Assembly: GCA_016183305.1 (NCBI GenBank)
Contig: JACPEW010000011.1
Coordinates: 2,020 to 66,019 of the forward strand
Length of the DNA stretch: 64,000 bases
Reading direction: 5' to 3'
DNA from: Candidatus Daviesbacteria bacterium
Lineage (GTDB): Bacteria; Patescibacteriota; Microgenomatia; Daviesbacterales; UBA10151
In this document: positions 1-64,000 of the stretch, one piece after another
How the letters are laid out: each line of letters opens with the position of its first letter
How positions within the stretch are numbered: the stretch's first letter is position 1
Program-made: the position numbers and the translations under genes
The notes under the pieces: model-generated
Databases searched by the model: none
What the model was told of the DNA's origin: nothing
The model's input: only the letters and a program-made list of their open reading frames with translations

Positions 1-54
1 GGACCAGCACCCAAGCCAGCAGCTAAACCTGCTACTTCAGCCACAGCCACATGA
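1..54 (+). CDS. 3' end of upstream CDS, possibly ribosomal protein S12 (rpsL) with Ala/Pro/Lys-rich C-terminal tail; partial
   Basis: Frame 1 is open from the window edge to TGA at 52-54 (GPAPKPAAKPATSATAT*). Its position immediately upstream of rpsG matches the conserved rpsL-rpsG-fusA order. Confidence 0.3.
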   Translation, partial: GPAPKPAAKPATSATAT

Positions 55-68
55 TAAGGATTTAAGAT

Positions 69-545
69 ATGAGAAGCAAAAAAGCGCCAAAAAAATTACT
101 TTCTCCAGATCCTGTTTATGGATCAAGACTGGTGACCAGATTTATTAATAAAATTATGGTTGCTGGTAAAAAAAGTACTGCAGAGAGTTTAGTTTATCAA
201 GCTCTGGAGACAATCAAAGAACAATCCAAGCAAGATCCTTTAGAAGTTTTTGAAAGAGCGATGCAAAACGTTGCTCCAAAAATGGAAGTAAGGCCTAGGA
301 GGGTAGGAGGAGCATCATATCAGGTGCCGATTGAGGTTAGAGGTGATAGAAAAGAAGCTTTAGCGATTAGATGGATTCTAGCTGGAGCTAAATCAAAGCC
401 TAATAAAGAGTATCATTCGTTTGGTAAAAAGCTAGCAGCCGAACTTATGGATGCTGCCGATAATACTGGTTTGGCTATTAAGAAAAAAGAAGATATTCAA
501 AGGCAAGCAGCAGCCAACCGCGCATTTTCGCACTTTAGATGGTAA
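69..545 (+). CDS. rpsG: 30S ribosomal protein S7
   Basis: 158 aa with typical S7 N-terminus (PDPVYGSRLVTRFINKIM). AAGGA RBS upstream. Conserved position before fusA. Confidence 0.95.
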   Translation: MRSKKAPKKLLSPDPVYGSRLVTRFINKIMVAGKKSTAESLVYQALETIKEQSKQDPLEVFERAMQNVAPKMEVRPRRVGGASYQVPIEVRGDRKEALAIRWILAGAKSKPNKEYHSFGKKLAAELMDAADNTGLAIKKKEDIQRQAAANRAFSHFRW

Positions 546-570
546 ATTCATAAAGTGCTAATATAACTAT

Positions 571-774
571 ATGACTATAGAAAATAGAGTTTCCAAGCCA
601 CAAACAAGAGATTTAAGAAAACTAATTGATTTTAAGAGGTCTGATGTTCCGGAACAGCTTATAGCTTTGGAGAGGATGGATCCTACCGCGTTAGGTATTT
701 TAACCGGCAGGATAGACCCAGTGCAACTTGTGATTTGTGATCGCTTAGCTATTGTTTCTGGTAATGTGGATTGA
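571..774 (+). CDS. hypothetical small protein (67 aa)
   Basis: ORF only, no recognisable domain. Lies in an unusually long rpsG-fusA spacer and is followed by a rho-independent terminator at 825-855. Confidence 0.2.
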   Translation: MTIENRVSKPQTRDLRKLIDFKRSDVPEQLIALERMDPTALGILTGRIDPVQLVICDRLAIVSGNVD

Positions 775-824
775 CTTAATCTAAGGTTGACTTTTAGGAT
801 CAGAGAAGTTAATATTTACTTGTA

Positions 825-855
825 GCCTCCAGAGTTTGAGGGGGCTTCTTTTTTT
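825..855 (+). terminator. rho-independent terminator
   Basis: GCCTCC...GGGGGC stem (one G-U pair) followed by TTCTTTTTTT. Confidence 0.5.
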
Positions 856-870
856 AGATAGAAAGATCAT

Positions 871-1098
871 ATGGATAAAAACTTAAGACAAGAAAAATTA
901 AAGATGTGGAAAGAAAACCTCAAACAACTTGAGGATCAACTTGTGGCTGTTCAGCACAAAAAAGGTTTAGCTGCTCAAGAAGGAGATTTGTCTGAAAACG
1001 CAGCTTATTCTATGGCAATCGAAGATGCAGAGACTTTTAGGGTGCAAATAGAGCAAGTGAAAAAGATTATTAGAGATTTAGAGAAAGGAGATAAATAA
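871..1098 (+). CDS. GreA/GreB N-terminal coiled-coil domain-only protein (75 aa)
   Basis: Contains the GreA N-domain signature EGDLSENAAY and the flanking heptad-like pattern (LKQLEDQLVAV...VQIEQVKKIIRDLE). The ORF ends at 1098, and no GreA C-terminal FKBP-like domain follows in any frame. Confidence 0.55.
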   Translation: MDKNLRQEKLKMWKENLKQLEDQLVAVQHKKGLAAQEGDLSENAAYSMAIEDAETFRVQIEQVKKIIRDLEKGDK

Positions 1099-1119
1099 TT
1101 TTCAAGTATCAGTTTTCAA

Positions 1120-1216
1120 TTATCAATGAATTTTCAATGTATTAATTTACAATTGAAAATTAGAAAATTAAATTATTGATTGAAAATTGTAAATTGGAAA
1201 TTGATAATTTCTAAAC
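1120..1216. repeat. AT-rich nested palindromes (TTTTCAAT/ATTGAAAA units) directly upstream of fusA start
   Basis: aattttcaat...attgaaaatt (perfect 10-bp inverted repeat), an outer caattatcaat...attgataatt inverted repeat, and repeated attgaaaattg/gtaaattggaaattg units. A 22-nt near-copy occurs inside miaA at 45078-45100. Confidence 0.4.
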
Positions 1217-3355
1217 ATGGCCATTCAGAAAACTAAACGGGATTTCCCACTAGATCGGATACGTAATATCGGTATCATTGCTCATATTGATGCTGGTAAA
1301 ACTACTACTACTGAAAGAATACTCTTCTATACAGGCAGAACCTACAAAATAGGTAATATTGATGAGGGTACTACAGTGACTGACTGGATGGAACAGGAAA
1401 GAGAACGTGGTATTACTATTGTATCTGCTGCTATTACTGCTTTCTGGACAGTTAAAAAGGGTATGTATGAGGGGAATGAAATTAGAATTAATTTAATTGA
1501 TACCCCAGGCCATGTTGATTTTACTGCTGAAGTAGAAAGATCTTTAAGGGTATTAGATGGAGCAGTAATTGTTTTGGATTCTTCTTCTGGTGTGCAATCT
1601 CAAACTGAGACAGTTTGGAGACAGGCTAATAAATACAAAGTGCCTTTGATTGCTTTTTCCAACAAAATGGATGTAGTTGGAGCGGATTTTATAGCTACTA
1701 TTCAGTCTGCCAGGGACCGTTTGGGCGCTAATGCAATAGCTTACAACCTGCCGATTGGCAAAGAAAATGATTTTAAAGGAGCGGTTGATTTATTGACTGA
1801 AAAAGCTTTGATTTGGGAAGGTGATGCAACTGGAGCCAAATTTAACGAAACAGAGATTCCTGCTGATATGGTTGATCAAGTAAAGCAAGCGAGAGAGAAG
1901 TTAGTGGAGGAGATTGCAGGCAGTGATGATGCGTTAATGGAAAAATATTTGGGAGGAGAAGAAATTACCGTTACCCAGTTAAAAGAAGCTTTGAGAAGAG
2001 CTGTGATTGATAATAAAATTGTTCCGGTGATGGCTGGTTCGTCTCTGCGGAATAAAGGTGTTCAGCCAATGCTTGATGCAGTCGTAGAATATCTTCCTTC
2101 TCCGCAAGATATATATACAGTGTCTGGTGTAAACCCAAGATCAAGCGAGACAGAAGAAAGAAAAGGTGACCCCAATGCTCCTTTGGCAGCTTTAGCATTT
2201 AAAATTCAAGTAGATCCTCATGTTGGAAAATTAACTTATATCAGGGTTTATTCGGGAACCTTAAAAAGTGGTTCTTATGTTTATAACTCTACCAAACAAA
2301 TTAAAGAAAGAATTGGCAGGTTGCTTTTAATGCATGCTAATGACAGAGAAGAGATTGAGGAGGCTTTTGCTGGAGAAATTGTGGCAGCTGTTGGGCTTAA
2401 AGATACTATTACTGGAAACACTCTTTGTGATGAAACTGCTCCAATTATTTTAGAATCTATCTCTTTTCCAGATCCAGTTATTTCTTTGGCTATTGAGCCA
2501 AAAACAAAATCAGATCAGGAAAAATTAGGCTATGCCCTACAGAGATTATCCGAGGAAGACCCCACTTTTAGGGTTAAATCAGATGTAGAAACAGCCCAAA
2601 CTATTATTGCTGGGATGGGTGAGCTGCAGCTTGAGATTTTGGTTGACCGGATGAAGAGAGAATTTAAAGTTGAGGCTAATGTTGGCCAACCTCAAGTTGC
2701 CTATAAAGAAACAATTACTAAAATTGCTGAAGGTGAGGGTAAATATATCAGGCAAACCGGTGGCAGGGGTCAGTATGGCCACTGTTTGCTGAGGATCGAG
2801 CCACTTCCCCGGGGAACAGGCAGAGAGTTTATATCAGAAGTGGTTGGTGGTGCTATCCCCAGAGAGTTTATTTCGCCAATAGAAAAAGGTGTTATAGAAA
2901 AAGAAGATACAGGAATTCTGGCTGGATATCCGGTGACTGATATTAAAGTAGCAGTTTATGATGGATCTTTCCATGATGTTGATTCTTCTGAAATAGCTTT
3001 TAAGATTGCTGCTTCTTTAGGTTTGTCTGAAGCTGCTAAAAAAGCAGACATGATTTTACTGGAGCCTATAATGAAGGTAGAAGTCACCACCCCTGATGAG
3101 TTTTTAGGAGAAATTATCGGTGATTTGTCTTCAAAACGGGCTCAAATTTTATCTTCAGAAACAAAGAATAAGGCCAGAGTTATTTTAGCTTTAGTGCCTT
3201 TGGCAGAAATGCACGGTTATGCTACAGCCATAAGAAGTATGTCTCAAGGCAGAGCTACTTACTATATGGAAGCAGACCACTATGAGCCAGTCCCTTCAAA
3301 TATTACTCAAAAGATCATAGAATCCTCAGGCTTTACAGGCAGGGTAGAGCACTAA
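1217..3355 (+). CDS. fusA: elongation factor G
   Basis: 712 aa with GTPase G-motifs ([21 protein letters not shown]) and full EF-G domain order. Confidence 0.97.
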
Positions 3356-4049
3356 TAATTTAGTTGTTGTCTTTCTTTATAAAAGTAGTATATTAAAAGT
3401 ATGAGTGTAGGTTTATCATCTCCTGATGTGTCTGCCGGAATGGATATACCTCCTGGTGCTGAACGGGCATACGCAATTGATTACAGGCGTGCGTTGTAGA
3501 AGTAGTTTTAGATGCAGGACTTGTTAGGCCGGCATCAAGAGAAATTAAATGAGGATTTACTTACGATGGTAAAGGACGCACATATCCGGATTTTGTTGTA
3601 CCTGAAGCAGTAAGCAGGGCTTTAGCTGAAAACCCAGTTTATCGGGAGATTTATTAGGGGGGAGGAATCATCAAATACATTATTTTCCATTGGCCAGGCA
3701 GGGTGAACAGCGTAGCTATGTTTTTAGAGAAGAGGGTCAACCAAGTTTGTGGGATACTGACGTTGAACGGGACTGTTTTCGTAAAATGGAACCTGGGATT
3801 AAAAGTTCATTGAATCGCTTAAAGCGGTTCCCCGATACCTTTAGACCCTCTGTGGGAGAAAGATTAAGAAGTAGTTTCTTTAAAATAACCGGGTCCGCAT
3901 TTTAACTATTGCATTTTGTAAGGATTTTAGGTATATTATTAACTGTTCCAGCTTAAGAGCTGGATTTTCTTGCCCTAAATGGATTATTGCATTAGTTGAT
4001 TATTTGTTTTAAACTATTAACTAAGAACTATTAACTAAAAATTAAACTT

Positions 4050-5234
4050 ATGGCTGACCAGAAAAAATTTGATAGATCAAAACCACACGTTAATGTTGGA
4101 ACCATGGGTCATGTTGACCATGGCAAGACTACCTTAACTGCTGCAATTACTAATGTACTGGCTGCAAAAGGTATGGCAGAAAAAAGGTCTGTTGACCAAA
4201 TTGATAACGCCCCAGAAGAAAAAGCCCGCGGTATTACTATTAATATTTCCCATCAAGAATATGAAACTGAAAAAAGACACTATGCTCATATTGATATGCC
4301 AGGTCATGCAGATTACATCAAAAACATGATTACTGGTGCTGCTCAAACCGATGGAGCAATTTTGGTAGTGTCTGCTCCAGATGGCCCAATGCCTCAAACC
4401 AGAGAACATTTGCTTCTAGCCAGACAAGTAGGAGTTCCAGCTATTGTAGTGTTTTTGAATAAAGTAGATATGGTAGATGATGCAGAACTTTTAGACTTGG
4501 TTGAAGAAGAAGTAAGGGATTTACTGAAAAAATATGAATATGATCCAAATTCCCCTATTATTAGAGGTTCAGCTAAAAAAGCTTTAGAAGGTGATCCAGA
4601 AGCAGTTAAAGCTGTTGAGGAGTTAATGAATAAAGTAGACGAGTGGATTCCTACTCCAGTGAGAGATACTGACAAACCATTTTTAATGGCAATTGAAGAT
4701 GTTTTCTCTATCAAAGGTAGAGGCACTGTGGTTACTGGAAGAATTGAAAGAGGTGGGGTTAAGGTTAATGAAGAAATTGAGATTGTTGGTATTAGACCAA
4801 CTAAAAAGAGTGTTGTAACAGGTATTGAAATGTTCCACAAGATGCTTGATGAAGGTCAAGCTGGAGATAATGCTGGAATATTGCTTCGGGGTGTTGAGAA
4901 AGATGATGTAGAAAGAGGCCAAGTTTTAGCCAAACCAGGTTCAATTACTCCTCATTCTGAGTTTGAAGCTGAAGTTTATATCTTAAGCAAAGAAGAAGGC
5001 GGAAGACATACACCATTTTTTAAAGGCTATAGACCACAGTTTTATGTCAGAACCACAGATGTGACTGGTGAGATTCAACTTCCAGAAGGAGTTGAAATGG
5101 CTATGCCTGGAGACACAGTTAAAGTTACAGGTAAGCTTATCACTCCAGTTGCTATGGAAGAAGGTTTAAGGTTTGCTGTTAGAGAAGGTGGAAAAACAGT
5201 TGGAGCCGGAGTTATTACTAAAATTATTGCTTAA
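4050..5234 (+). CDS. tuf: elongation factor Tu
   Basis: 394 aa with [22 protein letters not shown] motifs. Confidence 0.97.
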
Positions 5235-5297
5235 GATATTTCTGGTGATCAAAATGGGGTAAAAGCCCTCGCACATTAACAGTAGGAAGTAAAAAAT

Positions 5298-5606
5298 ATG
5301 CCAAGAGGACGTATCCGCGTAAAATTAAAAAGTTATGATCATAGAGTGTTAGATAATACTTGTGAGTCCCTATTGGATACAGCCCTCCGGACTGGAGCAA
5401 AAATTGTTGGTCCAATCCCTCTTCCTACTAAAATTGAAAGAATTACAGTTTTAACTTCCCCTCATACTGATAAAAACTCTAGAGAAGCTTTTGAATTAAA
5501 AACCCATAAAAGAATGGTTGATATTGTTGAGCCTACTCAAAAAACCATAGATTCCCTAATGCATCTAGAAATCCCAGCAGGCGTGGATATTGAAGTAAAA
5601 ATGTGA
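5298..5606 (+). CDS. rpsJ: 30S ribosomal protein S10
   Basis: 102 aa with typical S10 sequence (RIRVKLKSYDHRVLD). Ends in tandem stops TGA-TAA. Confidence 0.95.
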   Translation: MPRGRIRVKLKSYDHRVLDNTCESLLDTALRTGAKIVGPIPLPTKIERITVLTSPHTDKNSREAFELKTHKRMVDIVEPTQKTIDSLMHLEIPAGVDIEVKM

Positions 5607-5862
5607 TAAAAAGTAAGAGTAGATGACTAAAGTAATAGAGATAGGATAAATTCCTCCTTCTTATTTGTTTCATCTTAGTTCTTTTATGAGTTGGGTTAAT
5701 TAAATGATTCTATCCTGAACGGGTTATTAAGATTTTTTCTCCAAATGCGGGAGTGATATTTTCATTACCCCTCCACTTCCTAAAATAGAAATTAAAGGCT
5801 TTTTGTTTTGCCTTATCAAACTGACTTTTCTTTCTTTGTTTAGTTATGTAAATTTATTGTAG

Positions 5863-5881
5863 CACTCTATAGCACGCCGGC
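5863..5881 (+). terminator. GC hairpin with T-run (possibly bidirectional terminator)
   Basis: gcacgccggcgtgc palindrome followed by ttttt. Lies just downstream of the minus-strand Pur-alpha-like gene stop (5896). Confidence 0.4.
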
Positions 5882-5895
5882 GTGCTTTTTCCTTT

Positions 5896-6132
5896 TTACT
5901 GTGCAGCTACAAATTCTGCCATCTCTTTTAAATTATTCTGAAAGTTTTTCACATCTTCAGAAAATAGCAAAAAAGAATTTCTTTTTCTGTTTTGGCCTTC
6001 TCCCAAAAACTGAGATTCAGTAATTTTTAAATACTTATTGTTGTTGGAAGCGATATTAACATCAAAGAAGTAAGTTCTTTTGCCACACTTTAAAACAGCG
6101 GATTTGACTGGTTGCTTAATACTCTTTTCCAT
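5896..6132 (-). CDS. PUR-alpha-like DUF3276 family protein
   Basis: The core GKRTYFFDV...YLKITES...SFLLFSEDVKNF matches my recollection of the DUF3276/Pur-alpha repeat family. Start taken at internal Met (MEKSIKQ...) preceded by AAGGGGGTGA SD; the longer ORF 5896..6204 in the track has no SD. Confidence 0.55.
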   Translation of the reverse strand: MEKSIKQPVKSAVLKCGKRTYFFDVNIASNNNKYLKITESQFLGEGQNRKRNSFLLFSEDVKNFQNNLKEMAEFVAAQ

Positions 6133-6353
6133 GTCTTTTTGTTCACCCCCTTTCCAGTTACTCGCACCTACTTTGTTTATACCCCAACAAAAACCGAATG
6201 TCAATACCCCCTTTTTACTATAGTTGCATTTGAGCTTGAACTTGTGTTAAAATTCAATTTAACTGATGATTTTGTTATCAGGTTAAATTAAAATTAATTA
6301 AATTTCAGTAGATCGCGCGTCTAAAAGCGATACGGCGGTTGAAGCGAGATACT

Positions 6354-6393
6354 GAGTGAGATCCTGAGATTGTTGAAGGACTCACTCTTTTTT
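6354..6393 (+). terminator. terminator/attenuator hairpin in leader upstream of rplC
   Basis: GAGTGAG...CTCACTC 7-bp stem followed by TTTTTTG, 18 nt before the rplC start. Possible r-protein-mediated attenuation site. Confidence 0.45.
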
Positions 6394-6410
6394 GTGTTTG
6401 AATAAAGGTT

Positions 6411-7211
6411 ATGATCAATACATTATTTGGTATTAAAAAAGATATGACTGCTACCTATGACTCCCGCGGAAGAAGGGTAGGGGCTACTATGGTGGAAATT
6501 GTTCCTAATTTTGTAACTCAAGTAAAAACTAGTGAAGGCAAGGATGGATATAATGCAGTTCAGCTTGGAATTGGCAGTAAAAAAAGTGTTAAAAAACCCC
6601 AACTTGGGCATAGCAAAAAAGCTGGTATTGAGCAACCGCTTAGATGGATGAGAGAAGCCGCAACTGAGGAAAATACACAAGCAGAAAACTTAAAACCTGG
6701 AACAGCAATTAAACTGGATCAGGTTTTTTCAATAGGTGATTCTATTAAAGTTAGTGGCACTTCTAAGGGTAAGGGTTTTCAGGGTGGAGTTAGGCGCCAT
6801 GGTTTCCATGGGGGACCAAAAACTCATGGTCAATCAGATAGGTTAAGAGCTCCTGGTGCAATTGGTTCTGGTACCACCCCGGGTAGAGTCTATAAAGGTA
6901 AAAGAATGGCAGGGCATATGGGTAATTCAGGAGTTAGCGTAAAGAATTTAGAGGTTGTAGGTATAGATAAACAAAAGAATTTATTATTAGTAAAAGGCAG
7001 TGTGCCAGGTGCAGCAGGCAGTTTAGTGATGGTAACTAAATTAGGCAGAGTTAAGGGCTATACCCCACCTCCCGAAGAAAAGCCATCAGAAGAAGAACAA
7101 GCAGAAGCGCAGGAAGCAGAAGCCAAACAAGAACAGGCAGCTGAAGAAGTCCCTCAGTCAGAAGCTGGTCAGTCTGTAGCTGAAAAAGAAGGAGAGCAAA
7201 ATGCCAGTTAA
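6411..7211 (+). CDS. rplC: 50S ribosomal protein L3 with ~50-aa acidic Glu/Ala/Gln-rich C-terminal extension
   Basis: L3 core; tail EEKPSEEEQAEAQEAEAKQEQAAEEVPQSE... is not part of canonical L3. Confidence 0.95.
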   Translation: MINTLFGIKKDMTATYDSRGRRVGATMVEIVPNFVTQVKTSEGKDGYNAVQLGIGSKKSVKKPQLGHSKKAGIEQPLRWMREAATEENTQAENLKPGTAIKLDQVFSIGDSIKVSGTSKGKGFQGGVRRHGFHGGPKTHGQSDRLRAPGAIGSGTTPGRVYKGKRMAGHMGNSGVSVKNLEVVGIDKQKNLLLVKGSVPGAAGSLVMVTKLGRVKGYTPPPEEKPSEEEQAEAQEAEAKQEQAAEEVPQSEAGQSVAEKEGEQNAS

Positions 7212-7917
7212 GAAAACAACAACTAAAAAGTCTACAGCTAACCGTCTACCGTCTACCGCGAAAAAAGCAGTAGTCAGTAGTCAGAAGCCGGTAAGCTTGT
7301 CTATTCCTGTTTATTCTATGGTTGGCGCAGAATCTGGTAGCTTAACTTTACCTAAGGAGATTTTTGCTGTTAAGGTTAATAAGCAGCTTTTGGCGCAAGC
7401 TATGAGAATATATATGACCAATCAAAAAAATTTGAATGCTTTTACCAAAACTAGGGGTGAAGTAGAAGAAAAAGGTACAGGCAGGGCAAGACACGGAGCG
7501 GTTAGGGCTCCTATTTTTGTCGGAGGAGGAATAATCTTTGGTCCAAAGCCTCGTAAAGTTAGGTTGGAGTTGCCACAAGCAATGAAGAAGGCAGCCCTTT
7601 TCTCCGCTTTAGCATCAAAACTTGCAGACAAAAATGTAGTTGGAGTAACAGGAATTGAGAAAGCATTAGGCAAGACTAAAGAAGTAGTGCAATTATTAAG
7701 CAAAATTATTGGAAAAGATCAAAAAATAAAAAGCGCCTTAATTATGATTGAAGGAAAAAGTGATAATGTAGTCAGAGCAGCTAAGAATATCCAAGGGGTT
7801 GACGTGATACAAACGAATCTTCTTAACGCCTATGAGGTTTTAAGGCACGAAATGCTGATTTTGACAAAAGAGGCAGTGGAAAAATTAACCAAACCAAACC
7901 AAGAGGAGAAAAAATGA
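7201..7917 (+). CDS. rplD: 50S ribosomal protein L4 (N-terminal ~35-aa basic extension)
   Basis: 238 aa; gene order and L4 core. Confidence 0.93.
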   Translation: MPVKKTTTKKSTANRLPSTAKKAVVSSQKPVSLSIPVYSMVGAESGSLTLPKEIFAVKVNKQLLAQAMRIYMTNQKNLNAFTKTRGEVEEKGTGRARHGAVRAPIFVGGGIIFGPKPRKVRLELPQAMKKAALFSALASKLADKNVVGVTGIEKALGKTKEVVQLLSKIIGKDQKIKSALIMIEGKSDNVVRAAKNIQGVDVIQTNLLNAYEVLRHEMLILTKEAVEKLTKPNQEEKK

Positions 7918-8345
7918 TAGTTTTGAAAAAACCAATTATTACTGAAAAGTCTATGAAGCTTGCTCAAAACGGTTTATATACTTTTGAGGTTGCTAAAGAA
8001 GCTACAAAACCAATGATAGCAAAAATGGTGGCTGGGAAATTTAATGTTAAAGTATTAGGAGTTAAAGTAATAAATGTTAAAGGACAAAGCAAGTCACAAA
8101 GAAAGGTGCGGAAATTATATAGGACTACTGGGTTTAAAAAGGCCTTAGTTCAAGTTGGTAAAGGAGAAAAAATTGCTATTTTTGAGACTCCAAAAGAAGA
8201 AGAGGTAACAGTAACAACTGCAGAAGGCGAACCAATCAAATTAAGGGAGAAAAAAGATATCCTGGGTAGGACTAGAGTAAAAGTTGAAAAAGGAGCAGTT
8301 GGGGCAGCTCCCACAACCCAAAGAAAGGTAATAACAGGGAAATAA
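7914..8345 (+). CDS. rplW: 50S ribosomal protein L23 (extended C-terminus)
   Basis: 143 aa; the start overlaps the rplD stop (ATGA). L23 core at N-terminus. Confidence 0.92.
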   Translation: MIVLKKPIITEKSMKLAQNGLYTFEVAKEATKPMIAKMVAGKFNVKVLGVKVINVKGQSKSQRKVRKLYRTTGFKKALVQVGKGEKIAIFETPKEEEVTVTTAEGEPIKLREKKDILGRTRVKVEKGAVGAAPTTQRKVITGK

Positions 8346-9085
8346 TGAAAAATTTAAAAACATTATTAAAAAAGCATTCCGGTAGATCGTCCGGGGGTAT
8401 GGTTACTGTCCGGAGCCAGGGGGGAAGACACAAGAGATACTACAGGGAGATTGATTTTAAAAGGGATAAATTTGGAGTGTCAGGTGAGGTTGTAAGTTTG
8501 GAATATGATCCAAATAGAAATGTGGAAATTGCTTTAGTCAAATATTCAGACGGAGACCGTAGATATATTTTGGTTGCAAAAGGAATAAACATTGGAGATA
8601 AGGTAATATCAGGGGAAAAAGTAGAAAATAAAACAGGTAACACTATGAAACTTAAAAATATTACTGTCGGAGCTTTAGTTCATAATGTTGAATTAGTACC
8701 TGGTAAGGGCGGACAATTGGGAAGAAGCGCAGGGGTGGCTTTGCAGCTTCTAGCAAAAGAAGGTAATTTTGCTCATTTGAAATTACCTTCAGGAGAGATT
8801 AGAATGGTTCCTCTGCAGTCATTGGCCACAATCGGGGTTTTGGGTAATGAGGATATCAGGCAAAGAGTTTTAGGTAAAGCTGGTACATCACGTCATATGG
8901 GTATCAAGCCAAATGTCCGGGGTGTGGCGCAAGACCCAGACTCCCATCCTCATGGAGGAGGAGAAGGCAGGTCTGGTATAGGACGCAAAAGCCCGATGAC
9001 CAAATATGGCAAAAAAGCTGTTGGTAAAACCAGGAATAAAAGAAAACAGACAAGTAGATATATCATTAAGAGGAGGAAACCATAA
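8345..9085 (+). CDS. rplB: 50S ribosomal protein L2
   Basis: 246 aa with conserved GRNxxG/HPHGGGEG motif region. Confidence 0.95.
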   Translation: MKNLKTLLKKHSGRSSGGMVTVRSQGGRHKRYYREIDFKRDKFGVSGEVVSLEYDPNRNVEIALVKYSDGDRRYILVAKGINIGDKVISGEKVENKTGNTMKLKNITVGALVHNVELVPGKGGQLGRSAGVALQLLAKEGNFAHLKLPSGEIRMVPLQSLATIGVLGNEDIRQRVLGKAGTSRHMGIKPNVRGVAQDPDSHPHGGGEGRSGIGRKSPMTKYGKKAVGKTRNKRKQTSRYIIKRRKP

Positions 9086-9094
9086 AGGGTAAAC

Positions 9095-9337
9095 ATGAGT
9101 AGATCAACAAGAAAAGGACCATACATTGATGAGAAGTTAATGAAAAAGGTGCAGGCTCAAAAAGCTGGAGGGTCTAAAAACCCCATTAAAACCTGGGCAA
9201 GGAATTCACAAATTCCACCAGAATTTGTTGGGCATACATTTTTGGTTCATCAAGGGAAGAATTTCGTGACAGTATTTACAACTGAATCAATGGTAGGACA
9301 TAGATTAGGAGAGTATTTAGAGGTCATGGAAAGGTAA
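9095..9337 (+). CDS. rpsS: 30S ribosomal protein S19
   Basis: 80 aa with typical S19 sequence. Confidence 0.95.
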   Translation: MSRSTRKGPYIDEKLMKKVQAQKAGGSKNPIKTWARNSQIPPEFVGHTFLVHQGKNFVTVFTTESMVGHRLGEYLEVMER

Positions 9338-9380
9338 CTGAAAAGAGTACAGCTAAGACTTAAAAGTCCAAAACAAAAAT

Positions 9381-9806
9381 ATGGAGATAACAACGATACA
9401 AAAATATGTGCATACTAGCCCCCGGAAATTGAGGCTAGTTTCTGATATGGTAAGAAAAATGGCTCCACAAAAATCTTTGGATGTCTTAAGACTTACTCCT
9501 AAAATGGCAGCCAAAGATCTAGTAAAGGCTTTAGAAACAGTATTGGCAAACGCTAAACAAAAAGATTTAAATCCCCAAAATCTTAGATTTAGCAAAATTG
9601 AAATAAACGAAAGCGCAAAAATGCGTCGTTTCCGGGCAGGCACCAGAGGCAGGGTCAGACCGTTTAAAAGAAGAATGAGCCATATAAAGATAGTGCTGAC
9701 AGATGATTTAAAGAGTCATAAAGAGTCAAAAGTAAAAACATCTGACTCTAAGTTGCCAAAGACAACTGATCATTCTGTGACTCTGAAGAAAGGGGAGACT
9801 AAGTAA
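9381..9806 (+). CDS. rplV: 50S ribosomal protein L22 (C-terminal extension)
   Basis: 141 aa; gene order and L22 core. Confidence 0.92.
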   Translation: MEITTIQKYVHTSPRKLRLVSDMVRKMAPQKSLDVLRLTPKMAAKDLVKALETVLANAKQKDLNPQNLRFSKIEINESAKMRRFRAGTRGRVRPFKRRMSHIKIVLTDDLKSHKESKVKTSDSKLPKTTDHSVTLKKGETK

Positions 9807-10447
9807 TGGGGCAGAAGATTCACCCAATTGGCTTTAGAATGGGGATTGGAGCAGCCTGGAAGTCACGTTGGTTTGCTACTGGCTTGAAATACCGCCAGTA
9901 TGTTTCAGAAGACTTAATAATCCGTGAGTTGCTGATGAAAAAGCTTAGAGCTGCAGGAATTGGTTCTGTAGAAATTGAAAGAGCTGTTAATAAGCTAAAA
10001 GTAATTATCTATGTTTCCCGGCCAGGAGTTTTGATTGGACGGGGCGGAAGCGGATTAACCGGGATCAAAAAATTTGTGATGAATGAGATGAAAATTAAAA
10101 ATGATAATAGTTTAGAAATCGTACCAAGAGAATTAAAATCAGCTGATTTATCAGCATACCTGGTTGCTCAATCAGTTGCTGAGCAATTGGCCCGGAGATT
10201 GCCTGCGCAAAGAGTGATGAGTCAGGCAATAGAAAGAGCAATGAGAAGCGGAGCAAAAGGAGTAAGGGTAGTGCTTTCCGGAAGAATTGGGGGAGCAGAA
10301 ATTGCCAGACGCGAATGGAAAAGCCAAGGAACAATGCCTTTACATACTTTAAGAGCTGATATAGACTTTGCAGCTTATCCTGCTTTAACAAAATCAGGAT
10401 ATGTGGGAGTCAAAGTTTGGATTAATAAAGGAGAAGTGGAAATATAA
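9806..10447 (+). CDS. rpsC: 30S ribosomal protein S3
   Basis: 213 aa with KH domain region and S3 C-domain. Confidence 0.95.
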
Positions 10448-10857
10448 TGGGACTATTACAACCAAAAAGAACAAAATATAGAAAAACATTTAAAGGTAAA
10501 AGAGGCGGAGTGGCTACTAGAGGCAACAGCTTGTCTTTTGGCAACTTTGGCCTTAAGGCTATGGAGTGCGGTTTTATTTCTGCTAGGCAAATTGAGTCAG
10601 CAAGACGGGCGATGGCTCATTTTACCCAAAGAGGCGGACGTATTTGGATTAGGATTTTTCCAGATAAACCAATTACTAAACATCCAGCAGAATCAAGAAT
10701 GGGTTCAGGTAAAGGCGATGTGGAAGGTTATGTAGCAGTGATAAAACCTGGGCAATTAATTTTTGAAATGGGAGCTGTGGCCAAGGATGTAGCAGAAGAA
10801 GCATTAAGGTTGGCATCACATAAGCTGCCTTTGGATACTAAATTTATAGAAAGGTAA
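10447..10857 (+). CDS. rplP: 50S ribosomal protein L16
   Basis: 136 aa with typical L16 N-terminus [11 protein letters not shown]. Confidence 0.95.
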
Positions 10858-10861
10858 GAGT

Positions 10862-11140
10862 ATGAAAAAGAACGAATTTATACAAATTAAAGGTTTAGAT
10901 TTAAAAGAATTAAAGACTAAAGTAAGCAGTTTAAGAGATGAAATAGCAAATTTAGTTTTAGATAAAAATATGAAAAAACTAAAAGATAAAAAGAGTATCT
11001 TTAAAAAGAAAAAAGACTTAGCTCAAGTTTTGACAATAGTAAGACAAAAAGGATTGTTGTTAGAATTAGAAAACAAAAAAGAACTAAAACTTACAGCAGT
11101 TGGAAAGGTAGGACCCAAACAGTCCAAAACTAAAAAATGA
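10862..11140 (+). CDS. rpmC: 50S ribosomal protein L29 (Lys-rich C-terminal extension)
   Basis: 92 aa; position between rplP and rpsQ; N-terminal L29-like helix. Confidence 0.85.
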   Translation: MKKNEFIQIKGLDLKELKTKVSSLRDEIANLVLDKNMKKLKDKKSIFKKKKDLAQVLTIVRQKGLLLELENKKELKLTAVGKVGPKQSKTKK

Positions 11141-11547
11141 TAGGAAGAGTTACTTCAACAAGAATGAATACAACAGTTACAGTTTTAGTAGAAAGGGTTG
11201 CTATGCATCCTTTATACAAAAAGACTTATCTGCAAAGTAAGAAATATTTAGTAGATGCTCCTATGGAATTAAAAGAAGGAGACATGGTAGAGATTATAAA
11301 AGTCAGGCCAATTTCTAAGAATAAACATTGGAGGGTTGCGGAAGTAATTGGCAGGAATTTAGCAGAAATTACAGAAGAGCATTTAAAAGCTGAGGCTGAA
11401 AAAGTCATTTCAGAAGTGATGCCAGAGGAAAAGGAAGAGCTAAAAACTATTCGAGAGCCTCAGGTTGAAGAAGGCAAGAAAGCACAAAGAGTTGTAGAAG
11501 ATTCTACAAAGAAGTCTAAAACAACAAAGAAAGGGAAGGATAAATAA
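11137..11547 (+). CDS. rpsQ: 30S ribosomal protein S17 (C-terminal ~50-aa charged extension)
   Basis: 136 aa with S17 OB-fold core. Confidence 0.9.
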
Positions 11548-11549
11548 AA

Positions 11550-11918
11550 ATGGTACAACACAGAACAATGTTAACAGTTGCAGATAACAGTGGAGCAAAA
11601 GTGCTTCAGGTAATTCAGCCTTTGGGCGGTTCAGGCAAAAGAAAAGCTACCTTAGGTCAGATAGTAGTAGGGGTTGTTAAAGGAGCAGATCCTAATGGTC
11701 AGGTTAAAGATCATGAAATAGTCAAAGTAGTGATAGTTAGAACTAAAAAAGAATTTAGGAGAGAAGACGGTTCTTATATCAAATTTGATGATAATGCAGG
11801 AGTGGTTATCGATAATGATAAGAATTTGCGCTCAACCCGTATTTTTGGACCTATTGCTAGAGAAGTTAGGGAAGCTGGATTTACTAAGATAGTTTCACTG
11901 GCCCAGGAGGTATGGTAA
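11550..11918 (+). CDS. rplN: 50S ribosomal protein L14
   Basis: 122 aa with typical L14 sequence. Confidence 0.95.
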
Positions 11919-12298
11919 TCGGACTGAAGATAAAAACAATTAAAATTATGAAAATTAAAAAAGGTGATAAAGTAAAAATATTATTAGGGAAAGATCAAGG
12001 CAAGGAGGGCAAAGTAGAGTTGGTTTTAGGTAAAGACAAAAAAGTTTTTGTTGGTGGTGCAAACCTTTATAAAAGACATGTTAGAAAACAAGATGATATG
12101 CAAGGTGGAATTATTGAGCTACCCAAACCTTTAGATATTTCTAATGTAGCCTTGATTTGTCCTAACTGTAATAAAGTAACCAGGGTAGGTTATAGTATAC
12201 AAGGTAATGAGAAAGCAAGCTTGTCCCGAAAGAATCGGGATAAAATTAGAGTTTGTAAAAAATGCAAAAAGGAGATTAAAACTGATGCAAAGGCTTAA
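11912..12298 (+). CDS. rplX: 50S ribosomal protein L24 carrying a C-terminal 4-Cys (CPNC...CKKC) zinc-ribbon-like motif
   Basis: KOW-domain core ([15 protein letters not shown]). Cys pairs replace the usual DPKTG and SKKSG segments. The true start is probably the ATG at 11948 (MKIKKGD). Confidence 0.9.
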
Positions 12299-12824
12299 AC
12301 AAAAGTATACACAAGAACTAAGAGCAAAATTGCAGCAAGAGCTAGGTTTAAAAAATGCCTTAGCTGTCCCTGGCGTGAAGAAAATTGTTATTAGTATTGG
12401 ATTGGGTGAAGCTAAAGAAAATAGTGGTATTTTGGATAAAGTTAAAGTTTATGTGTCAATGCTTGCAGGCCAAGCGCCAGTAATAACTTTGGCAAAAAAA
12501 TCTATTGCTTCCTTTAAAGTAGCAAAAGGTCAACCAATCGGGATGATGGTAACGCTACGGGGTGATAAAATGTATGCTTTCTTAGATAAACTGGTAAATA
12601 TTGTTTTGCCTAAAGTCAGGGATTTTAGAGGAATTTCAGCGGACTCTTTTGATAGTTTTGGCAATTTAAATATTGGTTTGAAAGAGCAGACTATTTTTCC
12701 AGAAGTGGATTATAAAAGCATTGATAAGACCAGGGGCTTGGCTGTCACAATAACGACCAGCGCTAGAAACAAAGAAGAGGGTAAAAAATTATTAGAGTAT
12801 TTAGGAATGCCTTTTAGGATCTAA
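12285..12824 (+). CDS. rplE: 50S ribosomal protein L5
   Basis: Start chosen at [11 protein letters not shown], which matches the L5 N-terminus. The longer ORF from 12207 overlaps rplX in another frame. Confidence 0.92.
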
Positions 12825-12825
12825 T

Positions 12826-13005
12826 ATGGCAAAAGTAAGCAATATTGTTAAAAAGGAATTTAAATATGAAGTACAAAAAAGAAACCGTTGTATCAGGTGT
12901 GGCAGATCGCGTGGTTATATTAGAAAATTCGGCTTATGCAGACTTTGTTTTAGAGAATTAGCGCACTTGGGTTTATTGCCAGGTGTGAAGAAAGCGAGTT
13001 GGTAA
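12826..13005 (+). CDS. rpsN: 30S ribosomal protein S14 type Z (zinc-binding, 59 aa)
   Basis: [59 protein letters not shown]. The CxxC...CxxC pattern and conserved PGVKKASW end are present. It falls below the 60-aa ORF-track cutoff. Confidence 0.9.
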
Positions 13006-13006
13006 T

Positions 13007-13381
13007 ATGGATCCTGTTGGAGATGCATTAATTAGAATTAAAAATGGTTATCAAGTTGGTAAATTATCAGTTGAGATAAAATACTCTAAACTGATCTGGA
13101 AGTTATTAAAGCTTTTGCAAAAAGAGGATTATTTGACTGATGTGGCGCAAAAGGATAATGGAATAATAGCTACTCTGAAGTATAACTCTAGAATAGCTGC
13201 CATAACTGATGTAAAAAGAGTTTCTAAGCCTTCGTTAAGAATATATAAAGGCGTTAAAGAGTTGCCTAAGGTGTTAAATGGATTAGGTATTGCAATTATC
13301 TCAACGCCTAAAGGTTTAATGACAAACAAACAAGCGCTTAAAGAAAGAGTAGGAGGAGAGGTATTAGCATTAGTCTGGTAG
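13007..13381 (+). CDS. rpsH: 30S ribosomal protein S8
   Basis: 124 aa; typical S8. Confidence 0.95.
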   Translation: MDPVGDALIRIKNGYQVGKLSVEIKYSKLIWKLLKLLQKEDYLTDVAQKDNGIIATLKYNSRIAAITDVKRVSKPSLRIYKGVKELPKVLNGLGIAIISTPKGLMTNKQALKERVGGEVLALVW

Positions 13382-13396
13382 ACTAACAAATTTAAT

Positions 13397-13963
13397 ATGA
13401 GTAGAGTTGGAAATTCGCCAATTTTAATACCTGCCGGTGTAACAGTAGAACAAGCTGGAAATACGGTAAAGGTGACAGGGCCAAAAGGTAATCTAAGCCT
13501 TAATATAGATCGGGCAATTGAGATAAAGATAGAGAGCAGGAAGATTAATGTTAAAAGAAATAGCGATCAAAAAAGAGTTAGATCTTTACATGGTTTAACA
13601 AGGAATTTAATTGCCAATATAGTGGCCGGGGTAAATAATTTATGGAGTAAAAAGTTAGAATTAGTGGGAGTAGGATTCAGAGCGCAATTGAATGGTAATA
13701 AACTTGTTTTAAATGTTGGTTATTCTCATTCAGTAGAGGTTACTGCTCCAGACGGAATAACTTTTGAGGTAACAGACAATACAAAAATTAAAGTATCTGG
13801 AGTAGATAAGGAATTAGTTGGTCAGACAGCAGCAAATATTAAAAAAGTTAGAGTGCCAGATGTATATAAAGGTAAAGGAATCAGATACGAGGGTGAATAT
13901 ATTAGAAAGAAAGTTGGAAAAAGCGCTAAAGTAGGCGCAACTGGGGCAGCAGGAGTAAAATAA
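13397..13963 (+). CDS. rplF: 50S ribosomal protein L6
   Basis: 188 aa; typical L6. Confidence 0.95.
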   Translation: MSRVGNSPILIPAGVTVEQAGNTVKVTGPKGNLSLNIDRAIEIKIESRKINVKRNSDQKRVRSLHGLTRNLIANIVAGVNNLWSKKLELVGVGFRAQLNGNKLVLNVGYSHSVEVTAPDGITFEVTDNTKIKVSGVDKELVGQTAANIKKVRVPDVYKGKGIRYEGEYIRKKVGKSAKVGATGAAGVK

Positions 13964-13967
13964 ACTT

Positions 13968-14303
13968 ATGAATAAAACATTAAGGATTAAAAAACATCAA
14001 AAAATCAGGAAAAGAGTAGTTGGGACCAAAGACCGTCCAAGGTTATCTGTGTATAAATCAAATCAGCATATTTTTACCCAAGCGGTTGATGATCAAACTG
14101 GTAAAACCTTAGTTTCAGTTAGTGATTTAAAAATGGATAAGATGCAAAAAGGGCAGAGGGCATATGAAGTTGGGAAAAAAGTAGCAGAAAGCTTGCTAAA
14201 ACTTAAAATTAAAAAAGTGGTATTTGACAGGGGAGGTTTTTTATATCATGGTAGGATAGCTATGGTAGGCAAAGGCGCTAGAGAAGGAGGTTTAGAATTC
14301 TAA
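13968..14303 (+). CDS. rplR: 50S ribosomal protein L18
   Basis: 111 aa; typical L18. Confidence 0.93.
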   Translation: MNKTLRIKKHQKIRKRVVGTKDRPRLSVYKSNQHIFTQAVDDQTGKTLVSVSDLKMDKMQKGQRAYEVGKKVAESLLKLKIKKVVFDRGGFLYHGRIAMVGKGAREGGLEF

Positions 14304-14307
14304 GAAT

Positions 14308-14802
14308 ATGATGCAACCAAATAGAAGATTAAATAATAAAGAATCAAATAACCTGGAATCAGAGTTTTTTGAAAAAGTGGTGCAGGTTAACCGTGTTTCA
14401 AAAAAGACCAAAGGTGGAGATAAAAGATCATTATCTGTCCTGGTGGTAGTGGGAGATAAAAAAGGCCAAGTTGGAGTAGGGCTGGGCAAAGCTGCTGAAG
14501 TCCAAGCTGCAGTCAGAAAAGCTACCAGTTATGCTAAAAAACACTTAATTAAAGTTTCTTTAAAAGGAAGAACTATACCGCACTCAATCTTAGTCAAAAG
14601 TGGCGCAGCCAAAGTACTTCTAAAGCCTGCTCCAGTTGGTACTGGTGTTATTGCTGGAGGAGCAGTCAGGGTGGTGGCTGAGGCTGCAGGTATTCATGAT
14701 ATTGTTTCTAAGATCTTAGGCACTAAAAATCAAGCTTCTAATATCTATGCTACGCTAGAAGCATTAAGTAAATTAAAACATCTGAAAGAGGAAAAAGCAT
14801 GA
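14308..14802 (+). CDS. rpsE: 30S ribosomal protein S5
   Basis: 164 aa; typical S5. It is followed directly by rplO with no rpmD (L30). Confidence 0.95.
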   Translation: MMQPNRRLNNKESNNLESEFFEKVVQVNRVSKKTKGGDKRSLSVLVVVGDKKGQVGVGLGKAAEVQAAVRKATSYAKKHLIKVSLKGRTIPHSILVKSGAAKVLLKPAPVGTGVIAGGAVRVVAEAAGIHDIVSKILGTKNQASNIYATLEALSKLKHLKEEKA

Positions 14803-15233
14803 AAATACATCAATTGTTAAAAGTTACAGCAAGATCTAAAAAAAGGCTTGGCCAGGGAGTAGGTTCTGGAAAAGGTAAAACTGCAGGTAGAGGCACCAAA
14901 GGCCAGAAAGCGCGGGGTAAAATCCCAGTTGGTTTTACCGGCAGCCTGCCTCTTTATAAAAAATTGCCTTTAAGACGGGGTAAAGGTAATCCAAAAGTAC
15001 AAGCTAAGCCAAAATTACTCAGTCTTAGTCAATTAAATACATTTAAGGCTAATTTGGTTGTAGATATTGCAAAGCTTTTAGAGGCAAAAATCGTTTCCGA
15101 TAAGGATGCTAAAAATGGTATTAAGGTATTAGGCAATGGGGAAATTAAGACTGCTTTAACTGTTAACCTTCTAACATCAAATGCTGCCCGGGTAAAAATT
15201 GAGAAAGCAGGCGGGAAAGTAGGGAATGTCTAA
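14799..15233 (+). CDS. rplO: 50S ribosomal protein L15
   Basis: 144 aa; Gly/Lys-rich N-terminus typical of L15. Confidence 0.93.
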
Positions 15234-16518
15234 TATACTGGCCCCAATTTTTAATGCCTTTAAGATTCCTGATTTAAGAAGAAAAATCATTATCACAGTT
15301 ATTTTAGTTATAATTTTTAGGATAGCTGCGCATATTCCTGTATCTGGTATAGATTTAACTGGCCTTCAACAGCTTTTTGCCTCCAATCAATTTTTAGGCC
15401 TTCTTGATATTTTCTCAGGTGGAACTTTGGCTAACTTTTCAGTAATTTCATTAGGACTTAATCCATATATTAATGCCTCAATTATCTTTCAGCTTCTAAC
15501 CATGATTAGTCCTAAACTGGAAGCATTATCTAAAGAAGGTGAGATGGGCAGACAAATGATTAATCAGTATACTAGGTATTTGACTGTGCCTCTTGCTATT
15601 TTACAAGCAATTGGAATGTTTGTGCTGCTGAAAAACCAGGGCATAATTAATGTTATTAGTCCTCTTCAGATTGCTTCAATTATTATTGGAATGACAACAG
15701 GAACAATTTTCTTGATGTGGATTGGAGAACTTATTACAGAATATGGTATTGGAAATGGAATATCTCTTTTGATTTTTGCTGGAATTGTTTCTAGGGTACC
15801 TATTGTTTTAACCCAAACTGCCTCGATTGTGGACCAGACACAAGTAATTAATATTTTAATATTTATTGTTTTGGGAACTTTGACAGTAGCAGGAGTGGTA
15901 TTTATTAATGAAGGCAGAAGACAAATTACAGTCTCCTATGCCAGAAGGTTTGTAAGCGGTAGAAATGGCGGAACAGGAGCTCAGACTTATTTGCCGCTGC
16001 GGGTTAATCAAGCAGGAGTTATCCCTATTATTTTTGCTGTGTCTTTAGTATTGGTTCCATCTTTTGCAGGATCGTATTTAGCAAGCCTTCCCAATCCCCA
16101 ACTTTCTTCTTTGGGTCAAACTTTAGCTGCTAACTTTAACCCTGGAAGTGTAGTATATAATTTAGTTTACTTTTTGTTAGTAGTAGGGTTCACCTTTTTC
16201 TATACTGCAATAATTTTTAACCCTACAAAAGTAGCAGATGAGATAAAAAAATATGGCGGTTTTATCCCTGGGATTAGGCCAGGTACGCAAACAGCTGCTT
16301 TTTTAAACTATATTATGGTTAGGATTACTTTAGCAGGCGCATTATTCTTAGGCTCAATTGCAGTTTTGCCTTCATTGGCTTCGTCTGTTACTGGAATCCA
16401 AACTTTAGTATTAGGAGGAACAGGATTACTGATCGTAGTCTCGGTAATATTAGATACAGCTAAACAATTTGAGAGCAAATTAATTGAGAGAAGCTATGAG
16501 GTGTTTGCCAAAAGATGA
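15226..16518 (+). CDS. secY: preprotein translocase SecY
   Basis: 430 aa with 10 TM segments and conserved SecY motifs. Confidence 0.95.
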
Positions 16519-17039
16519 AAATAGCGTTAATTGGTCCACAAGGATCCGGGAAATCAACTCAGGCAGAACTGCTGGCCAAGGATTTAAATTTGCCTAAGAT
16601 TACTGTAGGGGATATTTTCCGCCAAATTGCCAGTGAAGATTCTGAAGAAGGAAGAAGAATTAATCAAATTTTAAGCGCTGGCCAGTTGGTTGATGACCAA
16701 ACAACAGCAAGCATGGTTAAAAAAAGGTTGGAGAAGGATGATGTAAATGGTGGTTTTATTATGGATGGTTATCCTAGAACTATTGAACAACAAAATATAT
16801 TTAACCCAAATTTTGATAAAGCGGTTTATTTAAATGTTCCTAAAGAAGAGGTGGTTAGCAGGTTGCTGCAAAGAGGCAGAGTTGATGATACTAAAGAGCT
16901 TATAAATAAACGTCTGGATCTATACTATCAACAGACTCAGCTATTACTGGATTATTACAGAAAACAAGGTATTTTGATAGAAGTAGACGGGTTAGGTAAT
17001 ATACAAAGGATTCAAGGTGAAATCAAGAAATCAATATGA
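16515..17039 (+). CDS. adk: adenylate kinase (short form)
   Basis: P-loop [10 protein letters not shown]; 174 aa. Confidence 0.92.
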
Positions 17040-17766
17040 ATTGAACTTGATGAGAAAGTCAGGTAAAATAGCAGCCTCAGCTTTAGCTAGGTCTTTGGAA
17101 AATATTAAGCCCGGGGTAGTTGAGTTGGAAGTTGATAAAATAGCAGAAAGAGAGATTTATAAATTAGGAGGAGATTTATCTTACAAAACTGTTCCCGGTT
17201 ATAAATATGCAACTTGTATTACGGTAAATGAGGAAGTAGTGCATGGGATCCCGACAGACAGGGAATTTATTAAAAATGATTTAGTTAGCGTAGATTTGGC
17301 AGTAATGTATAAAGGCTGGCATACAGATTGCGCCTGGACTAAATTAATAGGAAAAGATAGAGAAAAGGAAAAATTTCTGCAAATTGGAGAACAGGCTTTA
17401 TGGGAAGCAACAGGTCAGGCAATGGCAGGAAATAGAATAGGTGATATTTCTGCTGCGATTCAAAAAAGAGTAGAGGGTGCTGGTTATAATGTCGTAAGAA
17501 GTTTGGTTGGTCATGGTGTGGGCAGGTCCTTGCATGAGAATCCGCAAATACCAGGGGTGGGAGCAGCAGGAAGAGGAATGGTTTTAAAAGAAGGTATGAC
17601 ACTGGCAATTGAAGTAATCTATACTAGAGGAAGGGAAGAAGTAGTTTTAGGCAGCGATGGTTGGACTTTTAAAACAGCTGACGGGTCATGGGGAGGACTT
17701 TTTGAGATGACAGTTATTGTGGGAAGCAAGCAAGCTGAAGTTTTAACAGATTGGAGAAAAGTATAA
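17017..17766 (+). CDS. map: type I methionine aminopeptidase
   Basis: 249 aa; pita-bread fold with metal ligands. Confidence 0.92.
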   Translation: MKSRNQYELNLMRKSGKIAASALARSLENIKPGVVELEVDKIAEREIYKLGGDLSYKTVPGYKYATCITVNEEVVHGIPTDREFIKNDLVSVDLAVMYKGWHTDCAWTKLIGKDREKEKFLQIGEQALWEATGQAMAGNRIGDISAAIQKRVEGAGYNVVRSLVGHGVGRSLHENPQIPGVGAAGRGMVLKEGMTLAIEVIYTRGREEVVLGSDGWTFKTADGSWGGLFEMTVIVGSKQAEVLTDWRKV

Positions 17767-17821
17767 TGCCACTATGGGTTGTATTTTAAAAGCTAATTTG
17801 TTAAAATAATCAAACATCAAA

Positions 17822-18073
17822 ATGGTTCAAAATACTAAAGGTGTTATTGAGGTAGAGGGCAAAGTTAAAGAAGTATTACCCAATACTTTATTCAAGGTAG
17901 AGATTGATAGAAGTGTTGAGCTGCCTGAGCTTTTGGGGCGGGTAATCTTATGCCATATTTCTGGTAAGATGAGAATGCATTATATCAGGCTTTTGGAAGG
18001 TGATAGGGTTAAAATAGAAATGAGTCCAAAATATGATTTGGATAAAGGAAGAATTACATTTAGGCTAAAATAA
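17822..18073 (+). CDS. infA: translation initiation factor IF-1
   Basis: S1-like OB fold; [19 protein letters not shown]. Confidence 0.92.
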
Positions 18074-18115
18074 TATAACAGTTATAACAATTATAATTAT
18101 TATAAATATTATACT

Positions 18116-18232
18116 ATGAAAGTTCAGGTATCAATTAAAGCAAGGTGTAAATTTTGTAAAATCGTTAAACGCGGGAGTATGCTTTATGTGATTTGTTCCC
18201 GGGATCCAAGGCATAAACAAAGACAAGGATAA
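18116..18232 (+). CDS. rpmJ: 50S ribosomal protein L36 (38 aa, zinc ribbon)
   Basis: [38 protein letters not shown]; below the ORF-track size cutoff. Confidence 0.9.
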
Positions 18233-18237
18233 AAACT

Positions 18238-18654
18238 ATGGCAAGAATTGCAGGAGTAGATTTACCAGAAAATAAAAGAGTAGATATTGGTTTAACTTAT
18301 ATATATGGTATAGGCAGATCTAATGTGGCAAGAGTTATTGAGGATACTAAAGTAGCACCAGATAAAAGGATAAAGGATTTAACAGAGGATGAGATTAATA
18401 AAATACAAAAATCAGTTGAACAATTTAAAGTAGAAGGGGACTTAAGACAACAGATAGAACAGGATATTAAAAGATTAGAAGAAATCGGCAGCTACAGAGG
18501 TTTAAGACACAAAAAAGGCTTGCCAGCAAGAGGCCAAAGAACCAGAAGCAATGCCAGAACCAAACGCGGTAAAAGAAAGACTGTTGGAACTGTTAGAAAA
18601 GAGGTTGTTGCAAAAACAGGAGGCCCAGTAACAGGGGCAAGTAAAGGAGCATAA
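18238..18654 (+). CDS. rpsM: 30S ribosomal protein S13
   Basis: 138 aa; [11 protein letters not shown]-terminus. Confidence 0.95.
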
Positions 18655-19058
18655 TGGCAAAAAGACAAATTACATCTAAAACAACTAAATCAGTAAAAAA
18701 AGTAGAAAAAAAAGTTAACAGCGGTAGAGTATATGTGACTGCCACTTTTAACAATACTTTAGTTACTTTAACAGATACTTCAGGCAATACTTTGGCATGG
18801 GGTACTTCTGGGACAGCAGGCTTTAAAGGCGCTAGAAGAGCAACCCCGTTTGCAGCTATTTCTGCTATGGAAAAATTATCCCAAAAAGCTAAAGAAGTTG
18901 GAATGAGCGCAGTCGAGGTTTATATCAAAGGTCCAGGATCAGGCAGGGATGCTACAATCAAAGCTTTAAGAAGCGCTGGTATTAATATTACTATGATAGC
19001 TGATGTCACGCCGATTCCACATAATGGTCCCAGGCCGAAGAAAAGGAGAAGAGTCTAA
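18654..19058 (+). CDS. rpsK: 30S ribosomal protein S11
   Basis: 134 aa; typical S11. Confidence 0.95.
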   Translation: MAKRQITSKTTKSVKKVEKKVNSGRVYVTATFNNTLVTLTDTSGNTLAWGTSGTAGFKGARRATPFAAISAMEKLSQKAKEVGMSAVEVYIKGPGSGRDATIKALRSAGINITMIADVTPIPHNGPRPKKRRRV

Positions 19059-19660
19059 TGGCGCGTTATACTGGTCCAAAAAGAAGATTATCAAGAAGAG
19101 AAGGAATAGCTTTGTTTGCCAAAGACGCGAAAGCTTTGGAGAAAAAAGGGGCAATACCTCCAGGTCAACATGGGTTAAGTAGAAGACGCAGAATATCAGA
19201 ATATGGTGTGCAGTTGCGGGAAAAACAAAAAGCTAAAAGAATTTTTGGTATTTTAGAAAAACAATTTAAACGATATTTTGATGAGGCTAGCAAAGTTAAA
19301 GGCGCAACAGGACTAGCTTTACTTCAAACTTTAGAAACAAGGTTAGATAATGTAGTATACAGGCTTGGCTTTGCTAAAAGTAGAAATGCTGCCAGACAAC
19401 TAGTCAGCCATGGTCATATTAAAGTAGAGGACAAAAAAGTGACTATTCCTTCATTTAAAGTGAGTATAAATCAAACTATTGCAATCTCAGACAAATTGAG
19501 AGATAATGCACAGGTTAAAAAGAGCTTAGAGGATGGAACGGCCTTGCCAGAGTGGCTTGATAGAAAAGCTACAGTTGGCAAGGTTTTAAGAATTCCAGGG
19601 CGTGAGGAGATGGAACAATCAGTTAATGAACAGTTGATTGTTGAGTATTACTCCCGTTAA
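19058..19660 (+). CDS. rpsD: 30S ribosomal protein S4
   Basis: 200 aa; MARYTGPK N-terminus. Confidence 0.95.
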   Translation: MARYTGPKRRLSRREGIALFAKDAKALEKKGAIPPGQHGLSRRRRISEYGVQLREKQKAKRIFGILEKQFKRYFDEASKVKGATGLALLQTLETRLDNVVYRLGFAKSRNAARQLVSHGHIKVEDKKVTIPSFKVSINQTIAISDKLRDNAQVKKSLEDGTALPEWLDRKATVGKVLRIPGREEMEQSVNEQLIVEYYSR

Positions 19661-19677
19661 AAGATATAATTAAAAAT

Positions 19678-20583
19678 ATGTTTAAAGTTAAAACTGAAAG
19701 TGAAAAAGAAAATTTTGCAAGAGTAACCATTGAACCTCTTGAAGCGGGGTTTGGCCATACTTTAGGCAATAGTTTAAGAAGAGTGCTATTAACCTCTTTG
19801 CCTGGCGCTGCTGTAACTTCAGTTAAGGTTGATGGAGTATCCCACAGGTTCTCAGTGATAGACGGAATCTTGGAAGATGTTATTGAGATTATTTTAAATA
19901 TCAAAAAGATACGTTTAAATGTTCATTCTGATCAACCAATTAAACTCAGAGTTAAGGCAACTGGAAAAAGAGAAGTTAAAGCTAAAGATTTAGAGATTGA
20001 GGGAGATGGAGAAATTGTTAACCCAGAGCAACATATTGCTACCTTAACTGATGCAAAGTCCAAATTTAATATTGAAATGGAGGCTTCCCAAGGAAAAGGT
20101 TATTCTGTTTCGGACGACAGAAAAACTGATGAGCTAGGTGTAATCTCTATTGATGCTTTATTCACCCCTGTTGTAGCAGTAAATTATAGCGTTGAACCAA
20201 CCCGTGTTGGAAGAAGAACAGATTTTGATAAATTGGTTCTAGATGTGACAACTGATGGAACAATTTTACCTTTGAATGCTGTGAATTTAGCAGCTAGAAT
20301 TTTATCCGATACTTTTCATAAAGTTTATGAACCTGTGGTAGAGGAAGAGGTAAAAGAAGATTCTTCTAAGATTTCTGAGGAAGTATTAAAGTTAACAATT
20401 GAAGAATTGGATTTACCGGTTAGAATTACTAATGCTTTAAAGGCTATAGAAATAAATACAATTGAGGATTTAATCAATACCCCAAGATCTCAGCTTTTAA
20501 AAGCCAAAAATTTAGGAGCTAAATCTATTCATTTAATATCAGAAAAGTTAACTGAGAGGGGGCTTACTCTCCGTGAGGCATAG
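19678..20583 (+). CDS. rpoA: DNA-directed RNA polymerase subunit alpha (short, 301 aa)
   Basis: N-terminal dimerisation domain and C-terminal domain. Confidence 0.93.
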   Translation: MFKVKTESEKENFARVTIEPLEAGFGHTLGNSLRRVLLTSLPGAAVTSVKVDGVSHRFSVIDGILEDVIEIILNIKKIRLNVHSDQPIKLRVKATGKREVKAKDLEIEGDGEIVNPEQHIATLTDAKSKFNIEMEASQGKGYSVSDDRKTDELGVISIDALFTPVVAVNYSVEPTRVGRRTDFDKLVLDVTTDGTILPLNAVNLAARILSDTFHKVYEPVVEEEVKEDSSKISEEVLKLTIEELDLPVRITNALKAIEINTIEDLINTPRSQLLKAKNLGAKSIHLISEKLTERGLTLREA

Positions 20584-21007
20584 AGTTTATGGCAAACACC
20601 TTGGAAGAAATAAAAACGAACGTCAAAACCTCTTTAAAGGGTTAGTTTATTCCCTATTTCAAACTGGAACTATTCAAACTTCAGAAGCAAAAGCCAAAGC
20701 AATAAAACCCTTAATTGATAAAGTGGTAAATCTGGCAAAGCATAAGCAGGCAGAAGATCAACTTAAATCTTTTTTAACAGATAAAAATTTAAGAGAAAGA
20801 TTAATTAAAGAGATTGTACCAAAGTTAGGTACTAGGACATCCGGTTATGCTAAGTTTGTTAGAATGGGTACAAGGGAAGGCGATCAAACAACTATGATAA
20901 AAATAAGCTTAATTGGCGCTGAGCAATTACAACCAATTTTGCAGCCAAAACAAGTTAGGGAAACTTCGCAAGTATCTGCTGTTAAAAAGGGAGGAAAGAA
21001 GTCCTAG
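20573..21007 (+). CDS. rplQ: 50S ribosomal protein L17
   Basis: GTG start; MRHRVYGKHLGRN typical L17 N-terminus. Overlaps rpoA by 11 nt. Confidence 0.92.
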   Translation: MRHRVYGKHLGRNKNERQNLFKGLVYSLFQTGTIQTSEAKAKAIKPLIDKVVNLAKHKQAEDQLKSFLTDKNLRERLIKEIVPKLGTRTSGYAKFVRMGTREGDQTTMIKISLIGAEQLQPILQPKQVRETSQVSAVKKGGKKS

Positions 21008-21038
21008 ACCCTAGATTCTAGTGGCTAGTCACTAACAA

Positions 21039-21446
21039 ATGTCAACTAATGTGGTATCAGCAAAAAATATTAAAAGACAAATTCATAATATTGATGCTAG
21101 TGGAAAAGTATTGGGAAGGTTAGCTGGAGAGGTGGCAACTCTTTTGATGGGGAAAAATAAACCAGGATTTGTTCCCTATTTAGATACAGGTGATTTTGTA
21201 GTGGTAACAAATGCTAGCAAGGTTAAAGTTACAGGCAAGAAGGTAAAAAATAAAACTTATACTAGACATTCAGGTTATCCTGGGGGGCTTAAAGTGGAAA
21301 CCTTTGACAAGATGATCATAAAAAAGCCGGACTATGTAGTTGAGCATGCAGTTAAAGGGATGCTGCCTCATAATAGATTAGGTAATCAAATGATCAAAAA
21401 ATTAAAGGTTTTTGCTGGAGAGGATAAAACCAATGAATCCAAATAG
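21039..21446 (+). CDS. rplM: 50S ribosomal protein L13
   Basis: 135 aa; typical L13. Confidence 0.93.
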
Positions 21447-21843
21447 TAGTAAAAATGGAGTAGTATCAGTGGTTGGTAGAAAAAAAGAAGCGGCAGCCAG
21501 AGTGAGATTAAGTTCTGGTAATGGTCAGATTACTGTTAATGGTAAACCTGTTGCAGAATATTTCCGGGGACCAATGTTGCAAAAAATTTATTCCAGACCT
21601 TTAGAGATTACTAAGACGGCAGGAAAGTATTTGATTTCAATAAAAGTGGTGGGTGGAGGGCAAGTTTCACAGCTTGGAGCAGCTATTCATGGAATAGCAA
21701 GAGCTATAGCTAAGACAGAGCCAGCATTAAGAACTATCTTAAAAAAAGAAGGATATCTGACCCGGGATCCCAGGGCGAAGGAAAGAAGAAAATATGGTAA
21801 TGCCCAAAAAGCCAGAGCAAAAAAACAATCCCCAAAAAGATAA
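21433..21843 (+). CDS. rpsI: 30S ribosomal protein S9
   Basis: Start at MNPNSS with GGAGAGG SD; conserved [10 protein letters not shown] and C-terminal [18 protein letters not shown]. Confidence 0.92.
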
Positions 21844-21844
21844 T

Positions 21845-23242
21845 ATGGATATTCCAGCAAAGATCTTCAAAAGCTATGATATTAGAGGGATTTATCCCAA
21901 TGAGATAAATAAAGAAATTGTTGTTCCGGTAACAAAAGCAATTTATAAATTCTTGTTAAATAAAACTCCAAAGGACCCTCTTTCTGTAGTAGTGGGGCGG
22001 GATATGAGGCTTTCTTCTCCCGCTATATTTGAAGCCCTTACAACTACATTAGTCAATTTAGGCGCACAAGTTATAGATATAGGACTGGTATCTACCCCAA
22101 CATTTTATTTTGCTGTATTTAACGGCAAATATGATAGCGGAATTCAGATAACTGCTTCTCATAATCCTAAAGAATATAATGGTTTAAAAATTGTTAGATA
22201 TTCTCCTCAGGGATTGATCAAGATAGGTAAAGGCACAGGGATGGAGGAGATTAAAAATATAGTTTTAGAAGGAATGAAAATTGACGGTAAGCCTGGCGGG
22301 ACAATAATTAAAAAAGAAGGAGTAATAATTGAAGAGGTAAAAAATGCCCTAAAAATTGCTGGTCACCCCACTATTAAACCATTAAAAATAGTGGCTGATA
22401 CAGCTAATGCTATGGCAGCACTTTATATTGAAGAATTGTTTAAACATATTCCAGGAGAACTTATTAAAATGAATTTTGAGCTGGATGGAACTTTTCCAGC
22501 TCATCCTGCTGATCCATTGGAGCCAGAGAATGTAGCAGATTTGCAAAAAAGAGTGATTGAAGAGAAGGCTGATTTAGGAATAGCTACTGATGGTGATGGA
22601 GATAGGTTATTTTTTATAAATGAAAAAGGGGAAACAGTTCCTGCCTCGCATATTACCGCCTTAATCGCCAGGGATTTACTTAAGAAACATAAAGGCGAAA
22701 AAGTTATAGCGGATATTAGATATATTTTAACTCCAAAAAAGATAGTTGAAGAACTGGGCGGAACTTTTGTGATAACTAAAGTAGGTCATGCTTTTATTAC
22801 AAAAAAATTGCATGAAACTGGAGCAATATTTGCTGGAGAATCTTCAGCGCATTACTTTTTTAGGGAAACAGGTAACGCAGAATCTCAATTACCCATTATC
22901 TTAATTGTTCTAAAAACACTTAGTGAGGAAGAAAAAACTTTATCTCAAGTGATTGCTGAGATAAAAAGAAGTCATGAGTCTGGAGAAACTAATTTTAGAG
23001 TAAAAAATACACCTGAAGTAATTAATGCGGTAAAGCAGGAATTTTCTGATGGGGAAATTTCTGAATTAGATGGAGTGGCAATAACTTATGATGATTGGAG
23101 ATTGTCTTTAAGGTCTTCTAACACAGAACCATTACTCAGATTAAACATTGAAGCAGAAGTAGATGGTATAGTCAAAGAGAAAAAACAAAAAGTTATAGAA
23201 CTAATTAAGAAACATGCAGTTTTTGAAGACTTGCCAAATTAG
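21845..23242 (+). CDS. phosphoglucomutase/phosphomannomutase family protein
   Basis: Alpha-D-phosphohexomutase motifs (TASHNP, GDGDR). Start taken at MDIPAK; the upstream extension of the ORF overlaps rpsI. Confidence 0.85.
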   Translation: MDIPAKIFKSYDIRGIYPNEINKEIVVPVTKAIYKFLLNKTPKDPLSVVVGRDMRLSSPAIFEALTTTLVNLGAQVIDIGLVSTPTFYFAVFNGKYDSGIQITASHNPKEYNGLKIVRYSPQGLIKIGKGTGMEEIKNIVLEGMKIDGKPGGTIIKKEGVIIEEVKNALKIAGHPTIKPLKIVADTANAMAALYIEELFKHIPGELIKMNFELDGTFPAHPADPLEPENVADLQKRVIEEKADLGIATDGDGDRLFFINEKGETVPASHITALIARDLLKKHKGEKVIADIRYILTPKKIVEELGGTFVITKVGHAFITKKLHETGAIFAGESSAHYFFRETGNAESQLPIILIVLKTLSEEEKTLSQVIAEIKRSHESGETNFRVKNTPEVINAVKQEFSDGEISELDGVAITYDDWRLSLRSSNTEPLLRLNIEAEVDGIVKEKKQKVIELIKKHAVFEDLPN

Positions 23243-23264
23243 ATAGTTTATGGTTAAATAAATA

Positions 23265-23395
23265 TACATCAAGAGAACGCGTATCATACAGTACACGTCG
23301 GCAACCGTAAAGTTACGGTGCCAGATCCTAAGAGGAAGATGTGGCCGCGACATATGTCGGACAAACTATTAGCCTCTCTTGATGAGAGGTTTTTG
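23265..23395 (+). promoter_or_regulatory. SAM-I-like riboswitch with terminator/SD-sequestering expression platform
   Basis: Contains GGCAACC, a GTAAagTTAC hairpin and GGTGCCAGATCC, which resemble the SAM-I core. P1 ACATC/GATGT. Terminator CCTCTC-ttgat-GAGAGG+TTTTT ends 2 nt before the metK ATG and contains the SD. Anti-terminator pairing ATCAAGAG/CTCTTGAT. Confidence 0.5.
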
Positions 23396-23396
23396 A

Positions 23397-24512
23397 ATGG
23401 CAAAAAATAACGGTGTAACAACATTTACTTCTGAATCAGTCTGCGCCGGTCATCCGGATAAAATATGTGATGCAATATCTGATGCAATCGTTGATGCAGT
23501 TTTAACGCAAGATAGATTTGGCCATGTAGCCTGTGAGGTCTTGGCAGGATTTAATAGAGTAGTAATTTCCGGAGAAATTACGGCTAATGCTAGAGTAAAT
23601 TACGCGGATGTTGCTAGGCAACAAATAAAGAAATTGGGATATACAGATCCTAACTACAATTTTTCTGATAAATCTCCTGTCGAAGTCCATATTCATGAAC
23701 AATCCCCTGAAATTGGTGTAGGGGTTGATAAAAAAGGGGCAGGTGACCAGGGGATGATGTTTGGATATGCTTGCACAGAAACAACCTGCTTGATGCCGTT
23801 GCCTATTGCCATCGCTCATGCTCTAACCAAAAGAATGGATCAAGCCAGGGAAGAAAAAATAGTAAAATATTTAAGACCAGACGGAAAATCCCAAGTAACA
23901 ATTGAATATAGAGACGGAAAGCCTTATAAAGTAATTCAAGTTGTTATTGCTATTCCACACGAGGAATCTGTTAACTTAAATAAGGTTAAAGATGATATAT
24001 ACGAGTCAGTTGTTATACCTGTTTTAGATGTTTATGGATTTAAAATTAAGAAAGATCAGTTAATTGTCAATGGAACAGGGGTTTGGCATCATGGTGGTCC
24101 TGCTTCTGATTGTGGTTTAACAGGCAGAAAAATAGTGGTTGATGGATATGGTGGTTATGCCAGAGTTGGTGGAGGAGCATTTTCTGGAAAAGACCCAACA
24201 AAAGTAGATAGATCAGGAGCATATGCAGCAAGATTCCTGGCCAAAAATATTGTAGCTGCTAAATTAGCAGACAGGGCAGAAGTGAGACTGGCTTACTTTA
24301 TTGGAGCAAAAAAACCAACCATGCAGGATGTAGAAACCTTTGGGACCAACAAAAAATCTCATAAAGTAATACTTTCCTTCATGGAGAAGATCTTAGATAC
24401 CTCAGTGTCAGGAATATTAAAAGGTTTAGATTTACAAAGACCAATTTATTTACCAACAGCAGCTTATGGTCATTTTGGCAGAGAAGAATTCCCCTGGGAA
24501 AAAATAGTTTAG
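23397..24512 (+). CDS. metK: S-adenosylmethionine synthetase
   Basis: FTSESV..GHPDKICD, GAGDQGMMFGYA motifs. Confidence 0.95.
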   Translation: MAKNNGVTTFTSESVCAGHPDKICDAISDAIVDAVLTQDRFGHVACEVLAGFNRVVISGEITANARVNYADVARQQIKKLGYTDPNYNFSDKSPVEVHIHEQSPEIGVGVDKKGAGDQGMMFGYACTETTCLMPLPIAIAHALTKRMDQAREEKIVKYLRPDGKSQVTIEYRDGKPYKVIQVVIAIPHEESVNLNKVKDDIYESVVIPVLDVYGFKIKKDQLIVNGTGVWHHGGPASDCGLTGRKIVVDGYGGYARVGGGAFSGKDPTKVDRSGAYAARFLAKNIVAAKLADRAEVRLAYFIGAKKPTMQDVETFGTNKKSHKVILSFMEKILDTSVSGILKGLDLQRPIYLPTAAYGHFGREEFPWEKIV

Positions 24513-25297
24513 GAAAACTCCAAAATCATTGGTAAATGATCTGAGATAGGCATATCAGGTACTTGAAACTTCGTTACCTTGATATCAGAAGATACAAAAG
24601 TGTAATCAGCATACTTTTGAAAATTAGGTCCTCCATAAAAAGGGCTTAAATTACTTCTAGTTTTTCTGATATCAAATTCTCTAATTAAATTCCTCATATT
24701 TTTCCCGTAGATTTTAATGCTTTTAGTATCAGGTAATAAATTAAAATCCCCTACTAATAAAATTTTTGCCTCATTTTTTTGATCAATAATTTCTTTAACT
24801 TTCTGAGCTTCTTCTAAACGCTCAGGAGAATCTAGTTTATTGCCAGGCATAGGCCTGCCATGGAAATTAAAAATAACATATTGCTTATTGTTTATTTGAC
24901 AATTTATGAATTGTAAAGGAGTTGGTAAGTTAGAAAAATCTTCCTTTAACTTAGGAAAAGGCTGATCTTGAGAAACAATATAATTTGCTTGATAAGTAAT
25001 TTTTATTGAATTGTTAACCAAGATAGCTGATCCAGTAGTTGAATCAAAATTAATTGGATTTGCTTCATCGTCAAAGCTTTTGATTACAGGAAAATAAAAT
25101 ACTTGGAAATCAGGAAGAATTTGTTTGAACTCTGTTAATAAATTAGCCCTGATATTTCTATATTGTTTTACCTTTGATATAGTATCCTGCATTTCTTGAA
25201 AACAGAAAATATCAGTATTTAAAGATTGTTGTTTAATAAACTCAATAAGAGGTTTAAAGCATTTTCCACCCCAAGTATTAAGCGATATGAGTTTCAT
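24509..25297 (-). CDS. endonuclease/exonuclease/phosphatase (EEP, DNase I-like) family protein
   Basis: Starts MKLISLNTWGG; motifs FCFQEM, VGDFNLLPD, SDHLPMILEFS. The 641-aa ORF in the track is an artefactual read-through from the upstream recombinase/repeat. Confidence 0.75.
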   Translation of the reverse strand: MKLISLNTWGGKCFKPLIEFIKQQSLNTDIFCFQEMQDTISKVKQYRNIRANLLTEFKQILPDFQVFYFPVIKSFDDEANPINFDSTTGSAILVNNSIKITYQANYIVSQDQPFPKLKEDFSNLPTPLQFINCQINNKQYVIFNFHGRPMPGNKLDSPERLEEAQKVKEIIDQKNEAKILLVGDFNLLPDTKSIKIYGKNMRNLIREFDIRKTRSNLSPFYGGPNFQKYADYTFVSSDIKVTKFQVPDMPISDHLPMILEFS

Positions 25298-25332
25298 AAA
25301 TAGTATTCTAAGGATATGGGTGATAAAATACA

Positions 25333-25407
25333 ACGTGGTTACGGGGATTAGGTCACCGGTAGACCGCTCGAATGGGGTTCGAGAAGCAAAGAGTTCAATT
25401 CTCTTAT
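25333..25407 (+). tRNA. tRNA-Pro (anticodon GGG), CCA encoded
   Basis: Manual cloverleaf: acceptor CGGGGAT/ATCCCCG, D-stem GGTC/GACC, anticodon stem CTCGA/TCGAG with loop ATGGGGT (U33, GGG, G37), T-arm AAGAG-TTCAATT-CTCTT, discriminator A, CCA. Confidence 0.85.
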
Positions 25408-25513
25408 CCCCGACCAAGAGAGAAAAAGAGTCCGAAAAGGCGGAGGCGCTCCGTGCGTCGCCGCCCGCACGGAGCGCCGAGAAGCCCTTTTTATATTCTG
25501 CCGAGAGCTGCCG
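25402..25513 (+). repeat. att-like repeat copy 1 (tRNA 3' end CGACCA plus 105-bp segment with 13-bp GC hairpin)
   Basis: Near-identical inverted copy at 26959-27062 (1 mismatch); diverged direct copy at 28624-28729. Contains GGCGCTCCGTGCG-loop-CGCACGGAGCGCC. Confidence 0.8.
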
Positions 25514-26911
25514 ATTAGATAAAAAGAAGTTCGAGCCGACACGTTTTGCGAAGATTGCTAAATCTTCGCAATTATTTTTTGCGCGCGCGATTTTTTGCGC
25601 CTGTAAGGCGCAATTTACGAATTCTCTCATAGGTTCGAGCCAACTCGAACCAGTCTTTTCAACTTTGGCACTCTCTTCCTGTAATTTCAGTTTTGTTTCA
25701 AACAACTCGTTTTTCTTTTGTTTGTAGGTATCGGGGTCGACAACACTATCGAGAAAACTGTCTAAAAGTGTATTTTGTTTTCGGTCTACATCTTGAATTT
25801 CAGTTTTGAGATTTTGGATTGTTGTTTCTGATGATTGTTTTTCGGCTAACTCATCTCGCTCTAAAAATTTCAGCCAATGGTCAGCCCAGCTTTGAGGCAA
25901 TACCACATCAGAAACGACTTTTCTTATTTGATCTCCCATCTCAAAACCGGTGATTGGCGCTTGAGAACACGGACCAAGTTTCTTGGTGCAACGATAATAA
26001 ACGTAAGTACATTTACGATTTGTTGTTTTGTAAAATTTTGTATGCTGTTCGGCGGTGATCGCTGCCCCACATTCACTGCATCTAGCTAATCCCAAAAACG
26101 GAAAGCGGTATGATTTCTTGAAATGCTTAGTTCGCCTTTCCATTTCCTCTTGTACTTTCTGGAATAATTCTTTGGGAATAAAACACTTGTGATTTCCGTC
26201 ATGATACTCGTCGTTGTAAAACATAATACCGATATAAAACTTGTTTGAAAGTATCTGGCGGATTTCGTTGATATGCAGTGGTCTTCCGTTTTTGCGCTTC
26301 AGATCAAACTTGTAAACATATTTCGCAATATCCGTAAAAGTATGATTTCCTTCAGTAAACATTTCAAAAACTTTCTTTATTGCTTTTGACTTTTCTGGAT
26401 CGACGTCTATGCCTCTGGTTTTAGGATTGTTCACATACCCATAAGGGGCTTTTGCCGGTCAAACTCCGTTTCGTAGTTTTTGGCGCAAACCTCGTTTTAC
26501 GTTTTCGGAAAGATTGTCCACATAATATTTCGATTGGCCGAAGGCAATTGAAAGCATAAATTTACCTTGTGGTGTGTTTTCAAACCAAGAAGTTGGAAAT
26601 TTCAGGTCAAGTAGTTTGCCGGTATCGAGAAGATAAATAATTTTTCCGCCATCCATTGAGTTTCTGGCTAAACGATCGGGGTGCCATGCAACAATCCCGT
26701 TTGCGTGTCCCTTCTCGATTTTCTTCAGGACTTCGGCAAACTGCTCTCTTCCTGGCATTTTGGCGGTTTTTGCTTCCTCGACAAATTCGATAATCTCCAA
26801 ATGTTCTCGTTTGGCAAATTCTTTTAACTCGGCTATCTGGGCTTCGATAGATAAAATTTGCTTGTCTGCTTCGTCCCTCGATTTTCTGCAATACGCGATA
26901 TATTTTGTCAT
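25514..26911 (-). pseudogene. large serine recombinase interrupted by an in-frame TGA (26456-26458); 3' end runs into repeat copy 1 without a stop
   Basis: N-terminal catalytic domain (YCRKS..., DRLAR, VDNLSENVKRGL), in-frame TGA, then continuation PAKAPYGYVNN..., recombinase domain and Cys-rich zinc ribbon (CSECG...YYRCTKK), coiled-coil. TGA is used as a stop in rpsJ and rplD of this genome. Confidence 0.7.
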
Positions 26912-26958
26912 TTTGTTTTCTTCCTAAAATTTTTGCGTTTTATTTCCTTCTTTTTTTT

Positions 26959-27131
26959 CCGGCAGCTCTCGGCAGAATATAAAAAGGGCTTCTCGGCGCT
27001 CCGTGCGGGCGGCGACGCACGGAGCGCCTCCACCTTTTCGGACTCTTTTTCTCTCTTGGTCGAGATTTACGAAAAAGTTAGAACAGAATTTCGCAATTGT
27101 TAGCTCGGCCGCCTGCGGCGGCCTCGCTTCC
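26959..27131 (-). repeat. att-like repeat copy 2 (inverted; A-part plus B-part)
   Basis: 26959-27062 is the reverse complement of 25402-25513 including the cgaccaag junction. 27058-27131 is the reverse complement of 28557-28630 (1 mismatch). Confidence 0.8.
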
Positions 27132-27144
27132 TAACGTGTCAGCT

Positions 27145-27295
27145 CGAAAAGGATTTTGAGGCACAAAATCCTCAAAAAAAACGCAAAAATTTTAAAGAAC
27201 TTTTTTAAACTTCAAATGGCCGCCCCAGTTGAACTCAAACCCTTTCGGACTTGTCTGGGACGGCCATTAAAAAGCCGAAAGGGAAGTTTGAGTTC
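27145..27295 (-). ncRNA. candidate structured small RNA (promoter, nested stems/pseudoknot, terminator)
   Basis: Minus-strand TTGTAT-17-TATAGT promoter (27325-27330 / 27302-27307). Transcript predicted with stems AACUCAAAC/GUUUGAGUU, CUUUCGG/CCGAAAG and UGGCCGUCCCAG pairing with CUGGGGCGGCCA. Terminator GGAUUUUG-loop-CAAAAUCC+UUUUCG. Homologous to the region at 28740-28880. Confidence 0.4.
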
Positions 27296-27358
27296 AATTA
27301 CACTATATAAAATTTTCAAAATAAATACAACCATTGACTACTCAAAATTCCGGAAAAA

Positions 27359-27781
27359 ATGTATAATGAAATCAGAACTGTGGAGAAAAATTACTTGAAC
27401 AAGGAAATTTTAATTACTACTGATCCTCAGAAAATTCACTTCATTCTTCGTGCCGCCTACTTAGTAGCAAATCTAATAATAAATCAGGTTTTACGCAGTT
27501 TTACCTTTGCGCTTTCTCTCTTTGGCAAAGTGGAACCGAATATATACATTAATTTCATCATTGGGTTAGTTATAAGTGAGATAAGCTACAGAGTAGCCGT
27601 TAAAATTTACCAAACTAAATTTAACTTACTAAAAAACAAATTAGACAACGAACCTCCAGAAGGTGTTAAAATCATTCGGGGGTATTATGTGTTTCTTATT
27701 AATGCCTCTTTAGCAACGATTTTAAATTTTATTTTTTTCTTAGGCTATTTTATTTTCGTAAAATTAAATAGGGGAATATAA
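27359..27781 (+). CDS. hypothetical small membrane protein (2-3 predicted TM helices); start uncertain
   Basis: ORF in AT-rich cargo. Hydrophobic stretches LRAAYLVANLIINQVL, FIIGLVISEISY, ATILNFIFFLGYFIFV. Stop lies 3 nt before the next gene. Confidence 0.5.
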   Translation: MYNEIRTVEKNYLNKEILITTDPQKIHFILRAAYLVANLIINQVLRSFTFALSLFGKVEPNIYINFIIGLVISEISYRVAVKIYQTKFNLLKNKLDNEPPEGVKIIRGYYVFLINASLATILNFIFFLGYFIFVKLNRGI

Positions 27782-27783
27782 AT

Positions 27784-28509
27784 ATGAAATTAGTTTTTAA
27801 TGTAAATAGTATATTCAGTTATTTAGGCAAAAACAAAAAGGGAAACGCCACGGAACCAAATATCATTAAAGGTTTAGAACAAGTCGTCGGTAGTCTTGAA
27901 GAAATTAAGGATAATAATTTACGAAAAGAGCTAAAAAAGTATATTGAATTTTTTCACCCGGATGTACATGCACATGTATTGCTAGAATTTAACTTCCAAA
28001 ATAAGACATATTACTATTCTCATTTGATTTGGGGTGAGGATTTCTATATTAGCGAGTCTTTCATAGACTGTATTTCTATAAGCGATCAAACTTTTTTGAT
28101 TACAAATTCGTATATGGGTAGACTATTTTTGGAAAACCCTAGAAAAATTGCGGATTATTCATACGATGTACAAGTGTATGTCGAAGCAAAGGAAAACAGT
28201 AATACTATTCCACAAACAGTAGAGACTAAGTTGCAACTGTTTGGAATATATGATCTCGAAAAAGAGAGAAAAAGCGTTGAGGGTAATCTGAATAATTCGG
28301 GTAGTGATCCTTTATCAAAAGTGTCTTCGGCCATCTTTGGTAAAGTTACTAGCGAAACTGATCTTTTGCCTAAAGAGCCTACAATTGTGTTTTATTGGGA
28401 TAAAAACCAGAATAAGAAACTGTTAACTTACCAATTTACATCGAAGAACTTGGAGTATTTTGGGCAAGCCAATATTTTAGGCAATATAATAAAATTGTTT
28501 TCTCAGTAA
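27784..28509 (+). CDS. hypothetical protein (241 aa), no recognisable domain
   Basis: AGGGG SD 9 nt upstream; translationally coupled to the preceding ORF. AT-rich relative to flanks. Confidence 0.6.
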   Translation: MKLVFNVNSIFSYLGKNKKGNATEPNIIKGLEQVVGSLEEIKDNNLRKELKKYIEFFHPDVHAHVLLEFNFQNKTYYYSHLIWGEDFYISESFIDCISISDQTFLITNSYMGRLFLENPRKIADYSYDVQVYVEAKENSNTIPQTVETKLQLFGIYDLEKERKSVEGNLNNSGSDPLSKVSSAIFGKVTSETDLLPKEPTIVFYWDKNQNKKLLTYQFTSKNLEYFGQANILGNIIKLFSQ

Positions 28510-28556
28510 ATAAGCGATTGCTCCGCAATCGCAAAATCGCGCGCGCAAAAAATAAC

Positions 28557-28729
28557 GGAAGCGAGGCCGCCGCAGGCGGCCGAGCTAACAATTGCGAAAT
28601 TCGGTTCTAACTTTTTCGTAAATCTCGACCTGGAGAGACTTTTGGAATTTTGAGCCTGGATTGCTCTTTGCGGGAGGGGGCGCGCAGAGCTCTGAAAAGC
28701 CCTTTTTGTACGAGACTGCAAGTTGCCGG
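28557..28729 (+). repeat. att-like repeat copy 3 (B-part plus diverged A-part; putative attR)
   Basis: 28557-28630 is near-identical to the reverse complement of 27058-27131. From cgacc onward it is a diverged homolog of 25407-25513. Confidence 0.75.
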
Positions 28730-28739
28730 AGTGAAAAAG

Positions 28740-28880
28740 AGCAAAAAACGGAAGGTCGCGAAAATTTTTTAAAGAACTTTTTTTCAATAGTTTTAAACTT
28801 AAAAGGCGCAACCGGGGAACTCAACTTCAAATCGCTTCTAATTGTCCGGTTGCGCCATTTAAAAGAGCAATCCCATCCAA
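28740..28880 (-). terminator. terminator/3'UTR structure of LemA-TPM operon; homolog of sRNA-like module at 27145-27295
   Basis: 11-bp perfect stem GGCGCAACCGG/CCGGTTGCGCC followed on the minus strand by UUUUAAGUUU. Shares ttaaagaactttttt...aaactt...gaactcaa motifs with 27180-27240. Confidence 0.45.
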
Positions 28881-28901
28881 AGTAATAAATTAGATAAGAG
28901 A

Positions 28902-28979
28902 TTAGGGTATTCTTTCTTGTCCGTAGGATAATGCACCAATCAATCCTAAAATAACAACAATTATTAATACAATCTTCAT
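28902..28979 (-). CDS. small hydrophobic peptide (25 aa) MKIVLIIVVILGLIGALSYGQERIP
   Basis: AGAGGT SD 8 nt upstream; lies downstream of the TPM gene in the same orientation. Confidence 0.3.
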   Translation of the reverse strand: MKIVLIIVVILGLIGALSYGQERIP

Positions 28980-29031
28980 ATTTTTTACCTCTAGTTGCAG
29001 CACATGATGTTTAGGAAAATCTTGTCAATGG

Positions 29032-30075
29032 TTACCAACTACCACTAGCTCCACCTCCACCTGATCCGCCCCCTCCAAACCCACCACTACTGCCTGAGCC
29101 AAAAAAACCACCCCCAGTAATCCACCAATTTGTTGCTTTACCAGCTTTTTTAAGCTTATTATAATTTCTAGAAAGACGCCAATCTAATAATAACCCCAAA
29201 GCACCAAACACTACTGCACAAATTATACCCGTTTCTATTGATTTAACATAGAATCCCAACATAACTCCTAGAAAAAATCCTACTAAACCACCAAACCAGA
29301 TGTTTTTACTTCTAGCCAAAAACGAAAAAAAATAAATTACCGCTACCAAAACCGCTACCCCAATTACAATGAAAAACCCACCACTGATGAGATAATAACT
29401 TCCGTATAATGCCAGCAATATAAACATTAGTAAGACTGCAAGTATTTTGGATTTTGGTGTAGCTTTTTTAAGTATAGACCTCCATACAAAAACAACAATT
29501 ACAATAAGCGCTCCTATAGAACCCAAACCTCTGAGGATATTATCAACTGCATGATAGGAACTTTGAGAAGAAGATTCTTGAGGATTTCCTATCCGATTTT
29601 GTATGGCGGTAACTCCGTTAGTAATCCCCTGATAATAATTTTCCTTTTTGAATTCTGGTGCTATGATATTCCTAATAATTTCTCCTGCCTGACTATCGGT
29701 GATACTTGACTCTAAACCATAACCTACCTCAATTCTCATCTTCCTGTCATCTATCGCTGCTAAAAATAAGATGCCATTATCTCTTGCCTTTTTACCCATT
29801 TTCCATTCTTCAAAAGTCCTAACAGTAAAATCAGTTATGTCTTGACCATTCAGACTTTGTACAGTAGCAACAGCGATCTCATTTGTGGTTCGTTGCCCGT
29901 AGTCCTTCAATATGTTCTCTAAAGTGTTTTTTTGATCAGAGGTTAAAACACCAGCAAAGTCATTGACATAACCAATAGGGGCAGGGATGTGATTTGCATA
30001 AACACCAGTACCAAAGAAAAATAATAAAACTACAGAGAGAATAACGGTAATGAGGTTACGGATAGCATTTGTCAT
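29032..30075 (-). CDS. TPM-domain (YgcG-like) membrane protein with Gly-rich C-terminal tail
   Basis: The N-terminal signal/TM, YVNDFAGVL...ILFLAAIDDRKMRIEVGYGLE and C-terminal TM helices plus GGGSGGGG tail resemble TPM/YgcG family proteins. Confidence 0.8.
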   Translation of the reverse strand: MTNAIRNLITVILSVVLLFFFGTGVYANHIPAPIGYVNDFAGVLTSDQKNTLENILKDYGQRTTNEIAVATVQSLNGQDITDFTVRTFEEWKMGKKARDNGILFLAAIDDRKMRIEVGYGLESSITDSQAGEIIRNIIAPEFKKENYYQGITNGVTAIQNRIGNPQESSSQSSYHAVDNILRGLGSIGALIVIVVFVWRSILKKATPKSKILAVLLMFILLALYGSYYLISGGFFIVIGVAVLVAVIYFFSFLARSKNIWFGGLVGFFLGVMLGFYVKSIETGIICAVVFGALGLLLDWRLSRNYNKLKKAGKATNWWITGGGFFGSGSSGGFGGGGSGGGGASGSW

Positions 30076-30078
30076 TCA

Positions 30079-30651
30079 TTATGGAAACTGTACTTTGGGC
30101 ACGTTTTCGCTATCTTGAACAGATTGGAAATAAGTTTTAGTTGAGAAGCCAAAAACCCCAGCAAAAAGTTTACCAGGCAATGTTGTAGCTGAAGTGTTGT
30201 ATTGCTGAACAAGCTCATTATACCTCCGTCTTTCGACGGCTATCCTATTTTCTGTACCAGCTAATTCATCTTGCAGCTTCAAAACAGCTTGATCGCTTTT
30301 TATCTGAGGATAATTTTCAAAAACAGCAAAAAGTCGAGACAATGTGCCTTCCAGTTGGTTAGCTGCTTGTACTTTGGTCTCCGGGGTTTGAGCGCCAGCA
30401 TACTGAATCCTTGCTGCATTCACATCGCCAAATATTTTTTGCTCTTGTTTTTGTAACCCTTTAACTGATTCTACCAAGTTGGGGATTAAATCATATCTTC
30501 TTTGATATTGAACTTCAACTTGTTTCCATTGACCTTCAATAGCATTAGTCTGAATAATAAAGGAATTGTAGTAACCTACAGAAGCAATGATTAAAACAAC
30601 TATAACAGCAACTATTCCAACCACCGTAGTTAACGTAAACGGAAGTTTCAT
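30079..30651 (-). CDS. LemA family protein
   Basis: N-terminal TM plus YNSFIIQTNAIEGQWKQVEVQYQRRYDLIPNLV is a typical LemA pattern. LemA-TPM is a common pair. Confidence 0.8.
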   Translation of the reverse strand: MKLPFTLTTVVGIVAVIVVLIIASVGYYNSFIIQTNAIEGQWKQVEVQYQRRYDLIPNLVESVKGLQKQEQKIFGDVNAARIQYAGAQTPETKVQAANQLEGTLSRLFAVFENYPQIKSDQAVLKLQDELAGTENRIAVERRRYNELVQQYNTSATTLPGKLFAGVFGFSTKTYFQSVQDSENVPKVQFP

Positions 30652-31062
30652 CTGATTTTAGTATGGAGAATAAAAGACCTATTGTCAAGCAGAATTCTCT
30701 CTCCTGGCTAAGCTTAAATATCAATATAGCCAGAATGGTAGAAATTGGCCAATTGTTTCCAACCTCTTTAAATTTTCTGTATAGTACGGGGAGTAATAAG
30801 TTTTTGCGCATAGGTTGGGTGGGGCAAGAAAACATTAAATTGTTTTTGTGTTCCTGTCCCGCAACAGCGGGACTATAAGTAATAAGCAAAGCTTGCCTTT
30901 TGCCTTCGGCAAAACGTAAAAATCGCGCGCATTCTGTCTTTGTCTTTGCAAAAAATACATAGAGCGGGGCCGGAGGCCGAGCAGATGGAGTGGCGCGCCT
31001 ACCGGTTCGATTTAAAGCAAGTTCGGATTTTTCGATAAAGGTCGACATAATTTTTGGGGACT

Positions 31063-31093
31063 TGACCTTTGGGAAATATTTGGTAGTATAATT
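31063..31093 (+). promoter_or_regulatory. putative sigma70-type promoter for recA (TTGACC-N19-TATAAT), -10 ending 7 nt before the ATG (near-leaderless)
   Basis: Sequence motifs only. Confidence 0.3.
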
Positions 31094-31100
31094 AATAACT

Positions 31101-33539
31101 ATGGCTCAAAATAACTCCAGTAATAATGAAGCCAAAAAAGCTGCAATCTCTGCAGCAATGGCTCAAATCCAAAAACAATATGGTACAGGTTCTATTATGC
31201 GTCTTGGTGAACGCGTTGAAAAATTTGCTACAGATACTATTCCAACTGGTTCTATTGCCTTAGATTTAGCCTTGGGTGTTGGCGGTCTCCCCAAAGGCAG
31301 GATTATTGAGATTTATGGACCTGAAGCTGGCGGAAAATGCGTTACAACAGATACTGTAGTATTTACAGAATATGGTATGGTACCAATTGGTTTTTTAGGC
31401 GATCTCAATCAGAAGGGGTTTCAACCAAAGGAAATAAAGGTATATTCGGAAGGTGGGTTTGCCTATACAAGCCACTTTTATAATAGTGGAGTACAAAAAA
31501 CTATTAAAATAAAGACTTCCTATGGTTTTGAATTAGAAGGTACACCAAATCACAGAGTTCGTGTTTTGGATAATCAGGGAGAGTATATTTGGCGGCGGCT
31601 TGATCAATTAAAGATTGATGACAGTATTGCTATCCAAAGAGGGCAATATTGTTTTGGTTCAGGAGCTGATTTATCAAACTTTGGATATATAAAAAACAAA
31701 AACAACAGTCGTGGTAAAGATTTTAATCCCCCGTCTGTTCTTACATCTGATTTAGCAAGGCTAATGGGTTATCTAGTTGGTGATGGTACTTGTACGTCAG
31801 GGGGTTTTAATAAAAATGACATCCAGATTACTATTGCAGACGATGAAATAGCTGAAGATTTTTCAAATCTTTGTCTGCGTATTTTTGGAGAAACTCCGAA
31901 AATAACTTTAGATAAGCGTACTAAAAATACACAAAACTTCAGAATTCATAATGCAAAGGCGCGAGTTTTTCTAGCATATGCTGGTTTAGATTATGTTAGC
32001 GCTGAAGGAAAAGAGATTCCTTATTCAGTAATGCAAGGCTCGCAGACAATAGTAGCTAACTTTTTGTCAGCATTGTTCGAGACTGATGGTTGTTTTAGTA
32101 CTAATACTATTGAGTATTATACAAAATCTATAGAACTTATTAAGCAGCTGCAGCTTGTTTTGTTGAATTTCGGTATAGTTTCGAGAATTAAACCTAGACA
32201 AATTAAGAATTATCCAGGTAATACTTATTATTATTTATATATAGATGGAATTAATGATCAAAAAATCTTCTATAAGGAGATAGGATTTATATCCAAGAGA
32301 AAGAATGAAAAACTTCTTTTTTATATCCAACGGGAGCGTCAATATCAAAGCAACAGGGACACAGTTCCTTTTATAAATCATAAGATTGATGAATTGATGA
32401 AAGATTATAGAATTTCTCTAGGCAGTAGTACCAGACAGCATTGGGATGCGGTATATGATTATCGATCTGCTACTCCTGGTCATTCTTCCTTGACTTACCC
32501 CAGATTAAATAAAATTTTAAACATTTTCCAACCGGTAGAAAAATTATCCGTATACCAGGAGTTAAAAGAAATATTTTTGCGGAATATTTTTTGGGATAAG
32601 ATAGTAGAAATGCAACCTTCCAAGTCATTGGTAGTTGATTTTACAGTGCCGGAAACATTATCTTTTTTTGGAAGTGGTTTTATTAATCATAATACTACAG
32701 TGGCCCTTCATGTTATAGCTGAAGCTCAAAAAAAAGGCGGGGTAGCAGCTTTTATTGATGCAGAACATGCTTTAGACCCGCAAAGAGCTCAAAAGATTGG
32801 AGTAAATTTAGATGATTTGCTTATTTCTCAACCAGACACAGGTGAGCAGGGTTTGGAAATTGCAGAAAGTTTAATCCGGTCTGGTGGGATTGATGTGTTA
32901 GTCATAGATTCTGTAGCAGCATTAGTTCCTAGGTCAGAACTGGAAGGAGAGATGGGAGATTCTTCCATGGGTGTGCAAGCCCGTTTGATGTCTCAAGCCT
33001 TAAGGAAGTTAACTGGAGCAGTTTCTAATACCAATACCATTGTTATTTTCACAAATCAGTTAAGACAAAAAATTGGAGTGATGTTTGGTAATCCGGAAAC
33101 AACTACCGGAGGATTAGCCCTGAAATTTTATTCATCAATAAGATTGGATGTCAGAAAAATTGAGAATATAAAGGATGGGGATTTGGTGGTGGGTTCAAGG
33201 CACAGAGTTAAAGTAGTAAAAAATAAAGTCGCTCCCCCATTCAGGATTGCTGAATTTGATATGGATGAAAATGGTATTTCACATGAAGGAGAGCTTTTAG
33301 ATGTAGGAATTGAGCTAGGAATCTTGACTAAATCAGGTGCTTTTATTAAATGGAAGGAAAAGTTATTAGGCCAGGGCAGAGCTGCATCTGCTGCTTACTT
33401 AAAAGAGAATAAAAAAGAGGCTGAAAAATTAGAAAAAGAGATTAGAGATGCTTGGACTAAGCAAAAAGAAGGCAAAGAAAAAATCGTAGTTGGTCAAGAA
33501 GAAGAAACTTCAGCAGGTGCTTTAGAAGAAGCGGTTTAA
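31101..33539 (+). CDS. recA: recombinase RecA containing a 452-aa intein with LAGLIDADG homing-endonuclease domain
   Basis: N-extein ends GPEAGGK. Intein starts at Cys (CVTTDTVVF) and ends HN before TTVALHV. Spliced product restores the P-loop [23 protein letters not shown]. Two LAGLIDADG blocks ([22 protein letters not shown]). Confidence 0.9.
31338..32693 (+). mobile_element. RecA intein (P-loop insertion) with LAGLIDADG endonuclease
   Basis: Cys1 ... His-Asn / Thr+1 boundaries; Hint blocks plus double LAGLIDADG. Confidence 0.85.
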
Positions 33540-34201
33540 TGTCTAAAATAACCTCAGTAGAACCTCAAAAGAAAAACCCGAAAAGATTCAATATATTTTT
33601 AGATGGAGAATTTGCTTTTGGAGCAGATGAAGATTTAGTGGTTAATAGCAGGTTGGTAGTAGGTAAGGTGGTTCCGTCAGAAGAGCTCCAAAAAATATTA
33701 TTTGAGGTAGAGGTGGGGAAGTTGATGGAAAGAATGTACCGGTGGTTTGCCTTAAGGCAGCATTCAGAAAAGGAAGTCAGGGAATACTTTAGAATTAAGA
33801 ATTTAGAATTAAGAATAAAGGAAAAAGAGCAGATGAGTCAGTTAGTTATTGATGCTACCGTAGAGACCTTAAAGAGGAAAGGGATGGTTAATGATTTAGG
33901 ATTTACTAAAGCTTGGGTAGAAGCCAGAAGAAAAACAAAGCAAAAAGGAATTAAGGCAATAAAACAAGAGCTTTTCCAAAAAGGAATTGATAAGGAGATT
34001 ATTGAAGAAGTTATGGGTTATGGGTTAGGAGTTATAAGTGAGGAAGATTTAGCAAAACAGGCATTGGAGAAAAAGATGAAATTCTTGAAACATTTGAATA
34101 CTTTGGATCTGAAGAAAAAAGCGTATGAGTTTTTACTTAGAAAAGGTTTTGAATATGAGGTGGTTAAAAAAACAATTGAAAGTTTGACAAAAAAAGTGTA
34201 A
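33539..34201 (+). CDS. recX: regulatory protein RecX
   Basis: Position immediately after recA; three-helical-repeat-like sequence. Confidence 0.7.
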   Translation: MSKITSVEPQKKNPKRFNIFLDGEFAFGADEDLVVNSRLVVGKVVPSEELQKILFEVEVGKLMERMYRWFALRQHSEKEVREYFRIKNLELRIKEKEQMSQLVIDATVETLKRKGMVNDLGFTKAWVEARRKTKQKGIKAIKQELFQKGIDKEIIEEVMGYGLGVISEEDLAKQALEKKMKFLKHLNTLDLKKKAYEFLLRKGFEYEVVKKTIESLTKKV

Positions 34202-34319
34202 AATAAAATAAGAGAATTAGATAGAGTAAGTGAAATTATGATGAAAGTAATTCTCGGAAATTTAATACTTTCTTTCAGCTCCAGATAAGCGGAGCGTTTT
34301 TCTGATTCTCCAATAAATT

Positions 34320-35645
34320 ATGCAAAGAACATTTGGACCTATTAAGAGTAATAATGATGGGGGTTTTGTTAAACAAGAAGCAGAACTGGCTAAAAGGGAG
34401 GGTATTTTAGAAGAAAGAGAACGTCAAATCAGTGAAAAACAAAAGCTGATTGACGAAAAGCTTGAGCAGCTGGAAAAGATCAGAAAAGATTTAGTATCTA
34501 AGTTGGAAAAAGTTTCTTCTGTATCCCGTGACGAAGCCCAAAAGATCTTACTGGAGAATCTGGATCAGGAACTGGCTGGTGAGATTTCTAAAAAAATTAA
34601 AGAAGCTGAAGAAGAAATTAAGCTTACTGCAGATGAAAAAGCCAGAGAAGTTTTAGCTGATGCTATAAGGCATGGTGTTACTGATTATATCTCTGAATTT
34701 ACTACTTCAAAAGTTAGGCTGCCTGATGAAGAGATGAAAGGCAGGATTATTGGTAAGGAAGGCAGGAATGTTAGAACTTTTGAACAAGCTACAGGTGTTG
34801 ATGTAGTGATGGACGATGAAATCCCCGGTACTTTAATACTTTCTTCGTTTGATCCGGTAAGGCGTGAAATTGCCAAAGTTTCTTTAGAAAGATTAATGGA
34901 AGACGGGAGAATTCAACCCCAAAGAATTGAAGAGATAGTACAAAAAACTCAAGGGGATATTAATAAATTAATGAGGCAAGCAGGAGAAAAACTTTGCCAT
35001 GATGTTGGGGTCTATAATCTACCTGTTGAGCTTGTGGATATTATCGGTAGATTTAAATATAGATACTCCTATGGCCAGAATTTAATTTTACATACTCAGG
35101 AAGAAACCCAAATTGGTATAGCTTTAGCTAAAGAACTTGGGGCAGATGTTAATGTAGTAAGACTTGGGTGTTTACTGCATGATATAGGTAAAGTTGTTAC
35201 AGAAGGAGACGAAGGCACTCATGTTGATAAAGGCGTACAACTTGCCAAAAAATTTGGTCTGCCGGAAAAAGTCATTAATTGTATTGCAGAACATCATGAA
35301 GATAAACCTTTCTCAGCAGTAGAATCAATAATAGTTTATATTGCTGATGCTATTTCTGGAGGCAGGCCTGGAGCAAGACATGAGAATGTAGGGGATTATA
35401 TTAAGAGAATGGATGATATAGAAAAAATTGCTATTTCTTTTGAAGGAGTTGAAAAGGCCTTTGCTGTTCAGGCTGGTAGGGAAGTTAGGGTGATTGTAAC
35501 CCCAGAAAGAATTCCTGATGAAGAGCTGCCAAAATTAGTTCATGATATAGCTGAGAGAATTTCTAAAGAAGTAATGGTGCCAGGTGCTGTTAAAATTACT
35601 GCTATTAGAGAAACCCGTTATTCAGAAACCACAATGACTGTTTGA
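34320..35645 (+). CDS. rny: ribonuclease Y (KH + HD domains), apparently lacking the N-terminal membrane anchor
   Basis: Coiled-coil; KH (RIIGKEGRNVRTFEQATGVDV); HD (LLHDIGK...). Confidence 0.85.
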   Translation: MQRTFGPIKSNNDGGFVKQEAELAKREGILEERERQISEKQKLIDEKLEQLEKIRKDLVSKLEKVSSVSRDEAQKILLENLDQELAGEISKKIKEAEEEIKLTADEKAREVLADAIRHGVTDYISEFTTSKVRLPDEEMKGRIIGKEGRNVRTFEQATGVDVVMDDEIPGTLILSSFDPVRREIAKVSLERLMEDGRIQPQRIEEIVQKTQGDINKLMRQAGEKLCHDVGVYNLPVELVDIIGRFKYRYSYGQNLILHTQEETQIGIALAKELGADVNVVRLGCLLHDIGKVVTEGDEGTHVDKGVQLAKKFGLPEKVINCIAEHHEDKPFSAVESIIVYIADAISGGRPGARHENVGDYIKRMDDIEKIAISFEGVEKAFAVQAGREVRVIVTPERIPDEELPKLVHDIAERISKEVMVPGAVKITAIRETRYSETTMTV

Positions 35646-35823
35646 CAAATTGGTTTTTCCTGATATACTTTATTTATAATTTAATACTTAAAATGCGTTT
35701 GAGTCTACCGCAGTAGACAAGCAGCATACATCAGCATTAAGCAGAGTATGACAGAAATTGAAACTGTGTAAATACAATAAGCGTGTCGGCAACGGAGCGT
35801 TGTGAGATAGATTTTCTACAGTG

Positions 35824-35847
35824 ATCCTCCGGATGGAGGATTTTTTG
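35824..35847 (+). terminator. rho-independent terminator
   Basis: ATCCTCC-ggat-GGAGGAT followed by TTTTTT. Confidence 0.6.
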
Positions 35848-36334
35848 TAGGAAGTTTAAGCAAGGTGGTACCGCCCTCAAAATGAGAGCCCTTGTTAGAT
35901 GATTAACCTTAATGGTTAGTAGTTTAACAAAGGTTTTTTAGTGAGAAAATATGAAAGAGGTGAATAAAATATGGCAGCAAAAATTGAATTAGGTACAGGT
36001 TGATCTGTTGAACCAGAGTATGCTGATGGAAAAAGTAACTTTATCCTAAAAGATGGATAATTGGTAACATTAGTCTCAGTAACTGGGGCATTAACAGTTG
36101 TTTCTTGCAAACATGGGACTTGGGTTGGCTCAAGAGGGTATAATTCTTTCAAGCCAGAAGGTGAGGTATCAGTAAAGGAGCGATAAAAGGCTTTTAGCTA
36201 TTTTGGGGCTTGATAAAAGGGAAAACTTTTGGTAAGTTATGCGTGTTATGACAAAGAATATCAGCAAACACTAGAAATTATAATCTAATTTACTATGGAT
36301 GTTGATTTCTGATATTTTTTGCTATGTTAAGCTT

Positions 36335-36607
36335 ATGACAAAAAATGAACTAATTGAAAAAGTAGCTAAGAAGGCAAATTTGACCAAAAGAGCTGCTGCA
36401 GATGCAGTCAATACTACTTTTAACCTGGTTAGAGATGGGTTAGTCAAAGGAGAAAAAGTGGTTATCACTGGTTTCGGAACTTTTCTAATCAGATCAAGAG
36501 CAGCAAGGCGTGGCAGAAACCCTCAAACTGGAGAAACTATTCAAATTCCTAACAAAAAAACTCCAGGTTTTGCTGCTGGTAAAACCCTAAAAAGATTAAT
36601 TAAATAG
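36335..36607 (+). CDS. DNA-binding protein HU
   Basis: Start at MTKNELIEKVAKK; HU/IHF fold with GFGTF and RNPQTGE arm motif. Confidence 0.88.
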   Translation: MTKNELIEKVAKKANLTKRAAADAVNTTFNLVRDGLVKGEKVVITGFGTFLIRSRAARRGRNPQTGETIQIPNKKTPGFAAGKTLKRLIK

Positions 36608-36616
36608 CTCCTTTTT

Positions 36617-37576
36617 ATGCTCCGAGTTCTAAACTCTTTTAAAGTCCGATCCGGGTTGAAATTAGTTGATTACCGTTTAGGAGAAGATTTAGATTCTCAA
36701 GAGATTAAAGTCTATTTCCAATCCAGGGATTACAAAATTGGAAACTTACAAAATAGTGGTAGGCATGTCACAGGAATTTTAACTAAAGCAGGAGAAAAAT
36801 ATTTCCTAAAATTATCAACCAGTGAAGGAATTAGTATTGTTACCCAAAACGAATTTAACTGGAATAATTATTTTAATGCTAATAATCTTAATAATAAGTT
36901 TCATGTCCCCAAAAACTTCGATAGTGGTTATTTTAAAGATAAATACTTTTATTTAATTACCAACTATTTTAATGGCAAATTGCTTTGCCAATTCCGTGAC
37001 CAATACCAAAATCTTAATTTATTAACTAAGTCTCTTACGCAAATTATAGAGCTTGCTGAAAACATACAGCAGCTCCCAGACTATACATTTGCTATTGCTC
37101 AATACCAAGATGGAGATTCAAAATTAAGGTTTATTAATAAAGCGAACGCTTGGTTTGATGATATACCAATTAACATTCGTGACAAATATAATCTTCAATT
37201 ACTTATTAAAGTAGCTATAAAAGGAATTGATAAATTATTTAGCAAGCCTAGGCATGGAGATTTTGCCCCTTGGCATATTATGACGCTGGGAAATAATAAA
37301 TTAGGGTTGATTGATGGTGAACATGCTTTATCAGATGGGGTAGAAAATTATGATATTTGTTATTTTATTCAGCGGGTTTTTAGTGTCTTAAAAAAACCTG
37401 ATATTGCTGAAAATATTTATTTGGAATTGAGAAAAAGAAAATATGAAGTAGAGAAATTAAAAACAATACTGGCAGCAAGGGCAATAGGAGGATTTTTAGA
37501 TGAATCATTAAACAGTAACCCAGATTATATGTTTGCTAATGCTTTTAAGGATTGGGTTCTAGCACTAAATGATTAG
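36617..37576 (+). CDS. protein kinase-like/aminoglycoside-phosphotransferase-fold protein
   Basis: HGDFAPWHIM (HGD catalytic-loop-like) and LIDGEHA (DxE/D metal-binding-like) motifs. Asn/Tyr-rich. Confidence 0.5.
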   Translation: MLRVLNSFKVRSGLKLVDYRLGEDLDSQEIKVYFQSRDYKIGNLQNSGRHVTGILTKAGEKYFLKLSTSEGISIVTQNEFNWNNYFNANNLNNKFHVPKNFDSGYFKDKYFYLITNYFNGKLLCQFRDQYQNLNLLTKSLTQIIELAENIQQLPDYTFAIAQYQDGDSKLRFINKANAWFDDIPINIRDKYNLQLLIKVAIKGIDKLFSKPRHGDFAPWHIMTLGNNKLGLIDGEHALSDGVENYDICYFIQRVFSVLKKPDIAENIYLELRKRKYEVEKLKTILAARAIGGFLDESLNSNPDYMFANAFKDWVLALND

Positions 37577-37580
37577 GTTG

Positions 37581-38801
37581 CTAAAAGGGGTTTTTAGATA
37601 AGTTAATTGCAAAAAATATATTAATTAGGTTTCTTGGAAGAAATACTCCAGTAAGATAAGGATATAATAAAGCAAAGCTGAGTATGATTAGCAATATTAT
37701 TACTAATGCTAATTTTTTTGCTTGTTGATTAGCTAAAAGCTTATTTAGTTGATAGCCTAAAGCTAAGCTTAAAAAAGGCACTGACGGGCTAAAGTGGTAT
37801 AAAAACATTATTCTGGGAGATGCTGCCCAAGGTAACCAAAAAGCTAAAAATCCTAAAATAATAAGGAATAAATTTACAAATCTTTTTCTGATAACCTCTA
37901 TAGCAGTCAATATGATGGCAATACTGCCTGCCCAAAAGAGTGCTGGATTGCCAGAAGTAAAGATATTAGCCATGGTGTTTTTTTGATAATCTACAAAATA
38001 CCAAACAGGGTAAAGATTTAAAGGCCAAGACCACCACGGTGAAGTATATGTATGAGTGGCTTTTAGATTAGTATGATACCACCACATTTGCTGTTGCAGC
38101 TCCTTAAATTGGTCAAAACTATGTCCCAGTAAAAAGAAAGGTAAATAACTGATAAAATAAATGATTGGAGGAAGCATAATAAAAAAGGTAATTTGGCGGT
38201 AATGTTTATCTTTAAGTAGTATCGGTAAAAAGATTAGGTAAGCGTACGCGCCTGCCCATTTACTGGATATAGCCAGTCCTAAAAAAATAGCTGAGATAAT
38301 AAATCTTTTGTTAAGCAGAAAAAATAAAGCAGCCAGAAAAAAAGTAACATAATAAATATCATTCATGCCTGTTCTTGACTGGACAAAATTAAGGCCATCT
38401 AGAGAGAAAGCAAATGCAGCTATTAAAGCTGCATTTTGATTTTTTAATAGCCTAATACCTAACAGATAAACTAAATAAACAGATAAAATACCTAATATAA
38501 CTCCAGGCAATCTATAGGCCCAGGCATCCTGTGTACCAGTGATAAACATTGAAACAGCCATTAGTTCCTTGGCTAAAGGAGGATGAGTCCATTCAAATGC
38601 TACCCCAGGTGGTGGGCTAGTCCACCATTCCCAGGCTTCTTTGCTTCCTTTTAAATATTCTTTAGCAGTAAAAGCATGATAAACTTCATCAAATACAAAC
38701 TTATTTGGATAGTCTAATTTATATAAGCGCAAAAAGGCAGTCAGAAGCAGAAGCAGAATTAATATTTTTTTTGGACTAACTTCTTTTTGCAGCAATCTCA
38801 T
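37581..38801 (-). CDS. GT39/PMT-family (phospholipid-carrier-dependent) membrane glycosyltransferase
   Basis: The VFDEVYHAFTAKEYL motif in the first loop and multiple TM helices resemble the PMT/PMT_2 family. Confidence 0.7.
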   Translation of the reverse strand: MRLLQKEVSPKKILILLLLLTAFLRLYKLDYPNKFVFDEVYHAFTAKEYLKGSKEAWEWWTSPPPGVAFEWTHPPLAKELMAVSMFITGTQDAWAYRLPGVILGILSVYLVYLLGIRLLKNQNAALIAAFAFSLDGLNFVQSRTGMNDIYYVTFFLAALFFLLNKRFIISAIFLGLAISSKWAGAYAYLIFLPILLKDKHYRQITFFIMLPPIIYFISYLPFFLLGHSFDQFKELQQQMWWYHTNLKATHTYTSPWWSWPLNLYPVWYFVDYQKNTMANIFTSGNPALFWAGSIAIILTAIEVIRKRFVNLFLIILGFLAFWLPWAASPRIMFLYHFSPSVPFLSLALGYQLNKLLANQQAKKLALVIILLIILSFALLYPYLTGVFLPRNLINIFFAINLSKNPF

Positions 38802-40017
38802 GTTTGAGTATATTAATACTAATTAAAATAAAAAGACTAAAAGAAATCAATGACAAACCCTTGCTATTTTCATTTAATAAGTTATAAACAGTTGGATTAT
38901 ATAGTAATTTTGGTAACTGAAAATATACTTCATTGAAGTAAACATAAACATAGTATAAATTAAAAAAATGCAAAAAAGTTAATAAACTGGTTAGTACTAG
39001 TAATAATCTATCTCTATATAGAGAGCTTAATAATATTAAAAAAATTAACGCAGGATAAAGATATCTCTCATGTACTTTAGTGGGTAAAAAGAAGAATCCT
39101 AAAAAAGCTAGTGTTGCTAATGCGTAGATGGATAGTTTCTTCCTAGTATAAAAGTATCCCAGTATAATCCAGTAAGAACTAAATAAAATAATACCTATAG
39201 TTTGATAAGAGAGATTATTCCAAATCGTCTTATCAGGAATCCAAAACCCAACTACCCCCCAAAAATTGTAAGCATTTAAAGAGGTATAAGGATACTCTCC
39301 TGCTGTATTAAGAATATGTTGAACAAGACTTATTGTTGTTTGGTTTGGGAAAAACGGAACAGCTAAAACAAAAATTATTAAAAGTCCTGGTATTGTTAAT
39401 TTAATTATATTTGAAAGCTTGAAATGGTGTACAAGATAAATAGCTAGTATTGGGGCTATAGCTATAGCTTGTGGTTTGATTAAAAAAGCTACACCAAACA
39501 TAATTGAACTTAAAATTAAGTGATTATCTTTTAAGGCAATTAGAGTAATCAATAAAAATAATGCCAAAACACTATCGATTTGTCCCCAGATGGAACTGTT
39601 AAATAAAATAGCTGGATTAAATACAATTAAGCTAAGAGCAAGTAAAGCAAGTATAAGGGAAACTTTTTTCCTAACTTCTTGATATATCAATATCCCAATT
39701 ATTAAATCACAAATAATTGCTGGCATTTTAAGCAGGAAATAAAAATTGTTATCAGGAATTAGTAACTGATTTTTTAAAAATCCCAGCAGACCGAGAACAT
39801 ATAAATATCCTGGTGTGTAGTCAGTAAAAATATCTTTGCTGTAAAACTGGGCAAAATTTAAGTTATTTAATCTTATTGCCCAAGCAAACCAGTCATTAAT
39901 ATCAATTTGAAACCCGGAAAGCGGTGCTAGTAAAAGCCTAAAAGTAATACCGGCCAAAAGTAAGAGAATTAATATTTTATTTTCTTTATTTAAAAATATA
40001 GTTTTCACCCTTACCAT
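38776..40017 (-). CDS. polytopic membrane protein, putative GT-C-fold glycosyltransferase
   Basis: About 11 hydrophobic segments; overlaps the downstream gene start by 26 nt. Confidence 0.55.
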   Translation of the reverse strand: MVRVKTIFLNKENKILILLLLAGITFRLLLAPLSGFQIDINDWFAWAIRLNNLNFAQFYSKDIFTDYTPGYLYVLGLLGFLKNQLLIPDNNFYFLLKMPAIICDLIIGILIYQEVRKKVSLILALLALSLIVFNPAILFNSSIWGQIDSVLALFLLITLIALKDNHLILSSIMFGVAFLIKPQAIAIAPILAIYLVHHFKLSNIIKLTIPGLLIIFVLAVPFFPNQTTISLVQHILNTAGEYPYTSLNAYNFWGVVGFWIPDKTIWNNLSYQTIGIILFSSYWIILGYFYTRKKLSIYALATLAFLGFFFLPTKVHERYLYPALIFLILLSSLYRDRLLLVLTSLLTFLHFFNLYYVYVYFNEVYFQLPKLLYNPTVYNLLNENSKGLSLISFSLFILISINILKHEIAAKRS

Positions 40018-40049
40018 ATTTTAAACTTTTTGTATTAATATAAGTAGAT

Positions 40050-42026
40050 ATGGAATTTAATTTAATTCTTTTGGTTGTAGGATTTATTTTTACTTTTTTT
40101 CTGCCTGGTTTTCTTGTTATAGAAACTTTTTTCTCTGAACTTCTTTTCATACAGAAAATACCGCTTTATTTATTAATTAGTGTTTTAGTTTCAACCTATG
40201 CTGTCTATTTTGTGAGTTTAATATTTGGATTCTCTCAAAGCTCTATCCTTTTTACTATTCTAATCTTTCAACTTTGGTTAGCTATTTTTTTACTAAACAA
40301 GAGATTCAGTATTAAGCAATTTTATTTTCTGCTGTTTAAAAAAAATTTATATTGTCTGAAAGAGCATATGGTTGCTTTATTGACAAGCTGCGCAATCTTT
40401 ACTTTATTCCTAATTGCATTATATCCGGCAATTTTTTCATTTTTTAATAATTACTATGTAATGGCTTCTGTTAATTGGCAAGATACAGCAATGCATCAGT
40501 CGATTATCCAAACTATCTCCCAAGGAAACTTCCCCCCACAAGCACCTTATTTTAGCGGTCAACCTTTAAATTATTACTATTTTATTGATTTTCATACTGC
40601 TATTTTGCAAACTCTTTATGGGGATTTTTTTCCAAGAATTTTAGTTTATGATAATCCATTTTTTGTATTAATGTTTTTTCTATCTATTTATGCTTTAAGT
40701 TATAGTATATTCAAAAATAAATTATCAGCAATAATTGCAGGCTTGCTTGCTGTGTTTATTGGTAATTTTCTATTCATTAGATTTTTTAAGGATATTTATA
40801 TCAATTTAGATAATTCTAATAATTTTATAAATACAATAATAAATCTAGCTGCTATACGGAGTTATACCTTAGATAATGGCCAATTAATGCAGATGGTGCC
40901 AATGGCTGATTATTTTTTGCAGAATCGTCCAATGACGATAGGTTTGCCAACAGTAGCCGTGTTAATTCTGCTACTGGTGAATGGTCATGAAAAAAATAGC
41001 AGGAAATATTTTGTATTATCTAGCTTATTAACAGCAATGCTGTTTAAATTTCAATTATTCGCATTTGGTATTTCAATAATTATTTTTCTATTAAGCTGGT
41101 TTAGCTTTTTGAATGATAATTTTAAAAAAGAAATTAGTAAATTAGTCCGCTTAGTTAGTTTTTTAGCAGCATTTTCTGTACCTGTTTGGTTACTCTTTAG
41201 AAATAATAACTATGTATTAGAAACTTTTTTAAATAATTTTCGTTTAGGGGCTTGGGATAAGACTAAAGATTTTTATTGGTATTTACAATTTCCTTTTGCT
41301 AACTTTGGAGTGCTATTTATTCTATTCTTATTTTTTGTTTTATTGATAACCCTAAAAAAGGTAAATTTAACTGGAGGATTAAAGCTTTTGTTAATTCTAG
41401 GGATTATTTTATCCGTTATCCCTTTTGTTGTTCATTTTACAATTAATGATGGAGATATGCTTAAGTTTTTCTATTTTGCTATGATCCCTTTTTCTATAAT
41501 TTCCGGTTTAATCTTACAAAAGGTTTGGCGTAGTTCATATCTTGGACCCTTATTAGTAATTTTACTAATAGTTATTTCTTCTACTAATAGTTTGTTAACT
41601 TTAGCGTCAAGTTTTTTTAATAAGTATCAAGGGTATTCACAAGCGGATTATCAAGTTGGAATGTGGATCAGAAATAACAGTTTGCCGCAATCAGTTTTTT
41701 TATCCTTGCCTACTGTACATTCTCCAATATCTGATATTGGGGGAAGATTAAGAGTGTTATCTTACACAATGTGGCCTTATTCTCATGGTTTTAATAAGGG
41801 AGTGGATAATGTTTTCAGCAGACAAGCTGATATTGAAGGTATTTATCAATACCCCTCAGATACTGAAAACGTTAAAAGAATATTTAGCAAATATGATATA
41901 AACTATGTTTATTTAGGATCAGAAGAGAAAAATAAATATCCTTTTACTAAACAAATGTTTGACCAGCAGGCTTATCTTAAATTGATTTATGACTTTGCTG
42001 ATGTGCAAATTTATCAAATATTATGA
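40050..42026 (+). CDS. large polytopic membrane protein (658 aa), putative GT-C-like
   Basis: Many TM helices in the N-terminal two-thirds plus a C-terminal soluble domain. Confidence 0.55.
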   Translation: MEFNLILLVVGFIFTFFLPGFLVIETFFSELLFIQKIPLYLLISVLVSTYAVYFVSLIFGFSQSSILFTILIFQLWLAIFLLNKRFSIKQFYFLLFKKNLYCLKEHMVALLTSCAIFTLFLIALYPAIFSFFNNYYVMASVNWQDTAMHQSIIQTISQGNFPPQAPYFSGQPLNYYYFIDFHTAILQTLYGDFFPRILVYDNPFFVLMFFLSIYALSYSIFKNKLSAIIAGLLAVFIGNFLFIRFFKDIYINLDNSNNFINTIINLAAIRSYTLDNGQLMQMVPMADYFLQNRPMTIGLPTVAVLILLLVNGHEKNSRKYFVLSSLLTAMLFKFQLFAFGISIIIFLLSWFSFLNDNFKKEISKLVRLVSFLAAFSVPVWLLFRNNNYVLETFLNNFRLGAWDKTKDFYWYLQFPFANFGVLFILFLFFVLLITLKKVNLTGGLKLLLILGIILSVIPFVVHFTINDGDMLKFFYFAMIPFSIISGLILQKVWRSSYLGPLLVILLIVISSTNSLLTLASSFFNKYQGYSQADYQVGMWIRNNSLPQSVFLSLPTVHSPISDIGGRLRVLSYTMWPYSHGFNKGVDNVFSRQADIEGIYQYPSDTENVKRIFSKYDINYVYLGSEEKNKYPFTKQMFDQQAYLKLIYDFADVQIYQIL

Positions 42027-43177
42027 AAATATTACTTCTTTTTATTACAACACTAGTTATCTATTCAATCTCCGCTTTTGGTAATGATACTCCCTATAAT
42101 TACTTTATTTATTTAGCAGATGCATTTTTACATGGACAACTTTATGTCACAGAAAGCTTTCCTTGGTTAAATGAACTAATAAAATGGCAAGGTCACTTAT
42201 ATGTAGTTTATCCACCTATGCCAGCTATAATTTTGATGCCTTATGTATTTTTGTTAGGAAAAGGAGCTTCTCAAACTCTATCTTCTATTCTCTTAGGATC
42301 TGTTAATAGTGTTTTGGTTTATCTTTTGATTAAAAGATTAAATTATTCTGTAAAAACCGCTATTTTAGTTGCAATATCATTTGCTTTTGGTACAAACCAT
42401 TGGTATTTGTCCAGTGTTGGTTCAGCATGGTTTTTAGCTCATATTACTGCATTGTTTTTTTTGCTTCTTGCTTTGTTAGAAACCTTTGGAAAACAAAGAT
42501 TATTATTAATAGGAATATTGTTAGGGATGAGCTTTTGGGCAAGGACTACTGTAGTTTTTACTATATTCTTTTTTTATGTTTATTTTTTAAATAAGTTTTG
42601 GCCTTTAAACAGGAAAAATCTTTATAACTTTTCAGTTCTTAATTTAGGAATAATATTTTTTGTTTTACTAGACGCAACATATAATTTTTTAAGATTTGGA
42701 AATTTTAGTCCTCTTTCTCCTTATTCTTTAATCCCTGGAATAGCACAAGACCCAATTTTTCAACAAGGTTTCATGAATATAGCATATATCCAAAGACACA
42801 TAGAAGCTCTTTTTCTGAAATTACCGGTTTTTTCCTCCTCTCCTCCTTTTATAATTCCTTCTTTGCATAGCACTGCTATTTGGTTTACAAGTCCAGTGTT
42901 GTTGTATTCGTTAAGGGCAAAAAAATCTTTACTAATGTTAGCTTGTTGGGTAGCTATTATTGTAACGCAATCTGTAATTGCACTATGGGGAGGAGTAGGA
43001 TTTGCCCAATTTGGTTATAGGTTTGCTCAAGACTTTATGCCTTTTGTTCTAATTTTAGTAGCTTCTGGAATAGGACAAAAACCAACAAAATTAGCATATT
43101 TTTTGTTATGTATAAGCATATTAGTAAATTTATGGGGAATAGTGATGGTAAATATGTTTAATAGGTGGACTATCTAA
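42023..43177 (+). CDS. polytopic membrane protein (384 aa), putative glycosyltransferase/polymerase-like
   Basis: Multi-TM; overlapping start/stop with neighbours. Confidence 0.55.
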   Translation: MKILLLFITTLVIYSISAFGNDTPYNYFIYLADAFLHGQLYVTESFPWLNELIKWQGHLYVVYPPMPAIILMPYVFLLGKGASQTLSSILLGSVNSVLVYLLIKRLNYSVKTAILVAISFAFGTNHWYLSSVGSAWFLAHITALFFLLLALLETFGKQRLLLIGILLGMSFWARTTVVFTIFFFYVYFLNKFWPLNRKNLYNFSVLNLGIIFFVLLDATYNFLRFGNFSPLSPYSLIPGIAQDPIFQQGFMNIAYIQRHIEALFLKLPVFSSSPPFIIPSLHSTAIWFTSPVLLYSLRAKKSLLMLACWVAIIVTQSVIALWGGVGFAQFGYRFAQDFMPFVLILVASGIGQKPTKLAYFLLCISILVNLWGIVMVNMFNRWTI

Positions 43178-44922
43178 TGATATTGGCTTTATTTATATTT
43201 TTTATAGCATCTTTAATTTTCACTTCTCCGTTAGCCTTTAATATTGCAAATAGTATTCCCGGTACTGGTGCAGGTGATGGTTTTTTATATTTATGGAATG
43301 TATCTATTTTCTGGCAGGAGTTAATGTCAGGCAACAACCCCTTTTTTACTAAAATGGTTTTATATCCAGTAGGAGCTAATTTACTCTTTCATGATTATTC
43401 TCCTTTAACAAATTTTCTTTTAGGTGCTTTTAAAAATAATTTAGTTTTAGGTATGAATATATTGATTTTAATTGCTTTTACTCTAGCTGGTTTTTTTACT
43501 TTTGTATTAATTAAGGTTATTACCAACAATTATTTATTATCTGTGATTGCTGGTTTGTTTTATAGCTTTAGCCCTATTATGTTTTCATATCTGTTAACTG
43601 AACACTATTATTATCTCTTTGCCGCACCATATCTACCATTAAGTATCTTAACTGCTTTGAAATTCTGGCAGAAATGTGAAATTAAATATTTCCTTCAATT
43701 AATACTAATTTTTTGGCTTGTATTTTTTACATCTTATTATATGTCAATAGTTTATGCTGTAATGCTAGCAACTTTTTTCTTGACGAAGCTTCTATTGATT
43801 AAGTTTTTCAGGAACAAAACAACCTCTCTTCTAAGCGTTTTTAAGGTAATGTTGAGTCTGTTAGTTTATTTTATTATATTACCTATTTTAGTTATTTCCT
43901 TGTTTATTATTAATATAAAAGGGTCCAATGAATATATAGCTCCAGCCGGCTTTGCTGCTAATACCTGCAATGCTGATTTGGCAGGCTATATAATTCCCAA
44001 CCAGGCTGTTCCTCATTTGAGTAGCTTATCTATCAGTCTGTCTGAGATTTTTGGTTATCGGTCAGGAGGGGATACACCGTCTTATTACATAGGACCATTG
44101 TATTTGGTTTTAGCTATGATAGCTTTAGTAAAATATAGGGATAACAGCAATTCAGTAGCTATAAGTATTGTTGGAATAATAATTCTTCTACTTGCCTCAG
44201 GTACTAAGATCCAAGTAGGTAGAAATATTCTATTGGAAGAGATATATACCCCTTTCTATTGGTTTTCTAAATTGCCTTTTATGGGTTTTATAGGTTGTCC
44301 AGTGCGTTTTCCAATAGTTGTTTCATTAGTAGTAATAATTTTGAGCTTTTTTCTTATTAATGATTTTGTCAGAAAATATAAAATACCTAATATAATTATT
44401 TTTTTGCTACTTTGCGGTTTATTTCTTCTTGAGTATGGAATACCAAAAATTCAGCTAACCGCTATTAGCACACCTCAAGTTTATCAAGATATAGCTCGGT
44501 TTTCTGACAAGCTGTCGGTTCTAGAATTACCCTCTGGTCTCACAGAAACTTATGGATATTTTGGTTACGATTATTCCATATTAGGGTTACATGCGATGCA
44601 GATGTATTGGCAAACTATCTATAAAAAGCCTCGGATAGGAGGATTTATTTCAAGAATGCCACAGGGTACTTACAGTTTTTTTAGAGAAGAGCCAGTTATC
44701 TCTGATTTATTTAAAATGACAAACTATAACAATCAGCTAACTAACATTAGGTATAGTAAGCCTGAGGTAGAGAGGTTTATTAAACAGTTTCATCTTGGAT
44801 ATATAATTTTTTCTCCAAACAAAAAGCAACAGGAATATTTACAGGTAACAGAAAATTTATTAGGAGATATACCTTATCAGAAAATGTACAAGGAAGGATT
44901 TATTTTACTCCGTTTTTATTAA
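43165..44922 (+). CDS. large polytopic membrane protein (585 aa), putative GT-C-like
   Basis: Multi-TM N-terminal region plus C-terminal extracytoplasmic domain. Confidence 0.55.
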   Translation: MDYLMILALFIFFIASLIFTSPLAFNIANSIPGTGAGDGFLYLWNVSIFWQELMSGNNPFFTKMVLYPVGANLLFHDYSPLTNFLLGAFKNNLVLGMNILILIAFTLAGFFTFVLIKVITNNYLLSVIAGLFYSFSPIMFSYLLTEHYYYLFAAPYLPLSILTALKFWQKCEIKYFLQLILIFWLVFFTSYYMSIVYAVMLATFFLTKLLLIKFFRNKTTSLLSVFKVMLSLLVYFIILPILVISLFIINIKGSNEYIAPAGFAANTCNADLAGYIIPNQAVPHLSSLSISLSEIFGYRSGGDTPSYYIGPLYLVLAMIALVKYRDNSNSVAISIVGIIILLLASGTKIQVGRNILLEEIYTPFYWFSKLPFMGFIGCPVRFPIVVSLVVIILSFFLINDFVRKYKIPNIIIFLLLCGLFLLEYGIPKIQLTAISTPQVYQDIARFSDKLSVLELPSGLTETYGYFGYDYSILGLHAMQMYWQTIYKKPRIGGFISRMPQGTYSFFREEPVISDLFKMTNYNNQLTNIRYSKPEVERFIKQFHLGYIIFSPNKKQQEYLQVTENLLGDIPYQKMYKEGFILLRFY

Positions 44923-44924
44923 GG

Positions 44925-45938
44925 ATGAATAAGATATTAGTTATTTTAGGTCCGACTTCAACAGGTAAAACTGATTTAGCTCTTAAATTGGCTCAAAAAC
45001 TGGGAGGAGAGCTGGTATCAGTTGATTCAAGGCAGGTTTATAAGAATTTAGATATTGGGACTGGTAAATTACCAGTTCAATTGAAAATTGAGAATTGTAA
45101 ATTGAAAATTAAAAAGGGTGATGGATGGTGGAAAATTAATGGAGGAAAAATATGGATGTACGATGTAGTTGAAGCAAAAAAGCAGTACACAGTTTTTAAT
45201 TATGTTAAAGATGCTTCTAAGCTCATAGATGATATTTTACAAAGAGGAAAGTTGCCAATTTTAGCAGGAGGGACTGGATTTTATCTTAAAGCTTTGTTGG
45301 AGGGTTTGCCTAATTTGGCAGTTCCTCAAGATCTAAAACTAAGGGAAAAATTAGAAAAATTATCTTTAGAGCAGTTGCAAAAAAGACTTCAAGAATTATC
45401 TCTGAAAAAATGGGAAAGCATGAATCATTCCGATAGACAAAATTCAAGAAGGTTGGTTAGGGCTATAGAGTTAGTAATTTTGTCATTGCGAGGAGTGAAA
45501 CGACGAAGCAATCTTCCCATTCCGTTGAAGATCGCCACGCTAATCGCCCGCGATGACAATGTACTTAAGATTGGGCTGACTGCACCTAGGGAAATCCTAT
45601 ATCAAAGGATAGATGAAAGGGTGATTAGCAGAATAAATCAAGGGATGATTGAAGAGGCAGATAAATTACATAAAGAAGGTTTAAGTTTTGAGAGAATGAA
45701 ACAATTAGGTCTAGAGTATGGAGTTCTAGCAGATTACCTTATGGGTCAAATTGCTAGTAAAGACCAACTGATAAAAATTCTCCAGGATAAAATCCATGGT
45801 TTTGCCCGCAGGCAAATTACCTGGTTTAAGAAAGAAAAAGAGATGAAGTGGTTTGATATTGCCGGTTCACATTATCTTCACAAAGTAGAAGAATTAGTAA
45901 GCGAATGGTATGATAGTGGGTATGACACGGAAGATTGA
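44925..45938 (+). CDS. miaA: tRNA dimethylallyltransferase with two in-frame insertions
   Basis: P-loop GPTSTGKT, DSRQVYK, PILAGGTGFY, RRLVRAIEL motifs. Insertions at LKIENCKLKIKKGDGWW (AT-rich motif shared with the fusA upstream region) and at ILSLRGVKRRSNLPIPLKIATLIARDD (palindromic repeat). Confidence 0.85.
   Translation: MNKILVILGPTSTGKTDLALKLAQKLGGELVSVDSRQVYKNLDIGTGKLPVQLKIENCKLKIKKGDGWWKINGGKIWMYDVVEAKKQYTVFNYVKDASKLIDDILQRGKLPILAGGTGFYLKALLEGLPNLAVPQDLKLREKLEKLSLEQLQKRLQELSLKKWESMNHSDRQNSRRLVRAIELVILSLRGVKRRSNLPIPLKIATLIARDDNVLKIGLTAPREILYQRIDERVISRINQGMIEEADKLHKEGLSFERMKQLGLEYGVLADYLMGQIASKDQLIKILQDKIHGFARRQITWFKKEKEMKWFDIAGSHYLHKVEELVSEWYDSGYDTED
45476..45562. repeat. GC-rich palindromic MITE/REP-like element copy 1 (in-frame inside miaA)
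   Basis: Termini TGTCATTGCGAG ... GCGATGACAA (imperfect inverted repeat), internal hairpin ATCTTC..GAAGAT. Second copy at 62216-62296. Confidence 0.6.
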
Positions 45939-46890
45939 TATTTCTCATAGAACAGTTATTTTTATTGCAGTTTTTATACTGGGCATCTGGTTGATTTATT
46001 TAATATTAGACCTTTTAATAATTTTATTCGTGGCGTTAATCCTGATGTCTGCGCTTTTTCCTATAGTTAATTTTTTGCATAGGTTTAGAGTTCCTAAATC
46101 TCTGGGAATTGCTCTTACCTATACTATCGTAATAGCTATTGTCTCAACGCTCTTGGCCATTGTGGTACCTCCTCTAGTAGAAGAAACCAGAAGGCTTGTC
46201 TTAACGGTTCCTCCTCACTTGGATTCTTTGCTGGAAATTACAACAATTGATAAATCAGTTCTGCAATCACAGCTCTCTGATTTATCAAAAAACATTTTCT
46301 CAATTACTTTATCAGTATTCGATAACCTGTTAACAATAATTTTCTTATTGGTAGTAACGTTTTATCTTATGCTGGAAAGGGAGAATGTGGAGAGTAAATT
46401 TGCCTCTCTTTTTATTGGCAGAGAGGAACGGGTTAAAAAGTTAATAGTACAGATAGAAGAGAAATTAGGAAACTGGTTAAGAGGACAATTGTTACTTAGT
46501 TTAGTAATAGGAAGTTTAACCTACATAGGACTACTTATTTTAGGAGTTCCTTATGCTTTGCCTTTGGCAGTGGTGGCAGGTATTTTGGAAGTTGTGCCGG
46601 TGATTGGACCAATTATTTCAGCAATTCCTGCTGTTTTAATAACCTTAACTATTTCTCCTGTTTTAAGTTTAGGAGTGACTGCAATGTATTTTATTATCCA
46701 GCAACTGGAAAATAATCTGATTGTGCCTCAGGTAATGAAACGGGCAGTGGGCTTGAATCCTTTAGCAGTAATTTTAGCTATAGCTATAGGGTCTAGATTA
46801 TTAGGCATAGTAGGTGCTCTATTAGCTGTTCCCTTAACAGTAGTTCTTCAAATTATAGTAACAGAAATTCTTGAAGAGAATAAGTTTTAA
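45922..46890 (+). CDS. AI-2E family transporter (PerM/YhhT-like)
   Basis: Eight TM helices; conserved C-terminal region LAVVAGILEVVPVIGPIISAIPAVLITL. Confidence 0.8.
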   Translation: MTRKIDISHRTVIFIAVFILGIWLIYLILDLLIILFVALILMSALFPIVNFLHRFRVPKSLGIALTYTIVIAIVSTLLAIVVPPLVEETRRLVLTVPPHLDSLLEITTIDKSVLQSQLSDLSKNIFSITLSVFDNLLTIIFLLVVTFYLMLERENVESKFASLFIGREERVKKLIVQIEEKLGNWLRGQLLLSLVIGSLTYIGLLILGVPYALPLAVVAGILEVVPVIGPIISAIPAVLITLTISPVLSLGVTAMYFIIQQLENNLIVPQVMKRAVGLNPLAVILAIAIGSRLLGIVGALLAVPLTVVLQIIVTEILEENKF

Positions 46891-46901
46891 TTGTATAATA
46901 T
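46891..46901 (+). promoter_or_regulatory. extended -10 promoter (TTGTATAAT) for the downstream RNA
   Basis: TGnTATAAT motif about 6 nt upstream of the predicted RNA 5' end. Confidence 0.4.
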
Positions 46902-46904
46902 ACC

Positions 46905-47108
46905 TGCTTAGGAAGAAGGATGATTGACCTGTACTATTACGGTATGGGTAGGAAAGTCCAGACAGCGCAAAGCAGGATGTCCGACGTGGCAATCCTCTCC
47001 GCTGCAATCCTAGAACCAACAGAGTGACTTGCTCAATTGTTGAAATAAGGAGCATTAGATAAATAATCGTCTAAAAACAGAATCTGGCTTACTATCTTCC
47101 TAGGCACT
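46905..47108 (+). ncRNA. rnpB: candidate RNase P RNA, strongly miniaturised (~205 nt)
   Basis: Universally conserved J3/4-P4 AGGAAAGUCC (46950-46959) and ACAGAAUCUGGCUUA (47077-47091), with complementary P4 strands. P1 CUUAGGAAG/CUUCCUAGG pairs the ends. P2 GAUGAUU/AAUCGUC. Small P3 hairpin. Only ~105 nt between the P4 strands. Confidence 0.45.
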
Positions 47109-47137
47109 TTTTTACCCCCCCATAGTATACTCAATAT

Positions 47138-48670
47138 ATGCTTGCAAAAATCATCTCTGCCGCAAATATCGGCCTTGATGCAAAAATAATTACTTGTGAG
47201 GTAGATATTTCTGCCCAAGGTTTACCTAGCTTTACCATAGTTGGGTTGGGAGATAGAGCTATTGAAGAAAGTAAAGAAAGAGTGCGGACTGCATTTAGAA
47301 ATTCCGGCGCTAATTTCCCTTTACATAGGATTACTGTAAATCTTGCGCCTGCTGATATTCCCAAAGAAGGACCAAGTTTTGATTTACCGATTGCCTTAGG
47401 TTTACTTTTAGCCTCTGGGCAAATTACCAATAACCCGTCAATATTAAACCTCACAGATGCTTTGGTAGTGGGAGAACTTTCTTTAGATGGAACTTTAAGA
47501 AGGGTTAACGGGATATTGCCTTTGGCAATTTTGGCCCGGGAACAAGGAATAAAAAAGATTATCGTGCCAAAGGAAAATGGTCCTGAGGCAGCAGTAATAG
47601 AAGGCTCAGAAGTATTTGCTGTAAATTCATTCCAACAATTAATAAAGCTATTGTTGGGGCAAGAAGAGCTAAATCCAATTCAAAAGCCAGAATTTACTTT
47701 AGATGAAGAAACTGTAAACTCAGAGTATGATTTTTCTCAGATCAGAGGACAAGAACAAGCTAAAAGAGCTTTAGAAATATCAGCCGCAGGTTCACATAAC
47801 ATCCTACTAAAAGGTTCTCCCGGAGCAGGTAAAACAATGCTTGCCAGAAGCTTTTCTTCAATTCTGCCGCCACTGACTTTTGAAGAAGCAATTGAAGTAA
47901 CAAAAATATATTCAATCGCCGGGTTATTAGATACTGATAAATCACTGATTGTTAGCCGTCCATTCCGTTCTCCTCACCACAGTGCTTCTTATGTAGGATT
48001 GCTTGGTGGTGGAAATAATATTAGGCCTGGTGAAATCTCGCTGGCTCACAGAGGAGTTTTATTCTTGGATGAGGTAGCAGAATTTCCCCGCCAAAGTTTA
48101 GAAAGTTTAAGGCAACCCTTAGAAGACCGCAAAATTACAATTTCCCGTTCGTCAGGCTCAATAAGCTTGCCAGCGCAATTTATTTTATTGGCAGCTCAAA
48201 ACCCCTGTCCTTGTGGTTTTCTTGGTGATAAGAAAAGAAATTGCAGTTGTATGCCAGGACAAATTGCCAAATATAAACGAAGAATTTCAGGTCCTTTTTT
48301 AGATAGAATAGATATTTATTTGGAAGTCCCTGCTGTGGAGGTTGATAAGTTATCTTCAGACTTAAAAGTAGAAAGTTCTGCTGATATTAGAAAAAGAATT
48401 ATTAAGGCAAGAAAGATTCAATTGCAAAGGTTTAAGGGAAAGATTTTTACTAATTCGGAAATGAGTAGTAGTGATATTAAAGAATACTGTGTACTTATGC
48501 AAGATGGTTTAGAACTATTAAAGATGGCAGTCTCATCCCTTAACCTGTCAGCTAGAGGTTATCACCGGGTGCTAAAACTTTCCAGGACTATTGCTGATTT
48601 GGCAGCATCAGAAAATATTCAGGCAGAACATATTGCAGAAGCTTTACAGTATAGAACAAGGGAAGAATAG
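47138..48670 (+). CDS. comM: YifB/ComM family Mg-chelatase-like AAA+ ATPase
   Basis: N-terminal Lon-like domain, Walker A GSPGAGKT, ChlI-type core, C-terminal domain. Confidence 0.88.
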   Translation: MLAKIISAANIGLDAKIITCEVDISAQGLPSFTIVGLGDRAIEESKERVRTAFRNSGANFPLHRITVNLAPADIPKEGPSFDLPIALGLLLASGQITNNPSILNLTDALVVGELSLDGTLRRVNGILPLAILAREQGIKKIIVPKENGPEAAVIEGSEVFAVNSFQQLIKLLLGQEELNPIQKPEFTLDEETVNSEYDFSQIRGQEQAKRALEISAAGSHNILLKGSPGAGKTMLARSFSSILPPLTFEEAIEVTKIYSIAGLLDTDKSLIVSRPFRSPHHSASYVGLLGGGNNIRPGEISLAHRGVLFLDEVAEFPRQSLESLRQPLEDRKITISRSSGSISLPAQFILLAAQNPCPCGFLGDKKRNCSCMPGQIAKYKRRISGPFLDRIDIYLEVPAVEVDKLSSDLKVESSADIRKRIIKARKIQLQRFKGKIFTNSEMSSSDIKEYCVLMQDGLELLKMAVSSLNLSARGYHRVLKLSRTIADLAASENIQAEHIAEALQYRTREE

Positions 48671-48774
48671 ACAGTTTGCCACGGAAACCCCGCTTCATCC
48701 TGCACCATCTGGTGCAGGACTACGGGGGATCTTCCGGAATGATGAATCCACAGTTAGACCGGGAACATCAATTT

Positions 48775-48912
48775 TTAACCGCCGATTTTGAACATAGAGG
48801 TACCACAGACTGGGCAAGTTCCTTTTGAAGCCTTTTTACCATTTTTCATAGTTACCTCTTGTACATTTTCTGCGTCTCTTTTTGTTCGACATTTAACACA
48901 GTACATTTGCAT
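48775..48912 (-). CDS. small zinc-ribbon protein (45 aa; CxxC...CxxC)
   Basis: MQMYCVKCRTKRDAENVQEVTMKNGKKASKGTCPVCGTSMFKIGG. Strong SD AAGGAGGTGA 9 nt upstream. Not in the ORF track (<60 aa). Confidence 0.6.
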   Translation of the reverse strand: MQMYCVKCRTKRDAENVQEVTMKNGKKASKGTCPVCGTSMFKIGG

Positions 48913-48932
48913 AAATTAGTGTCACCTCCTTC

Positions 48933-49181
48933 CTAAAAGAAATTTAGATTCAAAATATGGTTTTGCGAAAGTACGAATAATACAAGCTGAGCGCCTATAG
49001 CCAGTGATGATAATATTAATATCTTGAGTAAATCTTGATAAAAATAGGCTAAATCAGTTGTTTCGTTTGTTTGACGAGAAGATGAATAACTGATTTGTTG
49101 ATCCTTGCCGTAAACCTGGCGGCGGATTATTTGCAAGCGTTTTTCTAAATCTGTAACCATACGCTCAATTGAGCCTAGCAT
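48933..49181 (-). CDS. hypothetical small protein with C-terminal hydrophobic segment
   Basis: ORF only. Confidence 0.25.
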   Translation of the reverse strand: MLGSIERMVTDLEKRLQIIRRQVYGKDQQISYSSSRQTNETTDLAYFYQDLLKILILSSLAIGAQLVLFVLSQNHILNLNFF

Positions 49182-49210
49182 GAAGCAGTAAGCGTGTCAA
49201 GCAGCAATAG

Positions 49211-49240
49211 TTGACAAGACTTATCTTTATCAAGTATATT
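49211..49240 (+). promoter_or_regulatory. sigma70-type promoter TTGACA-N18-TATATT, 13 nt upstream of the DUF4446 start
   Basis: Consensus -35 and near-consensus -10. Confidence 0.5.
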
Positions 49241-49253
49241 GAAAGAGTAACTT

Positions 49254-49724
49254 ATGTATCCGGATTGGTCCGTCATTGCAATGCTGGCATTGGCGGCAGT
49301 TTTTATTTGGCTGGGAGTCCTGACTTTTTTATTGTGGCAGCAAGATAAGTTTCTAAAATCACTTTTTCCAAGATCTGGAAGCCGTGATATCAGAAAAAAA
49401 TTTGAAGAAATTACAAATAAAGTTGAGGGTTTTTCGGATAAAGTTATTGATTTAGATGACAGGGTAGGAAAAGTCAGGAGCCAAGGATTAACTCATATTC
49501 AAAAGGTGGAACTTTTGCGTTTTAACCCTTATGATGATACAGGAGGAGATCAGAGTTTTGTAGTTTGTTTGTTAGACGATCAGGGAACAGGTGTTGTGAT
49601 AACAAGTTTGCATGCCAGGTCTGGAACTAGATTATTCGGCAAAGAGATAATTTCTGGGAAGAGCGCTAAACATCAATTGTCAAAAGAAGAAGAATTGGTG
49701 ATAAAAAAAGCGGTGGAGAGATAA
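49254..49724 (+). CDS. DUF4446 family protein
   Basis: The N-terminal TM and the LRFNPYDDTGGDQSF...VVITSLHARS pattern resemble the DUF4446 family. Confidence 0.65.
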   Translation: MYPDWSVIAMLALAAVFIWLGVLTFLLWQQDKFLKSLFPRSGSRDIRKKFEEITNKVEGFSDKVIDLDDRVGKVRSQGLTHIQKVELLRFNPYDDTGGDQSFVVCLLDDQGTGVVITSLHARSGTRLFGKEIISGKSAKHQLSKEEELVIKKAVER

Positions 49725-49739
49725 AAATTAATAATTACT

Positions 49740-50915
49740 ATGAATAAAATAACAGATTTATTTCAAAGCTTAACTAATTTACAAAAGATGTTGGTGCTGA
49801 TTATACTAGGAGTAGTATTATATGGAGCTTCAGCAAGCCTTTCTTATTCTTTATTTAGCCAAAATGCTGTAGGTCCTTCTGGCAGTTTAACCACATCACT
49901 TCCAACTCCATCAAATGCTTTTGATGAAGACCCAAATGAGCCCAAAACGGAAAGTTGTCCGCTAAACGGCACAATGAAAACCAAGAAAGCTAAAGACTTT
50001 TGGAGCAAGAGAAGACCGCTGGCTGTAATGGTTGAAAATCATACAGAATCAAGACCTCAATCAGGTTTATCTTCAGCGGATATCATATATGAAGCAGTAG
50101 CGGAAGGAGGGATTACCCGGTTTATGGCCCTCTATTATTGTAATCTTTCAGATGTTCAAGTTGGTCCTGTTAGGTCTGCCAGAACCTATTACTTGGATTG
50201 GCTGGGAGAGTATGACGCTCTATATGCTCATGTAGGAGGAGCAAATACGCCTGGTCCAGCTGATGCTCTATCGCAGATTATAAAATATGGTGTTAAAGAC
50301 CTAAACCAATTTAGTATAGGTTTTCCAGTCTTTTGGAGGGATTATCAAAGGTTAGGGCGGTCTGTTGCTACAGAACATACAATGTATTCAACAACTGCAA
50401 AACTTTGGGAGATTGGAGCAAAAAGAGGTTGGACTGCAACAGATTCTGCCGGGATAAAATGGGATAGTAAATTTACTCCTTGGAAATTTAAAGAAGAAAA
50501 AGGCGGAGGTTCAACAACTAAGCTAGTAGTGAATTTCTGGCAATCACAACCAGGCTATGAGGTTAACTGGACTTATGATTCTGCTTCTAATACTTACCAA
50601 AGAAAAAATGGTGGTTCTAACTATATTGATTTAAATAATAAAGCTCAACTAACTGCCAAGAATATTGTTATCCAATTCCAGCGTGAATCAAATGCCAATG
50701 ATGGTTATCCGGGCAATGTTCATCTTTTGTATGGGACTACCGGAAGCGGTAAAGCGCTTATTTTCCAGGATGGAAATGTGATAGAAGGTAAATGGATTAA
50801 GGTCTCCAGGACTGCAAGAAGCAAATATGTAAACGCTAGTGGAAAGGAAATAGAATTTAACAGGGGCCAAATTTGGATTCAAACTGTCCCGGAAGGATCT
50901 AAAGTAAGCTACTAG
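49740..50915 (+). CDS. DUF3048 domain-containing exported protein (YerB-like)
   Basis: The signal/TM segment and MVENHTESRPQSGLSSADIIYEAVAEGGITRFMALY resemble the DUF3048 family. Confidence 0.65.
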   Translation: MNKITDLFQSLTNLQKMLVLIILGVVLYGASASLSYSLFSQNAVGPSGSLTTSLPTPSNAFDEDPNEPKTESCPLNGTMKTKKAKDFWSKRRPLAVMVENHTESRPQSGLSSADIIYEAVAEGGITRFMALYYCNLSDVQVGPVRSARTYYLDWLGEYDALYAHVGGANTPGPADALSQIIKYGVKDLNQFSIGFPVFWRDYQRLGRSVATEHTMYSTTAKLWEIGAKRGWTATDSAGIKWDSKFTPWKFKEEKGGGSTTKLVVNFWQSQPGYEVNWTYDSASNTYQRKNGGSNYIDLNNKAQLTAKNIVIQFQRESNANDGYPGNVHLLYGTTGSGKALIFQDGNVIEGKWIKVSRTARSKYVNASGKEIEFNRGQIWIQTVPEGSKVSY

Positions 50916-50981
50916 AGGCAGAATCTAGTTGAAACCCACTGCTCAGAAAGGTGGTGAACAGAAGACTGTTCAAAAAATATT

Positions 50982-51572
50982 ATGCTTGAGGAACTTTTTG
51001 TCTCAAGAGTCCGGGTAAAAATATTACAACTTTTTTTGTCTTCGCCTCAGGAATCGCTTTTCCATGTCCGTGAAATAGTCCGGAGGGTTGCTGAAGAAAT
51101 TAATGCGGTAAGAAGAGAACTTTCCAGAATGGAAAAATATGGGATGGTTTCATCAGAGTGGCGGGCTAACAGAAGACTATATAGATTCAGAAAAGACTAT
51201 GTCTATTATAATGAGCTGGTATCGCTGGTTGCAAAAACAACAGGTTTAGGGGGAAGTTTAATAAAAAGCAAACAAAAACTCGGTAAGATAAAATTTGCCT
51301 TTATCTCAACAAGGTTTTTAAGAGGAAACTTGCCATCTAGCGATAATGTTGATATTTTAGTGGTAGGAAATATTGTCTTGCCAGAGTTACAGTCTCTTAT
51401 TTCAGATGAACAAGCTAAGCAAGATGCAGAGATTAATTATTCTTTTATGGATGAAGCAGAGTTTAAATTTAGGGTAAAAAGAAGAGATCCGTTTATCTTA
51501 AGAGTATTGGTTCAGCCTAAGGTGATGTTAATAGGAGACGAAGGAGAACTCTTAGAGGGGGTTATAGTTTAG
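50982..51572 (+). CDS. hypothetical protein, possible winged-helix N-terminal domain
   Basis: ORF with wHTH-like N-terminus (VREIVRRVAEEINAVRRELSRMEKYGMV). Confidence 0.4.
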   Translation: MLEELFVSRVRVKILQLFLSSPQESLFHVREIVRRVAEEINAVRRELSRMEKYGMVSSEWRANRRLYRFRKDYVYYNELVSLVAKTTGLGGSLIKSKQKLGKIKFAFISTRFLRGNLPSSDNVDILVVGNIVLPELQSLISDEQAKQDAEINYSFMDEAEFKFRVKRRDPFILRVLVQPKVMLIGDEGELLEGVIV

Positions 51573-52874
51573 GTGAAACCGAGAACTATTCTTTGGCTGA
51601 TTGTTCTCATTACTTTTGTAGCGGTTTTAATAGATATTCCTAATCTTCCTTCATTAAAAATATTAGATAAAAGAATAACTGCCCCTAAATTTCCTCTTAA
51701 ATTAGGGCTTGATCTGCAAGGAGGTACAGAAGTAGTTTTGGAAACCCAGATGGATAAAATTGATCCCAAAAATAGGGATACTGCTTTAGAATCTGCAAAG
51801 CAGGTAATAGAAAGAAGGATAAATTTATATGGAGTATCAGAGGCTTTAGTGCAGACATCCAAAATAGGAGAACAAAGAAGGATTATAGTTGAACTACCAG
51901 GGCTCAAAGAAGCATCATCTGCAGCAGGCTTAGTTGGAAAAACTGCGCAATTGGATTTCCGGGAGCTTGTAGCAACTCCTTCAGCAGAAGCTACTCAATC
52001 AGCACAGGCTTATTTATCTTCTTTTAAATCAACAGGTTTAACAGGAGCTGATTTAAAAGAAGCCAAGGTTACTTTTGGTAGCGGTCAAGGTGCCAGATCT
52101 GGACCGCAAGTTGGGATAGAATTTACAGCAGAGGGGGCTAAGAAATTTGCTGAAATTACCAAAAGAAATGTTAACAAACCTCTAGCAATGTTTCTGGATG
52201 ATGTGCCAATTAGCTGGCCTCCTCCTGTTGTTCAACAAGAAATTATTGGTGGCGATGCAGTAATTACAGGAGAATTTAGCATAGAGGAAGCAAAAAACTT
52301 GAGCGTTCAACTTAATGCTGGAGCCTTGCCTGTTCCAATAAAAATTATAGAACAGCAATCAATAGGACCCACTCTTGGTGCCCAATCAGTAAATAAAAGT
52401 ATAGTTGCAGGCATTATTGGCTTAGGCATAGTTGTTTTATATATGGCAGCTTACTATGGTATTTTAGGCTTGGTAGCTGATGCAGCTTTAATTATTTATA
52501 CAATTTTAGTGTTAGCTATTTTTAAAACTGGCCTTTTTATTCTACCGCCCATAACCTTAACTTTAGCAGGAATTGCTGGGTTTATCTTATCAATTGGTAT
52601 GGCAGTTGATGCAAATATTTTAATTTTTGAAAGAATGAAAGAAGAAATCCGCTGGGGTAAAAGTAAAACTATCGCTTTGGAATTAGGATTCAAAAGAGCC
52701 TGGTCTTCAATTTGGGCTTCAAATGTCTCATCTCTTATGACAGCTGCAATTTTATATGGTATGGGTACGTCATTAATTAAAGGTTTTGCTATTACTTTAG
52801 CAATTGGTGTCTTGGTATCGATGTTTACAGCAATGGTAGTAACCAGGACATTTATGAGGTTTATTATTAAATAA
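51573..52874 (+). CDS. secD: protein translocase subunit SecD
   Basis: GTG start; periplasmic domain plus 6-TM domain with conserved SecD C-terminal motifs. Confidence 0.9.
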   Translation: MKPRTILWLIVLITFVAVLIDIPNLPSLKILDKRITAPKFPLKLGLDLQGGTEVVLETQMDKIDPKNRDTALESAKQVIERRINLYGVSEALVQTSKIGEQRRIIVELPGLKEASSAAGLVGKTAQLDFRELVATPSAEATQSAQAYLSSFKSTGLTGADLKEAKVTFGSGQGARSGPQVGIEFTAEGAKKFAEITKRNVNKPLAMFLDDVPISWPPPVVQQEIIGGDAVITGEFSIEEAKNLSVQLNAGALPVPIKIIEQQSIGPTLGAQSVNKSIVAGIIGLGIVVLYMAAYYGILGLVADAALIIYTILVLAIFKTGLFILPPITLTLAGIAGFILSIGMAVDANILIFERMKEEIRWGKSKTIALELGFKRAWSSIWASNVSSLMTAAILYGMGTSLIKGFAITLAIGVLVSMFTAMVVTRTFMRFIIK

Positions 52875-52881
52875 CTTTTAT

Positions 52882-53751
52882 ATGCAATTTAAATCTAAAA
52901 CGCCACATTATGAATATTTAAAGAATAAATGGGTTTTACGCCACCGGGCTATTCAAAATAAATTTTGGGAAAATCATAGCGATGCTTTAAAACATTTAGC
53001 AGCAGGTTCTTTAGGAGGATTAATGTTGTTGTCCGCTCCTAATTTAGGGCAATTGCCTGTTTCAATTGAAGCTCATAGCCGTGAAGATATTTCAAAAAGC
53101 TTTGATAAAAATGTATTACTGGCTCAGGTTTTATCTGATAAAGCGCCTAAGGAAGTAAGGCCTCTTAATCTAGAAGAAGAAAAAGAAATTACTGATTTAT
53201 TATCCACAAATTTCGGTGTTAAAGTAACATCAGAGATAGATGGTATTAAGCTTAATAGAAACTATGGTTTGATAGGAGGGGAGCAGCATTTATACCGTTA
53301 TCCTGGTGATAATCTATATGCTCATGCCGGTAATGCGTCTGATTGGGCAAAATATGGTGGGGCAGGAATTGCGCCAGGGCTTGGCGCTTGGGGCTATTTT
53401 GCTCCTTCGCAAAAGGACTTTAAAGAGATTGACAAAAAAAGAGAGCGTTATTATTTAGCAATACAAACTTTCCTAACTCCAGGTTTTGCAGAAAATTTTA
53501 CAAAATTCCGGGATTTTTTCAAGTTTAGGAAAATGTTAGTAGTTAACCCAAAGACTGGTCAAGCAATAGTAGCTGTAATTGGTGATGCTGGACCATCAGA
53601 ATGGACTGGCAAACACCTAGGCGGTTCGCCAGAGGTAATGGATGTATTAGGATTAGCAACTGGACCGGGGAAAGGACCAGTGTTATATTTTTTTATTGAT
53701 GACCAAAAAAATGAAATACCTTTAGGTCCAATAAAAGGGTCTATATTATGA
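52882..53751 (+). CDS. membrane-anchored protein with C-terminal RlpA/3D-like double-psi beta-barrel motif
   Basis: N-terminal TM (HLAAGSLGGLMLLSAP). The C-terminal MLVVNPKTGQAIVAVIGDAGPS...GGSPEVMDVLGL matches the DPBB/RlpA-like pattern. Confidence 0.45.
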   Translation: MQFKSKTPHYEYLKNKWVLRHRAIQNKFWENHSDALKHLAAGSLGGLMLLSAPNLGQLPVSIEAHSREDISKSFDKNVLLAQVLSDKAPKEVRPLNLEEEKEITDLLSTNFGVKVTSEIDGIKLNRNYGLIGGEQHLYRYPGDNLYAHAGNASDWAKYGGAGIAPGLGAWGYFAPSQKDFKEIDKKRERYYLAIQTFLTPGFAENFTKFRDFFKFRKMLVVNPKTGQAIVAVIGDAGPSEWTGKHLGGSPEVMDVLGLATGPGKGPVLYFFIDDQKNEIPLGPIKGSIL

Positions 53752-54077
53752 AGCACTTTTACACACATTTAATAGAAATAGAATCAATTATTATAGAACT
53801 TGATAAGCTGGATTTGTCTATGGAACAAAAAACTCATCTGACTAGTTTAATTGATTCCAGTTTACACCATACTATTTTGGATGTTGTTTTGTCTCAGCTT
53901 AGCATTCAAGACAAGAAAATATTTCTAACTTACTTACAAGAAGGTAAGCATGATAAAATTTGGCAGTTTTTGAATGAAAAAGTTGATGGCGTAGAAGAAA
54001 AGATTAAAAAAGCAGCAGAGGATTTAAAGCTTCAGCTGCATAAAGATTTAAAAGAGACAAAAAAGAATCAACTATGA
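53748..54077 (+). CDS. hypothetical helical protein (109 aa)
   Basis: ORF translationally coupled between secD-associated ORF and secF. Confidence 0.4.
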   Translation: MKHFYTHLIEIESIIIELDKLDLSMEQKTHLTSLIDSSLHHTILDVVLSQLSIQDKKIFLTYLQEGKHDKIWQFLNEKVDGVEEKIKKAAEDLKLQLHKDLKETKKNQL

Positions 54078-54958
54078 ATTTAATGAAATATAAAGTTTGG
54101 TATTTTGTTTTTTCCTTGCTGATTATTTTACCAGGATTATATTTTCTTGTTACTTCTGGATTAAAATTGGGAATAGATTTTACAGGAGGAGCTTTGCTTG
54201 AATATAAATTTGAGAAGAAAATTAACTCACCGCAGTTAAAACAACAGATTGAGTCTCAAGGTATTATAGTTGGGCAAATTACTCCCTCAGCAAATAATGT
54301 GTATATTATCAGGACAAAACCAGCTGAACAGAATAAAGTAGCTGTTTTAAAGAATTTTTTAACCGCAAAGTTTGATAAGGTAGAGGAAAGAAGGATTGAG
54401 TTTGTTGGACCTATTATCGGATCTGAACTACAACAAAAAGCTGTTACTGCCACTGTGCTTGCTTCTGTGATGATTGTTTTATATATTGCTTATTCTTTTA
54501 GAAAAATACCTAAACCAGCATCAGCTTGGAGGTTTGGCATTTCTGCAGTAATTGCTTTAGTGCACGATATATTAGTGGTGGTAGGGGCATTTGCGGTATT
54601 AGGAAAGTTTTTAGGGGTGGAAATTGATACTCTTTTTGTAACAGCTCTTTTAACAGTAATAGGATTTTCTGTCCATGATACGATTGTGGTCTTTGACAGG
54701 ATTAGAGAAAACTTAGGAAAAAACATAGGAAAAAAATTTATTGATGTTGCTAATTTATCAGTAATTCAAACTCTGGGCAGATCTTTGAATACTACTTTAA
54801 CGGTTGTTTTTGTCCTCTTGGCATTATTGCTTTTTGGCGGAGAAACTTTAAAATGGTTTGTGGTAGCGCTTTTAGTAGGAATAATTTCCGGTACTTATTC
54901 TTCAATCTTTAATGCCACAGCATTACTTGTTTGGTGGGAAGAAAAGTTGAGCCACTAA
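54074..54958 (+). CDS. secF: protein translocase subunit SecF
   Basis: 6-TM domain with conserved SecF motifs (GVEIDTLFVTALLTVIGFSVHDTIVVFDRIRE). Confidence 0.9.
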   Translation: MNLMKYKVWYFVFSLLIILPGLYFLVTSGLKLGIDFTGGALLEYKFEKKINSPQLKQQIESQGIIVGQITPSANNVYIIRTKPAEQNKVAVLKNFLTAKFDKVEERRIEFVGPIIGSELQQKAVTATVLASVMIVLYIAYSFRKIPKPASAWRFGISAVIALVHDILVVVGAFAVLGKFLGVEIDTLFVTALLTVIGFSVHDTIVVFDRIRENLGKNIGKKFIDVANLSVIQTLGRSLNTTLTVVFVLLALLLFGGETLKWFVVALLVGIISGTYSSIFNATALLVWWEEKLSH

Positions 54959-54962
54959 TAAA

Positions 54963-56297
54963 CTATTTAAAAGATTTAATTCTTTCTAATAAATATTCCT
55001 CAGTATTTCTTGAGGAATCCTCTGAGACTTCTTTAAAGAGCTGTTCTAAAACTTTACCTACTTTTGGTCCTGGTTTAATATTTAAAACTTCCATTACATC
55101 ATTGCCAGTTACTTTTAAATCAGAGATGGAAAATGGTTTTTTTAAAACTTCTTTGATTCTTTTTTGGAATTCTTCCATCCTCCAGGAAATTGCTTTTTGA
55201 GTTCCGCCCCCCAGTCTATCTCCCACTCTTACTGCCATCATATCCTCAATATTTTCTAAACCAACATTTTTAATAAATCTTCTGACTGCAGAATCAGTTT
55301 GGTCTTCTGAGACTGTGAATAGATGCCGTCTGACTAACCTGTATAATTTGTCAGTTTGTTTTTTTGATAAATTAAATCTTTTGGCTATATCTAAAACAAT
55401 TCTTCCTCCAACTATGTCATGGTTATAAAAAGTGACATTACCATCAGCAGCGGTTTTAACAGTGTTAACTTTACCTATATCATGCAAAAGGCTAGCCAGT
55501 CTTACTAATGGGTCAGCAGATGGTGTGTGTTTGAGAGCCAGTAATGAATGTTCTCCAATATCATAAACCCGGTCATGCTTTGGTCCCTGCTGGACAATAC
55601 CAAAACATCTTTCCAGCTCCGGCAAGATAAGCTGTAAAATTCCTGACCCCCTTAATTTAACAATTCCTGCATAAGGGTCACTGGAGGCAAGCAGTTTAAA
55701 TAATTCATCCCTTATTCTCTCATTGGCAATTTCTTTCAGAAGATGGGCATTTTCTTTAACTGCTTTAAGAGTATTGGGTTCTATTTTAAATTCCAGTTCA
55801 GTTGCAATTCTGACTGCCCTCATTAAACGGAGAGCATCTTCTTTAAATCTTTGCTCGGGATTGCCGACTGTTTTGATAATTTTATTTCTAATGTCCTCTT
55901 GGCCATTAAATGGATCAATTATTTCATCTTTATCTGATAAAGCAAGAGCATTAATAGTAAAATCTCTTCTGGCAAGATCTTCTTCTATTTTATTTGTCCA
56001 ACCAACTTTATCAGGGTGGCGGTGATCTTTATAATCACTCTCTTTTCTCATAGTGGTAATTTCAAAAATTCCTAAGGGAGTATTTAATCCAACAGTTCCA
56101 AACTTATTATCATAAAATCCCTGAGGAATCAGTTTTAAAATTTCTTCTGGTTTAGCATCAGTGGTAAAGTCCCAATCATTTACTTGTCTGCTCATCATAA
56201 GATCACGGACTACTCCTCCAACGATATAAATTTGGAATTTAGCTTTTTCAAATTTATCTAAAATATCCTTTACCTTATTAGGTAAGTTTTTATTCAT
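54963..56297 (-). CDS. cca: CCA-adding enzyme / poly(A) polymerase family with HD domain
   Basis: Nucleotidyltransferase head (GGVVRD...DWD) and HD domain (LLHDIGK). Confidence 0.85.
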   Translation of the reverse strand: MNKNLPNKVKDILDKFEKAKFQIYIVGGVVRDLMMSRQVNDWDFTTDAKPEEILKLIPQGFYDNKFGTVGLNTPLGIFEITTMRKESDYKDHRHPDKVGWTNKIEEDLARRDFTINALALSDKDEIIDPFNGQEDIRNKIIKTVGNPEQRFKEDALRLMRAVRIATELEFKIEPNTLKAVKENAHLLKEIANERIRDELFKLLASSDPYAGIVKLRGSGILQLILPELERCFGIVQQGPKHDRVYDIGEHSLLALKHTPSADPLVRLASLLHDIGKVNTVKTAADGNVTFYNHDIVGGRIVLDIAKRFNLSKKQTDKLYRLVRRHLFTVSEDQTDSAVRRFIKNVGLENIEDMMAVRVGDRLGGGTQKAISWRMEEFQKRIKEVLKKPFSISDLKVTGNDVMEVLNIKPGPKVGKVLEQLFKEVSEDSSRNTEEYLLERIKSFK

Positions 56298-56332
56298 AAT
56301 CTTAATTTTACCTTTTAATTATCTGTGATACA

Positions 56333-57925
56333 ATGCAGCTTGACATGAAGTGGAAAATAATTCCTAAAAGGTCTGATGATTTAATTGAACAGCTGCTTAT
56401 AAATCGTGGTATTAAAACTAAAAAAGAAAAAGAAGACTTTTTCCATCCAAAATTAAAAGATTTTGAACAGGATTTAAATATTTCTGGAATTGAAAAAGCC
56501 ACTAAAAGAATCTTGAAAGCAATAGATAAAAATGAATTAATAATAGTTTATGGTGATTATGATGTAGATGGAATTTGTGCTTCAGCAATTTTATATAAAG
56601 GGTTAACTTCAATAGGAGCAAAAGTTTTGCCCTATATCCCACACCGGGAAAAAGAAGGATATGGGTTATCAGAGCAAGGATTGCAATTTGCTAAAGACCA
56701 GGGAGCAGCAGTAGTTATTACTGTTGATAATGGAATCGTAGCTGTAAACCAGGCTGTTTTTGCCAAAAACTTAGGCTTAGATTTAATCATTACAGATCAT
56801 CATGTGCCAGGAGAAAAAATGCCGGAAACATATGCAATTGTTCATTCAACTAAAATGTGTGGAGCTGCAGTTGCTTGGTGTTTAATCCGGGGTTTAGTAA
56901 AAAAGGAATTAGTTGAGGAATTGTTGCAATTTGTAGCAATTGCCACAGTTTGTGATTTAATTCCTCTTATTGGTTTAGGCAGGGCTTTTGTTTTTGAAGG
57001 TTTAAAAGTATTGAATAAAACAACAAATCTTGGATTGTTGGCTCTTGCTGCTGAGGCAGGAATAACCATAGGAGGTGTTAGGTCATTTGAGATAGGTTAT
57101 ATTATTGGTCCAAGGTTAAATGCTATGGGCAGGGTAGAGCATGCTATAGATTCTTTGCGTTTGCTTTGCACAAAAGACCCTAGTAAGGCCCAAAAGCTTG
57201 TTAAGCTATTATCTGAAACTAATACCACTCGTCAGAAGATGACTATGGATGCCTTAGAACAAGCAAAGTTATTAATAGACAGACAACAGTCAATTCATGT
57301 TTTAGTCAGTAAAGATTGGTCTGCTGGAATTATTGGTTTAGTAGCAGGTAAAGTTTGTGAGGAATATTATCGTCCAGCAATTGCTATCTCAGTTGGTGAG
57401 GAAGTTTCCAAAGGATCTGCCCGGTCTATAGATGGGATTAATATTGTTGAGGTTATAAGAGAACATGCTGATATTTTACTTGATGTGGGAGGTCATCCTG
57501 GAGCTGCTGGCTTTTCTATTTTAAGCAAGCATATAAAAATTTTTAAAAAAAGGCTGGAAGAGTATGAGATAGTATTACCAGAAGAGAACAGGGTTTTAGA
57601 AATTGATGCTTTAGTTGATAGTAAAAAGTTAACCAAAAGTTTAATTGCACAAATACAGAAATTTGAACCATTTGGCTTTGGCAATAAAAGGCCAGTTTTA
57701 GCAACTGAAAAAATGAGGATTTCAGATTTAAAAACAGTAGGAAATGGCAAGCATCTTAAATTTAAAACGGATAACATTGAATCTATAGCTTTTGGAATGG
57801 GGGATTTAGCTAATGTTTTGCAGGCAGGTCAATTAATTGATGTGGCATATAATTTAGAGTTAGATACCTATAATGGTTTTGAAAAAATACAACTTAAGGT
57901 AAAAGATATTAAATTAGCAAGCTAA
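56333..57925 (+). CDS. recJ: single-stranded-DNA-specific exonuclease RecJ
   Basis: DHH (IVYGDYDVDGICASAI), ITDHH, DHHA1 region. Confidence 0.88.
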   Translation: MQLDMKWKIIPKRSDDLIEQLLINRGIKTKKEKEDFFHPKLKDFEQDLNISGIEKATKRILKAIDKNELIIVYGDYDVDGICASAILYKGLTSIGAKVLPYIPHREKEGYGLSEQGLQFAKDQGAAVVITVDNGIVAVNQAVFAKNLGLDLIITDHHVPGEKMPETYAIVHSTKMCGAAVAWCLIRGLVKKELVEELLQFVAIATVCDLIPLIGLGRAFVFEGLKVLNKTTNLGLLALAAEAGITIGGVRSFEIGYIIGPRLNAMGRVEHAIDSLRLLCTKDPSKAQKLVKLLSETNTTRQKMTMDALEQAKLLIDRQQSIHVLVSKDWSAGIIGLVAGKVCEEYYRPAIAISVGEEVSKGSARSIDGINIVEVIREHADILLDVGGHPGAAGFSILSKHIKIFKKRLEEYEIVLPEENRVLEIDALVDSKKLTKSLIAQIQKFEPFGFGNKRPVLATEKMRISDLKTVGNGKHLKFKTDNIESIAFGMGDLANVLQAGQLIDVAYNLELDTYNGFEKIQLKVKDIKLAS

Positions 57926-57934
57926 TAATTAATT

Positions 57935-59647
57935 TTAAGCCCTAAGAATACCAACGCATGCTTCTACAATAAATGGTTTTCCAGATCTGGTAATCTGTTG
58001 TGCTTGTAGTAAGGCTGGTTCAACTTCTTCTGCTCTGGTGACTCTTATTCCTTGAATGCCAAATGCCTGACCAGCAGCCAAAAAATCAGGATTATGGTCT
58101 GTTTGGTCTGTTTCACATATCCGGCCATCGCCGGATTTTTCTTGTGTTATCTGGACTGAACCAAATGCCTTATTGTTCATAACTATACTACAAGTTGGTA
58201 TCTGATATGCCCTTTCTGTTCCAAATAAAGGGAGAACTCTTAGTCCGGCCCCATCTCCCATAAGGGCAAATACATCCCTATCAGGAGCTGCTATCTTGAC
58301 CCCCATTGCAGCAGGTAGGCCAAAACCCATAGCTCCAAGACCACCTGAAGCAAAAAAACTTTTAGGGTCTTCTGCTAAATACCTTTCAACAGCAACAAAT
58401 TTAGATTGTCCTGAGTCGCTTACCACAACTGCCTTACCTCTTGTTACTTTAGATAATATATCTATTACCTCATCAGGCATTAATTGGCTATCTGGAGAAG
58501 ATGATCCTACGGTTGTTTTAGCTTGTTGTATTTCTTCATCAAACATTGCCCGCCATGCAGTGTTTTTCTTCCAGATAGTTCTTTTAAGTATTTCTTCTAA
58601 AGCAAAAGCAGCGTTTGCTGCAATAGATAATTGGGCAGATCTTGTTTGATCGCATTGTTCAGGTGCAGTATCAATCTGAATTAGTGTAGCTTGCCGGGCA
58701 AACCTTTCCCCCAGCCCTCTAGTAGCTTTTTCGTCACGGCGCGCACCAACAACTAATATACAATCCGCATTATCTATTATTTGATTAGCTATATCTCTAC
58801 CTCTAACACCTATCATGCCAGCGTTTAAATGATGGGTATCTGGAAAACCGGATTTTCCATGTAAAGTATAAACAACATAACTATCAGTTTTTCTAGCTAA
58901 CTCATCAAGGAATCGTGGCGCATTGGGTGACATAAGTAGTCCATTACCAACTAAAATTACTGGTTTTTGGGAGTGATTAAGTATATCGGCAGCATGATTA
59001 AATTGCCATGCATCCATTGGAGTATTAACAGGATATATTGGAGCAGTATCGGGATAGAAAGGTTTAAAAGTATCTTTTGCTAATTGTATATCTTCGGGAA
59101 TTTCTACAACAACTGGGCCAGGGCGGCCGCTTCGAGTGCAATAAAATGCTTCTTGCATCACTTCTGTGGTGGCACCAGGCTTTCGAATTCGGAAAGCTTG
59201 TTTTACTACTACTTTGGTTAGTTCAGGTACATCAACATTTTGATATGTATCCAGGCCGATATATTTGCTGTGCCCGCTTCCAATAACAGCAATAAGTGAG
59301 GTAGAATCCTTTTTTGCATTTGCTAATGACGTTATTAAATCAGTTAAGCCCGGTCCTCCTATAGTTATTACAACACCTACTTTTCCACTCATTCGAGCAT
59401 ATCCTTCGGCAGCATAGCCTGCTCCTTGTTCGTGAGCAGGCCTAAAGAATTGTATTCTTCCTCTATTTGGAGAAGTAATCAAGGGATTATTGGATGTACC
59501 AGAATATACAAAGGCTTTATCTGTACCTTCTGCTTCCAAGTAACCTAAGACAGCATCGGCTGCAGTCATTGTTCTCTGGCCTATTTGTACTTCTCTTAAT
59601 ACCGCAGGTGTTTGTTTTGGGTTAGATGGGTCTATTTCTGGTGTCAT
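57935..59647 (-). CDS. thiamine-pyrophosphate-dependent enzyme (acetolactate-synthase large-subunit family)
   Basis: N-terminal TPP pyrimidine-binding domain, central domain, C-terminal TPP-binding domain. GC-richer than surroundings. Confidence 0.8.
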   Translation of the reverse strand: MTPEIDPSNPKQTPAVLREVQIGQRTMTAADAVLGYLEAEGTDKAFVYSGTSNNPLITSPNRGRIQFFRPAHEQGAGYAAEGYARMSGKVGVVITIGGPGLTDLITSLANAKKDSTSLIAVIGSGHSKYIGLDTYQNVDVPELTKVVVKQAFRIRKPGATTEVMQEAFYCTRSGRPGPVVVEIPEDIQLAKDTFKPFYPDTAPIYPVNTPMDAWQFNHAADILNHSQKPVILVGNGLLMSPNAPRFLDELARKTDSYVVYTLHGKSGFPDTHHLNAGMIGVRGRDIANQIIDNADCILVVGARRDEKATRGLGERFARQATLIQIDTAPEQCDQTRSAQLSIAANAAFALEEILKRTIWKKNTAWRAMFDEEIQQAKTTVGSSSPDSQLMPDEVIDILSKVTRGKAVVVSDSGQSKFVAVERYLAEDPKSFFASGGLGAMGFGLPAAMGVKIAAPDRDVFALMGDGAGLRVLPLFGTERAYQIPTCSIVMNNKAFGSVQITQEKSGDGRICETDQTDHNPDFLAAGQAFGIQGIRVTRAEEVEPALLQAQQITRSGKPFIVEACVGILRA

Positions 59648-59792
59648 AAAAAAATCTCCCCGGCAGGAGAATAAAAATATTACCTATAGTTTGATAGGTT
59701 TCTTACTTTTTTGCAGTGATATTTCTCACATTGCCACTAAAAACTTGGGGTCTTATATAATTGACCCCAGGTTATAAAAACTTATTTTATTT

Positions 59793-60263
59793 TTAACCCA
59801 CTGCTACAACTGTTTTCTCGGTTGCCCACCTTGCACCTGCAGGATCTATCTCCACCATTCTTATCACTGGTTGTGCAAATGCTGCTCTTACAACTTGAAG
59901 ACCTAAATCTAATTTTGTAGTAGTCTCATCTGTTGGCGAAACTGATATAGGCCATCGTTCTTTTCCTCTGACTACTTCTGCATTAGCTTGTTGTGGCTCA
60001 CTAGTTATTGGATCATTAAGGAATGTTAGAGATTCTAATTCTATTCTACCTTTTTTCCCATCAATACATACTACTGCATGACTTAAAGCATCAGCAAATG
60101 CATCCTACTCATGAGTTCCTTTGCCAATAAATGTTGGTAAACCACGCATTTGTACTTCTGCAGCAAAATTGTTACCATCTAAATGACCATTGCATAATTC
60201 AATAATAATTAGTTTACTAGCTTGTATAACTTGTAATAAACTAGGTTTTGCTTCTGGTGTCAT
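59793..60263 (-). pseudogene. hypothetical 156-codon ORF interrupted by in-frame TAG at 60105-60107
   Basis: AGGGGG SD upstream of the ATG at 60263. Continuous reading frame except for one TAG. Minus-strand hairpin plus U-run at about 59740-59775. Confidence 0.4.
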
Positions 60264-60285
60264 TATTTTCAACCCCCTTTCTTTT

Positions 60286-60552
60286 TTATCTAGTACCTGT
60301 TTTACTTTGGTACATAGCCATTCTGCGCAATCTTCTTACTTCGCTGTTACTAATTAGTTTAGGTGGTTCGAACACAAAACCTCTAAATCTTTCTAAATCT
60401 TCTGTAGAAGCATGGTAGGAGTCATCTTCAGTTTGGGCTGTAGGCTGTCTAGGCTTTTCTGTTCTAGTAGGGCAATGAAATGCATTACTTACAGTAGGGT
60501 CAGCATAAGTTCTAATTGTTGTGTATGGAATGAATCTTTCTCTGATTGTCAT
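60286..60552 (-). CDS. hypothetical protein (88 aa)
   Basis: ORF upstream of, and co-oriented with, the interrupted ORF. Confidence 0.35.
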   Translation of the reverse strand: MTIRERFIPYTTIRTYADPTVSNAFHCPTRTEKPRQPTAQTEDDSYHASTEDLERFRGFVFEPPKLISNSEVRRLRRMAMYQSKTGTR

Positions 60553-60877
60553 ATTTTTCTCATAAAAAAACCTCCCATTTGGGGAGGCTTATTTCCTTTC
60601 TTTTTTAGATAAAAGTTATCTAAAAAAACCTCCCAAAAAGCCCTCCAATAAGGAGGACAATAAGGAGGCTGACTAAAACTTCAATTCTTTGAATATCTAA
60701 ACTTAATATTCTTGTCATGAAAAAACAAAGCTTTTTATTTTTGAACCAAAATACCTCACAGCTCTGCTGCTGAGATGAATGGTTCAAAAAGAACTTTCCC
60801 AAAGAGATACTCCACAGTTTACTGCGGAGCAGTTCATTAACTTTGCTGAATTATTTTATTTTAACTTTTATATTTTG

Positions 60878-62206
60878 TCAAGGGCGGGTTATCATTAGAA
60901 AGCTCGTGTAATTATCTTTAGCATCCTGTAGGTTATCCTGAGTGATTTGTAAATTGTAAATTTCTGCCAAAACTTTACTGCCCATTACCGCAATATTTTT
61001 TCCTAATTTATTTTCTGCTAAGTATTTTGCTACTACTGCATGATCGATTAGTTCTTTAGTTCCTGATGTCTGTTTTAGGTGAGGATATTTTTTAGCAAGT
61101 GTACTTTTGCATTGAGCCAGAACTTGAGGGTGAGTCATGATAGTGGTTATTTCTGAAAACTTAATATCTTTTCTGATCATTAAAGCATGCGAAATTTTAA
61201 TAGCAAATTCTTTAACAATCTTAAACTTATAACTGGCTATAGCCTCAATGCTTTCTCCAACAATTCCGCCTACGGAATTATGAATAGCAAATTGTCCGCA
61301 GTCAATACCACCAGCATGTAATGCTTTTAAAACATTTTCAGAAGTATATAAATATTTGATTTTATACTTAGTAATACCTTCTTTCCTTAAATAATATTGT
61401 ATGGCTTCCTCATTAAAACTGCCTATTCCTCCTTGTATGCCAAAAGTTATAAATTTAGGGTTCTTCTGTTTTGGTAATAATTTGTTATAAACCCTGTCAT
61501 AAATTTCTCCTAATTTAATCCTCATTTGTTTGGTATAAGGATTAAAATGCTGTAAGTCTGTAAAAAGTTGCCAGGTATCATTGCATGTTTGTTCTTTAAC
61601 TTCCAATAATTTTTTAATACCTAATGAATCGATTGGGGTAGATTGAAAGCCATAGGCATTAAGCAGTCTTCCGATAAAGTGCGTTAAACCCTGGGAAGAA
61701 GCAGCTAATTTATCATGTGTTTTGGCAGTCATTTCTATTACCTGTACTTTTTTACTTTTAAAATATTCTTTCCAGAATTTAAAAGTTTCACTACTGCTTA
61801 AAAATTTATCAATAATTAGGGGTAGGTTATCAAAACCATTCTTGCTGCTATCTGGACCAAACATTGGATGAGTTAGTATTGCTTGGGCCTTTAAACCTTT
61901 TAAATATTTTCTAAAAACTTTAGCTGGATGAATCTTGACTGATAAAACATCTACAAGAACATGATGGTTTTGAAAATACTTCTTGTGGGTTGCTATGACT
62001 TTTTCAAAATTGCTGATAGGTACTGCATAAAAAATAACTTCACCCTCGTAAATGTCAGCAATATTATTTGTAATATAGGTATTTTTGGTTAACCCGTTAC
62101 TTGTTATTGGACCTTTGTCGTAGAGGGTGATAATAAAATCATCCTTAATAAGGCGGTATAAAGTCTGGCCAAATCTACCAAATCCCACAATGCTAATTTT
62201 TTTCAT
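60878..62206 (-). CDS. bifunctional prephenate dehydrogenase / prephenate dehydratase (TyrA-PheA fusion)
   Basis: N-terminal NAD-binding IVGFGRFGQ (TyrA). C-terminal PDT domain (ITFGIQGGIGSFNEEA..., THPQVLAQC). Start taken at MKKISIV because the longer ORF begins inside the upstream repeat. Confidence 0.75.
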   Translation of the reverse strand: MKKISIVGFGRFGQTLYRLIKDDFIITLYDKGPITSNGLTKNTYITNNIADIYEGEVIFYAVPISNFEKVIATHKKYFQNHHVLVDVLSVKIHPAKVFRKYLKGLKAQAILTHPMFGPDSSKNGFDNLPLIIDKFLSSSETFKFWKEYFKSKKVQVIEMTAKTHDKLAASSQGLTHFIGRLLNAYGFQSTPIDSLGIKKLLEVKEQTCNDTWQLFTDLQHFNPYTKQMRIKLGEIYDRVYNKLLPKQKNPKFITFGIQGGIGSFNEEAIQYYLRKEGITKYKIKYLYTSENVLKALHAGGIDCGQFAIHNSVGGIVGESIEAIASYKFKIVKEFAIKISHALMIRKDIKFSEITTIMTHPQVLAQCKSTLAKKYPHLKQTSGTKELIDHAVVAKYLAENKLGKNIAVMGSKVLAEIYNLQITQDNLQDAKDNYTSFLMITRP

Positions 62207-62215
62207 GAACCCCTT

Positions 62216-62296
62216 TCTGTCATTGCGAGCGAACATAGTGAGCGTGGCAATCTTCCGAGGTTGGAAGGTTCCTCGCTAATCACTCGGAATGACACA
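62216..62296. repeat. GC-rich palindromic MITE/REP-like element copy 2 (intergenic)
   Basis: TGTCATTGCGAGCGAA...CTCGGAATGACAC termini and internal hairpin CTTCC..GGAAG. Fills the aminotransferase/tyrA-pheA spacer. Confidence 0.6.
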
Positions 62297-63424
62297 TTAA
62301 AAATAATTCTCAATTTGGTCAATGTTAGTGCAAATACTAATCCTGATAGATTGTTTGCCACTTTTACCAAAAGCAGAACCTGGGGTAACGAGAATTTGTT
62401 TTTTTTCTAATAAATAATTGCAAAACTGCTCTGCGTCTTTAAAGTCTGCGGGGATTTTAGCCCAAATGTATAAACTTCCTTTAGGTAAAGTGAAAGTTAG
62501 TCCTAATTGTTTCAGATAATTTGCAATTATATCTCTTCTTTGTTGGTAACTTTTTATCATCTGTTGGTGCCATTTTTTATCAGGATGGTTTAAGGCAAAA
62601 GCCCCTAATTTTTGCAGGGGAGTAGATAAACCAGAATCCATTTGCGATTTTACTTTAGCTAACGCTGTAATTACTTTGCTATTACCAACAATCCAGCCCA
62701 TTCTAAAACCAGCAAAGGAAAAAGTCTTGGAAAAAGATCCTAGTTCAATTGCAATATTTTTAGCACCTGGAATTTGTAAAATAGAAGGAGCAATATAATT
62801 ATCAAAAGTTATTTCTGAATAAGCATTATCATAAGCAATAATAAGGTTGTGTTTTTTAGCAAACTTCACTAATTTATCCAATTGTTCAAGAGAAATTACT
62901 TGACCAGTTGGATTAGAGGGAAAATTAACCCACATGAATTTTGTCTTTTTAGAAATTTTTACATCTATTAATTTTTCTGGATTATAGTAAACAACTCTTC
63001 CTCCCACCATTAAAGCTGTATCAGTATAAGCAGGGTATCCTGGATCTGGAACTAAAACTTCATCGTCTGGGTCTAAAAGAGCCAAAGGTAAGTGGCTCAC
63101 CCCGTCTTTTGCTCCAAGTAAAGGGAAAACTTCAGATTCTTTTAAATTAACCTTAAATCTTTTTTTGTACCAATTAATTAACGCTTGGGAAAATTCGTTA
63201 TTTGCGCCAAAACCAGGATATAAATGAGATTTACCATCAGTAAGAAACTCATCAAATTTTTTAAGGTAAAAGAAGCTGGGTTTTACATCAGGATTACCTG
63301 CTCCAAAATCTAAAACCTTTTTTTTGGATTTTGCTTCTACTGCTTTAACTTTTTTCTGTAATCTGGAAAAAATATATTCAGAGAATACATTTAACCTTTT
63401 AGCGCTTTTTATCATAGTTTCCAA
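62297..63424 (-). CDS. class I/II pyridoxal-phosphate-dependent aminotransferase
   Basis: GNPD motif region and SFSKTFSFAGFRMGW (PLP-lysine region). Confidence 0.8.
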   Translation of the reverse strand: METMIKSAKRLNVFSEYIFSRLQKKVKAVEAKSKKKVLDFGAGNPDVKPSFFYLKKFDEFLTDGKSHLYPGFGANNEFSQALINWYKKRFKVNLKESEVFPLLGAKDGVSHLPLALLDPDDEVLVPDPGYPAYTDTALMVGGRVVYYNPEKLIDVKISKKTKFMWVNFPSNPTGQVISLEQLDKLVKFAKKHNLIIAYDNAYSEITFDNYIAPSILQIPGAKNIAIELGSFSKTFSFAGFRMGWIVGNSKVITALAKVKSQMDSGLSTPLQKLGAFALNHPDKKWHQQMIKSYQQRRDIIANYLKQLGLTFTLPKGSLYIWAKIPADFKDAEQFCNYLLEKKQILVTPGSAFGKSGKQSIRISICTNIDQIENYF

Positions 63425-63689
63425 CCTCTTTTTGGACCCTTAAAGAATATTGATGGAGTAAGTTAAACATTCTTTTGATAAAAATCTCAGATAAATTAAG
63501 CGATTTTGCTTGGTTTAGGTTGGATTCTAAAATTTTATTCCATCTTTGTTGGTCCAAAATAGGCAAGTTGCGTTTTTTCTTATGTTGTCCAATTTTCCTA
63601 GCCAAACTTAACCTTTTAGCAAGAAGAATTAGAAGTTTTTGGTCGACGCTATTTATCTGTTTCCGCCATTTATCTAATTTATTATCCAT
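63399..63689 (-). CDS. chorismate mutase (AroQ class)
   Basis: The RKQINSVDQKLLILLAKRLSLARKIGQHKK pattern resembles AroQ-class chorismate mutase. Confidence 0.75.
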   Translation of the reverse strand: MDNKLDKWRKQINSVDQKLLILLAKRLSLARKIGQHKKKRNLPILDQQRWNKILESNLNQAKSLNLSEIFIKRMFNLLHQYSLRVQKEVGNYDKKR

Positions 63690-64000
63690 TTTGGGCCTTA
63701 TGTCTAAGGTAGTGATCTATGATAACCAAGGCTGCCATTGCATCAACAATAGGAATTGCCCGGGGTAACACACAGGCATCATGTCTGCCAGCAGCCTCTA
63801 AGCTCACTTGGCGGCCATTTTTATCTACAGTTTCTTGTTTTTGGGAAATAGTAGAAACAGGTTTAAAAGCTACTCTAAAGTAGATCGTTTCACCGGTAGA
63901 AATTCCGCCCAATGTTCCTCCTGCATTATTAGTTTTTAATTTAATTTTTCCTTGTTGAGAAAAGAATTGATCATTATGTTCTGAACCCCTCATTTTGGTT
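63682..64000 (-). CDS. aroC: chorismate synthase, C-terminal part (runs off window edge)
   Basis: GGISTGE...KP.STI...GRHDACV.PRA.P..DAMAALV motifs. Confidence 0.8.
   Translation of the reverse strand, partial: TKMRGSEHNDQFFSQQGKIKLKTNNAGGTLGGISTGETIYFRVAFKPVSTISQKQETVDKNGRQVSLEAAGRHDACVLPRAIPIVDAMAALVIIDHYLRHKAQNG

Follow-up and report, generated by a model that had tools for sequence, protein, structure and literature searches.

A tRNA-Pro gene of a Candidatus Daviesbacteria bacterium is followed by what is probably a tandem array of two small serine-recombinase elements

The DNA downstream of a tRNA-Pro(GGG) gene in a 64,000-nucleotide stretch of Candidatus Daviesbacteria sequence (the window) raises the question of how three copies of an att-like repeat came to surround a recombinase gene and a block of cargo, and where the mobile DNA that they mark comes to an end. 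Sequence comparison indicates that at the 3' end of the tRNA gene two small integrative elements of the same family have probably been inserted in tandem and together make up positions 25417-31046 (Table 1). The young element (25417-28630) consists, from the tRNA outward, of tRNA/A (a slash marks a junction), the opposite-strand recombinase gene, box 1, an inverted A/B, a further box 1, an RNA motif, the cargo, and B/right flank.

Table 1. Features of the tRNA-Pro(GGG) island and its target, in window coordinates
Feature	Position	Strand	Basis or remark
tRNA-Pro(GGG), encoded CCA	25342-25416	+	ARAGORN; Rfam tRNA, 55 bits
attL core CGACCA	25411-25416	+	sequence; junction comparison across loci
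A arm, copy 1 (element side of attL)	25417-25513	+	
Large serine recombinase gene	25417-26911	-	start codon at 26911
Motif GTCGGCTCGAACTTCTTTTTA in recombinase 3' coding region (codons VGSNFFL)	25520-25540	-	
Box 1, copy (i), AACGCAAAAATTTTA...	26925-26945	-	inverted repeat; occurrences in other loci
Internal intact attP-like site, inverted	26959-27131	-	copy 2
Box 1, copy (ii), inverted relative to copy (i)	27174-27200	+	
Structured RNA (or single-stranded DNA) motif	27203-27301	-	covariance-model match, 82 bits
Cargo ORF 1, 140 aa, hydrophobic	27359-27781	+	
Cargo ORF 2, 241 aa	27784-28509	+	
Fragment homologous to recombinase 3' end (KIARAKNN region)	28515-28556	+	
B arm, copy 3 (element side of attR), with core CGACC (core 28626-28630)	28557-28630	+	
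A' arm (28631-28729), then spacer and box 1 (28730-28785)	28631-28785	+	older element
Second RNA motif copy, older element	28790-28884	-	covariance-model match, 58.9 bits
TPM-domain and LemA genes, cargo of older element	29032-30651	-	Pfam; position between RNA' motif and B' arm
Conserved distal segment of older element	30768-30885	+	81-90% identity to L023, L060, L077
B' arm, core CGAC at 31043-31046	30917-31046	+	

The three repeats reported in the preliminary description were recovered at 25411-25513, 26959-27131 and 28557-28729, and self-comparison bore out that copies 1 and 2 are inverted repeats around the recombinase and copies 2 and 3 around the cargo, and that all three, which have CGACC in common, diverge at one shared point, directly after this core. 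Copy 2 (A_rc, 26959-27056; core TGGTCG, 27057-27062; B_rc, 27063-27131) is the reverse complement of copy 1 with one mismatch in 103 bases, and its B arm differs from that of copy 3 at one of 74 bases; the A' part of copy 3 is about 72% identical to A, the homology reaching 28776. The junctions read tRNA..CGACCA/A at attL, B..CGACCA/A at the internal attP and B..CGACC/A' at attR. The common core is 5-6 nt long; its attL form CGACCA, which is also found in the element's attP, combines the final base of the acceptor stem and the discriminator base with CCA, and the left half of the target site (attB) is the 3' end of the tRNA-Pro together with its T-arm. A T-loop-like GTTCGAA is found in the B arm at a distance of 22 nt from the core, compared with 18 nt for this motif in the tRNA. 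An attP can be reconstructed from the element-side arms, and the joined B/A really occurs inside the element. Judged by these junctions, the insert is a large-serine-recombinase (LSR) element of 3.2 kb, with copy 1 as its attL, copy 2 as an intact inverted attP and copy 3 as its attR; we infer the position of the crossover, at the att core, from sequence identity. Four closely related elements have the same three-site pattern with a different sequence to the right of the distal site in each locus, so that the interpretation of the repeats as att sites stands, apart from the assignment of the A' part of attR to the chromosome.

A serine recombinase had been placed between copies 1 and 2, and its domains were found there on the minus strand, though the gene is interrupted. 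The Resolvase domain (PF00239, E = 2e-22) is followed, C-terminal to this catalytic domain, by the Recombinase domain (PF07508, E = 6e-15) and by a zinc ribbon (Zn_ribbon_recom, PF13408) whose E value of 8e-6 is just above its cut-off, and the catalytic residues Arg9 and Ser11 are unvarying in 23 aligned sequences. The protein matches the structures of SPbeta SprA over its full length, SPbeta SprA/YokA being the nearest solved structure, and annotated phage or plasmid recombinases are at most 27% identical to it. An in-frame TGA interrupts the reading frame at codon 151 (26461-26459), which is Trp in every one of 22 aligned homologs, and an independent Logan contig (L007) shows this TGA too. 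TGA has its usual meaning of stop in the window, where it ends 9 of 56 ORFs. Beyond codon 151 the frame stays open through A and the antisense of the tRNA, and the minus strand of A arm copy 1 encodes the conserved recombinase tail RQLSAEYKKGFSALRAGG..SLLV. In 153 of 159 relatives, unlike in the window recombinase, the readable stretch (up to 480 codons) is free of stops. Because of the TGA at Trp151, the window element is probably immobile by itself, and no ongoing self-catalysed inversion is to be expected here.

Box 1 is the best-conserved non-coding motif of the family. Copy (i) lies immediately upstream of the ribosome-binding site and ATG of the recombinase gene, and the two copies bracket the internal attP. 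The RNA motif, upstream of the recombinase and on its sense strand, contains two covarying helices that are mutually incompatible in full; it had no match in Rfam 15, a search of 24500-30000 at E <= 1 giving only the tRNA and a sub-threshold chance miRNA. Cargo ORF 1 had no family match, and cargo ORF 2 is an ORFan with one homolog cluster among 5.8 billion proteins.

The preliminary description had an insert of about 3.2 kb start immediately 3' of tRNA-Pro, which is the case, and end at about 28730, whereas mobile DNA runs on to 31046. The A' arm, which had been regarded as chromosomal, is 89-95% identical to A arms of a different subfamily (L023, L026, L060), and beyond it follow a spacer and RNA motif of the same sister subfamily (matches to L023, L026 and L060) and, 2.3 kb further on, a B' arm. 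By these matches, an older element of the sister subfamily (28631-31046) begins with A' on its left; it has neither a recombinase nor an internal site, and its conserved distal segment can also be read in L026. The B' arm is its attR and also marks where the whole island ends on the right. In the syntenic relative L015, the two chromosomal points, the 3' end of tRNA-Pro and the base upstream of recA, are the same but enclose different inserted DNA; nucleotide BLAST gave no match to the TPM/LemA stretch in this relative, and homology picks up again at ATAATTTTTGGG (31047), exactly after the B' arm. As A' belongs to the older element, the whole island comprises 25417-31046, and as A' is not chromosomal, the true empty site would be tRNA-Pro joined to 31047 onward and not, as had been predicted, to 28630-28729. 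In this species, whose Logan contigs break at the repeats, no empty site, excised circle or attB-only allele was found.

Both elements belong to a large, apparently undescribed family of Patescibacteria. For the recombinase clade, of which no published description was found, at least 500 relatives each were counted in the genome and in the metagenome collections, with 515 and 568 confirmed, respectively. Of 159 related loci in assemblies of Patescibacteria, about 140 have the layout tRNA/A, recombinase, inverted A/B, variable cargo and B/X; the recombinase genes end against the 3' ends of at least 15 different tRNA species, and a convergent tRNA abuts the A arm in about 115 loci. An inverted repeat surrounds the recombinase in all but three loci with enough flank, with a length of about 50-170 nt (319 nt in one) and an identity of at least 90% in most loci and of 67-80% in about ten, and 63 loci have a distal inverted copy of B. 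The distance between the T-loop motif and the core is 22 nt in 51 of 71 B arms, as against 18 nt in 45 of 59 tRNAs, a shift of 4 bp, and no more than 4-8 nt of tRNA sequence are shared with the elements. Family elements are 3-9 kb long and contain no phage, conjugation or replication genes and no recognised recombination directionality factor; their cargo, by sequence reading and not by Pfam scan, appears to include peptide deformylase, transporters, restriction-modification genes and other enzymes. IMG/VR contained no relatives, and among 160 related loci no contig of up to 12 kb had the terminal overlap of a circular form, a test for which assemblies are weak.

Both modules are bounded by inverted sites, the recombinase by A repeats and the cargo by B repeats, and in the assemblies both are found almost always in one orientation. 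The minority orientation of the recombinase module was seen in two of about 117 loci (L070 and L098, in which the tRNA adjoins the 5' end of the recombinase gene), the majority making up about 98%, and that of the cargo in two of 42 loci (L077 and L111; majority about 95%). Given this strong bias, inversion, if it takes place, is rare or strongly skewed. It should be noted that a RecA-mediated flip between 100-bp repeats would yield the same isomers without involvement of the recombinase, and that recombination between attL and attP is not known from characterised serine integrases.

The tandem array, which we regard as the probable structure of the locus, has probably arisen as follows. The LSR would recognise the universal T-arm and a short tRNA-specific core. 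As the crossover would take place at the very last bases of the tRNA gene, the tRNA would stay intact and any sequence would be allowed on the right-hand side of the target. Because of this freedom, newcomers would insert between the tRNA and a resident element, which would thereby be pushed outward; the young element would thus have been integrated by attP x (tRNA/A'), giving tRNA/A and the chimeric B/A'. For the internal attP, a tentative scenario, possible but with the odds somewhat against it, is that the inverted site permits occasional flips of the recombinase module via the A repeats and of the cargo module via the B repeats. In a flipped recombinase module the gene would stand directly downstream of the tRNA and be co-directional with it, and the two box 1 copies would become direct repeats, between which a deletion could produce a recombinase-less element such as the older one. 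It is rather doubtful, though conceivable, that the family is a distinct self-contained LSR system that combines reading of the T-arm, an exchangeable core and an inversion switch controlling excision. The 4-8-nt attP core would then set the target, and the same scaffold could be retargeted to any tRNA; the internal attP, the two box 1 sites and the two-state RNA leader would make up the switch, with the recombinase silent when convergent with the tRNA and active when read through from the tRNA promoter, and this switch would govern excision without a directionality factor.

Other origins of the repeats have to be weighed against the array of two integrative elements. Their G+C-rich, hairpin-bearing sequences in an A+T-rich genome might suggest a REP- or MITE-like repeat that is dispersed throughout the genome and has nothing to do with the tRNA, but this can practically be discarded: sensitive self-BLAST of the region gave no further copy elsewhere in the 64-kb window, so that the repeats are not dispersed through it, and their counterparts in related genomes are without exception found together with the recombinase and the 3' end of a tRNA. 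Hardly more credible is the idea, raised in the preliminary description, that two independent nested insertions made the inverted repeats by chance. The locus does hold two elements of different age, but these lie side by side and are not nested, and the internal inverted B/A is built into the young element itself; assemblies from many projects show this layout, with matching A and B arms of its own, at many different tRNAs, and this family-wide conservation refutes the nested origin. Somewhat less improbable, yet still unlikely, is that the element is chiefly a fast invertible-DNA device of the phase-switch or shufflon type, whose recombinase flips its own gene and the cargo. Long inverted repeats around both modules would suit such a device, as would the occurrence of both orientations in nature and the identity of repeat copies inside one element, usually 90-100%, compared with about 65-72% between the A arms of different subfamilies. 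However, about 115 of 117 recombinase modules and 40 of 42 cargo modules share the same consensus orientation (consensus assemblies being compatible with a skewed equilibrium), a flip of the cargo alters no obvious coding or promoter junction, and the window recombinase has its premature stop.

We give a similarly low probability to the view that the internal attP is a second working integration site, with a circle carrying two inverted attP sites that could integrate either way or undergo 2-micron-like amplification. Excision by attL x attR would necessarily yield a circle with two inverted B/A sites, and L070 and L098 are arranged as expected from integration via the internal site; nevertheless, equal use of both sites predicts this arrangement in about half of the loci and it is observed in about 2%, and the family shows no replication gene, circular contig or IMG/VR relative. 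Slightly more plausible, but in our opinion also unlikely, is that the repeats are bidirectional terminators or insulators combined with recombinase-binding or regulatory sites, homogenised by gene conversion, and that the internal attP is tolerated baggage. The A and B arms each have G+C-rich hairpins beside T-runs (in A arm copy 1, a 13-bp hairpin at 25445-25478 with T-runs on both sides), and the place of the internal site between the RNA leader and the recombinase start, bracketed by box 1, would suit regulation. Terminators, however, need neither an exact core with both half-sites nor 100-170 nt of match, and the internal copy is missing from only the three loci mentioned above, despite the very compact genomes of the host lineages.

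The array of LSR elements shares features with several known systems. Like the serine integrases of phiC31, Bxb1, Listeria A118/LI and SPbeta (SprA), the family's recombinases combine Resolvase, Recombinase and zinc-ribbon domains with a long helical region, attP-attB identity is confined to a short core, and attP and attB are asymmetric, the outer motif being about 4 bp further from the centre in attP; for LI integrase the zinc-ribbon motif is shifted by roughly 5 bp between attP and attB, with which the 4-bp shift agrees. In contrast to the serine integrases of phages and conjugative elements, the family targets the extreme 3' end of tRNA genes via a T-loop mimic, and its elements, at 3-9 kb, keep an intact inverted attP when integrated. 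With genomic islands at tRNA genes and tycheposons it has in common the insertion at the tRNA 3' end, the tandem build-up at one tRNA and the small variable cargo; those, however, mostly use tyrosine recombinases and duplicate a 3' segment of the tRNA, of which only 4-8 nt are shared here, and lack nested inverted repeats and an associated RNA motif. Tn4451 (TnpX), Tn5397 (TndX) and SCCmec (CcrAB), compared by domain content only, are likewise small cargo elements moved by a large serine recombinase, and they apparently have no separate directionality factor, but their targets differ and no internal inverted site has been described for them. In the Hin and Gin switches and the FLP/FRT system of the yeast 2-micron plasmid, the recombinase gene and a neighbouring segment are also bounded by inverted sites and found in both orientations, yet at comparable frequency, whereas one orientation dominates here; Hin and Gin are small, enhancer-dependent serine recombinases, and FLP is a tyrosine recombinase.

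The very small genomes of CPR bacteria seem to gain and shed accessory genes via 3-9-kb recombinase islets stacked at tRNA genes. Serine integrases are valued in genome engineering, and a clade that reads the T-loop and a short exchangeable core, leaves the sequence on one side of the target free and may act without a directionality factor is of potential interest as a tool. Two puzzles that lend themselves to experiment are the internal inverted attP, which is conserved, and the covarying RNA with its two states.

Two further features concern the 3' part of the recombinase gene. Within the family, conservation at the synonymous sites of the motif GTCGGCTCGAACTTCTTTTTA is 90% or higher at nearly all positions (counted position by position in 102 sequences), with the codons GGC TCG AAC in 77 of 81 sequences and TCG and AAC in all 81, and the motif looks like a T-arm or a B arm. 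The fragment that is homologous to the recombinase 3' end and directly precedes B arm copy 3 includes a perfect 23-nt inverted match to 25572-25594.

Three att-like repeat copies at tRNA-Pro(GGG), as put forward in the preliminary description, were recovered by both a repeat finder and sensitive self-BLAST, with their common divergence point directly past CGACC (see table), and sensitive self-BLAST revealed no additional copy within the 64-kb window. Logan contigs of the same population contained no variant junctions and only break at the repeats. The end of one of them (L002, 2042-2057) is Nextera adapter sequence (CTGTCTCTTATACACATCT) and not a variant junction. The minus-strand gene between copies 1 and 2 is, by its domain content, a large serine recombinase (LSR).

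Positions of att-like repeats, box 1 copies and RNA motifs in the window (A and B, element-side att arms; A', the older element's counterpart of A)
Feature	Position (strand)	Description	Method
tRNA-Pro(GGG)	25342-25416	CCA encoded	ARAGORN and Rfam
Repeat copy 1	25411-25416 and 25417-25513	core CGACCA and A arm, respectively	Repeat finder, sensitive self-BLAST
Repeat copy 2	26959-27131	reverse complement of copy 1 (1 mismatch in 103 bases), plus B arm	
Repeat copy 3	28557-28729	B arm (1 mismatch in 74 bases), then A' part ~72% identical to A	
Box 1	26925-26945 (-)		
Box 1	27174-27200 (+)		
Box 1	28755-28785		
RNA motif, ~100 nt	27203-27301 (-)	young element	
RNA motif, ~100 nt	28790-28884 (-)	older element	

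The recombinase is a member of a very large clade of Patescibacteria that is tied to tRNA genes. At least 7964 of the 8000 candidates scored in the protein search matched at E <= 1e-20, the best homologs being 85-90% identical, and scans confirmed 515 relatives in GTDB genomes and 568 in JGI metagenomes. Among the 159 loci fetched for comparison, about 115 contain a convergent tRNA gene whose 3' end adjoins the end of the recombinase gene; the abutting tRNAs include those for Pro, Lys, Glu, Gln, Val, Gly, Trp and Leu, as well as Thr, Ser, Ile, Phe, Arg, Met and Ala, and one genome may hold several recombinases at different tRNAs (for example, at L009, L034 and L055). The annotated C-termini of the homologs share ...NFFLSNRQLSAEYKKGF.ALRAGG...SLLVG and diverge beyond, where they appear to read as translated antisense of tRNA genes. 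The nearest solved structure is that of SPbeta SprA (E = 3e-14). A phage or plasmid origin finds no support, given that IMG/VR contains no relative of the recombinase and that the protein shares no more than 27% identity with annotated recombinases of phages and plasmids.

Nested repeats are the design of this family. An inverted repeat of approximately 50-170 nt (319 nt in one case) surrounds the recombinase gene in all but three of the loci with sufficient flank, and its downstream copy overlaps the recombinase 3' end and extends into the tRNA by a few bases. In 63 loci a variable segment of 0.6-7.5 kb is enclosed by another inverted pair, of about 45-145 nt, with identities mostly of 89-100% (84-89% in four loci). 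Since the same arrangement recurs across loci, the proposal that the window records two nested insertion events is refuted. The junctions of the four closest relatives are those of the window, namely tRNA..CCCCGACCA/A, B..ATCTCGACCA/A and B..ATCTCGACCA/X, with a different right flank (X) at each of these loci, and the pattern recurs from subfamily to subfamily, with a core of 4-8 nt specific to each that derives from the last acceptor-stem bases of the tRNA, the discriminator base and CC(A). In sequence, the three junctions thus relate as would be expected of attL, attP and attR, and the att-site logic originally proposed for the repeats was essentially right. What is unusual is the retention of an intact, inverted attP inside the integrated element. 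The two copies of the repeat around the recombinase are at least 90% identical within most elements (67-80% in about ten loci), whereas A arms of different subfamilies are only ~65-72% identical, which points to concerted evolution of the two A copies of each element.

The sequence to the right of the young element, which had been taken for chromosome, belongs to another element instead. Over A' (28631-28729) and a further 39 nt, identity to another subfamily (L023, L026 and L060) is 87-95%, the matched parts there being the A arm and the recombinase-proximal spacer; the hairpin region beyond the spacer likewise matches this sister subfamily, and 30768-30885 and 30917-31046 match its distal segment and B' arm. 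B' terminates with ...AAAGGTCGAC, and from base 31047 homology resumes (ATAATTTTTGGG, upstream of recA) to the related contig L015, which has the same flanking genes as the window (metK, an endonuclease/exonuclease/phosphatase-family gene, tRNA-Pro and recA) and carries, between the same two chromosomal points, a young-type element and a different LSR element with two ORFs. The matches to the sister subfamily and the synteny point in L015 therefore delimit an island of 25417-31046, and the window, judged from these comparisons, contains a second, older element besides the young one. This older element carries the TPM and LemA genes (29032-30651) as cargo. The junction B/A' is the chimeric product that would be expected had the young attP recombined with the attL of the older element; X, the right half of the target, is not conserved among the loci compared, and thus the left end of a resident element would be usable as target flank. 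In L015 the stretch between recA and the young-type element (1573-4801) is taken up by the different LSR gene (531 aa) and, upstream of it, the two ORFs, which have no family match; the 3' end of this LSR gene abuts the attR of the young-type element. It represents a second type of element associated with tRNA-Pro.

The preliminary description had also raised the possibility of an invertible segment, which stands only as a rare event. In two loci (L070 and L098) tRNA, A, box 1 and recombinase follow one another in this order and are all co-directional, and the cargo module is reversed in two others (L077 and L111). These compare with approximately 115 loci with the usual orientation of the recombinase module and 40 with that of the cargo, so that inversion would be infrequent or heavily skewed. 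The products of a flip mediated by the recombinase would also result from homologous recombination between the repeats. Self-catalysed inversion is not expected in the genome under study because the recombinase gene contains a premature stop: codon 151 is a single in-frame TGA at a position where Trp is invariant in 22 homologs, and a contig of a different run within the study shows the identical TGA. A frameshift was ruled out, the interruption being this one stop codon, and so was an alternative code with TGA read as Trp or Gly, as TGA terminates 9 of the 56 long ORFs of the window, the genes of which are intact under translation table 11. Taking the normal use of TGA as a stop, the invariant Trp and the second contig together, the window copy is most likely a pseudogene. 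It would be an exception, since 153 of the 159 loci have no stop in the readable stretch (up to 480 codons).

The most conserved non-coding motif of the family is box 1, AACGCAAAAATTTTAAAGAAC. It normally occurs twice, in opposite orientations on either side of the internal attP, with one copy immediately upstream of the start codon of the recombinase. In a read-through transcript, base-pairing between these copies could hide the ribosome-binding site. In the older element, A' adjoins the spacer that otherwise lies ahead of the recombinase start, which suggests that its recombinase module had been flipped. The flipped state would turn the two box 1 copies into direct repeats, and a deletion between them would give A', box 1, RNA', cargo' and B', the order that is observed. 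A recombinase-less remnant at a tRNA-Gln gene (L034, 3640-4175) consists of the tRNA core, a short palindrome of A and inverted A, the inverted B arm, box 1 and the RNA motif; unlike in the older element, the deletion that removed the recombinase module apparently ran from one of the module's own inverted repeats to the other.

The B arm bears a GTTCGAA-like motif, which is the sequence of the tRNA T-loop. The distance from the motif to the core is 22 nt in 51 of 71 B arms and 18 nt in 45 of 59 tRNAs, so that the outer motif of attB would lie about 4 bp further out in attP. In the LI-integrase model of attP/attB half-sites, the zinc-ribbon motif is shifted by ~5 bp, a shift that the offset in the present family appears to resemble. 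A further T-arm-like sequence, GTCGGCTCGAACTTCTTTTTA, which resembles the B arm as well, is located within the 3' coding region of the recombinase (25520-25540, minus strand). Nearly every position of it, synonymous sites included, is at least 90% conserved in 102 family members with proteins only 51-90% identical to that of the window, and all 81 sequences with the VGSN motif use TCG for its Ser and AAC for its Asn. The conservation of synonymous sites argues for a constraint on the DNA or RNA itself, and GTCGGCTCGAACTTCTTTTTA probably serves, within the coding sequence, as a protein-binding element or an RNA element. CGGC past this 3' motif was rejected as a second crossover core: it follows an Arg codon and does not vary with the subfamily core.

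A structured RNA motif lies between box 1 and the cargo in 36 of 79 genome loci and in both elements of the window; in loci L009 to L086 it is found ~280-500 nt upstream of the recombinase start. It comprises two helices, P1 (14 pairs, with 98% of the cells of the main 13-pair run paired and changes on both sides in 10 of these 13 pairs) and P2, the outer part of which has 10 pairs (90% paired, changes on both sides in 8). The covariation measures exceeded those of all 500 shuffles and collapsed upon shifting of the 3' partners by 1-3 columns. Read on the recombinase-sense strand, non-Watson-Crick pairs are G.U in 81 cases and A.C in 5, which argues that the folded strand reads toward the recombinase; one U.G pair is nearly invariant (28 of 32 sequences). 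The helices are interleaved without a linker between their 3' strands, and thus both cannot form in full; minimum-free-energy folds alternate between them. The motif can be read as a candidate two-state leader that precedes the internal attP and the recombinase gene. That the hairpin region is instead a small-protein gene was rejected: its ATG lacks conservation, and the covariation of the helices involves G.U pairs on the opposite strand. A role of the RNA as a guide to the tRNA target has no support either, for the helix sequences, compared by eye, do not appear to track tRNA identity. Rfam contains no family matching the motif, and in 862 kb searched the covariance model matched only these recombinase-adjacent positions. 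No published description of the recombinase family was found in the literature, and as far as could be found, the family, with its tRNA 3'-end targeting via apparent T-loop mimicry, its retained inverted attP and its candidate two-state RNA, is undescribed; it is worth experimental follow-up.

Family cargo is diverse and, by eye from the translations, appears to include peptide deformylase, MFS transporters, restriction-modification, a transposase, and FolC-like and YhhQ-like genes. The two cargo ORFs of the window's young element have no Pfam, PHROG or PADLOC match, and the larger one has a single homolog cluster. A contig from another metagenome (L167; ENA ERZ28564302) carries the same two ORFs at 92% nucleotide identity, matching 27309-28615, with its distal B arm cut ~10 nt short of the core and joined to unrelated sequence. 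A promoter scan was uninformative (7 sites observed, 8 expected by chance). The window's recA (31101-33539, plus strand) owes its length of 812 aa to an intein bearing a LAGLIDADG homing-endonuclease domain; that of L015 is 357 aa long and has no intein. Finally, the G+C content of ~37000-45000 is 0.28-0.33, compared with ~0.36 elsewhere in the window, and this may be another acquired region.

Follow-up and report, generated by a model that had tools for sequence, protein, structure and literature searches.

A probable recent nonsense mutation at a conserved tryptophan of a tRNA-associated large serine recombinase in a Candidatus Daviesbacteria genome

The characterised phage serine integrases are known to use protein-coding or intergenic sites, and the transposons that move by a large serine recombinase (LSR), such as Tn4451 and Tn5397, are not known to need a separate directionality factor. 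In the CPR bacteria mobile elements are poorly known, and searches of the literature for serine recombinases that are linked to tRNA genes or occur in CPR bacteria gave no description of the recombinase family considered below. Only tyrosine integrases were known to target tDNAs, and serine integrases were stated not to do so (PMC4383910). Here we describe an LSR gene at the 3' end of a tRNA-Pro gene in a Candidatus Daviesbacteria MAG, in which the reading frame is interrupted by a single TGA. The window, i.e. the whole stretch of DNA that was analysed, is 64,000 nucleotides long. The recombinase gene is made up as follows:

26462–26911, minus strand: recombinase codons 1–150, the catalytic domain, with R9 and S11 in YCRKSRDE (PF00239, E 3.6e-23, residues 5–149)
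26459–26461, minus strand: in-frame TGA at codon 151, next base C, replacing a conserved Trp (TGG)
25417–26458, minus strand: rest of the recombinase frame, with recombinase domain, zinc ribbon, a putative coiled-coil region and the C-terminal tail (Pfam, collinear alignment)

The minus-strand ORF that runs from 26911 to 26462 has 150 codons, ends in TGA and matches the Pfam Resolvase domain; at NCBI this 150-aa fragment is MBI2314879.1. Past the TGA, the same frame carries the Pfam domains Recombinase and Zn_ribbon_recom. From the start at 26911 to the downstream GTG at 26434 there are 477 nt (159 codons), so the two parts share a frame. They are also collinear with full-length homologues (59–87% identity) and align with them ungapped at the junction, as expected from the proposal of an earlier note on this DNA that one TGA splits one LSR. 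BLASTP identity to recombinase homologues reaches 90%. The same note had placed the TGA at 26456–26458, three bases off; those positions hold CCG, the codon for Pro152. Apart from the TGA, the recombinase frame has no stop or frameshift ahead of the tRNA junction.

The architecture is that of an LSR of ~500 aa. R9, S11, D79, R80 and R83 are invariant in our alignment (A1), and the zinc-ribbon residues C278, C281, C308 and C315 are likewise invariant. The recombinase domain (PF07508) is matched at E 4.4e-15 and the zinc ribbon (PF13408) at E 5.2e-06 (27.2 bits, cut-off 25.3). The best match among solved structures is SprA of SPbeta (9dxh, E 2.8e-14, residues 2–416), and the alignment to SprA continues through residues 350–416, the putative coiled-coil region. 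The frame is not the uninterrupted one of an LSR, being broken by the TGA at codon 151.

Codon 151 falls in a conserved linker, G-x-W-(x)4-P-Y-G-Y, between the catalytic and recombinase domains; the linker, which together with the alpha-E helix precedes the recombinase domain in LSRs, aligns to SprA, with TGA for W in the window copy. The earlier note had expected Gly or Trp at this position and had suggested an alignment to LSRs as a check. That alignment upheld Trp and gave nothing for Gly: the column of the TGA codon holds W in 17 of 18 homologues and Y in the other (context GVW-PAKAPYGY), W in 5/5 of the cluster members that cover codon 151, and W in GKWISGLAPYGY of SprA. The close homologues, from CPR bacteria that use code 11, have TGG at Trp151, and the remaining five Trp codons of the window gene are also TGG.

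The host uses TGA as a stop, as the earlier note had said. The genes for S10, L4, L29, S5, SecY and Adk, each with a full-length Pfam match, end in TGA, and three of these six show ATGA start/stop overlaps. A codon-context pattern carrying TGA had no matches in JGI metagenome contigs, against at least 120 for the pattern with TGG, and in-frame TGA was absent from 75 of 80 genomic homologue loci. Damaged copies of the gene do occur elsewhere, at about 12 of 200 related loci (~6%), none of them at W151. Their lesions are TGA at W76 and R330, TAG at E46 and I320, TAA at Q126 and K416, two further TAA and two frameshifts.

Since the Trp is conserved, the other Trp codons are TGG, host genes stop at TGA, the metagenome counts are 0 against at least 120 and stops are scattered through other copies, a recent TGG-to-TGA nonsense mutation is, with good confidence, the best explanation. 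A single G-to-A transition at Trp151 has in all likelihood struck a copy of a CPR-wide LSR family and left a very recent pseudogene, at best strongly attenuated. In a code-11 host the TGA ends translation after the 150-residue catalytic domain, and as that fragment lacks the DNA-binding domains, the copy is best seen as a very recent pseudogene. Recent pseudogenisation is thus the explanation that we retain from those offered in the earlier note.

How recent the event was can be judged from the frame downstream. Relative to three relatives (L002, L003 and L004), dN/dS was 0.04–0.05 overall and 0.04–0.07 downstream of the stop, within the range of intact pairs; against the nearest relatives, however, dS has reached saturation (~1.2), which makes the test blind to recent relaxation. 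The window recombinase has eight unique substitutions, compared with 2–8 in nine of ten intact close relatives and 22 in the tenth (P0019). All eight lie downstream of the stop and none upstream, a bias that is not significant (P ~0.04–0.17). The intact downstream frame and the downstream-only substitutions fit an inactivation that happened very recently, and also fit weak selection still acting via read-through.

Read-through, leaky or programmed, is the alternative that survives best, although we judge it unlikely. Under it, the ordinary tRNA-Trp(CCA) would decode the TGA at a useful frequency, a little full-length recombinase would be produced, and the stop would serve as an expression throttle. 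As the stop has taken the place of a Trp codon, near-cognate read-through, in which tRNA-Trp rarely misreads UGA-C, would give back the native residue and the wild-type protein, and the frame beyond the stop is intact at the low dN/dS given above. The next base is C, whereas the base after the host TGA stops is T or A and never C (six genes checked). A UGA followed by C is also found at the prfB frameshift site, CUU UGA C. Of the stops, UGA is the leakiest, being misread by tRNA-Trp in Escherichia coli and Bacillus subtilis. Termination is weak when the +4 base is C, which raises read-through in yeast (PMC5289835). However, there is no sign of selection for such misreading. The TGA at codon 151 is not conserved, either in the metagenomes or in the close homologues; the 92 nt that begin with the stop codon folded, as RNA, no better than shuffles (z = 0.04), leaving no stimulatory structure after the stop; the saturated dS removes the force of the dN/dS values; and ordinary nonsense mutations of all three stop types occur in other family copies. 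The proposal of programmed read-through, made in the earlier note, was therefore rejected on the lack of conservation and of downstream RNA structure, although some unprogrammed leakage at UGA-C may still occur.

Less probable still is that the TGA arose in sequencing, assembly or consensus calling, or is carried by a minority, in a population whose true sequence is TGG; a TGG/TGA polymorphism in the population is conceivable. The allele is known from one MAG and one sequencing run, and TGG and TGA are one base apart. Against this, the Logan assembly of SRR12113428 is 100% identical to the NCBI MAG over 25622–26982 (1361 nt), TGA included, the two coming from different pipelines, though perhaps from shared source reads. 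An assembler error was rejected on the identical contig, and the site lies outside any homopolymer or repeat. The weakest alternative, raised in the earlier note for a source lineage, gives TGA a sense meaning (Trp under code 4, Gly under code 25) in the lineage or phage where the element originated or is expressed, and we reject it as exceedingly improbable: UGA is read as Gly in the CPR lineages Absconditabacteria and Gracilibacteria and the TGA stands on a Trp position as code 4 would have it, but the residue is Trp and not Gly, TGA stands for just one Trp out of six where AT-rich code-4 genomes prefer it for Trp, the code-11 CPR homologues use TGG, the host terminates genes with TGA, and ARAGORN finds no tRNA gene in the 64 kb besides tRNA-Pro(GGG), so the window holds no suppressor tRNA. 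Selenocysteine was set aside, the position being that of a conserved Trp.

A recent nonsense mutation thus remains our preferred reading of the gene, which is itself one part of a composite island with these features and neighbours:

24509–25297, minus strand: endonuclease/exonuclease/phosphatase (EEP) gene of the host, outside the element (PF03372)
25342–25416, plus strand: tRNA-Pro(GGG), the insertion target (ARAGORN, Rfam RF00005), with CCA at 25414–25416
25415–31046, no strand: composite island of 5.6 kb at the tRNA-Pro 3' end, absent from sister species
25411–25513, no strand: inverted-repeat arm R1, comprising the last 6 tRNA nt (CGACCA) and a 97-nt GC-hairpin, terminator-like module
26925–26945, no strand: a' motif in the recombinase 5' UTR, inverted-repeat partner of 27174–27194 (21 nt, 95%)
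26960–27062, no strand: inverted-repeat arm R2, 49–151 nt upstream of the recombinase ATG
27050–27131, minus strand: S2, with X2, a tRNA-3'-end mimic resembling the recombinase 3' end (GSNFFVNLD, ends CGACCA), and a GC hairpin (82-nt repeat, 96%)
27174–27194, no strand: a motif, inverted repeat, at about the distal end of the recombinase unit
27359–28509, plus strand: cargo ORFs of 140 and 241 aa between S2 and S3, no family match
28533–28638, plus strand: S3, recombinase 3'-end remnant (QKIARAKNN, GC hairpin, NCE, X3), right arm of the cargo inverted repeat
28631–28790, plus strand: R3 (~70% like R1/R2) and a recombinase 5' UTR remnant (a'' AAAGAAC), direct repeat D2
30919–31046, plus strand: S4, degenerate recombinase 3' remnant with GC hairpins and X4 (AGTTCGGATTTTTCGATAAAGGTCGAC), right edge of the island

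The limits of the island are given by empty sites. Homology of the window to the sister species L202 ends at 25414 and resumes at 31052; in L202 and in a second sister species, L203, tRNA-Pro(GGG) is followed by recA after 72 nt, and in the window S4 abuts native recA upstream DNA. The island also holds genes for TPM (29032–30075) and LemA (30079–30657). With limits taken from the same subfamily at different tRNAs, the recombinase unit spans ~1.78 kb, from 25415 to about 27194, and contains no other gene.

The arms R1 and R2 are identical at 102 of 103 positions. R1 folds as RNA with z = -3.4, and its minus strand encodes the recombinase tail, which reads through it to the tRNA junction (...SFSLLVG). 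The a and a' motifs have an equivalent 22-nt pair in L080/L081. In the inverted repeat around the cargo, S2 is the left arm; it is 90–96% conserved in the relative L004, and S2 and R2 together are a candidate attP. R3 and the accompanying 5' UTR remnant are a relic of an older insertion. At the right edge, X4 (31020–31046) is only a loose mimic of the tRNA, ending in GGTCGAC where the tRNA ends in CCCCGAC and carrying a T-loop-like GTTCGGA. Rfam returned the tRNA as its sole match, and a sigma-70 promoter scan gave nothing above chance.

Beyond R1 the frame stays open through the antisense tRNA-Pro and a 44-nt spacer into the EEP gene, producing an ORF of 641 aa (24509–26434). This fusion arises because no stop happens to intervene, and the earlier note was right to call it an artefact: at 25297 lies a conserved start that belongs to the EEP gene itself (MKLISLNTWGG). 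The gene is also present at the empty site in L202, and its orthologue in L004 begins at its own ATG after the stop of the recombinase ORF. The missing stop of the recombinase ORF had been pointed out too. The frame is indeed open through R1, but this is no defect of the copy, as the ORF runs into the antisense tRNA with no prior stop at 117 of 120 tRNA-adjacent loci. The position of the element at a tRNA 3' end and the conserved architecture of the repeats had escaped the earlier note.

These loci belong to a wider family, with at least 585 loci in species-representative genomes. In a survey of 201 loci, a convergent tRNA gene lay at the recombinase tail end in 120 of 148, with 14 specificities. 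Inverted repeats surround the gene in most copies, near-perfect and ~100 nt long; with minima of 70 nt in length and 97% in identity, pairs arranged like R1/R2 were present at 63 of the 84 testable loci. Members of the same subfamily at different tRNAs (L014/L015, L059/L061 and L080/L081) share 1.7–1.9 kb ending in the tRNA. The units so defined share 170–290 nt more beyond R2, and an element that consists of just R1 to R2 with a 206-bp palindromic attP was rejected on this ground.

Two kinds of inversion were considered. Frequent flipping of the recombinase segment found no support, since the 120 convergent loci stand against four truncated contigs with a co-directional tRNA; one of the four (L181, compared with L140) has a simple arrangement of tRNA, then R, recombinase and X, then host DNA, and is not a flip. 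A repeat-flanked cargo segment analogous to that of the window occurs in both orientations in a relative, in contigs that are otherwise nearly identical (L205 and L208, P0117 loci; 99.7–99.9% identity), where the pattern of exchange between repeat arms resembles gene conversion rather than a fixed crossover. Cargo inversions were sought in P0067, P0094 and P0073 and none was found. Terminal overlaps indicating circular forms were seen in 0 of 36 short contigs.

From these arrangements we infer that the recombinase would integrate the element by attP x attB recombination, the tRNA 3' end acting as attB. The attP would be a tRNA-end mimic, X-NACCA, followed by R, and R would supply the tRNA with a new CCA and a terminator. 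The inverted repeats may be kept alike by repeated inversion or gene conversion. Evenly poised, in our view, is the broader proposal of an undescribed Patescibacteria/CPR family of LSR-only mini-elements of ~1.7–1.9 kb that integrate at tRNA 3' ends (at least 14 specificities), rebuild the tRNA end and terminator, have their frame closed by target DNA, bear inverted repeats of ~100 nt and invert cargo modules, with the window TGA copy possibly acting at a low level by Trp read-through.

For the Daviesbacteria genome, the TGA is a routine nonsense mutation and gives no evidence for an alternative code or recoding. The family points to serine recombinases using tRNA 3' ends, a niche thought to be reserved for tyrosine integrases, with subfamilies tied to particular tRNA ends and tiny units that apparently need no accessory gene. 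It could offer compact, naturally retargeted integrases for genome engineering, and could mark island accretion and inversion-based variation in reduced genomes. Gene callers routinely mis-annotate its ORFs, giving them antisense-tRNA tails or fusions like the 641-aa ORF.

In its lesion, the window copy matches integrases that have acquired nonsense mutations in IS elements and in decaying ('grounded') prophages, with a single premature stop in an otherwise intact gene and no essential difference. In its protein, it matches the large serine integrases of phages and prophages (SPbeta SprA/YokA, phiC31, Bxb1, A118/LI and TP901-1), which have the same domain order of Resolvase, Recombinase and zinc ribbon, with a coiled-coil insertion in the ribbon that is putative in the window protein; in both, the gene is found right at the border of the integrated DNA. 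Unlike those integrases, the window element targets tRNA 3' ends, is only ~1.8 kb long, lacks phage genes and any recognisable directionality factor, and has an ORF without its own stop that is flanked by inverted repeats of ~100 nt. TnpX of Tn4451 and TndX of Tn5397 offer a parallel in that the LSR is the only mobility gene. Those transposons differ in carrying resistance or conjugation cargo and in inserting at sites centred on a GA dinucleotide, not at tRNA 3' ends, and they lack long inverted repeats of the window type.

The serine invertase switches (Hin/hix, Gin/gix, Cin and Pin) also place the recombinase gene within or beside segments bounded by inverted repeats, and the occurrence of cargo in both orientations, seen in the relative with the P0117 loci only, is like them. 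The window enzyme, however, is an LSR and not one of the small proteins (~190 aa) that carry an HTH at the C-terminus, the repeats measure ~100 nt where the switches have 26-bp sites, and the recombinase segment itself keeps one orientation (the four exceptions being ambiguous). In layout there is a likeness to the tRNA islands of tyrosine integrases (Islander signature; SSV1-type), in which insertion is at the tRNA 3' end, the element restores the terminal nucleotides, the integrase gene adjoins the tRNA, a tRNA-3'-like fragment (here X would be its counterpart) marks the far end and successive insertions pile up. In the SSV1 type the attP lies inside the integrase gene; the window frame likewise crosses the attachment junction, so that the C-terminus would differ between the integrated and free forms. 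The differences are that the window enzyme is a serine recombinase, whereas the islands that Islander catalogues at tRNA genes all have a tyrosine-family integrase, that X resembles the tRNA end only loosely (a T-loop-like GGTTCGAA and the last 5–6 nt) and is not an exact copy, and that a second, inverted copy of the junction is retained inside the element.

On the minus strand of the window, a catalytic-domain ORF starts with an ATG at 26911 and runs for 150 codons to a TGA, past which the same frame has no other stop. Its domain content places the gene in the large serine recombinase (LSR) family:

Residues 5-149 of the 150-codon ORF, minus strand: serine-recombinase catalytic domain (Pfam Resolvase, E 3.6e-23)
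Same frame after the TGA, minus strand: Recombinase domain (Pfam, E 4.4e-15)
Same frame after the TGA, minus strand: recombinase zinc ribbon (Pfam, 27.2 bits)

An earlier note on this DNA correctly recognized an in-frame TGA splitting the recombinase, and placed it at 26456-26458, which is the next codon, CCG; the real site is 26459-26461, the offset of three bases arising because the end coordinate in the ORF table counts the stop codon. The Logan assembly of run SRR12113428 matches 25622-26982 at 100% identity, TGA included, and the 150-aa fragment is on record at NCBI (MBI2314879.1, from a Candidatus Daviesbacteria MAG). Bridged across the stop (X at the TGA), the fused protein has full-length homologues in the thousands, almost all of them from Patescibacteria/CPR; the top one is 90% identical. 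In an alignment of 18 homologues, the residue at the TGA column (context ...LRNGVWPAKAPYGY...) is W in 17 sequences and Y in the remaining one, and among the sequences that share the fragment's 90% cluster, W is found in 5/5 that extend to this position. In the nearest solved structure, SPbeta SprA (9dxh, E 2.8e-14), the Trp in GKWISGLAPYGY aligns to the TGA. The homologue and SprA alignments therefore make the two halves collinear parts of one LSR, as the earlier note had proposed; of the two residues it expected here, Trp is upheld and Gly is not. The residue lost is Trp, one transition away from TGA.

The TGA arose recently, through a nonsense mutation from TGG in this one copy, and involves no recoding: a real but ordinary lesion. 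Such pseudogenisation was one of three explanations previously put forward, and it agrees with TGG at the homologues' codon, with scattered lesions elsewhere and with a dN/dS like that of intact genes. In species-representative genomes the recombinase is intact at 75 of 80 loci, the others having stops (three; TGA at R330, TAA twice) or frameshifts (two). Stops also interrupt seven of 120 metagenome loci (TAA at K416, twice; TGA at W76; TAG at E46, twice; TAA at Q126; TAG at I320). These scattered lesions, with all three kinds of stop, are ordinary decay, affecting ~6% of family copies. Against the three closest loci, dN/dS comes to 0.04-0.05 for the whole gene and 0.04-0.07 after the TGA, as for intact pairs; with dS saturated at ~1.2, this shows only that the lesion is recent. 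All eight substitutions unique to the window recombinase lie downstream of the TGA, a skew that is not significant; ten intact close relatives have 2-8 (nine of them) or 22 (the tenth).

Programmed read-through fares worse. In JGI metagenome contigs, a degenerate pattern of the DNA around this codon gave no match with TGA vs at least 120 with TGG, and no RNA structure was found downstream of the TGA (fold z = 0.04); nothing suggests selection for read-through in this gene. UGA is the stop likeliest to be misread by tRNA-Trp, with the +4 context modulating misreading (PMC5289835). The base after the recombinase TGA is C, and after six host TGA stops it is T or A; low-level native full-length recombinase through misreading is therefore possible. 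Descent from a lineage using code 25 or code 4 is excluded, for host and gene alike, by the five remaining Trp codons (all TGG), by the host's use of TGA as a stop, rightly noted before (it terminates S10, L4, L29, S5, SecY and Adk, with complete Pfam coverage in 6/6 and ATGA start/stop overlaps at 3/6, and ends 12/52 long ORFs in the window), and by the tRNA content of the 64-kb window, where the sole tRNA gene is tRNA-Pro(GGG) (ARAGORN).

That tRNA gene adjoins the recombinase, with repeats and remnants around them:

25342-25416, strand opposite to the recombinase: tRNA-Pro(GGG) (ARAGORN, Rfam)
25411-25513: R1, made up of the final ~97 nt of the recombinase tail and the 6 nt that end the tRNA
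26960-27062: R2, inverted copy of R1, 49-151 nt upstream of the recombinase ATG (102/103 identical)
27050-27131: S2, recombinase 3'-end remnant
28533-28638: S3, recombinase 3'-end remnant
27174-27215 and 28755-28790: recombinase 5' UTR remnants
27050-27131 and 28557-28638: cargo inverted-repeat pair (96%), bracketing two cargo ORFs without family matches
Ending at 31046: S4, island right edge, a degenerate recombinase 3' remnant with the tRNA-3'-end-like X4 (...GGTCGAC), abutting native DNA

Open reading frames extend across the tRNA junction. In the window, the recombinase frame crosses R1, the antisense tRNA and a 44-nt spacer before entering the frame of EEP, a host endonuclease/exonuclease/phosphatase gene. 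The resulting 641-aa fusion is accidental, in line with the earlier note's view of it as an artefact: EEP begins at a conserved start of its own (25297), and in the syntenic locus L004 the recombinase ORF ends 82 nt into the tRNA, ahead of the EEP start. (On the L004 contig, EF-G and MetK are labelled Candidatus Daviesbacteria at NCBI; many 'binchicken' MAG records with members of this recombinase family, among them L003-L005 and L008, bear titles such as uncultured Gammaproteobacteria, Pseudomonadales or Nitrospirales, which look like mislabels.) Among 148 related loci whose sequence extends 100 nt or more past the protein tail, an opposite-strand tRNA gene begins exactly at the end of the tail (...LLVG) in 120, and the ORF is still open on entering the tRNA in 117 of these. 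The gene lacks its own stop, as noted before, and this is a trait of the recombinase family, not a peculiarity of the copy. Odd database C-termini (GIEPT, RIELA and similar) are therefore antisense tRNA translations.

The element inserts at tRNA 3' ends. In sister Daviesbacteria species L202 (MetK 92% identical) and L203, the site is empty, with 72 and 64 nt, respectively, between tRNA-Pro(GGG) and recA; upstream of the tRNA, metK-EEP is kept in L202, and EEP is replaced by other genes in L203. Homology between the window and L202 breaks at 25414, in the last bases of the tRNA, and restarts at 31052, which defines a 5.6-kb island (25415-31046). This island, which the sister species lack between tRNA-Pro and recA, also contains genes for a TPM-domain protein and LemA (29032-30657, minus strand); these may be cargo or may have arrived by rearrangement. 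Host recA itself (31092-33539, plus strand) owes its length of 815 aa to an intein bearing a LAGLIDADG homing endonuclease (Pfam RecA, Intein_splicing and LAGLIDADG_3); the 1.37-kb insert (31337-32704) is absent from recA of L202 and L203. The tRNA and recA have the same direction in the window and the empty site, and in L006, L008 and L213 the tRNA-Pro(GGG)-recombinase block is inverted relative to recA (rec -> / <- tRNA / recA ->), a hint of larger inversions that have one end at the attachment site.

Elements also move between tRNAs. Fourteen amino-acid specificities adjoin the family, and recombinase subclades track tRNA identity (Pro in the window's clade; Lys, Gln, Arg and others elsewhere). 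Close elements occur at different tRNAs with identical last six bases (Leu/Tyr, Leu/Ala, Glu/Lys, Trp/Glu), and the homology between them covers 1.7-1.9 kb, starting 230-390 nt before the ATG and ending a few bases into the tRNA. Successive insertions accrete, and the 3'-end and 5' UTR remnants in the window show repeated insertion at tRNA-Pro(GGG). Each 5' UTR remnant precedes one of two direct copies of a hairpin region (27200-27300 and 28790-28880, plus strand), whose stems differ (GGCCGCCCCAG...CTGGGACGGCC vs GGCGCAACCGG...CCGGTTGCGCC) and whose similar loops contain GAACTCAA.

An R-type inverted repeat (70 nt or longer, with an identity of 97% or more) is present at 63 of 84 testable loci and perfect in 39; the arms evolve in concert, since they match within loci although R differs between loci. 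R folds on both strands into a GC-rich hairpin followed by U-runs (z = -3.4); it plausibly terminates transcription in both directions and also provides the tRNA with a new 3' flank. A GC hairpin and X2 sit upstream of R2; X2 loosely mimics a tRNA T-loop joined to the final bases of the target, and resembles the recombinase's ...VGSNFF... codons. The X sequences (27062-27090, 28605-28630, 31020-31046) look like a tRNA T-loop (GGTTCGAA-like) with the target tRNA's final 5-6 nt behind it; with the same pattern in VGSNFF (~25528-25545), the gene in effect ends as a tRNA-3'-half mimic. A perfect palindrome with a 10-bp stem (25546-25571: TTGCGAAGAT ttagca ATCTTCGCAA) covers codons NNCEDLAIFAK of the conserved C-terminal region and is kept through paired codon changes (E-D...I-F in the window vs E-E...F-F in homologues); S2 and S3 break exactly there, with GC-rich hairpin insertions.

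Cargo has inverted naturally once, between L205 and L208, which have an identical recombinase (P0117), contigs 99.7-99.9% identical and the layout of the window. A 1.35-kb segment between 97-nt inverted repeats, adjoining the recombinase and carrying an MFS transporter gene, is flipped (L205 412-1957 vs L208 459-2004). Four marker differences in the arms reveal that the exchange was not reciprocal, which indicates gene conversion or repeated flips, not one fixed crossover. In L004, the 3' end of a second LSR gene (1206-2801; just 31-45% identical) overlaps the cargo module's distal repeat arm (X plus hairpin).

The LSR would catalyse integration between attP and attB, the latter being the tRNA 3' end. 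The favoured candidate attP is X-NACCA/R, because of the right edge (X4-GAC/native DNA), the S3 and S4 relics and the 'simple' arrangement of L181/L140 (tRNA/R-rec-X-CCA/host). Alternatively, attP may be the junction of the unit's two ends, given that units located at different tRNAs have in common the whole stretch between the tRNA and motif a (27174-27194 in the window), which lies approximately at the unit's distal end. A tRNA on the R2 side, upstream of the recombinase, occurs in only 4 of 124 assemblies, all four truncated. We found no description of this recombinase family in the literature on serine recombinases at tRNA genes or in CPR; the element is a new variant of integrative element that combines serine recombinase chemistry with tRNA-gene targeting.

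Follow-up and report, generated by a model that had tools for sequence, protein, structure and literature searches.

Related systems

Large serine recombinases (LSRs) of elements and prophages of the phiC31/Bxb1 type combine Resolvase, Recombinase and zinc-ribbon domains, and the attachment (att) sites on which they act are common only in a short core. Among cargo-carrying elements that target tRNA genes, the tycheposons of Prochlorococcus mostly encode tyrosine recombinases, with a minority of LSRs, and many have replication genes; repeat integration at one tRNA displaces older copies, and degenerate remnants and partial tRNAs are left behind (Hackl et al., bioRxiv 10.1101/2020.12.28.424599). 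Integrons have a tyrosine recombinase, IntI, beside a site, attI, that receives many unrelated small cassettes with attC ends. In the integration-dependent immunity phages, which are said to have been described by Broussard et al. in 2013, attP reportedly lies within a gene, so that integration alters the C-terminus of the encoded protein, and this gene is said to be that of a repressor while the integrase is a tyrosine recombinase.

The stretch of DNA analysed here, a window of 64,000 nucleotides from Candidatus Daviesbacteria bacterium (GCA_016183305.1; JACPEW010000011.1, coordinates 2020 to 66019), probably includes, at 25416-28630, a 3.2-kb integrative mini-element inserted by an LSR at the 3' end of tRNA-Pro(GGG), with two genes, ORF1 and ORF2, in its cargo slot. 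The domain make-up of its recombinase and the short common core of its att sites are those of the phage-type LSR elements. However, it is only 3.2 kb long and without phage, replication or transfer genes, and it targets tRNA genes at their very 3' terminus. The LSR reading frame passes through attL and enters the antisense tRNA, and upstream of the LSR gene there is another attP-like copy in inverted orientation. It also belongs to a family with a single hypervariable slot, LSR-less derivatives and tandem arrays.

The tRNA-targeting, the carriage of cargo and the probable remnants of older copies are shared with tycheposons, whereas the elements described here have only 1-4 genes, a fixed non-coding platform (sequences R1, Y, S' and X below) and an occurrence in groundwater-type metagenomes. 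The likeness to integrons is a loose one, namely a recombinase beside a site of many unrelated small cassettes and arrays of two cassettes in tandem (loci L074 and L079). In contrast to integrons, the recombinase is of the serine type, the cassettes end in S' and X with no attC, each cassette has about 450 nt of conserved flank and its own putative promoter, and the platform is at tRNA genes. Despite similar behaviour, the element fails to show the defining features of tycheposons and integrons. The crossover site is within an ORF as in the integration-dependent immunity phages, and the LSR would end in antisense tRNA or antisense X, but here the att-bearing gene is the serine recombinase itself.

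Anatomy of the element

The tRNA-Pro(GGG) gene that would be the integration target was found at 25342-25416 on the plus strand (ARAGORN; Rfam tRNA, 55.4 bits), and comparison of the junctions identified its last bases, CGACC at 25411-25415, as the core common with X. Next to it is copy A of the 153-nt repeat R1 (25416-25563, plus strand), read as the element-side arm of attL, which forms an inverted repeat with 26910-27062 (nhmmer with R1, E=4e-27). Copy A contains a 13-bp GC hairpin, and its antisense strand encodes the C-terminal tail of the LSR. The 23-nt S' motif that follows (25572-25594, AAAATCGCGCGCGCAAAAAATAA on the minus strand) is also coding and specifies AQKIARAKNN in the LSR. The LSR pseudogene itself extends from 25417 to 26911 on the minus strand, with a conserved core at 25601-26911 and a tail that continues through antisense R1. 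Directly upstream of its start codon, an internal inverted attP-like unit contains R1 copy B (26910-27062, minus strand), which is 99% identical to the inverted copy A over 103 nt, and the left inverted repeat, X copy B (27050-27131, minus strand), which has one GC hairpin and one resembling a T-arm, its last bases being ...CTCGACCA.

A leader and the structured motif Y (27175-27331, plus strand), in which helices P1 and P2 covary and which is kept in about 79 metagenome contigs, precede the cargo. The first conserved platform sequence past the cargo is a second S' motif (28533-28555, plus strand), here non-coding, which forms a 100% inverted repeat with that at 25572-25594. It is followed by X copy C (28557-28630, plus strand), the right inverted repeat, which is read as attR and has the core CGACC at 28626-28630. 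The copies of X, a unit of about 80 nt, were 98.6% identical over 74 nt in BLAST, and the sequence after copy C departs from that at the internal copy. The inverted repeats noticed around the gene pair in the first-pass annotation were recovered, at 27050-27131 and 28557-28638, with 96% complementarity over 82 nt. Immediately beyond attR, a degenerate R1 (R1*) and a 3'-truncated Y (Y') were detected at 28631-28871 on the plus strand by nhmmer (R1, E=1e-13; Y, E=1e-14), alignment and fold.

When the region 25200-29100 was scanned against Rfam, the tRNA alone passed, with nothing credible at E<=10 for the remainder, X and Y included. X and R1 were also considered as decayed tRNA copies or a plain terminator repeat, an interpretation that was rejected because the 3' end of X tracks the target tRNA and antisense R1 codes for the LSR tail. 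A long ORF at 24509-26434 was discarded as an artefact, a fusion of the LSR tail with the antisense tRNA and an adjacent gene of the exo/endonuclease/phosphatase family.

The recombinase and its attachment sites

The product of the LSR gene matched the Pfam domains Resolvase (PF00239, 3.6e-23), Recombinase (PF07508, 8.7e-15) and Zn_ribbon_recom (PF13408, 1.3e-5). The gene contains an in-frame TGA at 26459-26461 (TGG to TGA) at a position where 19 of the 19 homologues examined have Trp. As the host uses TGA as a stop, terminating 6 of the 37 long host ORFs in the window, recoding under genetic code 4 or 25 was ruled out and the gene was classed as a pseudogene. Intact homologues are 502-525 aa long and have a conserved tail, WLEP.REFVN.AL.AQKIARAKN.C.DL...VGSNFFL..R.LSA..., which stops within or shortly beyond the antisense tRNA. 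As the LSR frame continues across attL through S'/R1 into the antisense tRNA, the recombinase gene contains the crossover site, and the C-terminus of its product would differ between the integrated and the excised form.

At the tRNA-Pro junction (attL), the sequence ...CCCCGACCA is followed by AGAGAGAAAAAG, and at the internal X copy ...CTCGACCA is followed by the same AGAGAGAAAAAG, whereas at the distal X copy (attR) ...CTCGACC is followed by TGGAGAGAC. Thus, the tRNA ending in CGACCA and the internal inverted X ending in CGACCA both lead into the same R1 sequence, while the distal X ends in CGACC next to a different flank, identity being lost right after the short core. Junctions from many loci revealed that this core corresponds to the last bases of the resident tRNA, which are CAGC for Gln, GCAC for Leu, TCAC for Lys and CGACC for Pro, and in elements at Pro, Gln, Leu and Lys tRNAs attL and attR share the short core with otherwise unrelated arms. 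As R1 is kept whichever tRNA is the target, it was assigned to the element, and this att-type junction pattern places the element at 25416-28630. The relation between attL, the attP-like copy and attR is as expected for a serine integrase predicted to act at the very 3' terminus of the tRNA. The description of the inverted repeats as att-like at first pass agrees with these X junctions, and the proposal that the gene pair is cargo of a tRNA-integrated mobile element is borne out by the tRNA-Pro gene, the LSR, the att junctions and the maps of related elements. Comparison of the loci suggests that the LSR would have integrated the element at CGACC; the present copy would be immobile unless helped in trans, and the host may retain the cargo for its own benefit.

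Some observations count against this model. The flank of attR is itself R1-like and requires the extra assumption of an older remnant, and we infer that R1* and Y' may derive from an earlier element of the same family at tRNA-Pro, which fits with the arrays seen at other loci. In locus L001, X is cut off at position 58, which does not agree with crossover at the X 3' end unless a rearrangement has affected this contig. A search for an empty site by way of the neighbouring TPM gene gave a single close locus (L008, 82% identity), which is syntenic for LemA-TPM only and for this reason does not define the insertion.

A platform family in metagenomes

Loci L004 and L007 keep the non-coding sequence found upstream of the cargo in the window, and a long hairpin within it shows compensatory changes. 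A search pattern was derived from this sequence (TTAAAGAACT-N8-14-CAAAYGGCCGC). This pattern matched 81 metagenome contigs, about 79 of which have one common platform; L033 and L046 were apparent chance matches and were left out of the Y alignments. The same pattern gave no match in the viral collection. The platform was mapped using X, R1 and Y profiles, the S' motif, tRNA scans and tblastn with the LSR, and the recurring arrangement was found to be tRNA(+) / R1(+) - S'(-) - LSR(-) - R1(-) / X(-) - Y(+) - promoter - cargo - S'(+) - X(+). The platforms are located at tRNAs for Gln, Pro, Lys, Arg, Leu, Val and Ile, amounting to seven kinds and nine anticodons. LSR matches were obtained at 29 loci and thirteen neighbouring ORFs were homologous to the LSR, the family LSRs being 48-91% identical to that in the window. 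Three loci (L036, L077 and L086) are LSR-less, with the order tRNA / R1 - Y - cargo - S' - X, and L045 is arranged likewise without a detected X.

The closest platforms are those of L048, which is also at tRNA-Pro(GGG) and shares 85.5% nucleotide identity with the window over 25406-27330, L049, where the LSR is 91% identical, and L054. In all three, homology with the window stops at about 27241-27330 and resumes at 28533, with different genes in between. An RDD-family protein is encoded by the cargo of L049 and L045, and the other close platforms carry unknown proteins. Cargo exchange probably proceeds either through recombination within the conserved flanks or through the capture of cassettes that lack an LSR. 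The literature on CPR/Patescibacteria yielded no account of a family of this kind, though coverage of that literature was incomplete and this is weak evidence of novelty. The family is widespread and, as far as we could find, undescribed, and has a fixed platform with one hypervariable slot between Y/promoter and S'.

Helices P1 and P2 of motif Y both covary among 65 distinct copies, with a covariation score of 0.236 compared with 0.107 in shuffled alignments (0 of 500 reached the observed score) and at most 0.073 with slid partners. Compensatory changes were seen at four pairs of P1 and eight pairs in the outer part of P2. In P1, A·C cells far outnumbered G·U cells (81 against only 2), so that pairing in this helix would be better on the cargo-antisense strand. 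A compact H-type pseudoknot is unlikely for Y, as one connecting loop would be of 0-1 nt on either strand, and P1 and P2 may alternate instead. Y might function as a small RNA, as a structure with a regulatory role or as a site in single-stranded DNA.

The ORF1-ORF2 gene pair

ORF2 (27784-28509, plus strand) encodes a protein of 241 aa predicted to be soluble and acidic with an alpha/beta fold. Its ATG is 2 nt downstream of the ORF1 stop codon (TAA, 27779-27781) and is preceded by AGGGGA. The coordinates of ORF2 and the end of ORF1 are as originally annotated, but the start of ORF1 had been placed at ATG 27359, giving a product of 140 aa, and this has been revised. The sequence 'ATGTATAAT' in that region carries a conserved -10 box in which the ATG falls, and L001 and L003 have stops within 12 codons upstream of a TTG at 27395. 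The ATG was therefore rejected in favour of the TTG, which has GGAG 9 nt upstream (27382-27385), and ORF1 (27395-27781, plus strand) then encodes a small membrane protein of 128 aa with three predicted helices, a product also called in other assemblies.

A putative promoter, TACTCA-N17-TATAAT (27339-27367, plus strand), was read from the sequence and is kept as TTCTCA-N17-TACAAT in L004 and L007; it was not called in a strict consensus promoter scan. ORF1 and ORF2 would be read as one transcript from this platform promoter. The 8-bp palindrome reported to follow the ORF2 stop is present at 28514-28532 with a 3-nt loop, has no strand assignment, and marks the end of the variable cargo. The tract after this hairpin is A-rich, not T-rich, and a terminator-like score was obtained on the minus strand only.

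Comparison with the orthologues in L001-L003 gave dN/dS values of 0.10-0.13 for ORF2 and 0.14-0.34 for ORF1, purifying selection that indicates that both are real genes and rules out spurious ORFs. The pair had also been described as markedly AT-rich. Its GC content is indeed lower than that of the window (31.3% versus 35.8%), but this is relative only, at the 9th percentile among windows of equal size, and the local contrast arises mainly because the adjoining repeats are GC-rich (42-45%).

The assignment of ORF1 as a small membrane protein is upheld by its sequence, which is basic and hydrophobic with two Kyte-Doolittle segments (62-84 and 108-137 in the numbering of the 140-aa reading), and by three long helices in an AF2 model of low confidence (pLDDT 54). 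ORF2 is acidic and soluble by sequence, and AF2 predicts an alpha/beta fold for it with moderate confidence (pLDDT 61, pTM 0.62), residues 140-197 being disordered. A Foldseek comparison, as suggested at first pass, was run with these models of mediocre pLDDT against PDB and BFVD and found no match for either protein, with nothing at E<0.01 for ORF2. The weak top matches of ORF2 were Bet v 1/START (SRPBCC, helix-grip) proteins with TM<=0.19, which is too low to use.

Neither protein matched a profile in Pfam, PHROGs, PADLOC or NCBIfam, in agreement with the earlier statement that they have no recognisable domains and are unlike any described family; in PADLOC-DB v2 there was no family at E<=1 for either one. 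A PDB sequence profile search with ORF2 gave no match, and nothing recurrent was found in Pfam at E<=10 with nine members of the ORF2 family. A full HMMER search of 1.84 billion cluster representatives identified seven true relatives of ORF2 with 30-93% identity, after exclusion of P0011, a spurious repeat protein among the matches. A profile search added one more (P0012), giving about eight in all, while a word-indexed search recovered a single relative (93%). No ORF2 relatives were found in GTDB genomes, JGI metagenomes, IMG/VR or INPHARED phages. No housekeeping homologue of ORF2 that lacked a link to ORF1 or to mobile elements, as would have refuted the first-pass view, was identified. ORF2 thus founds a very small family, with the common motifs GKNSK..N...PNII..LE, YYSH, LPLFG and LP.EP.I and the conserved polar residues K16, N17, K19, E32, E40, E55, Y78-S79-H80, D95, N108 and D206.

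Occurrence of ORF1 and ORF2 in other loci

The ORF1-ORF2 module is also present in L002, where its borders correspond to 27332-28530 of the window, and is flanked there by a small ORF and an IMPDH-like gene without platform sequence. In L094, an ORF1 homologue (42% identity) immediately precedes an ORF2 homologue broken into two parts, again with no platform sequence near. ORF2 homologues were otherwise found without ORF1. In L004, an ORF2 homologue (about 40% identity) is the sole gene between Y and X, and in L007 another (about 40%) is located behind Y with an unrelated membrane protein downstream. In L006 an ORF2 homologue is beside an IS1595 transposase, in L005 beside a P-loop protein, the product of the upstream gene, which has a faint Zeta-toxin/AAA-like match (E about 0.01), and in L092/L093 it is alone.

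As linkage was found in L094 while ORF2 is without ORF1 in L004-L007 and L092/L093, the pairing appears to be kept in one clade yet not obligatory for the family. The proposal of a two-component system is thereby weakened. As the lone gene between Y and X in L004, ORF2 may be the functional core, and ORF1 would be a clade-specific membrane partner that anchors or supplies it.

Cargo of the slot and function of the pair

The 56 complete slots in the family (0.5-3.8 kb, 1-4 genes) contain 89 ORFs belonging to 58 families, and none of the cargo in the other slots is related to ORF1 or ORF2. Pfam matches were to SAM methyltransferases (five), Asp/Glu racemases (two) and RDD proteins (two), with single matches to short-chain dehydrogenase, NIF3, GH5 cellulase, class I aaRS, tRNA-editing domains, GNAT, GrpB, EamA, NUDIX, Trp repressor, sugar transferases and others. 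The only PADLOC matches were generic, to methyltransferase, JAB and HD. Most of the cargo thus encodes enzyme-like or membrane proteins rather than defence systems.

These findings bear on the first-pass view of the pair as a defence, abortive-infection or toxin-immunity module, in which a membrane effector or immunity factor would act with a cytoplasmic sensor or toxin. A small membrane protein beside a soluble one, close coupling and a mobile element are consistent with this, the pairing is kept at 42% identity in L094, and the faint P-loop match next to ORF2 in L005 is to a toxin-like family; neither protein has a known domain that would speak against the idea. However, neither is in PADLOC, both genes are under ordinary purifying selection, sister slots are mostly enzyme-like or membrane in content, and the lone ORF2 genes in L004, L005, L006, L007 and L092/L093 would be unusual for an obligate toxin-antitoxin pair. 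Because the family carries at least 58 unrelated cargo families, position in the slot is not evidence for such a role, and the census lends it no support; we regard a defence module as quite unlikely. It is far less probable still that ORF1 and ORF2 act on behalf of the element, for instance as a directionality factor or through a part in its replication or transfer. They are its only genes besides the recombinase, but the diversity of slot contents indicates that no slot gene is essential to the element, and the pair occurs away from platform sequence in L002 and L094.

A different role can be imagined for the inverted X repeats, which might form an invertible switch, with a recombinase or RecA flipping 27132-28556 and altering the junctions of the cargo and the recombinase. 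Within the family, the Y-cargo-S' segment occurs in either orientation with respect to LSR-tRNA, in different loci (L020 and L073 in one orientation, the window, L043 and L056 in the other). The X copies in the window are 96-98.6% alike, far above the similarity of X between loci, which suggests continuing exchange, and the LSR is flanked by the nearly identical inverted R1 copies. On the other hand, the putative cargo promoter is within the segment that would be flipped, so that inversion would not turn the cargo off, the LSR is a pseudogene here, and inversion between an attP-like site and attR is not a normal reaction of large serine recombinases. A switch is therefore rather unlikely, and it would be compatible with the best explanation and not a true alternative to it. 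This explanation remains that of an LSR-inserted mini-element with ORF1-ORF2 as its cargo. As a best guess, made with low confidence, the pair may contribute an accessory function at the membrane, either enzymatic or in ligand binding, which we consider more likely than defence or a toxin; this guess draws only on the conserved polar residues of ORF2 and on the enzyme-like cargo of sister elements.

Implications

A broader reading, to which we give rather less than an even chance, is that the family constitutes an undescribed serine-recombinase cassette system of tiny tRNA-targeting elements, with a recombinase gene that spans its own att site, a common Y and promoter, and a diverse pool of 1-4-gene cassettes, including recombinase-less ones that would be mobilised in trans and stacked in arrays. 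It would then be an integron analogue for organisms without integrons, and ORF1-ORF2 a new membrane-associated accessory function from the pool. That the LSR gene crosses its own crossover site suggests that integration state may control the C-terminus of the enzyme. The family also represents a set of natural LSR/attP/attB triplets with targets predictable at tRNA 3' ends, and Y is a conserved structured motif absent from Rfam.

The ORF2 family is a very rare one, and the greater interest lies with the family of elements. A platform of about 2 kb, consisting of the recombinase and att sites, recurs at all seven kinds of tRNA and with the whole range of cargo families, and would account for accessory-gene exchange among small-genome groundwater bacteria, the host type being taken from the names of the samples.

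Conserved motifs of the element

A conserved, structured non-coding motif, Y, was found at positions 27175–27331 of the window and at about 79 metagenome loci (L011–L091), and has no entry in Rfam. It includes two covarying helices, the full formation of which is mutually exclusive, and in one of them, P1, the wobble pattern favours the strand antisense to the cargo.

The 23-nt motif S' (AAAATCGCGCGCGCAAAAAATAA) occurs at 28533–28555 and 25572–25594 in the window, and is found also in most loci. The copy within the serine recombinase gene is coding, specifying AQKIARAKNN, yet S' is also retained with no more than 4 mismatches as non-coding DNA 3' of unrelated cargo genes. This suggests either that S' has a role at the DNA or RNA level, or that the cassettes descended from the 3' end of the recombinase gene.

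The recombinase gene

The recombinase reading frame (25342–25600, minus strand) passes through S', a hairpin and the antisense of the att-type repeat R1, as it does in L043, L017, L056 and L012, where it ends within or just beyond the antisense tRNA. The frame in the window has no stop and reads on into the next gene. As the frame crosses R1 into the antisense tRNA, the recombinase C-termini would differ between the integrated and excised forms.

An in-frame TGA codon is present in the window recombinase gene (26459–26461, minus strand) at a position occupied by TGG (Trp) in all 19 homologues examined, and this copy is a pseudogene. Despite this, the repeats of the element are still 96–99% identical.

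Related and neighbouring sequences

The closest relative of the ORF1–ORF2 cargo pair, with 92% nucleotide identity, is in L001, where the att-type repeat X (1250–1340) ends at model position 58 and is followed by unrelated sequence, a break point at odds with the crossover site, which is inferred to lie at the 3' end of X. In L094 (881–1900), the ORF2 homologue lies directly 3' of the ORF1 homologue in two pieces of 66 and 112 aa; the split marks a frameshifted pseudogene or else stems from an assembly error. The window is most AT-rich not at the cargo pair but at 37000–45000 (GC 28–32%), where several long ORFs are found on both strands.

The interval from the LemA gene to recA contains a weak X-like sequence (30964–31047; nhmmer E=6e-4), ending ...GGTCGACA. 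With the degenerate R1 and truncated Y at 28631–28871 as its counterpart, this sequence could delimit the LemA and TPM-domain genes (29032–30651) as the cargo of an older, decayed element. The neighbourhood of the LemA–TPM pair in L008 differs from that in the window. The recA ORF (31101–33539; 812 aa) includes an insert that looks like an intein, starting directly after the P-loop lysine (GPEAGGK/C...) and stopping at ...HN/T.

In the L074 array, the middle X–R1 unit (3281–3494) within a tRNA-Lys element carries a Gln-type 3' end (...GGCCAGCCA/GTAAAGAG), so that one array combines cassettes whose source elements target different tRNAs.

Follow-up and report, generated by a model that had tools for sequence, protein, structure and literature searches.

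Outward-facing hairpin pairs in a Candidatus Daviesbacteria genome, one of them translated within MiaA, as probable gene-less relatives of Ssn-type nuclease cassettes

Introduction

Palindromic repeats that lie in frame in essential genes and are translated into permissive, surface-exposed protein segments are known from Rickettsia, where RPE-1 and other Rickettsia palindromic elements were reportedly described by Ogata et al. in 2000. GTAG-tagged REP and REPIN sequences with their RAYT genes represent another class of short, non-autonomous hairpin repeats, which often form inverted pairs. Their associated gene is present in single copy, is itself flanked by repeats, and encodes a tyrosine (HUH) transposase of the IS200/IS605 type.

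The superfamily of CGTC-tagged REPs includes RPE-4 and RPE-6 of R. conorii as well as dRS3 of Neisseria, and its members are often found in frame in genes (PMC3733652). In 2013, CGTC-type repeats were described as elements that "lack a dedicated transposase", no dedicated enzyme having been identified for them (Di Nocera, De Gregorio and Rocco 2013, PMC3733652). Among REPs located between genes of the same direction, most follow the stop codon of one gene and lie against the ribosome-binding site of the next (PMC3733652). CPR bacteria are not part of that study, and the literature found on REP-like repeats in CPR bacteria consisted of mentions of CRISPR only.

In the Ssn system, the nuclease is a GIY-YIG protein of the cd10448 type, with one domain and a length of about 95 aa (Chenal et al. 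2025, PMC11893778). The corresponding NTS motifs are directional hairpins in which GTC directly precedes the stem and C directly follows it, and these positions are critical for cutting and binding by Ssn (PMC11893778). The system has an insertion-sequence-like motif-gene-motif layout, many solo motifs are dispersed, and the motifs are rarely found in genes (2%) (PMC11893778).

In this study, a window of 64,000 nucleotides from a Candidatus Daviesbacteria bacterium, meaning the whole stretch of DNA that was analysed, was investigated for two hairpin repeats, one of which is read in frame within miaA.

Two GC-rich hairpin pairs

The exact 12-mer TGTCATTGCGAG occurs at only two sites in the window, 45481 and 62218, and 66 nt downstream of each site lies its inverted counterpart with one or two mismatches. 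These ends delimit copy 1 (45481..45558, plus strand), an imperfect palindrome of 78 nt, and copy 2 (62218..62294, plus strand), a palindrome of 77 nt. Both lie within the intervals for which the first-pass annotation had reported two GC-rich palindromic copies. The copies are about 70% identical, with exactly matching 12-nt ends, and their global alignment has 57 identities and a score of 26, compared with -11.3 +/- 4.5 and a maximum of 4 for 1000 shuffles. Their GC content is 0.53 (copy 1) and 0.51 (copy 2) versus 0.36 for the whole window, i.e. about 52% against 36%. On both strands of both copies, long hairpins are predicted (-27 to -35 kcal/mol, z = -3.6 to -4.3), and none of 200 shuffles was equally stable.

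Each copy consists of two hairpin motifs that point outward as an inverted pair, and each motif is built as (T/C)GTC - ATYGC - variable inner section, often a mini-hairpin - GCRAT - C. All four motifs in the window have the arrangement GTC-AT..-..-C, and both copies are bounded by TGTC and GACA. The left motif of copy 1 (45481..45513, plus strand) reads TGTC-ATTGC-GAGGAGTGAAACGACGAA-GCAAT-C and is matched by an nhmmer monomer profile at 45482-45513 (E = 1.1e-6); from 45482 onwards, 34 of 34 nt are the same as in the left arm of a copy from Desulfobacterales (L184). The central spacer of 16 nt (TTCCCATTCCGTTGAA, 45514..45529, as read from the sequence) takes the position that is held by a GIY-YIG gene in the full-length relatives with which it was compared (L181, L110 and L208). 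The right motif (45530..45558, minus strand), TGTC-ATCGC-GGGCGATTAGCGTG-GCGAT-C, is a compensated ATCGC/GCGAT variant of the stem. In copy 2, the motifs are located at 62218-62252 (plus strand) and 62267-62294 (minus strand), with a profile match at 62219-62252 (E = 1.4e-4).

Copy 2 occupies the spacer that separates two genes on the minus strand. Upstream is a class I/II aminotransferase gene (62297..63424; Pfam Aminotran_1_2, E = 2.6e-64), the stop codon TAA of which (62297-62299, minus strand) is 2 nt away from the copy. Downstream is a fused prephenate dehydrogenase/prephenate dehydratase gene, tyrA/pheA (60878..62206; Pfam PDH_N and PDT), with its ATG at 62206 and a ribosome-binding site which copy 2 abuts. 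Such a position, directly behind one stop codon and with the ribosome-binding site of the following gene at the other end, is that of a classical REP. A longer tyrA/pheA ORF with an MFARND start at 62236 begins inside copy 2 and is probably spurious.

Copy 1 and a heptamer array in MiaA

The gene miaA (44925..45938, plus strand) hosts both copy 1 and a heptamer array and encodes a tRNA dimethylallyltransferase of 337 aa (Pfam IPPT, E = 1.7e-51; PDB MiaA chains, E = 1.6e-39). The top structural matches of its AlphaFold model are the MiaA structures 3exa, 2zm5 and 3foz, and NCBI contains a Candidatus Daviesbacteria protein with 100% identity to it. Synteny is also kept, with an AI-2E transporter gene following miaA. 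In agreement with the first-pass annotation, copy 1 is read in frame without breaking the ORF, and its 26 codons are translated as LSLRGVKRRSNLPIPLKIATLIARDD (residues 186-211) in the hinge that joins the MiaA insertion domain to the core. According to orthologue alignments, the net gain is only about 8 aa, most of an ancestral hinge of about 22 aa having been replaced rather than simply extended. Among 109 orthologues, the hinge is 15-52 aa long, and among close orthologues it is hypervariable in sequence, charge, and length. In the AlphaFold model, the pLDDT is below 50 at residues 190-203, with a confident helix (174-188) and strand (213-219) on either side, and the hinge peptide is predicted to be a disordered basic linker. 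In one of the reading frames of the element's right end there is a TGA stop, and [IV]LKIGL is directly preceded by a conserved D/N residue.

The second repeat is a tandem array detected by Tandem Repeats Finder, (AATTGAA) x 5.3, which lies in frame in loop 1 of miaA (45079..45115, plus strand) and encodes QLKIENCKLKIKK (residues ~52-64). The same 7-nt consensus unit forms an (AATTGAA) x 8.6 array at 1151-1209 in the AT-rich fusA leader (1099..1209), where related opposite-strand units are present at 1110-1138. Downstream of this leader lies the fusA ORF (1217..3355), whose product is taken to be EF-G on the basis of an N-terminal AHIDAGKTT motif. With at most one mismatch, AATTGTAAATTG had 8 matches compared with 1.8 expected, a number reached in none of 100 shuffles, the matches being clustered and not independent. 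An AT-rich insert common to miaA and the fusA leader had been proposed at the outset; the common unit holds, but the repeat is a heptanucleotide tandem array and not palindromic. The region of the insert corresponds to 17 aa that are missing in MiaA of Bacillus and Staphylococcus, and loop 1 has a short 20-codon form in many orthologues. The candidate reading of 'GRWKVEDGKWKKG' in loop 1 as a native conserved beta-hairpin was rejected: the underlying DNA is a (GGAAGAT)n heptamer array, and other orthologues carry other units.

Neither the hinge nor the loop 1 segment is conserved in 120 MiaA orthologues. These alignments, which the first-pass annotation had named as a check, show both segments to be hypervariable; native conserved MiaA sequence was thus rejected for either segment. 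The suggested location in loops is borne out by the model, in which residues 50-57 and 190-203 form low-confidence loops (pLDDT < 50), and miaA does contain two different small repeats, a 78-nt palindrome and a heptamer array.

The arrays resemble the STRR sequences of heterocystous cyanobacteria, which are heptanucleotide arrays reportedly described by Mazel et al. in 1990. By description, both consist of genome-dispersed tandem 7-nt units with several units per lineage. They differ in their unit sequences, and here arrays recur in frame in two loops of one CPR gene.

A widespread repeat family with a nested nuclease gene

A pattern scan with one genome per species yielded at least 120 loci, and the matches listed contain 126 elements. 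Blastn-short was insensitive and missed even the pair in the window, so relatives were found by terminus patterns and the nhmmer monomer profile. Taxa among the matches listed are Alpha-, Beta-, Gamma- and Deltaproteobacteria, Bacteroidota, Cyanobacteria, Chloroflexi, Planctomycetota, Nitrospirota, Firmicutes, Omnitrophota, Melainabacteria, Rickettsiales, and CPR bacteria. Several elements can occur within a single 8-kb locus (L085, L098, L111, L140, L193). The family consensus is GTCATTGCGAG..GAAGCAATCCAG..CTGGATTGCTTC..CTCGCAATGAC, with ATTGCGAG as another label for its motif type, and CGTC is the commonest tag among the 126 listed elements. Most high-GC members have the consensus GCAAT-CCAG, whereas the window copies have CTT(C). 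A closing stem of 5 bp (ATYGC/GCRAT) enclosing 12-30 nt is supported by compensatory changes: ATCGC monomers are combined with GCGAT in 8 of 11 cases and with GCAAT in 2 of 11, and ATCCC is combined with GGGAT in both cases. The outward inverted-pair layout of the 126 listed elements was built into the search pattern. Host genomes of the listed matches have a GC content of 33-72%, and conservation of the sequence, and not of the structure alone, over this range indicates recognition by a protein. As far as the literature search showed, this widespread hairpin-repeat family (GTCATTGCGAG...GCAATC) has not been described.

In three loci (L181, L110, L189), the two motifs enclose a GIY-YIG ORF of 95 aa (Pfam PF01541, E = 3e-15 to 6e-18). 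Three more genes were picked by the protein alone; of these, one is fully nested (L208-210), one has kept the right motif (L203-207), and one is adjoined by solo elements (L201). The L181 protein is 44% identical to the product of the single N. gonorrhoeae locus (E = 7e-17, below the tblastn limit of 1e-10 applied for SsnA homology), and this homologue locus (L211) is flanked by canonical NTS motifs. The nested GIY-YIG protein is not covered by any NCBIfam model. In-frame copies of the family are also found in GMP synthase (GuaA) and UvrA of other phyla. Altogether, 19 of the 126 listed elements lie in long open frames, which is an upper bound because open frames arise by chance at high GC content; the ones accepted as real are GuaA and UvrA alone, both from low-GC genomes.

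Comparison with described systems

The family shares with CGTC-tagged REPs a terminal (C/T)GTC tag, TGTC and CCTC tags being permitted there, and a stem starting with AT. It also shares inverted, tag-outward (head-to-head) dimers that are dispersed, multicopy, and present in many phyla, as well as positions beside stop codons and in-frame dimers of 20-30 aa in hosts including tRNA-modification and DNA-repair genes (PMC3733652). A CCA-type tail is present in the family consensus GCAATCCAG; the window copies differ in having a CTT tail. CGTC-3 units, whose peptide is VIAGLDPAIH (PMC3733652), have a similar outer ATTGC/GCAAT and CCA, and this peptide back-translates to GTCATTGCCGGG..CCCGGCAATCCA. 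Among the peptides in the supplement of that study, none comes from this family, and SLRG, ARND and RSEA do not occur there. Moreover, the described REPs have a perfect stem of 8-9 bp with a loop of 4-5 nt, whereas the closing stem of this family is 5 bp long, with 12-30 nt and an optional mini-hairpin inside it, which places the family outside that stem definition. The first-pass annotation had likened the copies to REPs and to the insertion style of Rickettsia palindromic elements. Tag, AT-start stem, and head-to-head dimer agree with this, and the superfamily includes RPE-4 and RPE-6 (PMC3733652); therefore, the Rickettsia-element reading holds.

With respect to function, copy 1 belongs to the class of Rickettsia palindromic elements, being in frame, absent from orthologues, and located in a permissive segment. 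RPE-1 itself is set apart by its description as longer (~100-150 nt), of a different sequence family, and restricted to Rickettsia. REPs with RAYT differ in having a GTAG tag and a transposase instead of GTC and a GIY-YIG nuclease. An assignment as MITE with terminal inverted repeats, as had been suggested, did not hold up: the presumed terminal repeats are the outer parts of two opposed hairpin motifs, the associated gene encodes a GIY-YIG nuclease instead of a transposase, and no direct repeat that could represent a target-site duplication was found around copy 1, copy 2, or the 126 listed relatives.

The Ssn system is matched in the single-domain GIY-YIG protein with its gonococcal SsnA-type homologue, in the directional hairpin with GTC and C at the same positions, and in the motif-gene-motif layout with dispersed solo motifs. 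Motifs flanking an SsnA-homologous gene were found for the repeat family, but not for the window. The published SRM pattern, HGTCWYN(0-2)YYVSBRHN(0-5)WNVSBRGN(0-2)RNCYNB, has four matches in the gonococcal locus L211 and none in the window, L181, L110, L189, L208, L212, or L213. In Neisseria, the motifs face the gene, whereas here they face away from it.

History of the hinge elements

With the nhmmer monomer profile, the family was found in the miaA hinge of the window and of five Daviesbacteria-like loci (L216, L217, L031, L022, L215); only two further sites outside the hinge were found in 432 kb. Its density is low: the window has two elements in 64 kb, and related loci have about one in every 200 kb once miaA is set aside. 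The repeat family is thus rare outside miaA in Daviesbacteria, and present proliferation was not seen.

Hinge DNA of orthologues was obtained by tblastn-anchored extraction, and many of them have an element at the same hinge, either intact or decayed. The left motif of copy 1 is still near the consensus despite its apparent age, which neutral persistence alone does not explain. The closest relatives by MiaA tree order, L214 and L215, have retained the orthologous right motif and 3' flank. Window, L214, and L215 have CGCTAATCGC and GAAGATCGCCACGCT of the right motif, the 3' flank, the rare ATCGC variant, and the reading frame in common, which fits inheritance. As far as these sequences indicate, the miaA copy is old and has been vertically inherited within the subclade, and is not the result of a recent hop.

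Origin of the two copies

Both copies probably derive, with loss of the gene, from a GIY-YIG (Ssn-type) nuclease cassette flanked by hairpins and belong to the superfamily of CGTC-tagged REPs and Ssn-related motifs, with copy 1 being ancestral and persisting in the hinge. The assignment as a gene-less member follows from the full-length versions, in which a GIY-YIG gene, 44% identical to the gonococcal SsnA homologue, lies between the same motifs. Copy 1 would have entered the MiaA-hinge DNA in an ancestor of a Daviesbacteria subclade, displacing most of the ~22-aa hinge, and would persist because its 26 codons contain no stop and lie in a segment where length matters and sequence does not. 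By analogy with the Neisseria enzymes (PMC11893778), a cognate Ssn may bind the motif only in single-stranded form and place a nick several nucleotides before GTC, on its 5' side. Given the outward motifs, the nicks would be placed just beyond each end of the element on opposite strands, and they could drive spread or copy-to-copy recombination. Several observations stand against a nuclease cassette: neither the window nor Daviesbacteria-like loci totalling ~430 kb contained an Ssn-like ORF, the SRM pattern misses both copies as well as the motifs around L181, L110, and L208, the motif orientation around the gene is opposite to that in Neisseria, and copy number is low (2 in 64 kb) with no target-site duplication. 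On sequence grounds, the element is a variant of the superfamily, which the published motif pattern does not recover and in which the motifs flank the gene in reversed orientation.

Instead of one ancient insertion, the miaA hinge might be an active target of recurrent site-directed insertion or might be repeatedly overwritten through recombination with dispersed elements, and this possibility deserves tentative consideration. It would explain why the window, L031, L022, and L216 have differing, non-homologous inner mini-hairpins in their hinge copies (GAGTGAAAC, CCCCGAAGGGG, GGTCGCCGTGGCGACC and GGCCCTTCGGGCC), and why unrelated repeats occupy the same place in other orthologues, such as CACCTCGAAGG hairpins, IPAYAGMT types, heptamer arrays, and an NTS-like GATTCCCGCCTGCGCGGGAATGAC in the MiaA hinge of L010. 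The near-consensus left motif in the window points in the same direction, as the left motifs of orthologues are lost. However, the right motif, ATCGC variant, frame, and 3' flank common to the window, L214, and L215 argue against it, hinges of the ARDD type are neighbours in MiaA tree order, and neither a nuclease gene nor donor copies were found nearby; the number of events is uncertain as the neighbour-joining tree is poorly resolved. A role for the host at the RNA or DNA level, with copy 2 as mRNA stabiliser, attenuator or translation modulator and copy 1 causing a ribosome pause at the domain boundary, appears unlikely. The hairpins are stable on both strands, and copy 2, 2 nt past a stop codon and abutting a ribosome-binding site, has the usual REP placement (PMC3733652). 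Yet compensatory changes keep the stem inside each motif and not the long two-arm hairpin, the sequence itself is conserved over the whole GC range, and orthologous hinges work with decayed or missing hairpins. In addition, Rfam covariance models at the gathering threshold had no match in the window and four family loci, and an E-value scan around copy 1 gave a single chance match (E = 6.6).

The family copies in miaA of the window, L022, L031, L216, and L217 share one constant frame (SLRGxKRR...ARND/ARDD), and the hinge adjoins the tRNA-clamping insertion domain, so that the basic RGVKRRSN might have been exapted to improve tRNA binding and be kept by protein selection. This is very improbable considering that the hinge varies in sequence, charge, and length even among close orthologues and that model confidence is low across the segment; the constraint on the frame is explained more simply by the TGA stop in one right-end frame and the conserved D/N before [IV]LKIGL. 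The reading of the segments as conserved MiaA sequence of native origin, or as an artefact of metagenome assembly, can practically be dismissed. The protein has one database member, from one contig, but the segments are not conserved in the 120 orthologues, equivalent in-frame elements are present in independent assemblies from other samples (L022, L031, L216, L217), and the frame and the miaA/AI-2E transporter synteny are intact. A further reading, which is speculative and rather improbable, is that the two MiaA loops of Daviesbacteria are long-lived 'repeat sinks', where Ssn-type hairpin pairs and heptamer arrays would, beyond being tolerated, undergo repeated renewal or exchange through recombination with incoming copies or others in the genome, possibly stimulated by Ssn nicks at the ends of the elements.

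Implications

A widespread hairpin-repeat family is hereby tied to the recently discovered Ssn single-strand nucleases, which provides a candidate enzyme. The published SRM search pattern would be too narrow, as this family and its reversed, transposon-like geometry are missed. For annotation, such elements are a hazard, giving rise to spurious start codons and N-terminal extensions (MFARND... on tyrA/pheA), and hypervariable linkers derived from them can mislead annotation as well as alignment. If MiaA loops did act as repeat sinks, an essential gene would carry a maintained nuclease target that, by analogy with NTS in Neisseria, could control miaA alleles gained by transformation, and hypervariable protein linkers would be a by-product. 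A repeat translated inside an essential protein, as known from Rickettsia, is now also found in CPR bacteria, and in streamlined genomes such repeats may survive mainly where the reading frame protects them.

Two copies of a GC-rich repeat in the window

The window is AT-rich (36% GC) and derives from Candidatus Daviesbacteria (CPR, Microgenomates). The 12-mer TGTCATTGCGAG occurs in it exactly twice, at positions 45481 and 62218, each time with an inverted copy 66 nt downstream. The corresponding elements, copy 1 (45481-45558, 78 nt) and copy 2 (62218-62294, 77 nt), have GC contents of 51-53%, share 57 identical positions in an alignment scoring 26 (-11.3 ± 4.5 in shuffles), and can form a long hairpin from either strand (folding z = -3.6 to -4.3). 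The 12-mer pair, the inverted ends, and the alignment score far above shuffles confirm the two copies proposed in the first-pass annotation, whose reading of this element was right in kind. Its claim of an in-frame copy in miaA also holds, as copy 1 forms 26 codons of the intact ORF 44925..45938. Copy 2 begins 2 nt past the stop codon (TAA) of a gene for a class I/II aminotransferase (operon on the opposite strand), and its far end abuts a GGGG ribosome-binding site, which belongs to a fused prephenate dehydrogenase/dehydratase gene (tyrA/pheA). The mechanically longest ORF of this gene begins with MFARND within copy 2 (62204-62236); this longer form is most likely an artefact. The database peptides 'FARND' and 'SLRGAKRRSNL' are translated copies of the same repeat family.

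Elsewhere, positions 24500-28830 resemble a mobile element that has integrated at a tRNA gene. After the tRNA gene (25342-25413, plus strand) come split serine-recombinase-like ORFs on the minus strand (26459-26911 and 24509-26434), and long inverted repeats are located at 25411-25563/26910-27062 (153 nt, 84%) and 27050-27131/28557-28638 (82 nt, 96%).

The repeat-derived hinge of MiaA

ORF 44925..45938 was identified as MiaA by Pfam, by sequence match to solved structures, and by the fold of its AlphaFold model (mean pLDDT 82; best structural matches 3exa, 2zm5, and 3foz), and a Daviesbacteria protein at NCBI matches it with 100% identity. Compared with MiaA of Bacillus halodurans and Staphylococcus epidermidis, it has 17 extra residues after DIGTGKLP, and the stretch between RRLVRAIEL, the last insertion-domain helix, and the core strand LKIGL is non-alignable. 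These two segments correspond to the low-confidence parts of the model (residues 50-57 and 190-203), both surrounded by confident secondary structure. Copy 1, situated between that helix and the core strand, therefore encodes one of the two hinges by which the tRNA-clamping insertion domain is connected with the core.

Among 120 Daviesbacteria MiaA orthologues (58-68% identical), the length of this hinge ranges from 15 to 52 aa between near-invariant flanks. Alignment of orthologues placed copy 1 in a variable hinge that has no alignable counterpart in the Bacillus and Staphylococcus proteins. More distant orthologues have a recognisable AT-rich 22-aa hinge, [VIL]SMNPY...[FY][DN][IV], of which the window MiaA keeps just VI...NV. 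Therefore, the element replaced this hinge; the proposed insertion stands as a repeat element within MiaA, but not as a simple addition.

Typing of 109 hinges by heuristic peptide signatures suggested that about 60 resemble translated small repeats. The right-arm signature of the family (..ARND, ..PRND, ..ARDD) ends 23 hinges and the left-arm signature SLRGAKRRSNL is present in seven; further hinges read like other hairpin families (SPRRS..HLRGG / FTSEESLRATVRGG, IPAYAGMT, and H.GDPS..QDD). Regarding the hinge DNA of the compared loci, full elements of the family are found in L031, L022, L216, and L217, a GC hairpin of another kind in L011, L012, and L001, and the NTS-like GATTCCCGCCTGCGCGGGAATGAC in L010. 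The other hairpin, CACCTCG(A/G)AGGAG..CC(T/G)(T/C)CGAGGTG, fills the hinges of L001 (10529-10591), L011 (9616-9678), and L012 (1266-1340) with folding z-scores of -2.7 to -4.4; it encodes the peptides SPRRS..HLRGG and FTSEESLRATVRGG and also occurs in about 17 of the 109 protein orthologues.

The repeat family and its nested nuclease gene

Searching a single genome of each bacterial species for the pattern GTCATTGCGAG N8-30 GCAATC N25-55 RATGAC yielded at least 120 loci. The matches listed come from genomes of 33-72% GC and include Bradyrhizobium, many sphingomonads, Gamma-, Beta-, and Deltaproteobacteria, Pedobacter, Mucilaginibacter, Nostoc, Microcoleus, Chloroflexi, Planctomycetota, Nitrospirota, Sporomusa, Omnitrophota, Melainabacteria, Rickettsiales (Tisiphia, Finniella), and CPR bacteria (Buchanan- and Berkelbacteria). 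The family consensus is (C)GTC-ATTGC-GAG[variable]CGAA-GCAAT-CCAG ... CTGG-ATTGC-...-GCAAT-GAC(G). Since the inner mini-hairpins often differ between the arms, each arm is a separate unit, and the closing stem within a unit is backed by compensatory variants (ATCGC with GCGAT in 8 of 11 cases, ATCCC with GGGAT in 2 of 2). The right unit of copy 1 is such a compensated variant of the ATCGC/GCGAT type. Its left unit (window 45482-45515) has 34 nt identical to a copy in a Desulfobacterales MAG (L184, element 83-164), which implies strong sequence constraint or recent exchange.

Further in-frame copies were found in GMP synthase (L127, 4466-4543; VIARPRSGAAISKNSEIASEGAPRND) and UvrA (L135, 2835-2921; VIASKAKQSHSTGSANNGIATSPLAPRND) of two gammaproteobacterial MAGs, in agreement with the host-gene classes listed for CGTC-tagged REPs (PMC3733652). 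In-frame insertions frequently survive because most arm frames of the consensus are stop-free (3/3 in the left arm, 2/3 in the right).

In L181, L110, and L189, the latter with the GTCATTCTGAG variant, an ORF of 95 aa that encodes a GIY-YIG domain is located between two units. The family of the encoded protein is very large, with 70-80% identity between members from different phyla. Longer gene calls extend into the translated arms; the artefact of the MFARND start is also seen in the extended proteins P0122, P0147, and P0183. Three more genes were selected by protein alone: the gene from Dehalococcoidia is nested perfectly between two units, that from Desulfobacteraceae has kept the right unit only, and that from Calothrix has solo elements on its flanks. 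A defence-island context is seen on a plasmid of Planktothrix agardhii (NZ_LR882964.1, 18450-19513), where an ssn-like GIY-YIG gene accompanied by GTCATTCTGAG-type hairpins has an MmeI-type restriction-modification gene on one side and DISARM drmA on the other. No Ssn-like ORF was found, either in the window or among the Daviesbacteria-like loci, a sample of less than half a genome per species.

Comparison with published systems

CGTC-tagged REPs are defined by a CGTC/TGTC tag, a stem starting with AT, and a CCA tail (Di Nocera et al. 2013, PMC3733652). They mainly form head-to-head dimers, occur in five phyla, including dRS3 of Neisseria and RPE-4 and RPE-6 of R. conorii, are often inserted in-frame in genes with 20-30 aa encoded per dimer, and were described as "apparently lacking a dedicated transposase" (PMC3733652). 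The CGTC-3 unit has the outer ATTGC..GCAAT-CCA in common with the present family, whose typical peptides are absent from the supplement of that paper.

The 94-aa single-domain GIY-YIG nuclease Ssn (cd10448) binds the NTS hairpin CGTCATTCCCGCGMAVGCGGGAATCYRG only when the DNA is single-stranded and cuts a few nucleotides upstream of it (Chenal et al. 2025, PMC11893778). Related motifs occur near 71% of ssn homologues, and the motif-gene-motif layout is insertion-sequence-like (PMC11893778). The nested protein of L181 matched the single N. gonorrhoeae locus (44% identity, E = 7e-17), which has four canonical NTS motifs on its flanks. These four motifs are detected by the degenerate SRM pattern from the literature, but the pattern gave zero matches in the window and next to the family's nested genes. 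Furthermore, the GTC heads point at the gene in Neisseria, whereas they point outward in the family. The positions critical for Ssn (GTC 5' of the stem and C directly after it; PMC11893778) are found in all four window units. On account of these likenesses and differences to both frameworks, the element is filed as a variant within the CGTC-tagged REP/Ssn-related-motif superfamily and not as a described member. Thus, the class of element is already known; the variant form and the host group are new.

AT-rich heptamer arrays

The AT-rich insert in miaA had been matched to a palindromic array in the fusA leader. It is indeed repeat-derived, in-frame, and has its unit in common with that leader, but TRF identified tandem arrays, (AATTGAA) x 5.3 in the variable loop 1 of MiaA (45079-45115) and (AATTGAA) x 8.6 upstream of fusA (1151-1209). 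In many orthologues, loop 1 has a short 20-codon form (KLPGKEVKAKKSEGFWELDG). Arrays of at least three heptamer copies were found in this loop in 14 of 36 loci (0.0 expected from shuffles), with units varying by locus (GGAAGAT, CAAATCT, AAATATC, AAATTCG, GGAARYT, and others). In the hinge, 4 of the 36 loci have heptamer arrays. In L012 (864-935) and L026 (2463-2534), loop 1 instead contains a GC-rich palindrome, GACCTACGAGGTC..GACCTCGTAGGTC, translated as DSTYEVRR..PRRS, which differs from the family. One hinge array, (AAGTCAA)n in L032 (10541-10606), shares 96-100% identity with arrays in three CPR-like loci from outside Daviesbacteria (L080, 4223-4254; L072, 257-288; L060, 8480-8512), where the positions are unrelated; the very same heptamer units thus turn up in different genomes. 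Local slippage is a possible origin of the arrays, against which speaks this recurrence of the same units in unrelated CPR loci. Other period-7 arrays of the window are AGAATTA x 4.3 (33791-33820) and GTTATGG x 3.7 (34010-34035), both in ORF 33539..34201, and TTGTAAA x 2.3 (60947-60962) in the pheA part of tyrA/pheA. Of the seven window arrays with at least 3.5 copies, four have a period of 7.

History and origin of the miaA element

A monomer profile search of 432 kb of Daviesbacteria-like DNA gave significant matches in the miaA hinge of the window, L216, L217, L031, L022, and L215, and weak ones in L004, L005, and L007. Outside miaA, it found just two sites, copy 2 and a copy in the recX-rny spacer of L216 (692-776), the Daviesbacteria contig with P0004. 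In MiaA tree order, the neighbours of protein P0001 have ..ARDD hinges. Their DNA (L214 and L215) lacks the left unit and has kept the right unit with the rare ATCGC variant, the common strings CGCTAATCGC or GAAGATCGCCACGCT, and the 3' flank found in the window. As judged from this common right unit and flank, the insertion predates the split of species that are about 63% identical in MiaA. Given the rarity of the family elsewhere in Daviesbacteria genomes, we infer that the reading frame preserved it in miaA.

The element is probably a non-autonomous, anciently acquired Ssn-family hairpin pair, which would be read through as a disordered hinge of MiaA. By analogy with the published nuclease (PMC11893778), Ssn may nick just outside both ends on opposite strands, leading to spread or exchange. 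The left unit in the window is still near consensus, which persistence of an old insertion does not explain. The main rival is renewal by recombination in a hinge that is recurrently targeted or overwritten; this is conceivable but clearly less probable, and compatible with an ancient hairpin pair. A host function at the RNA or DNA level is rather unlikely, exaptation of the basic peptide is improbable, and native sequence or an assembly artefact is hardly credible. Small repeats are unexpectedly concentrated in two loops of one essential gene, miaA.
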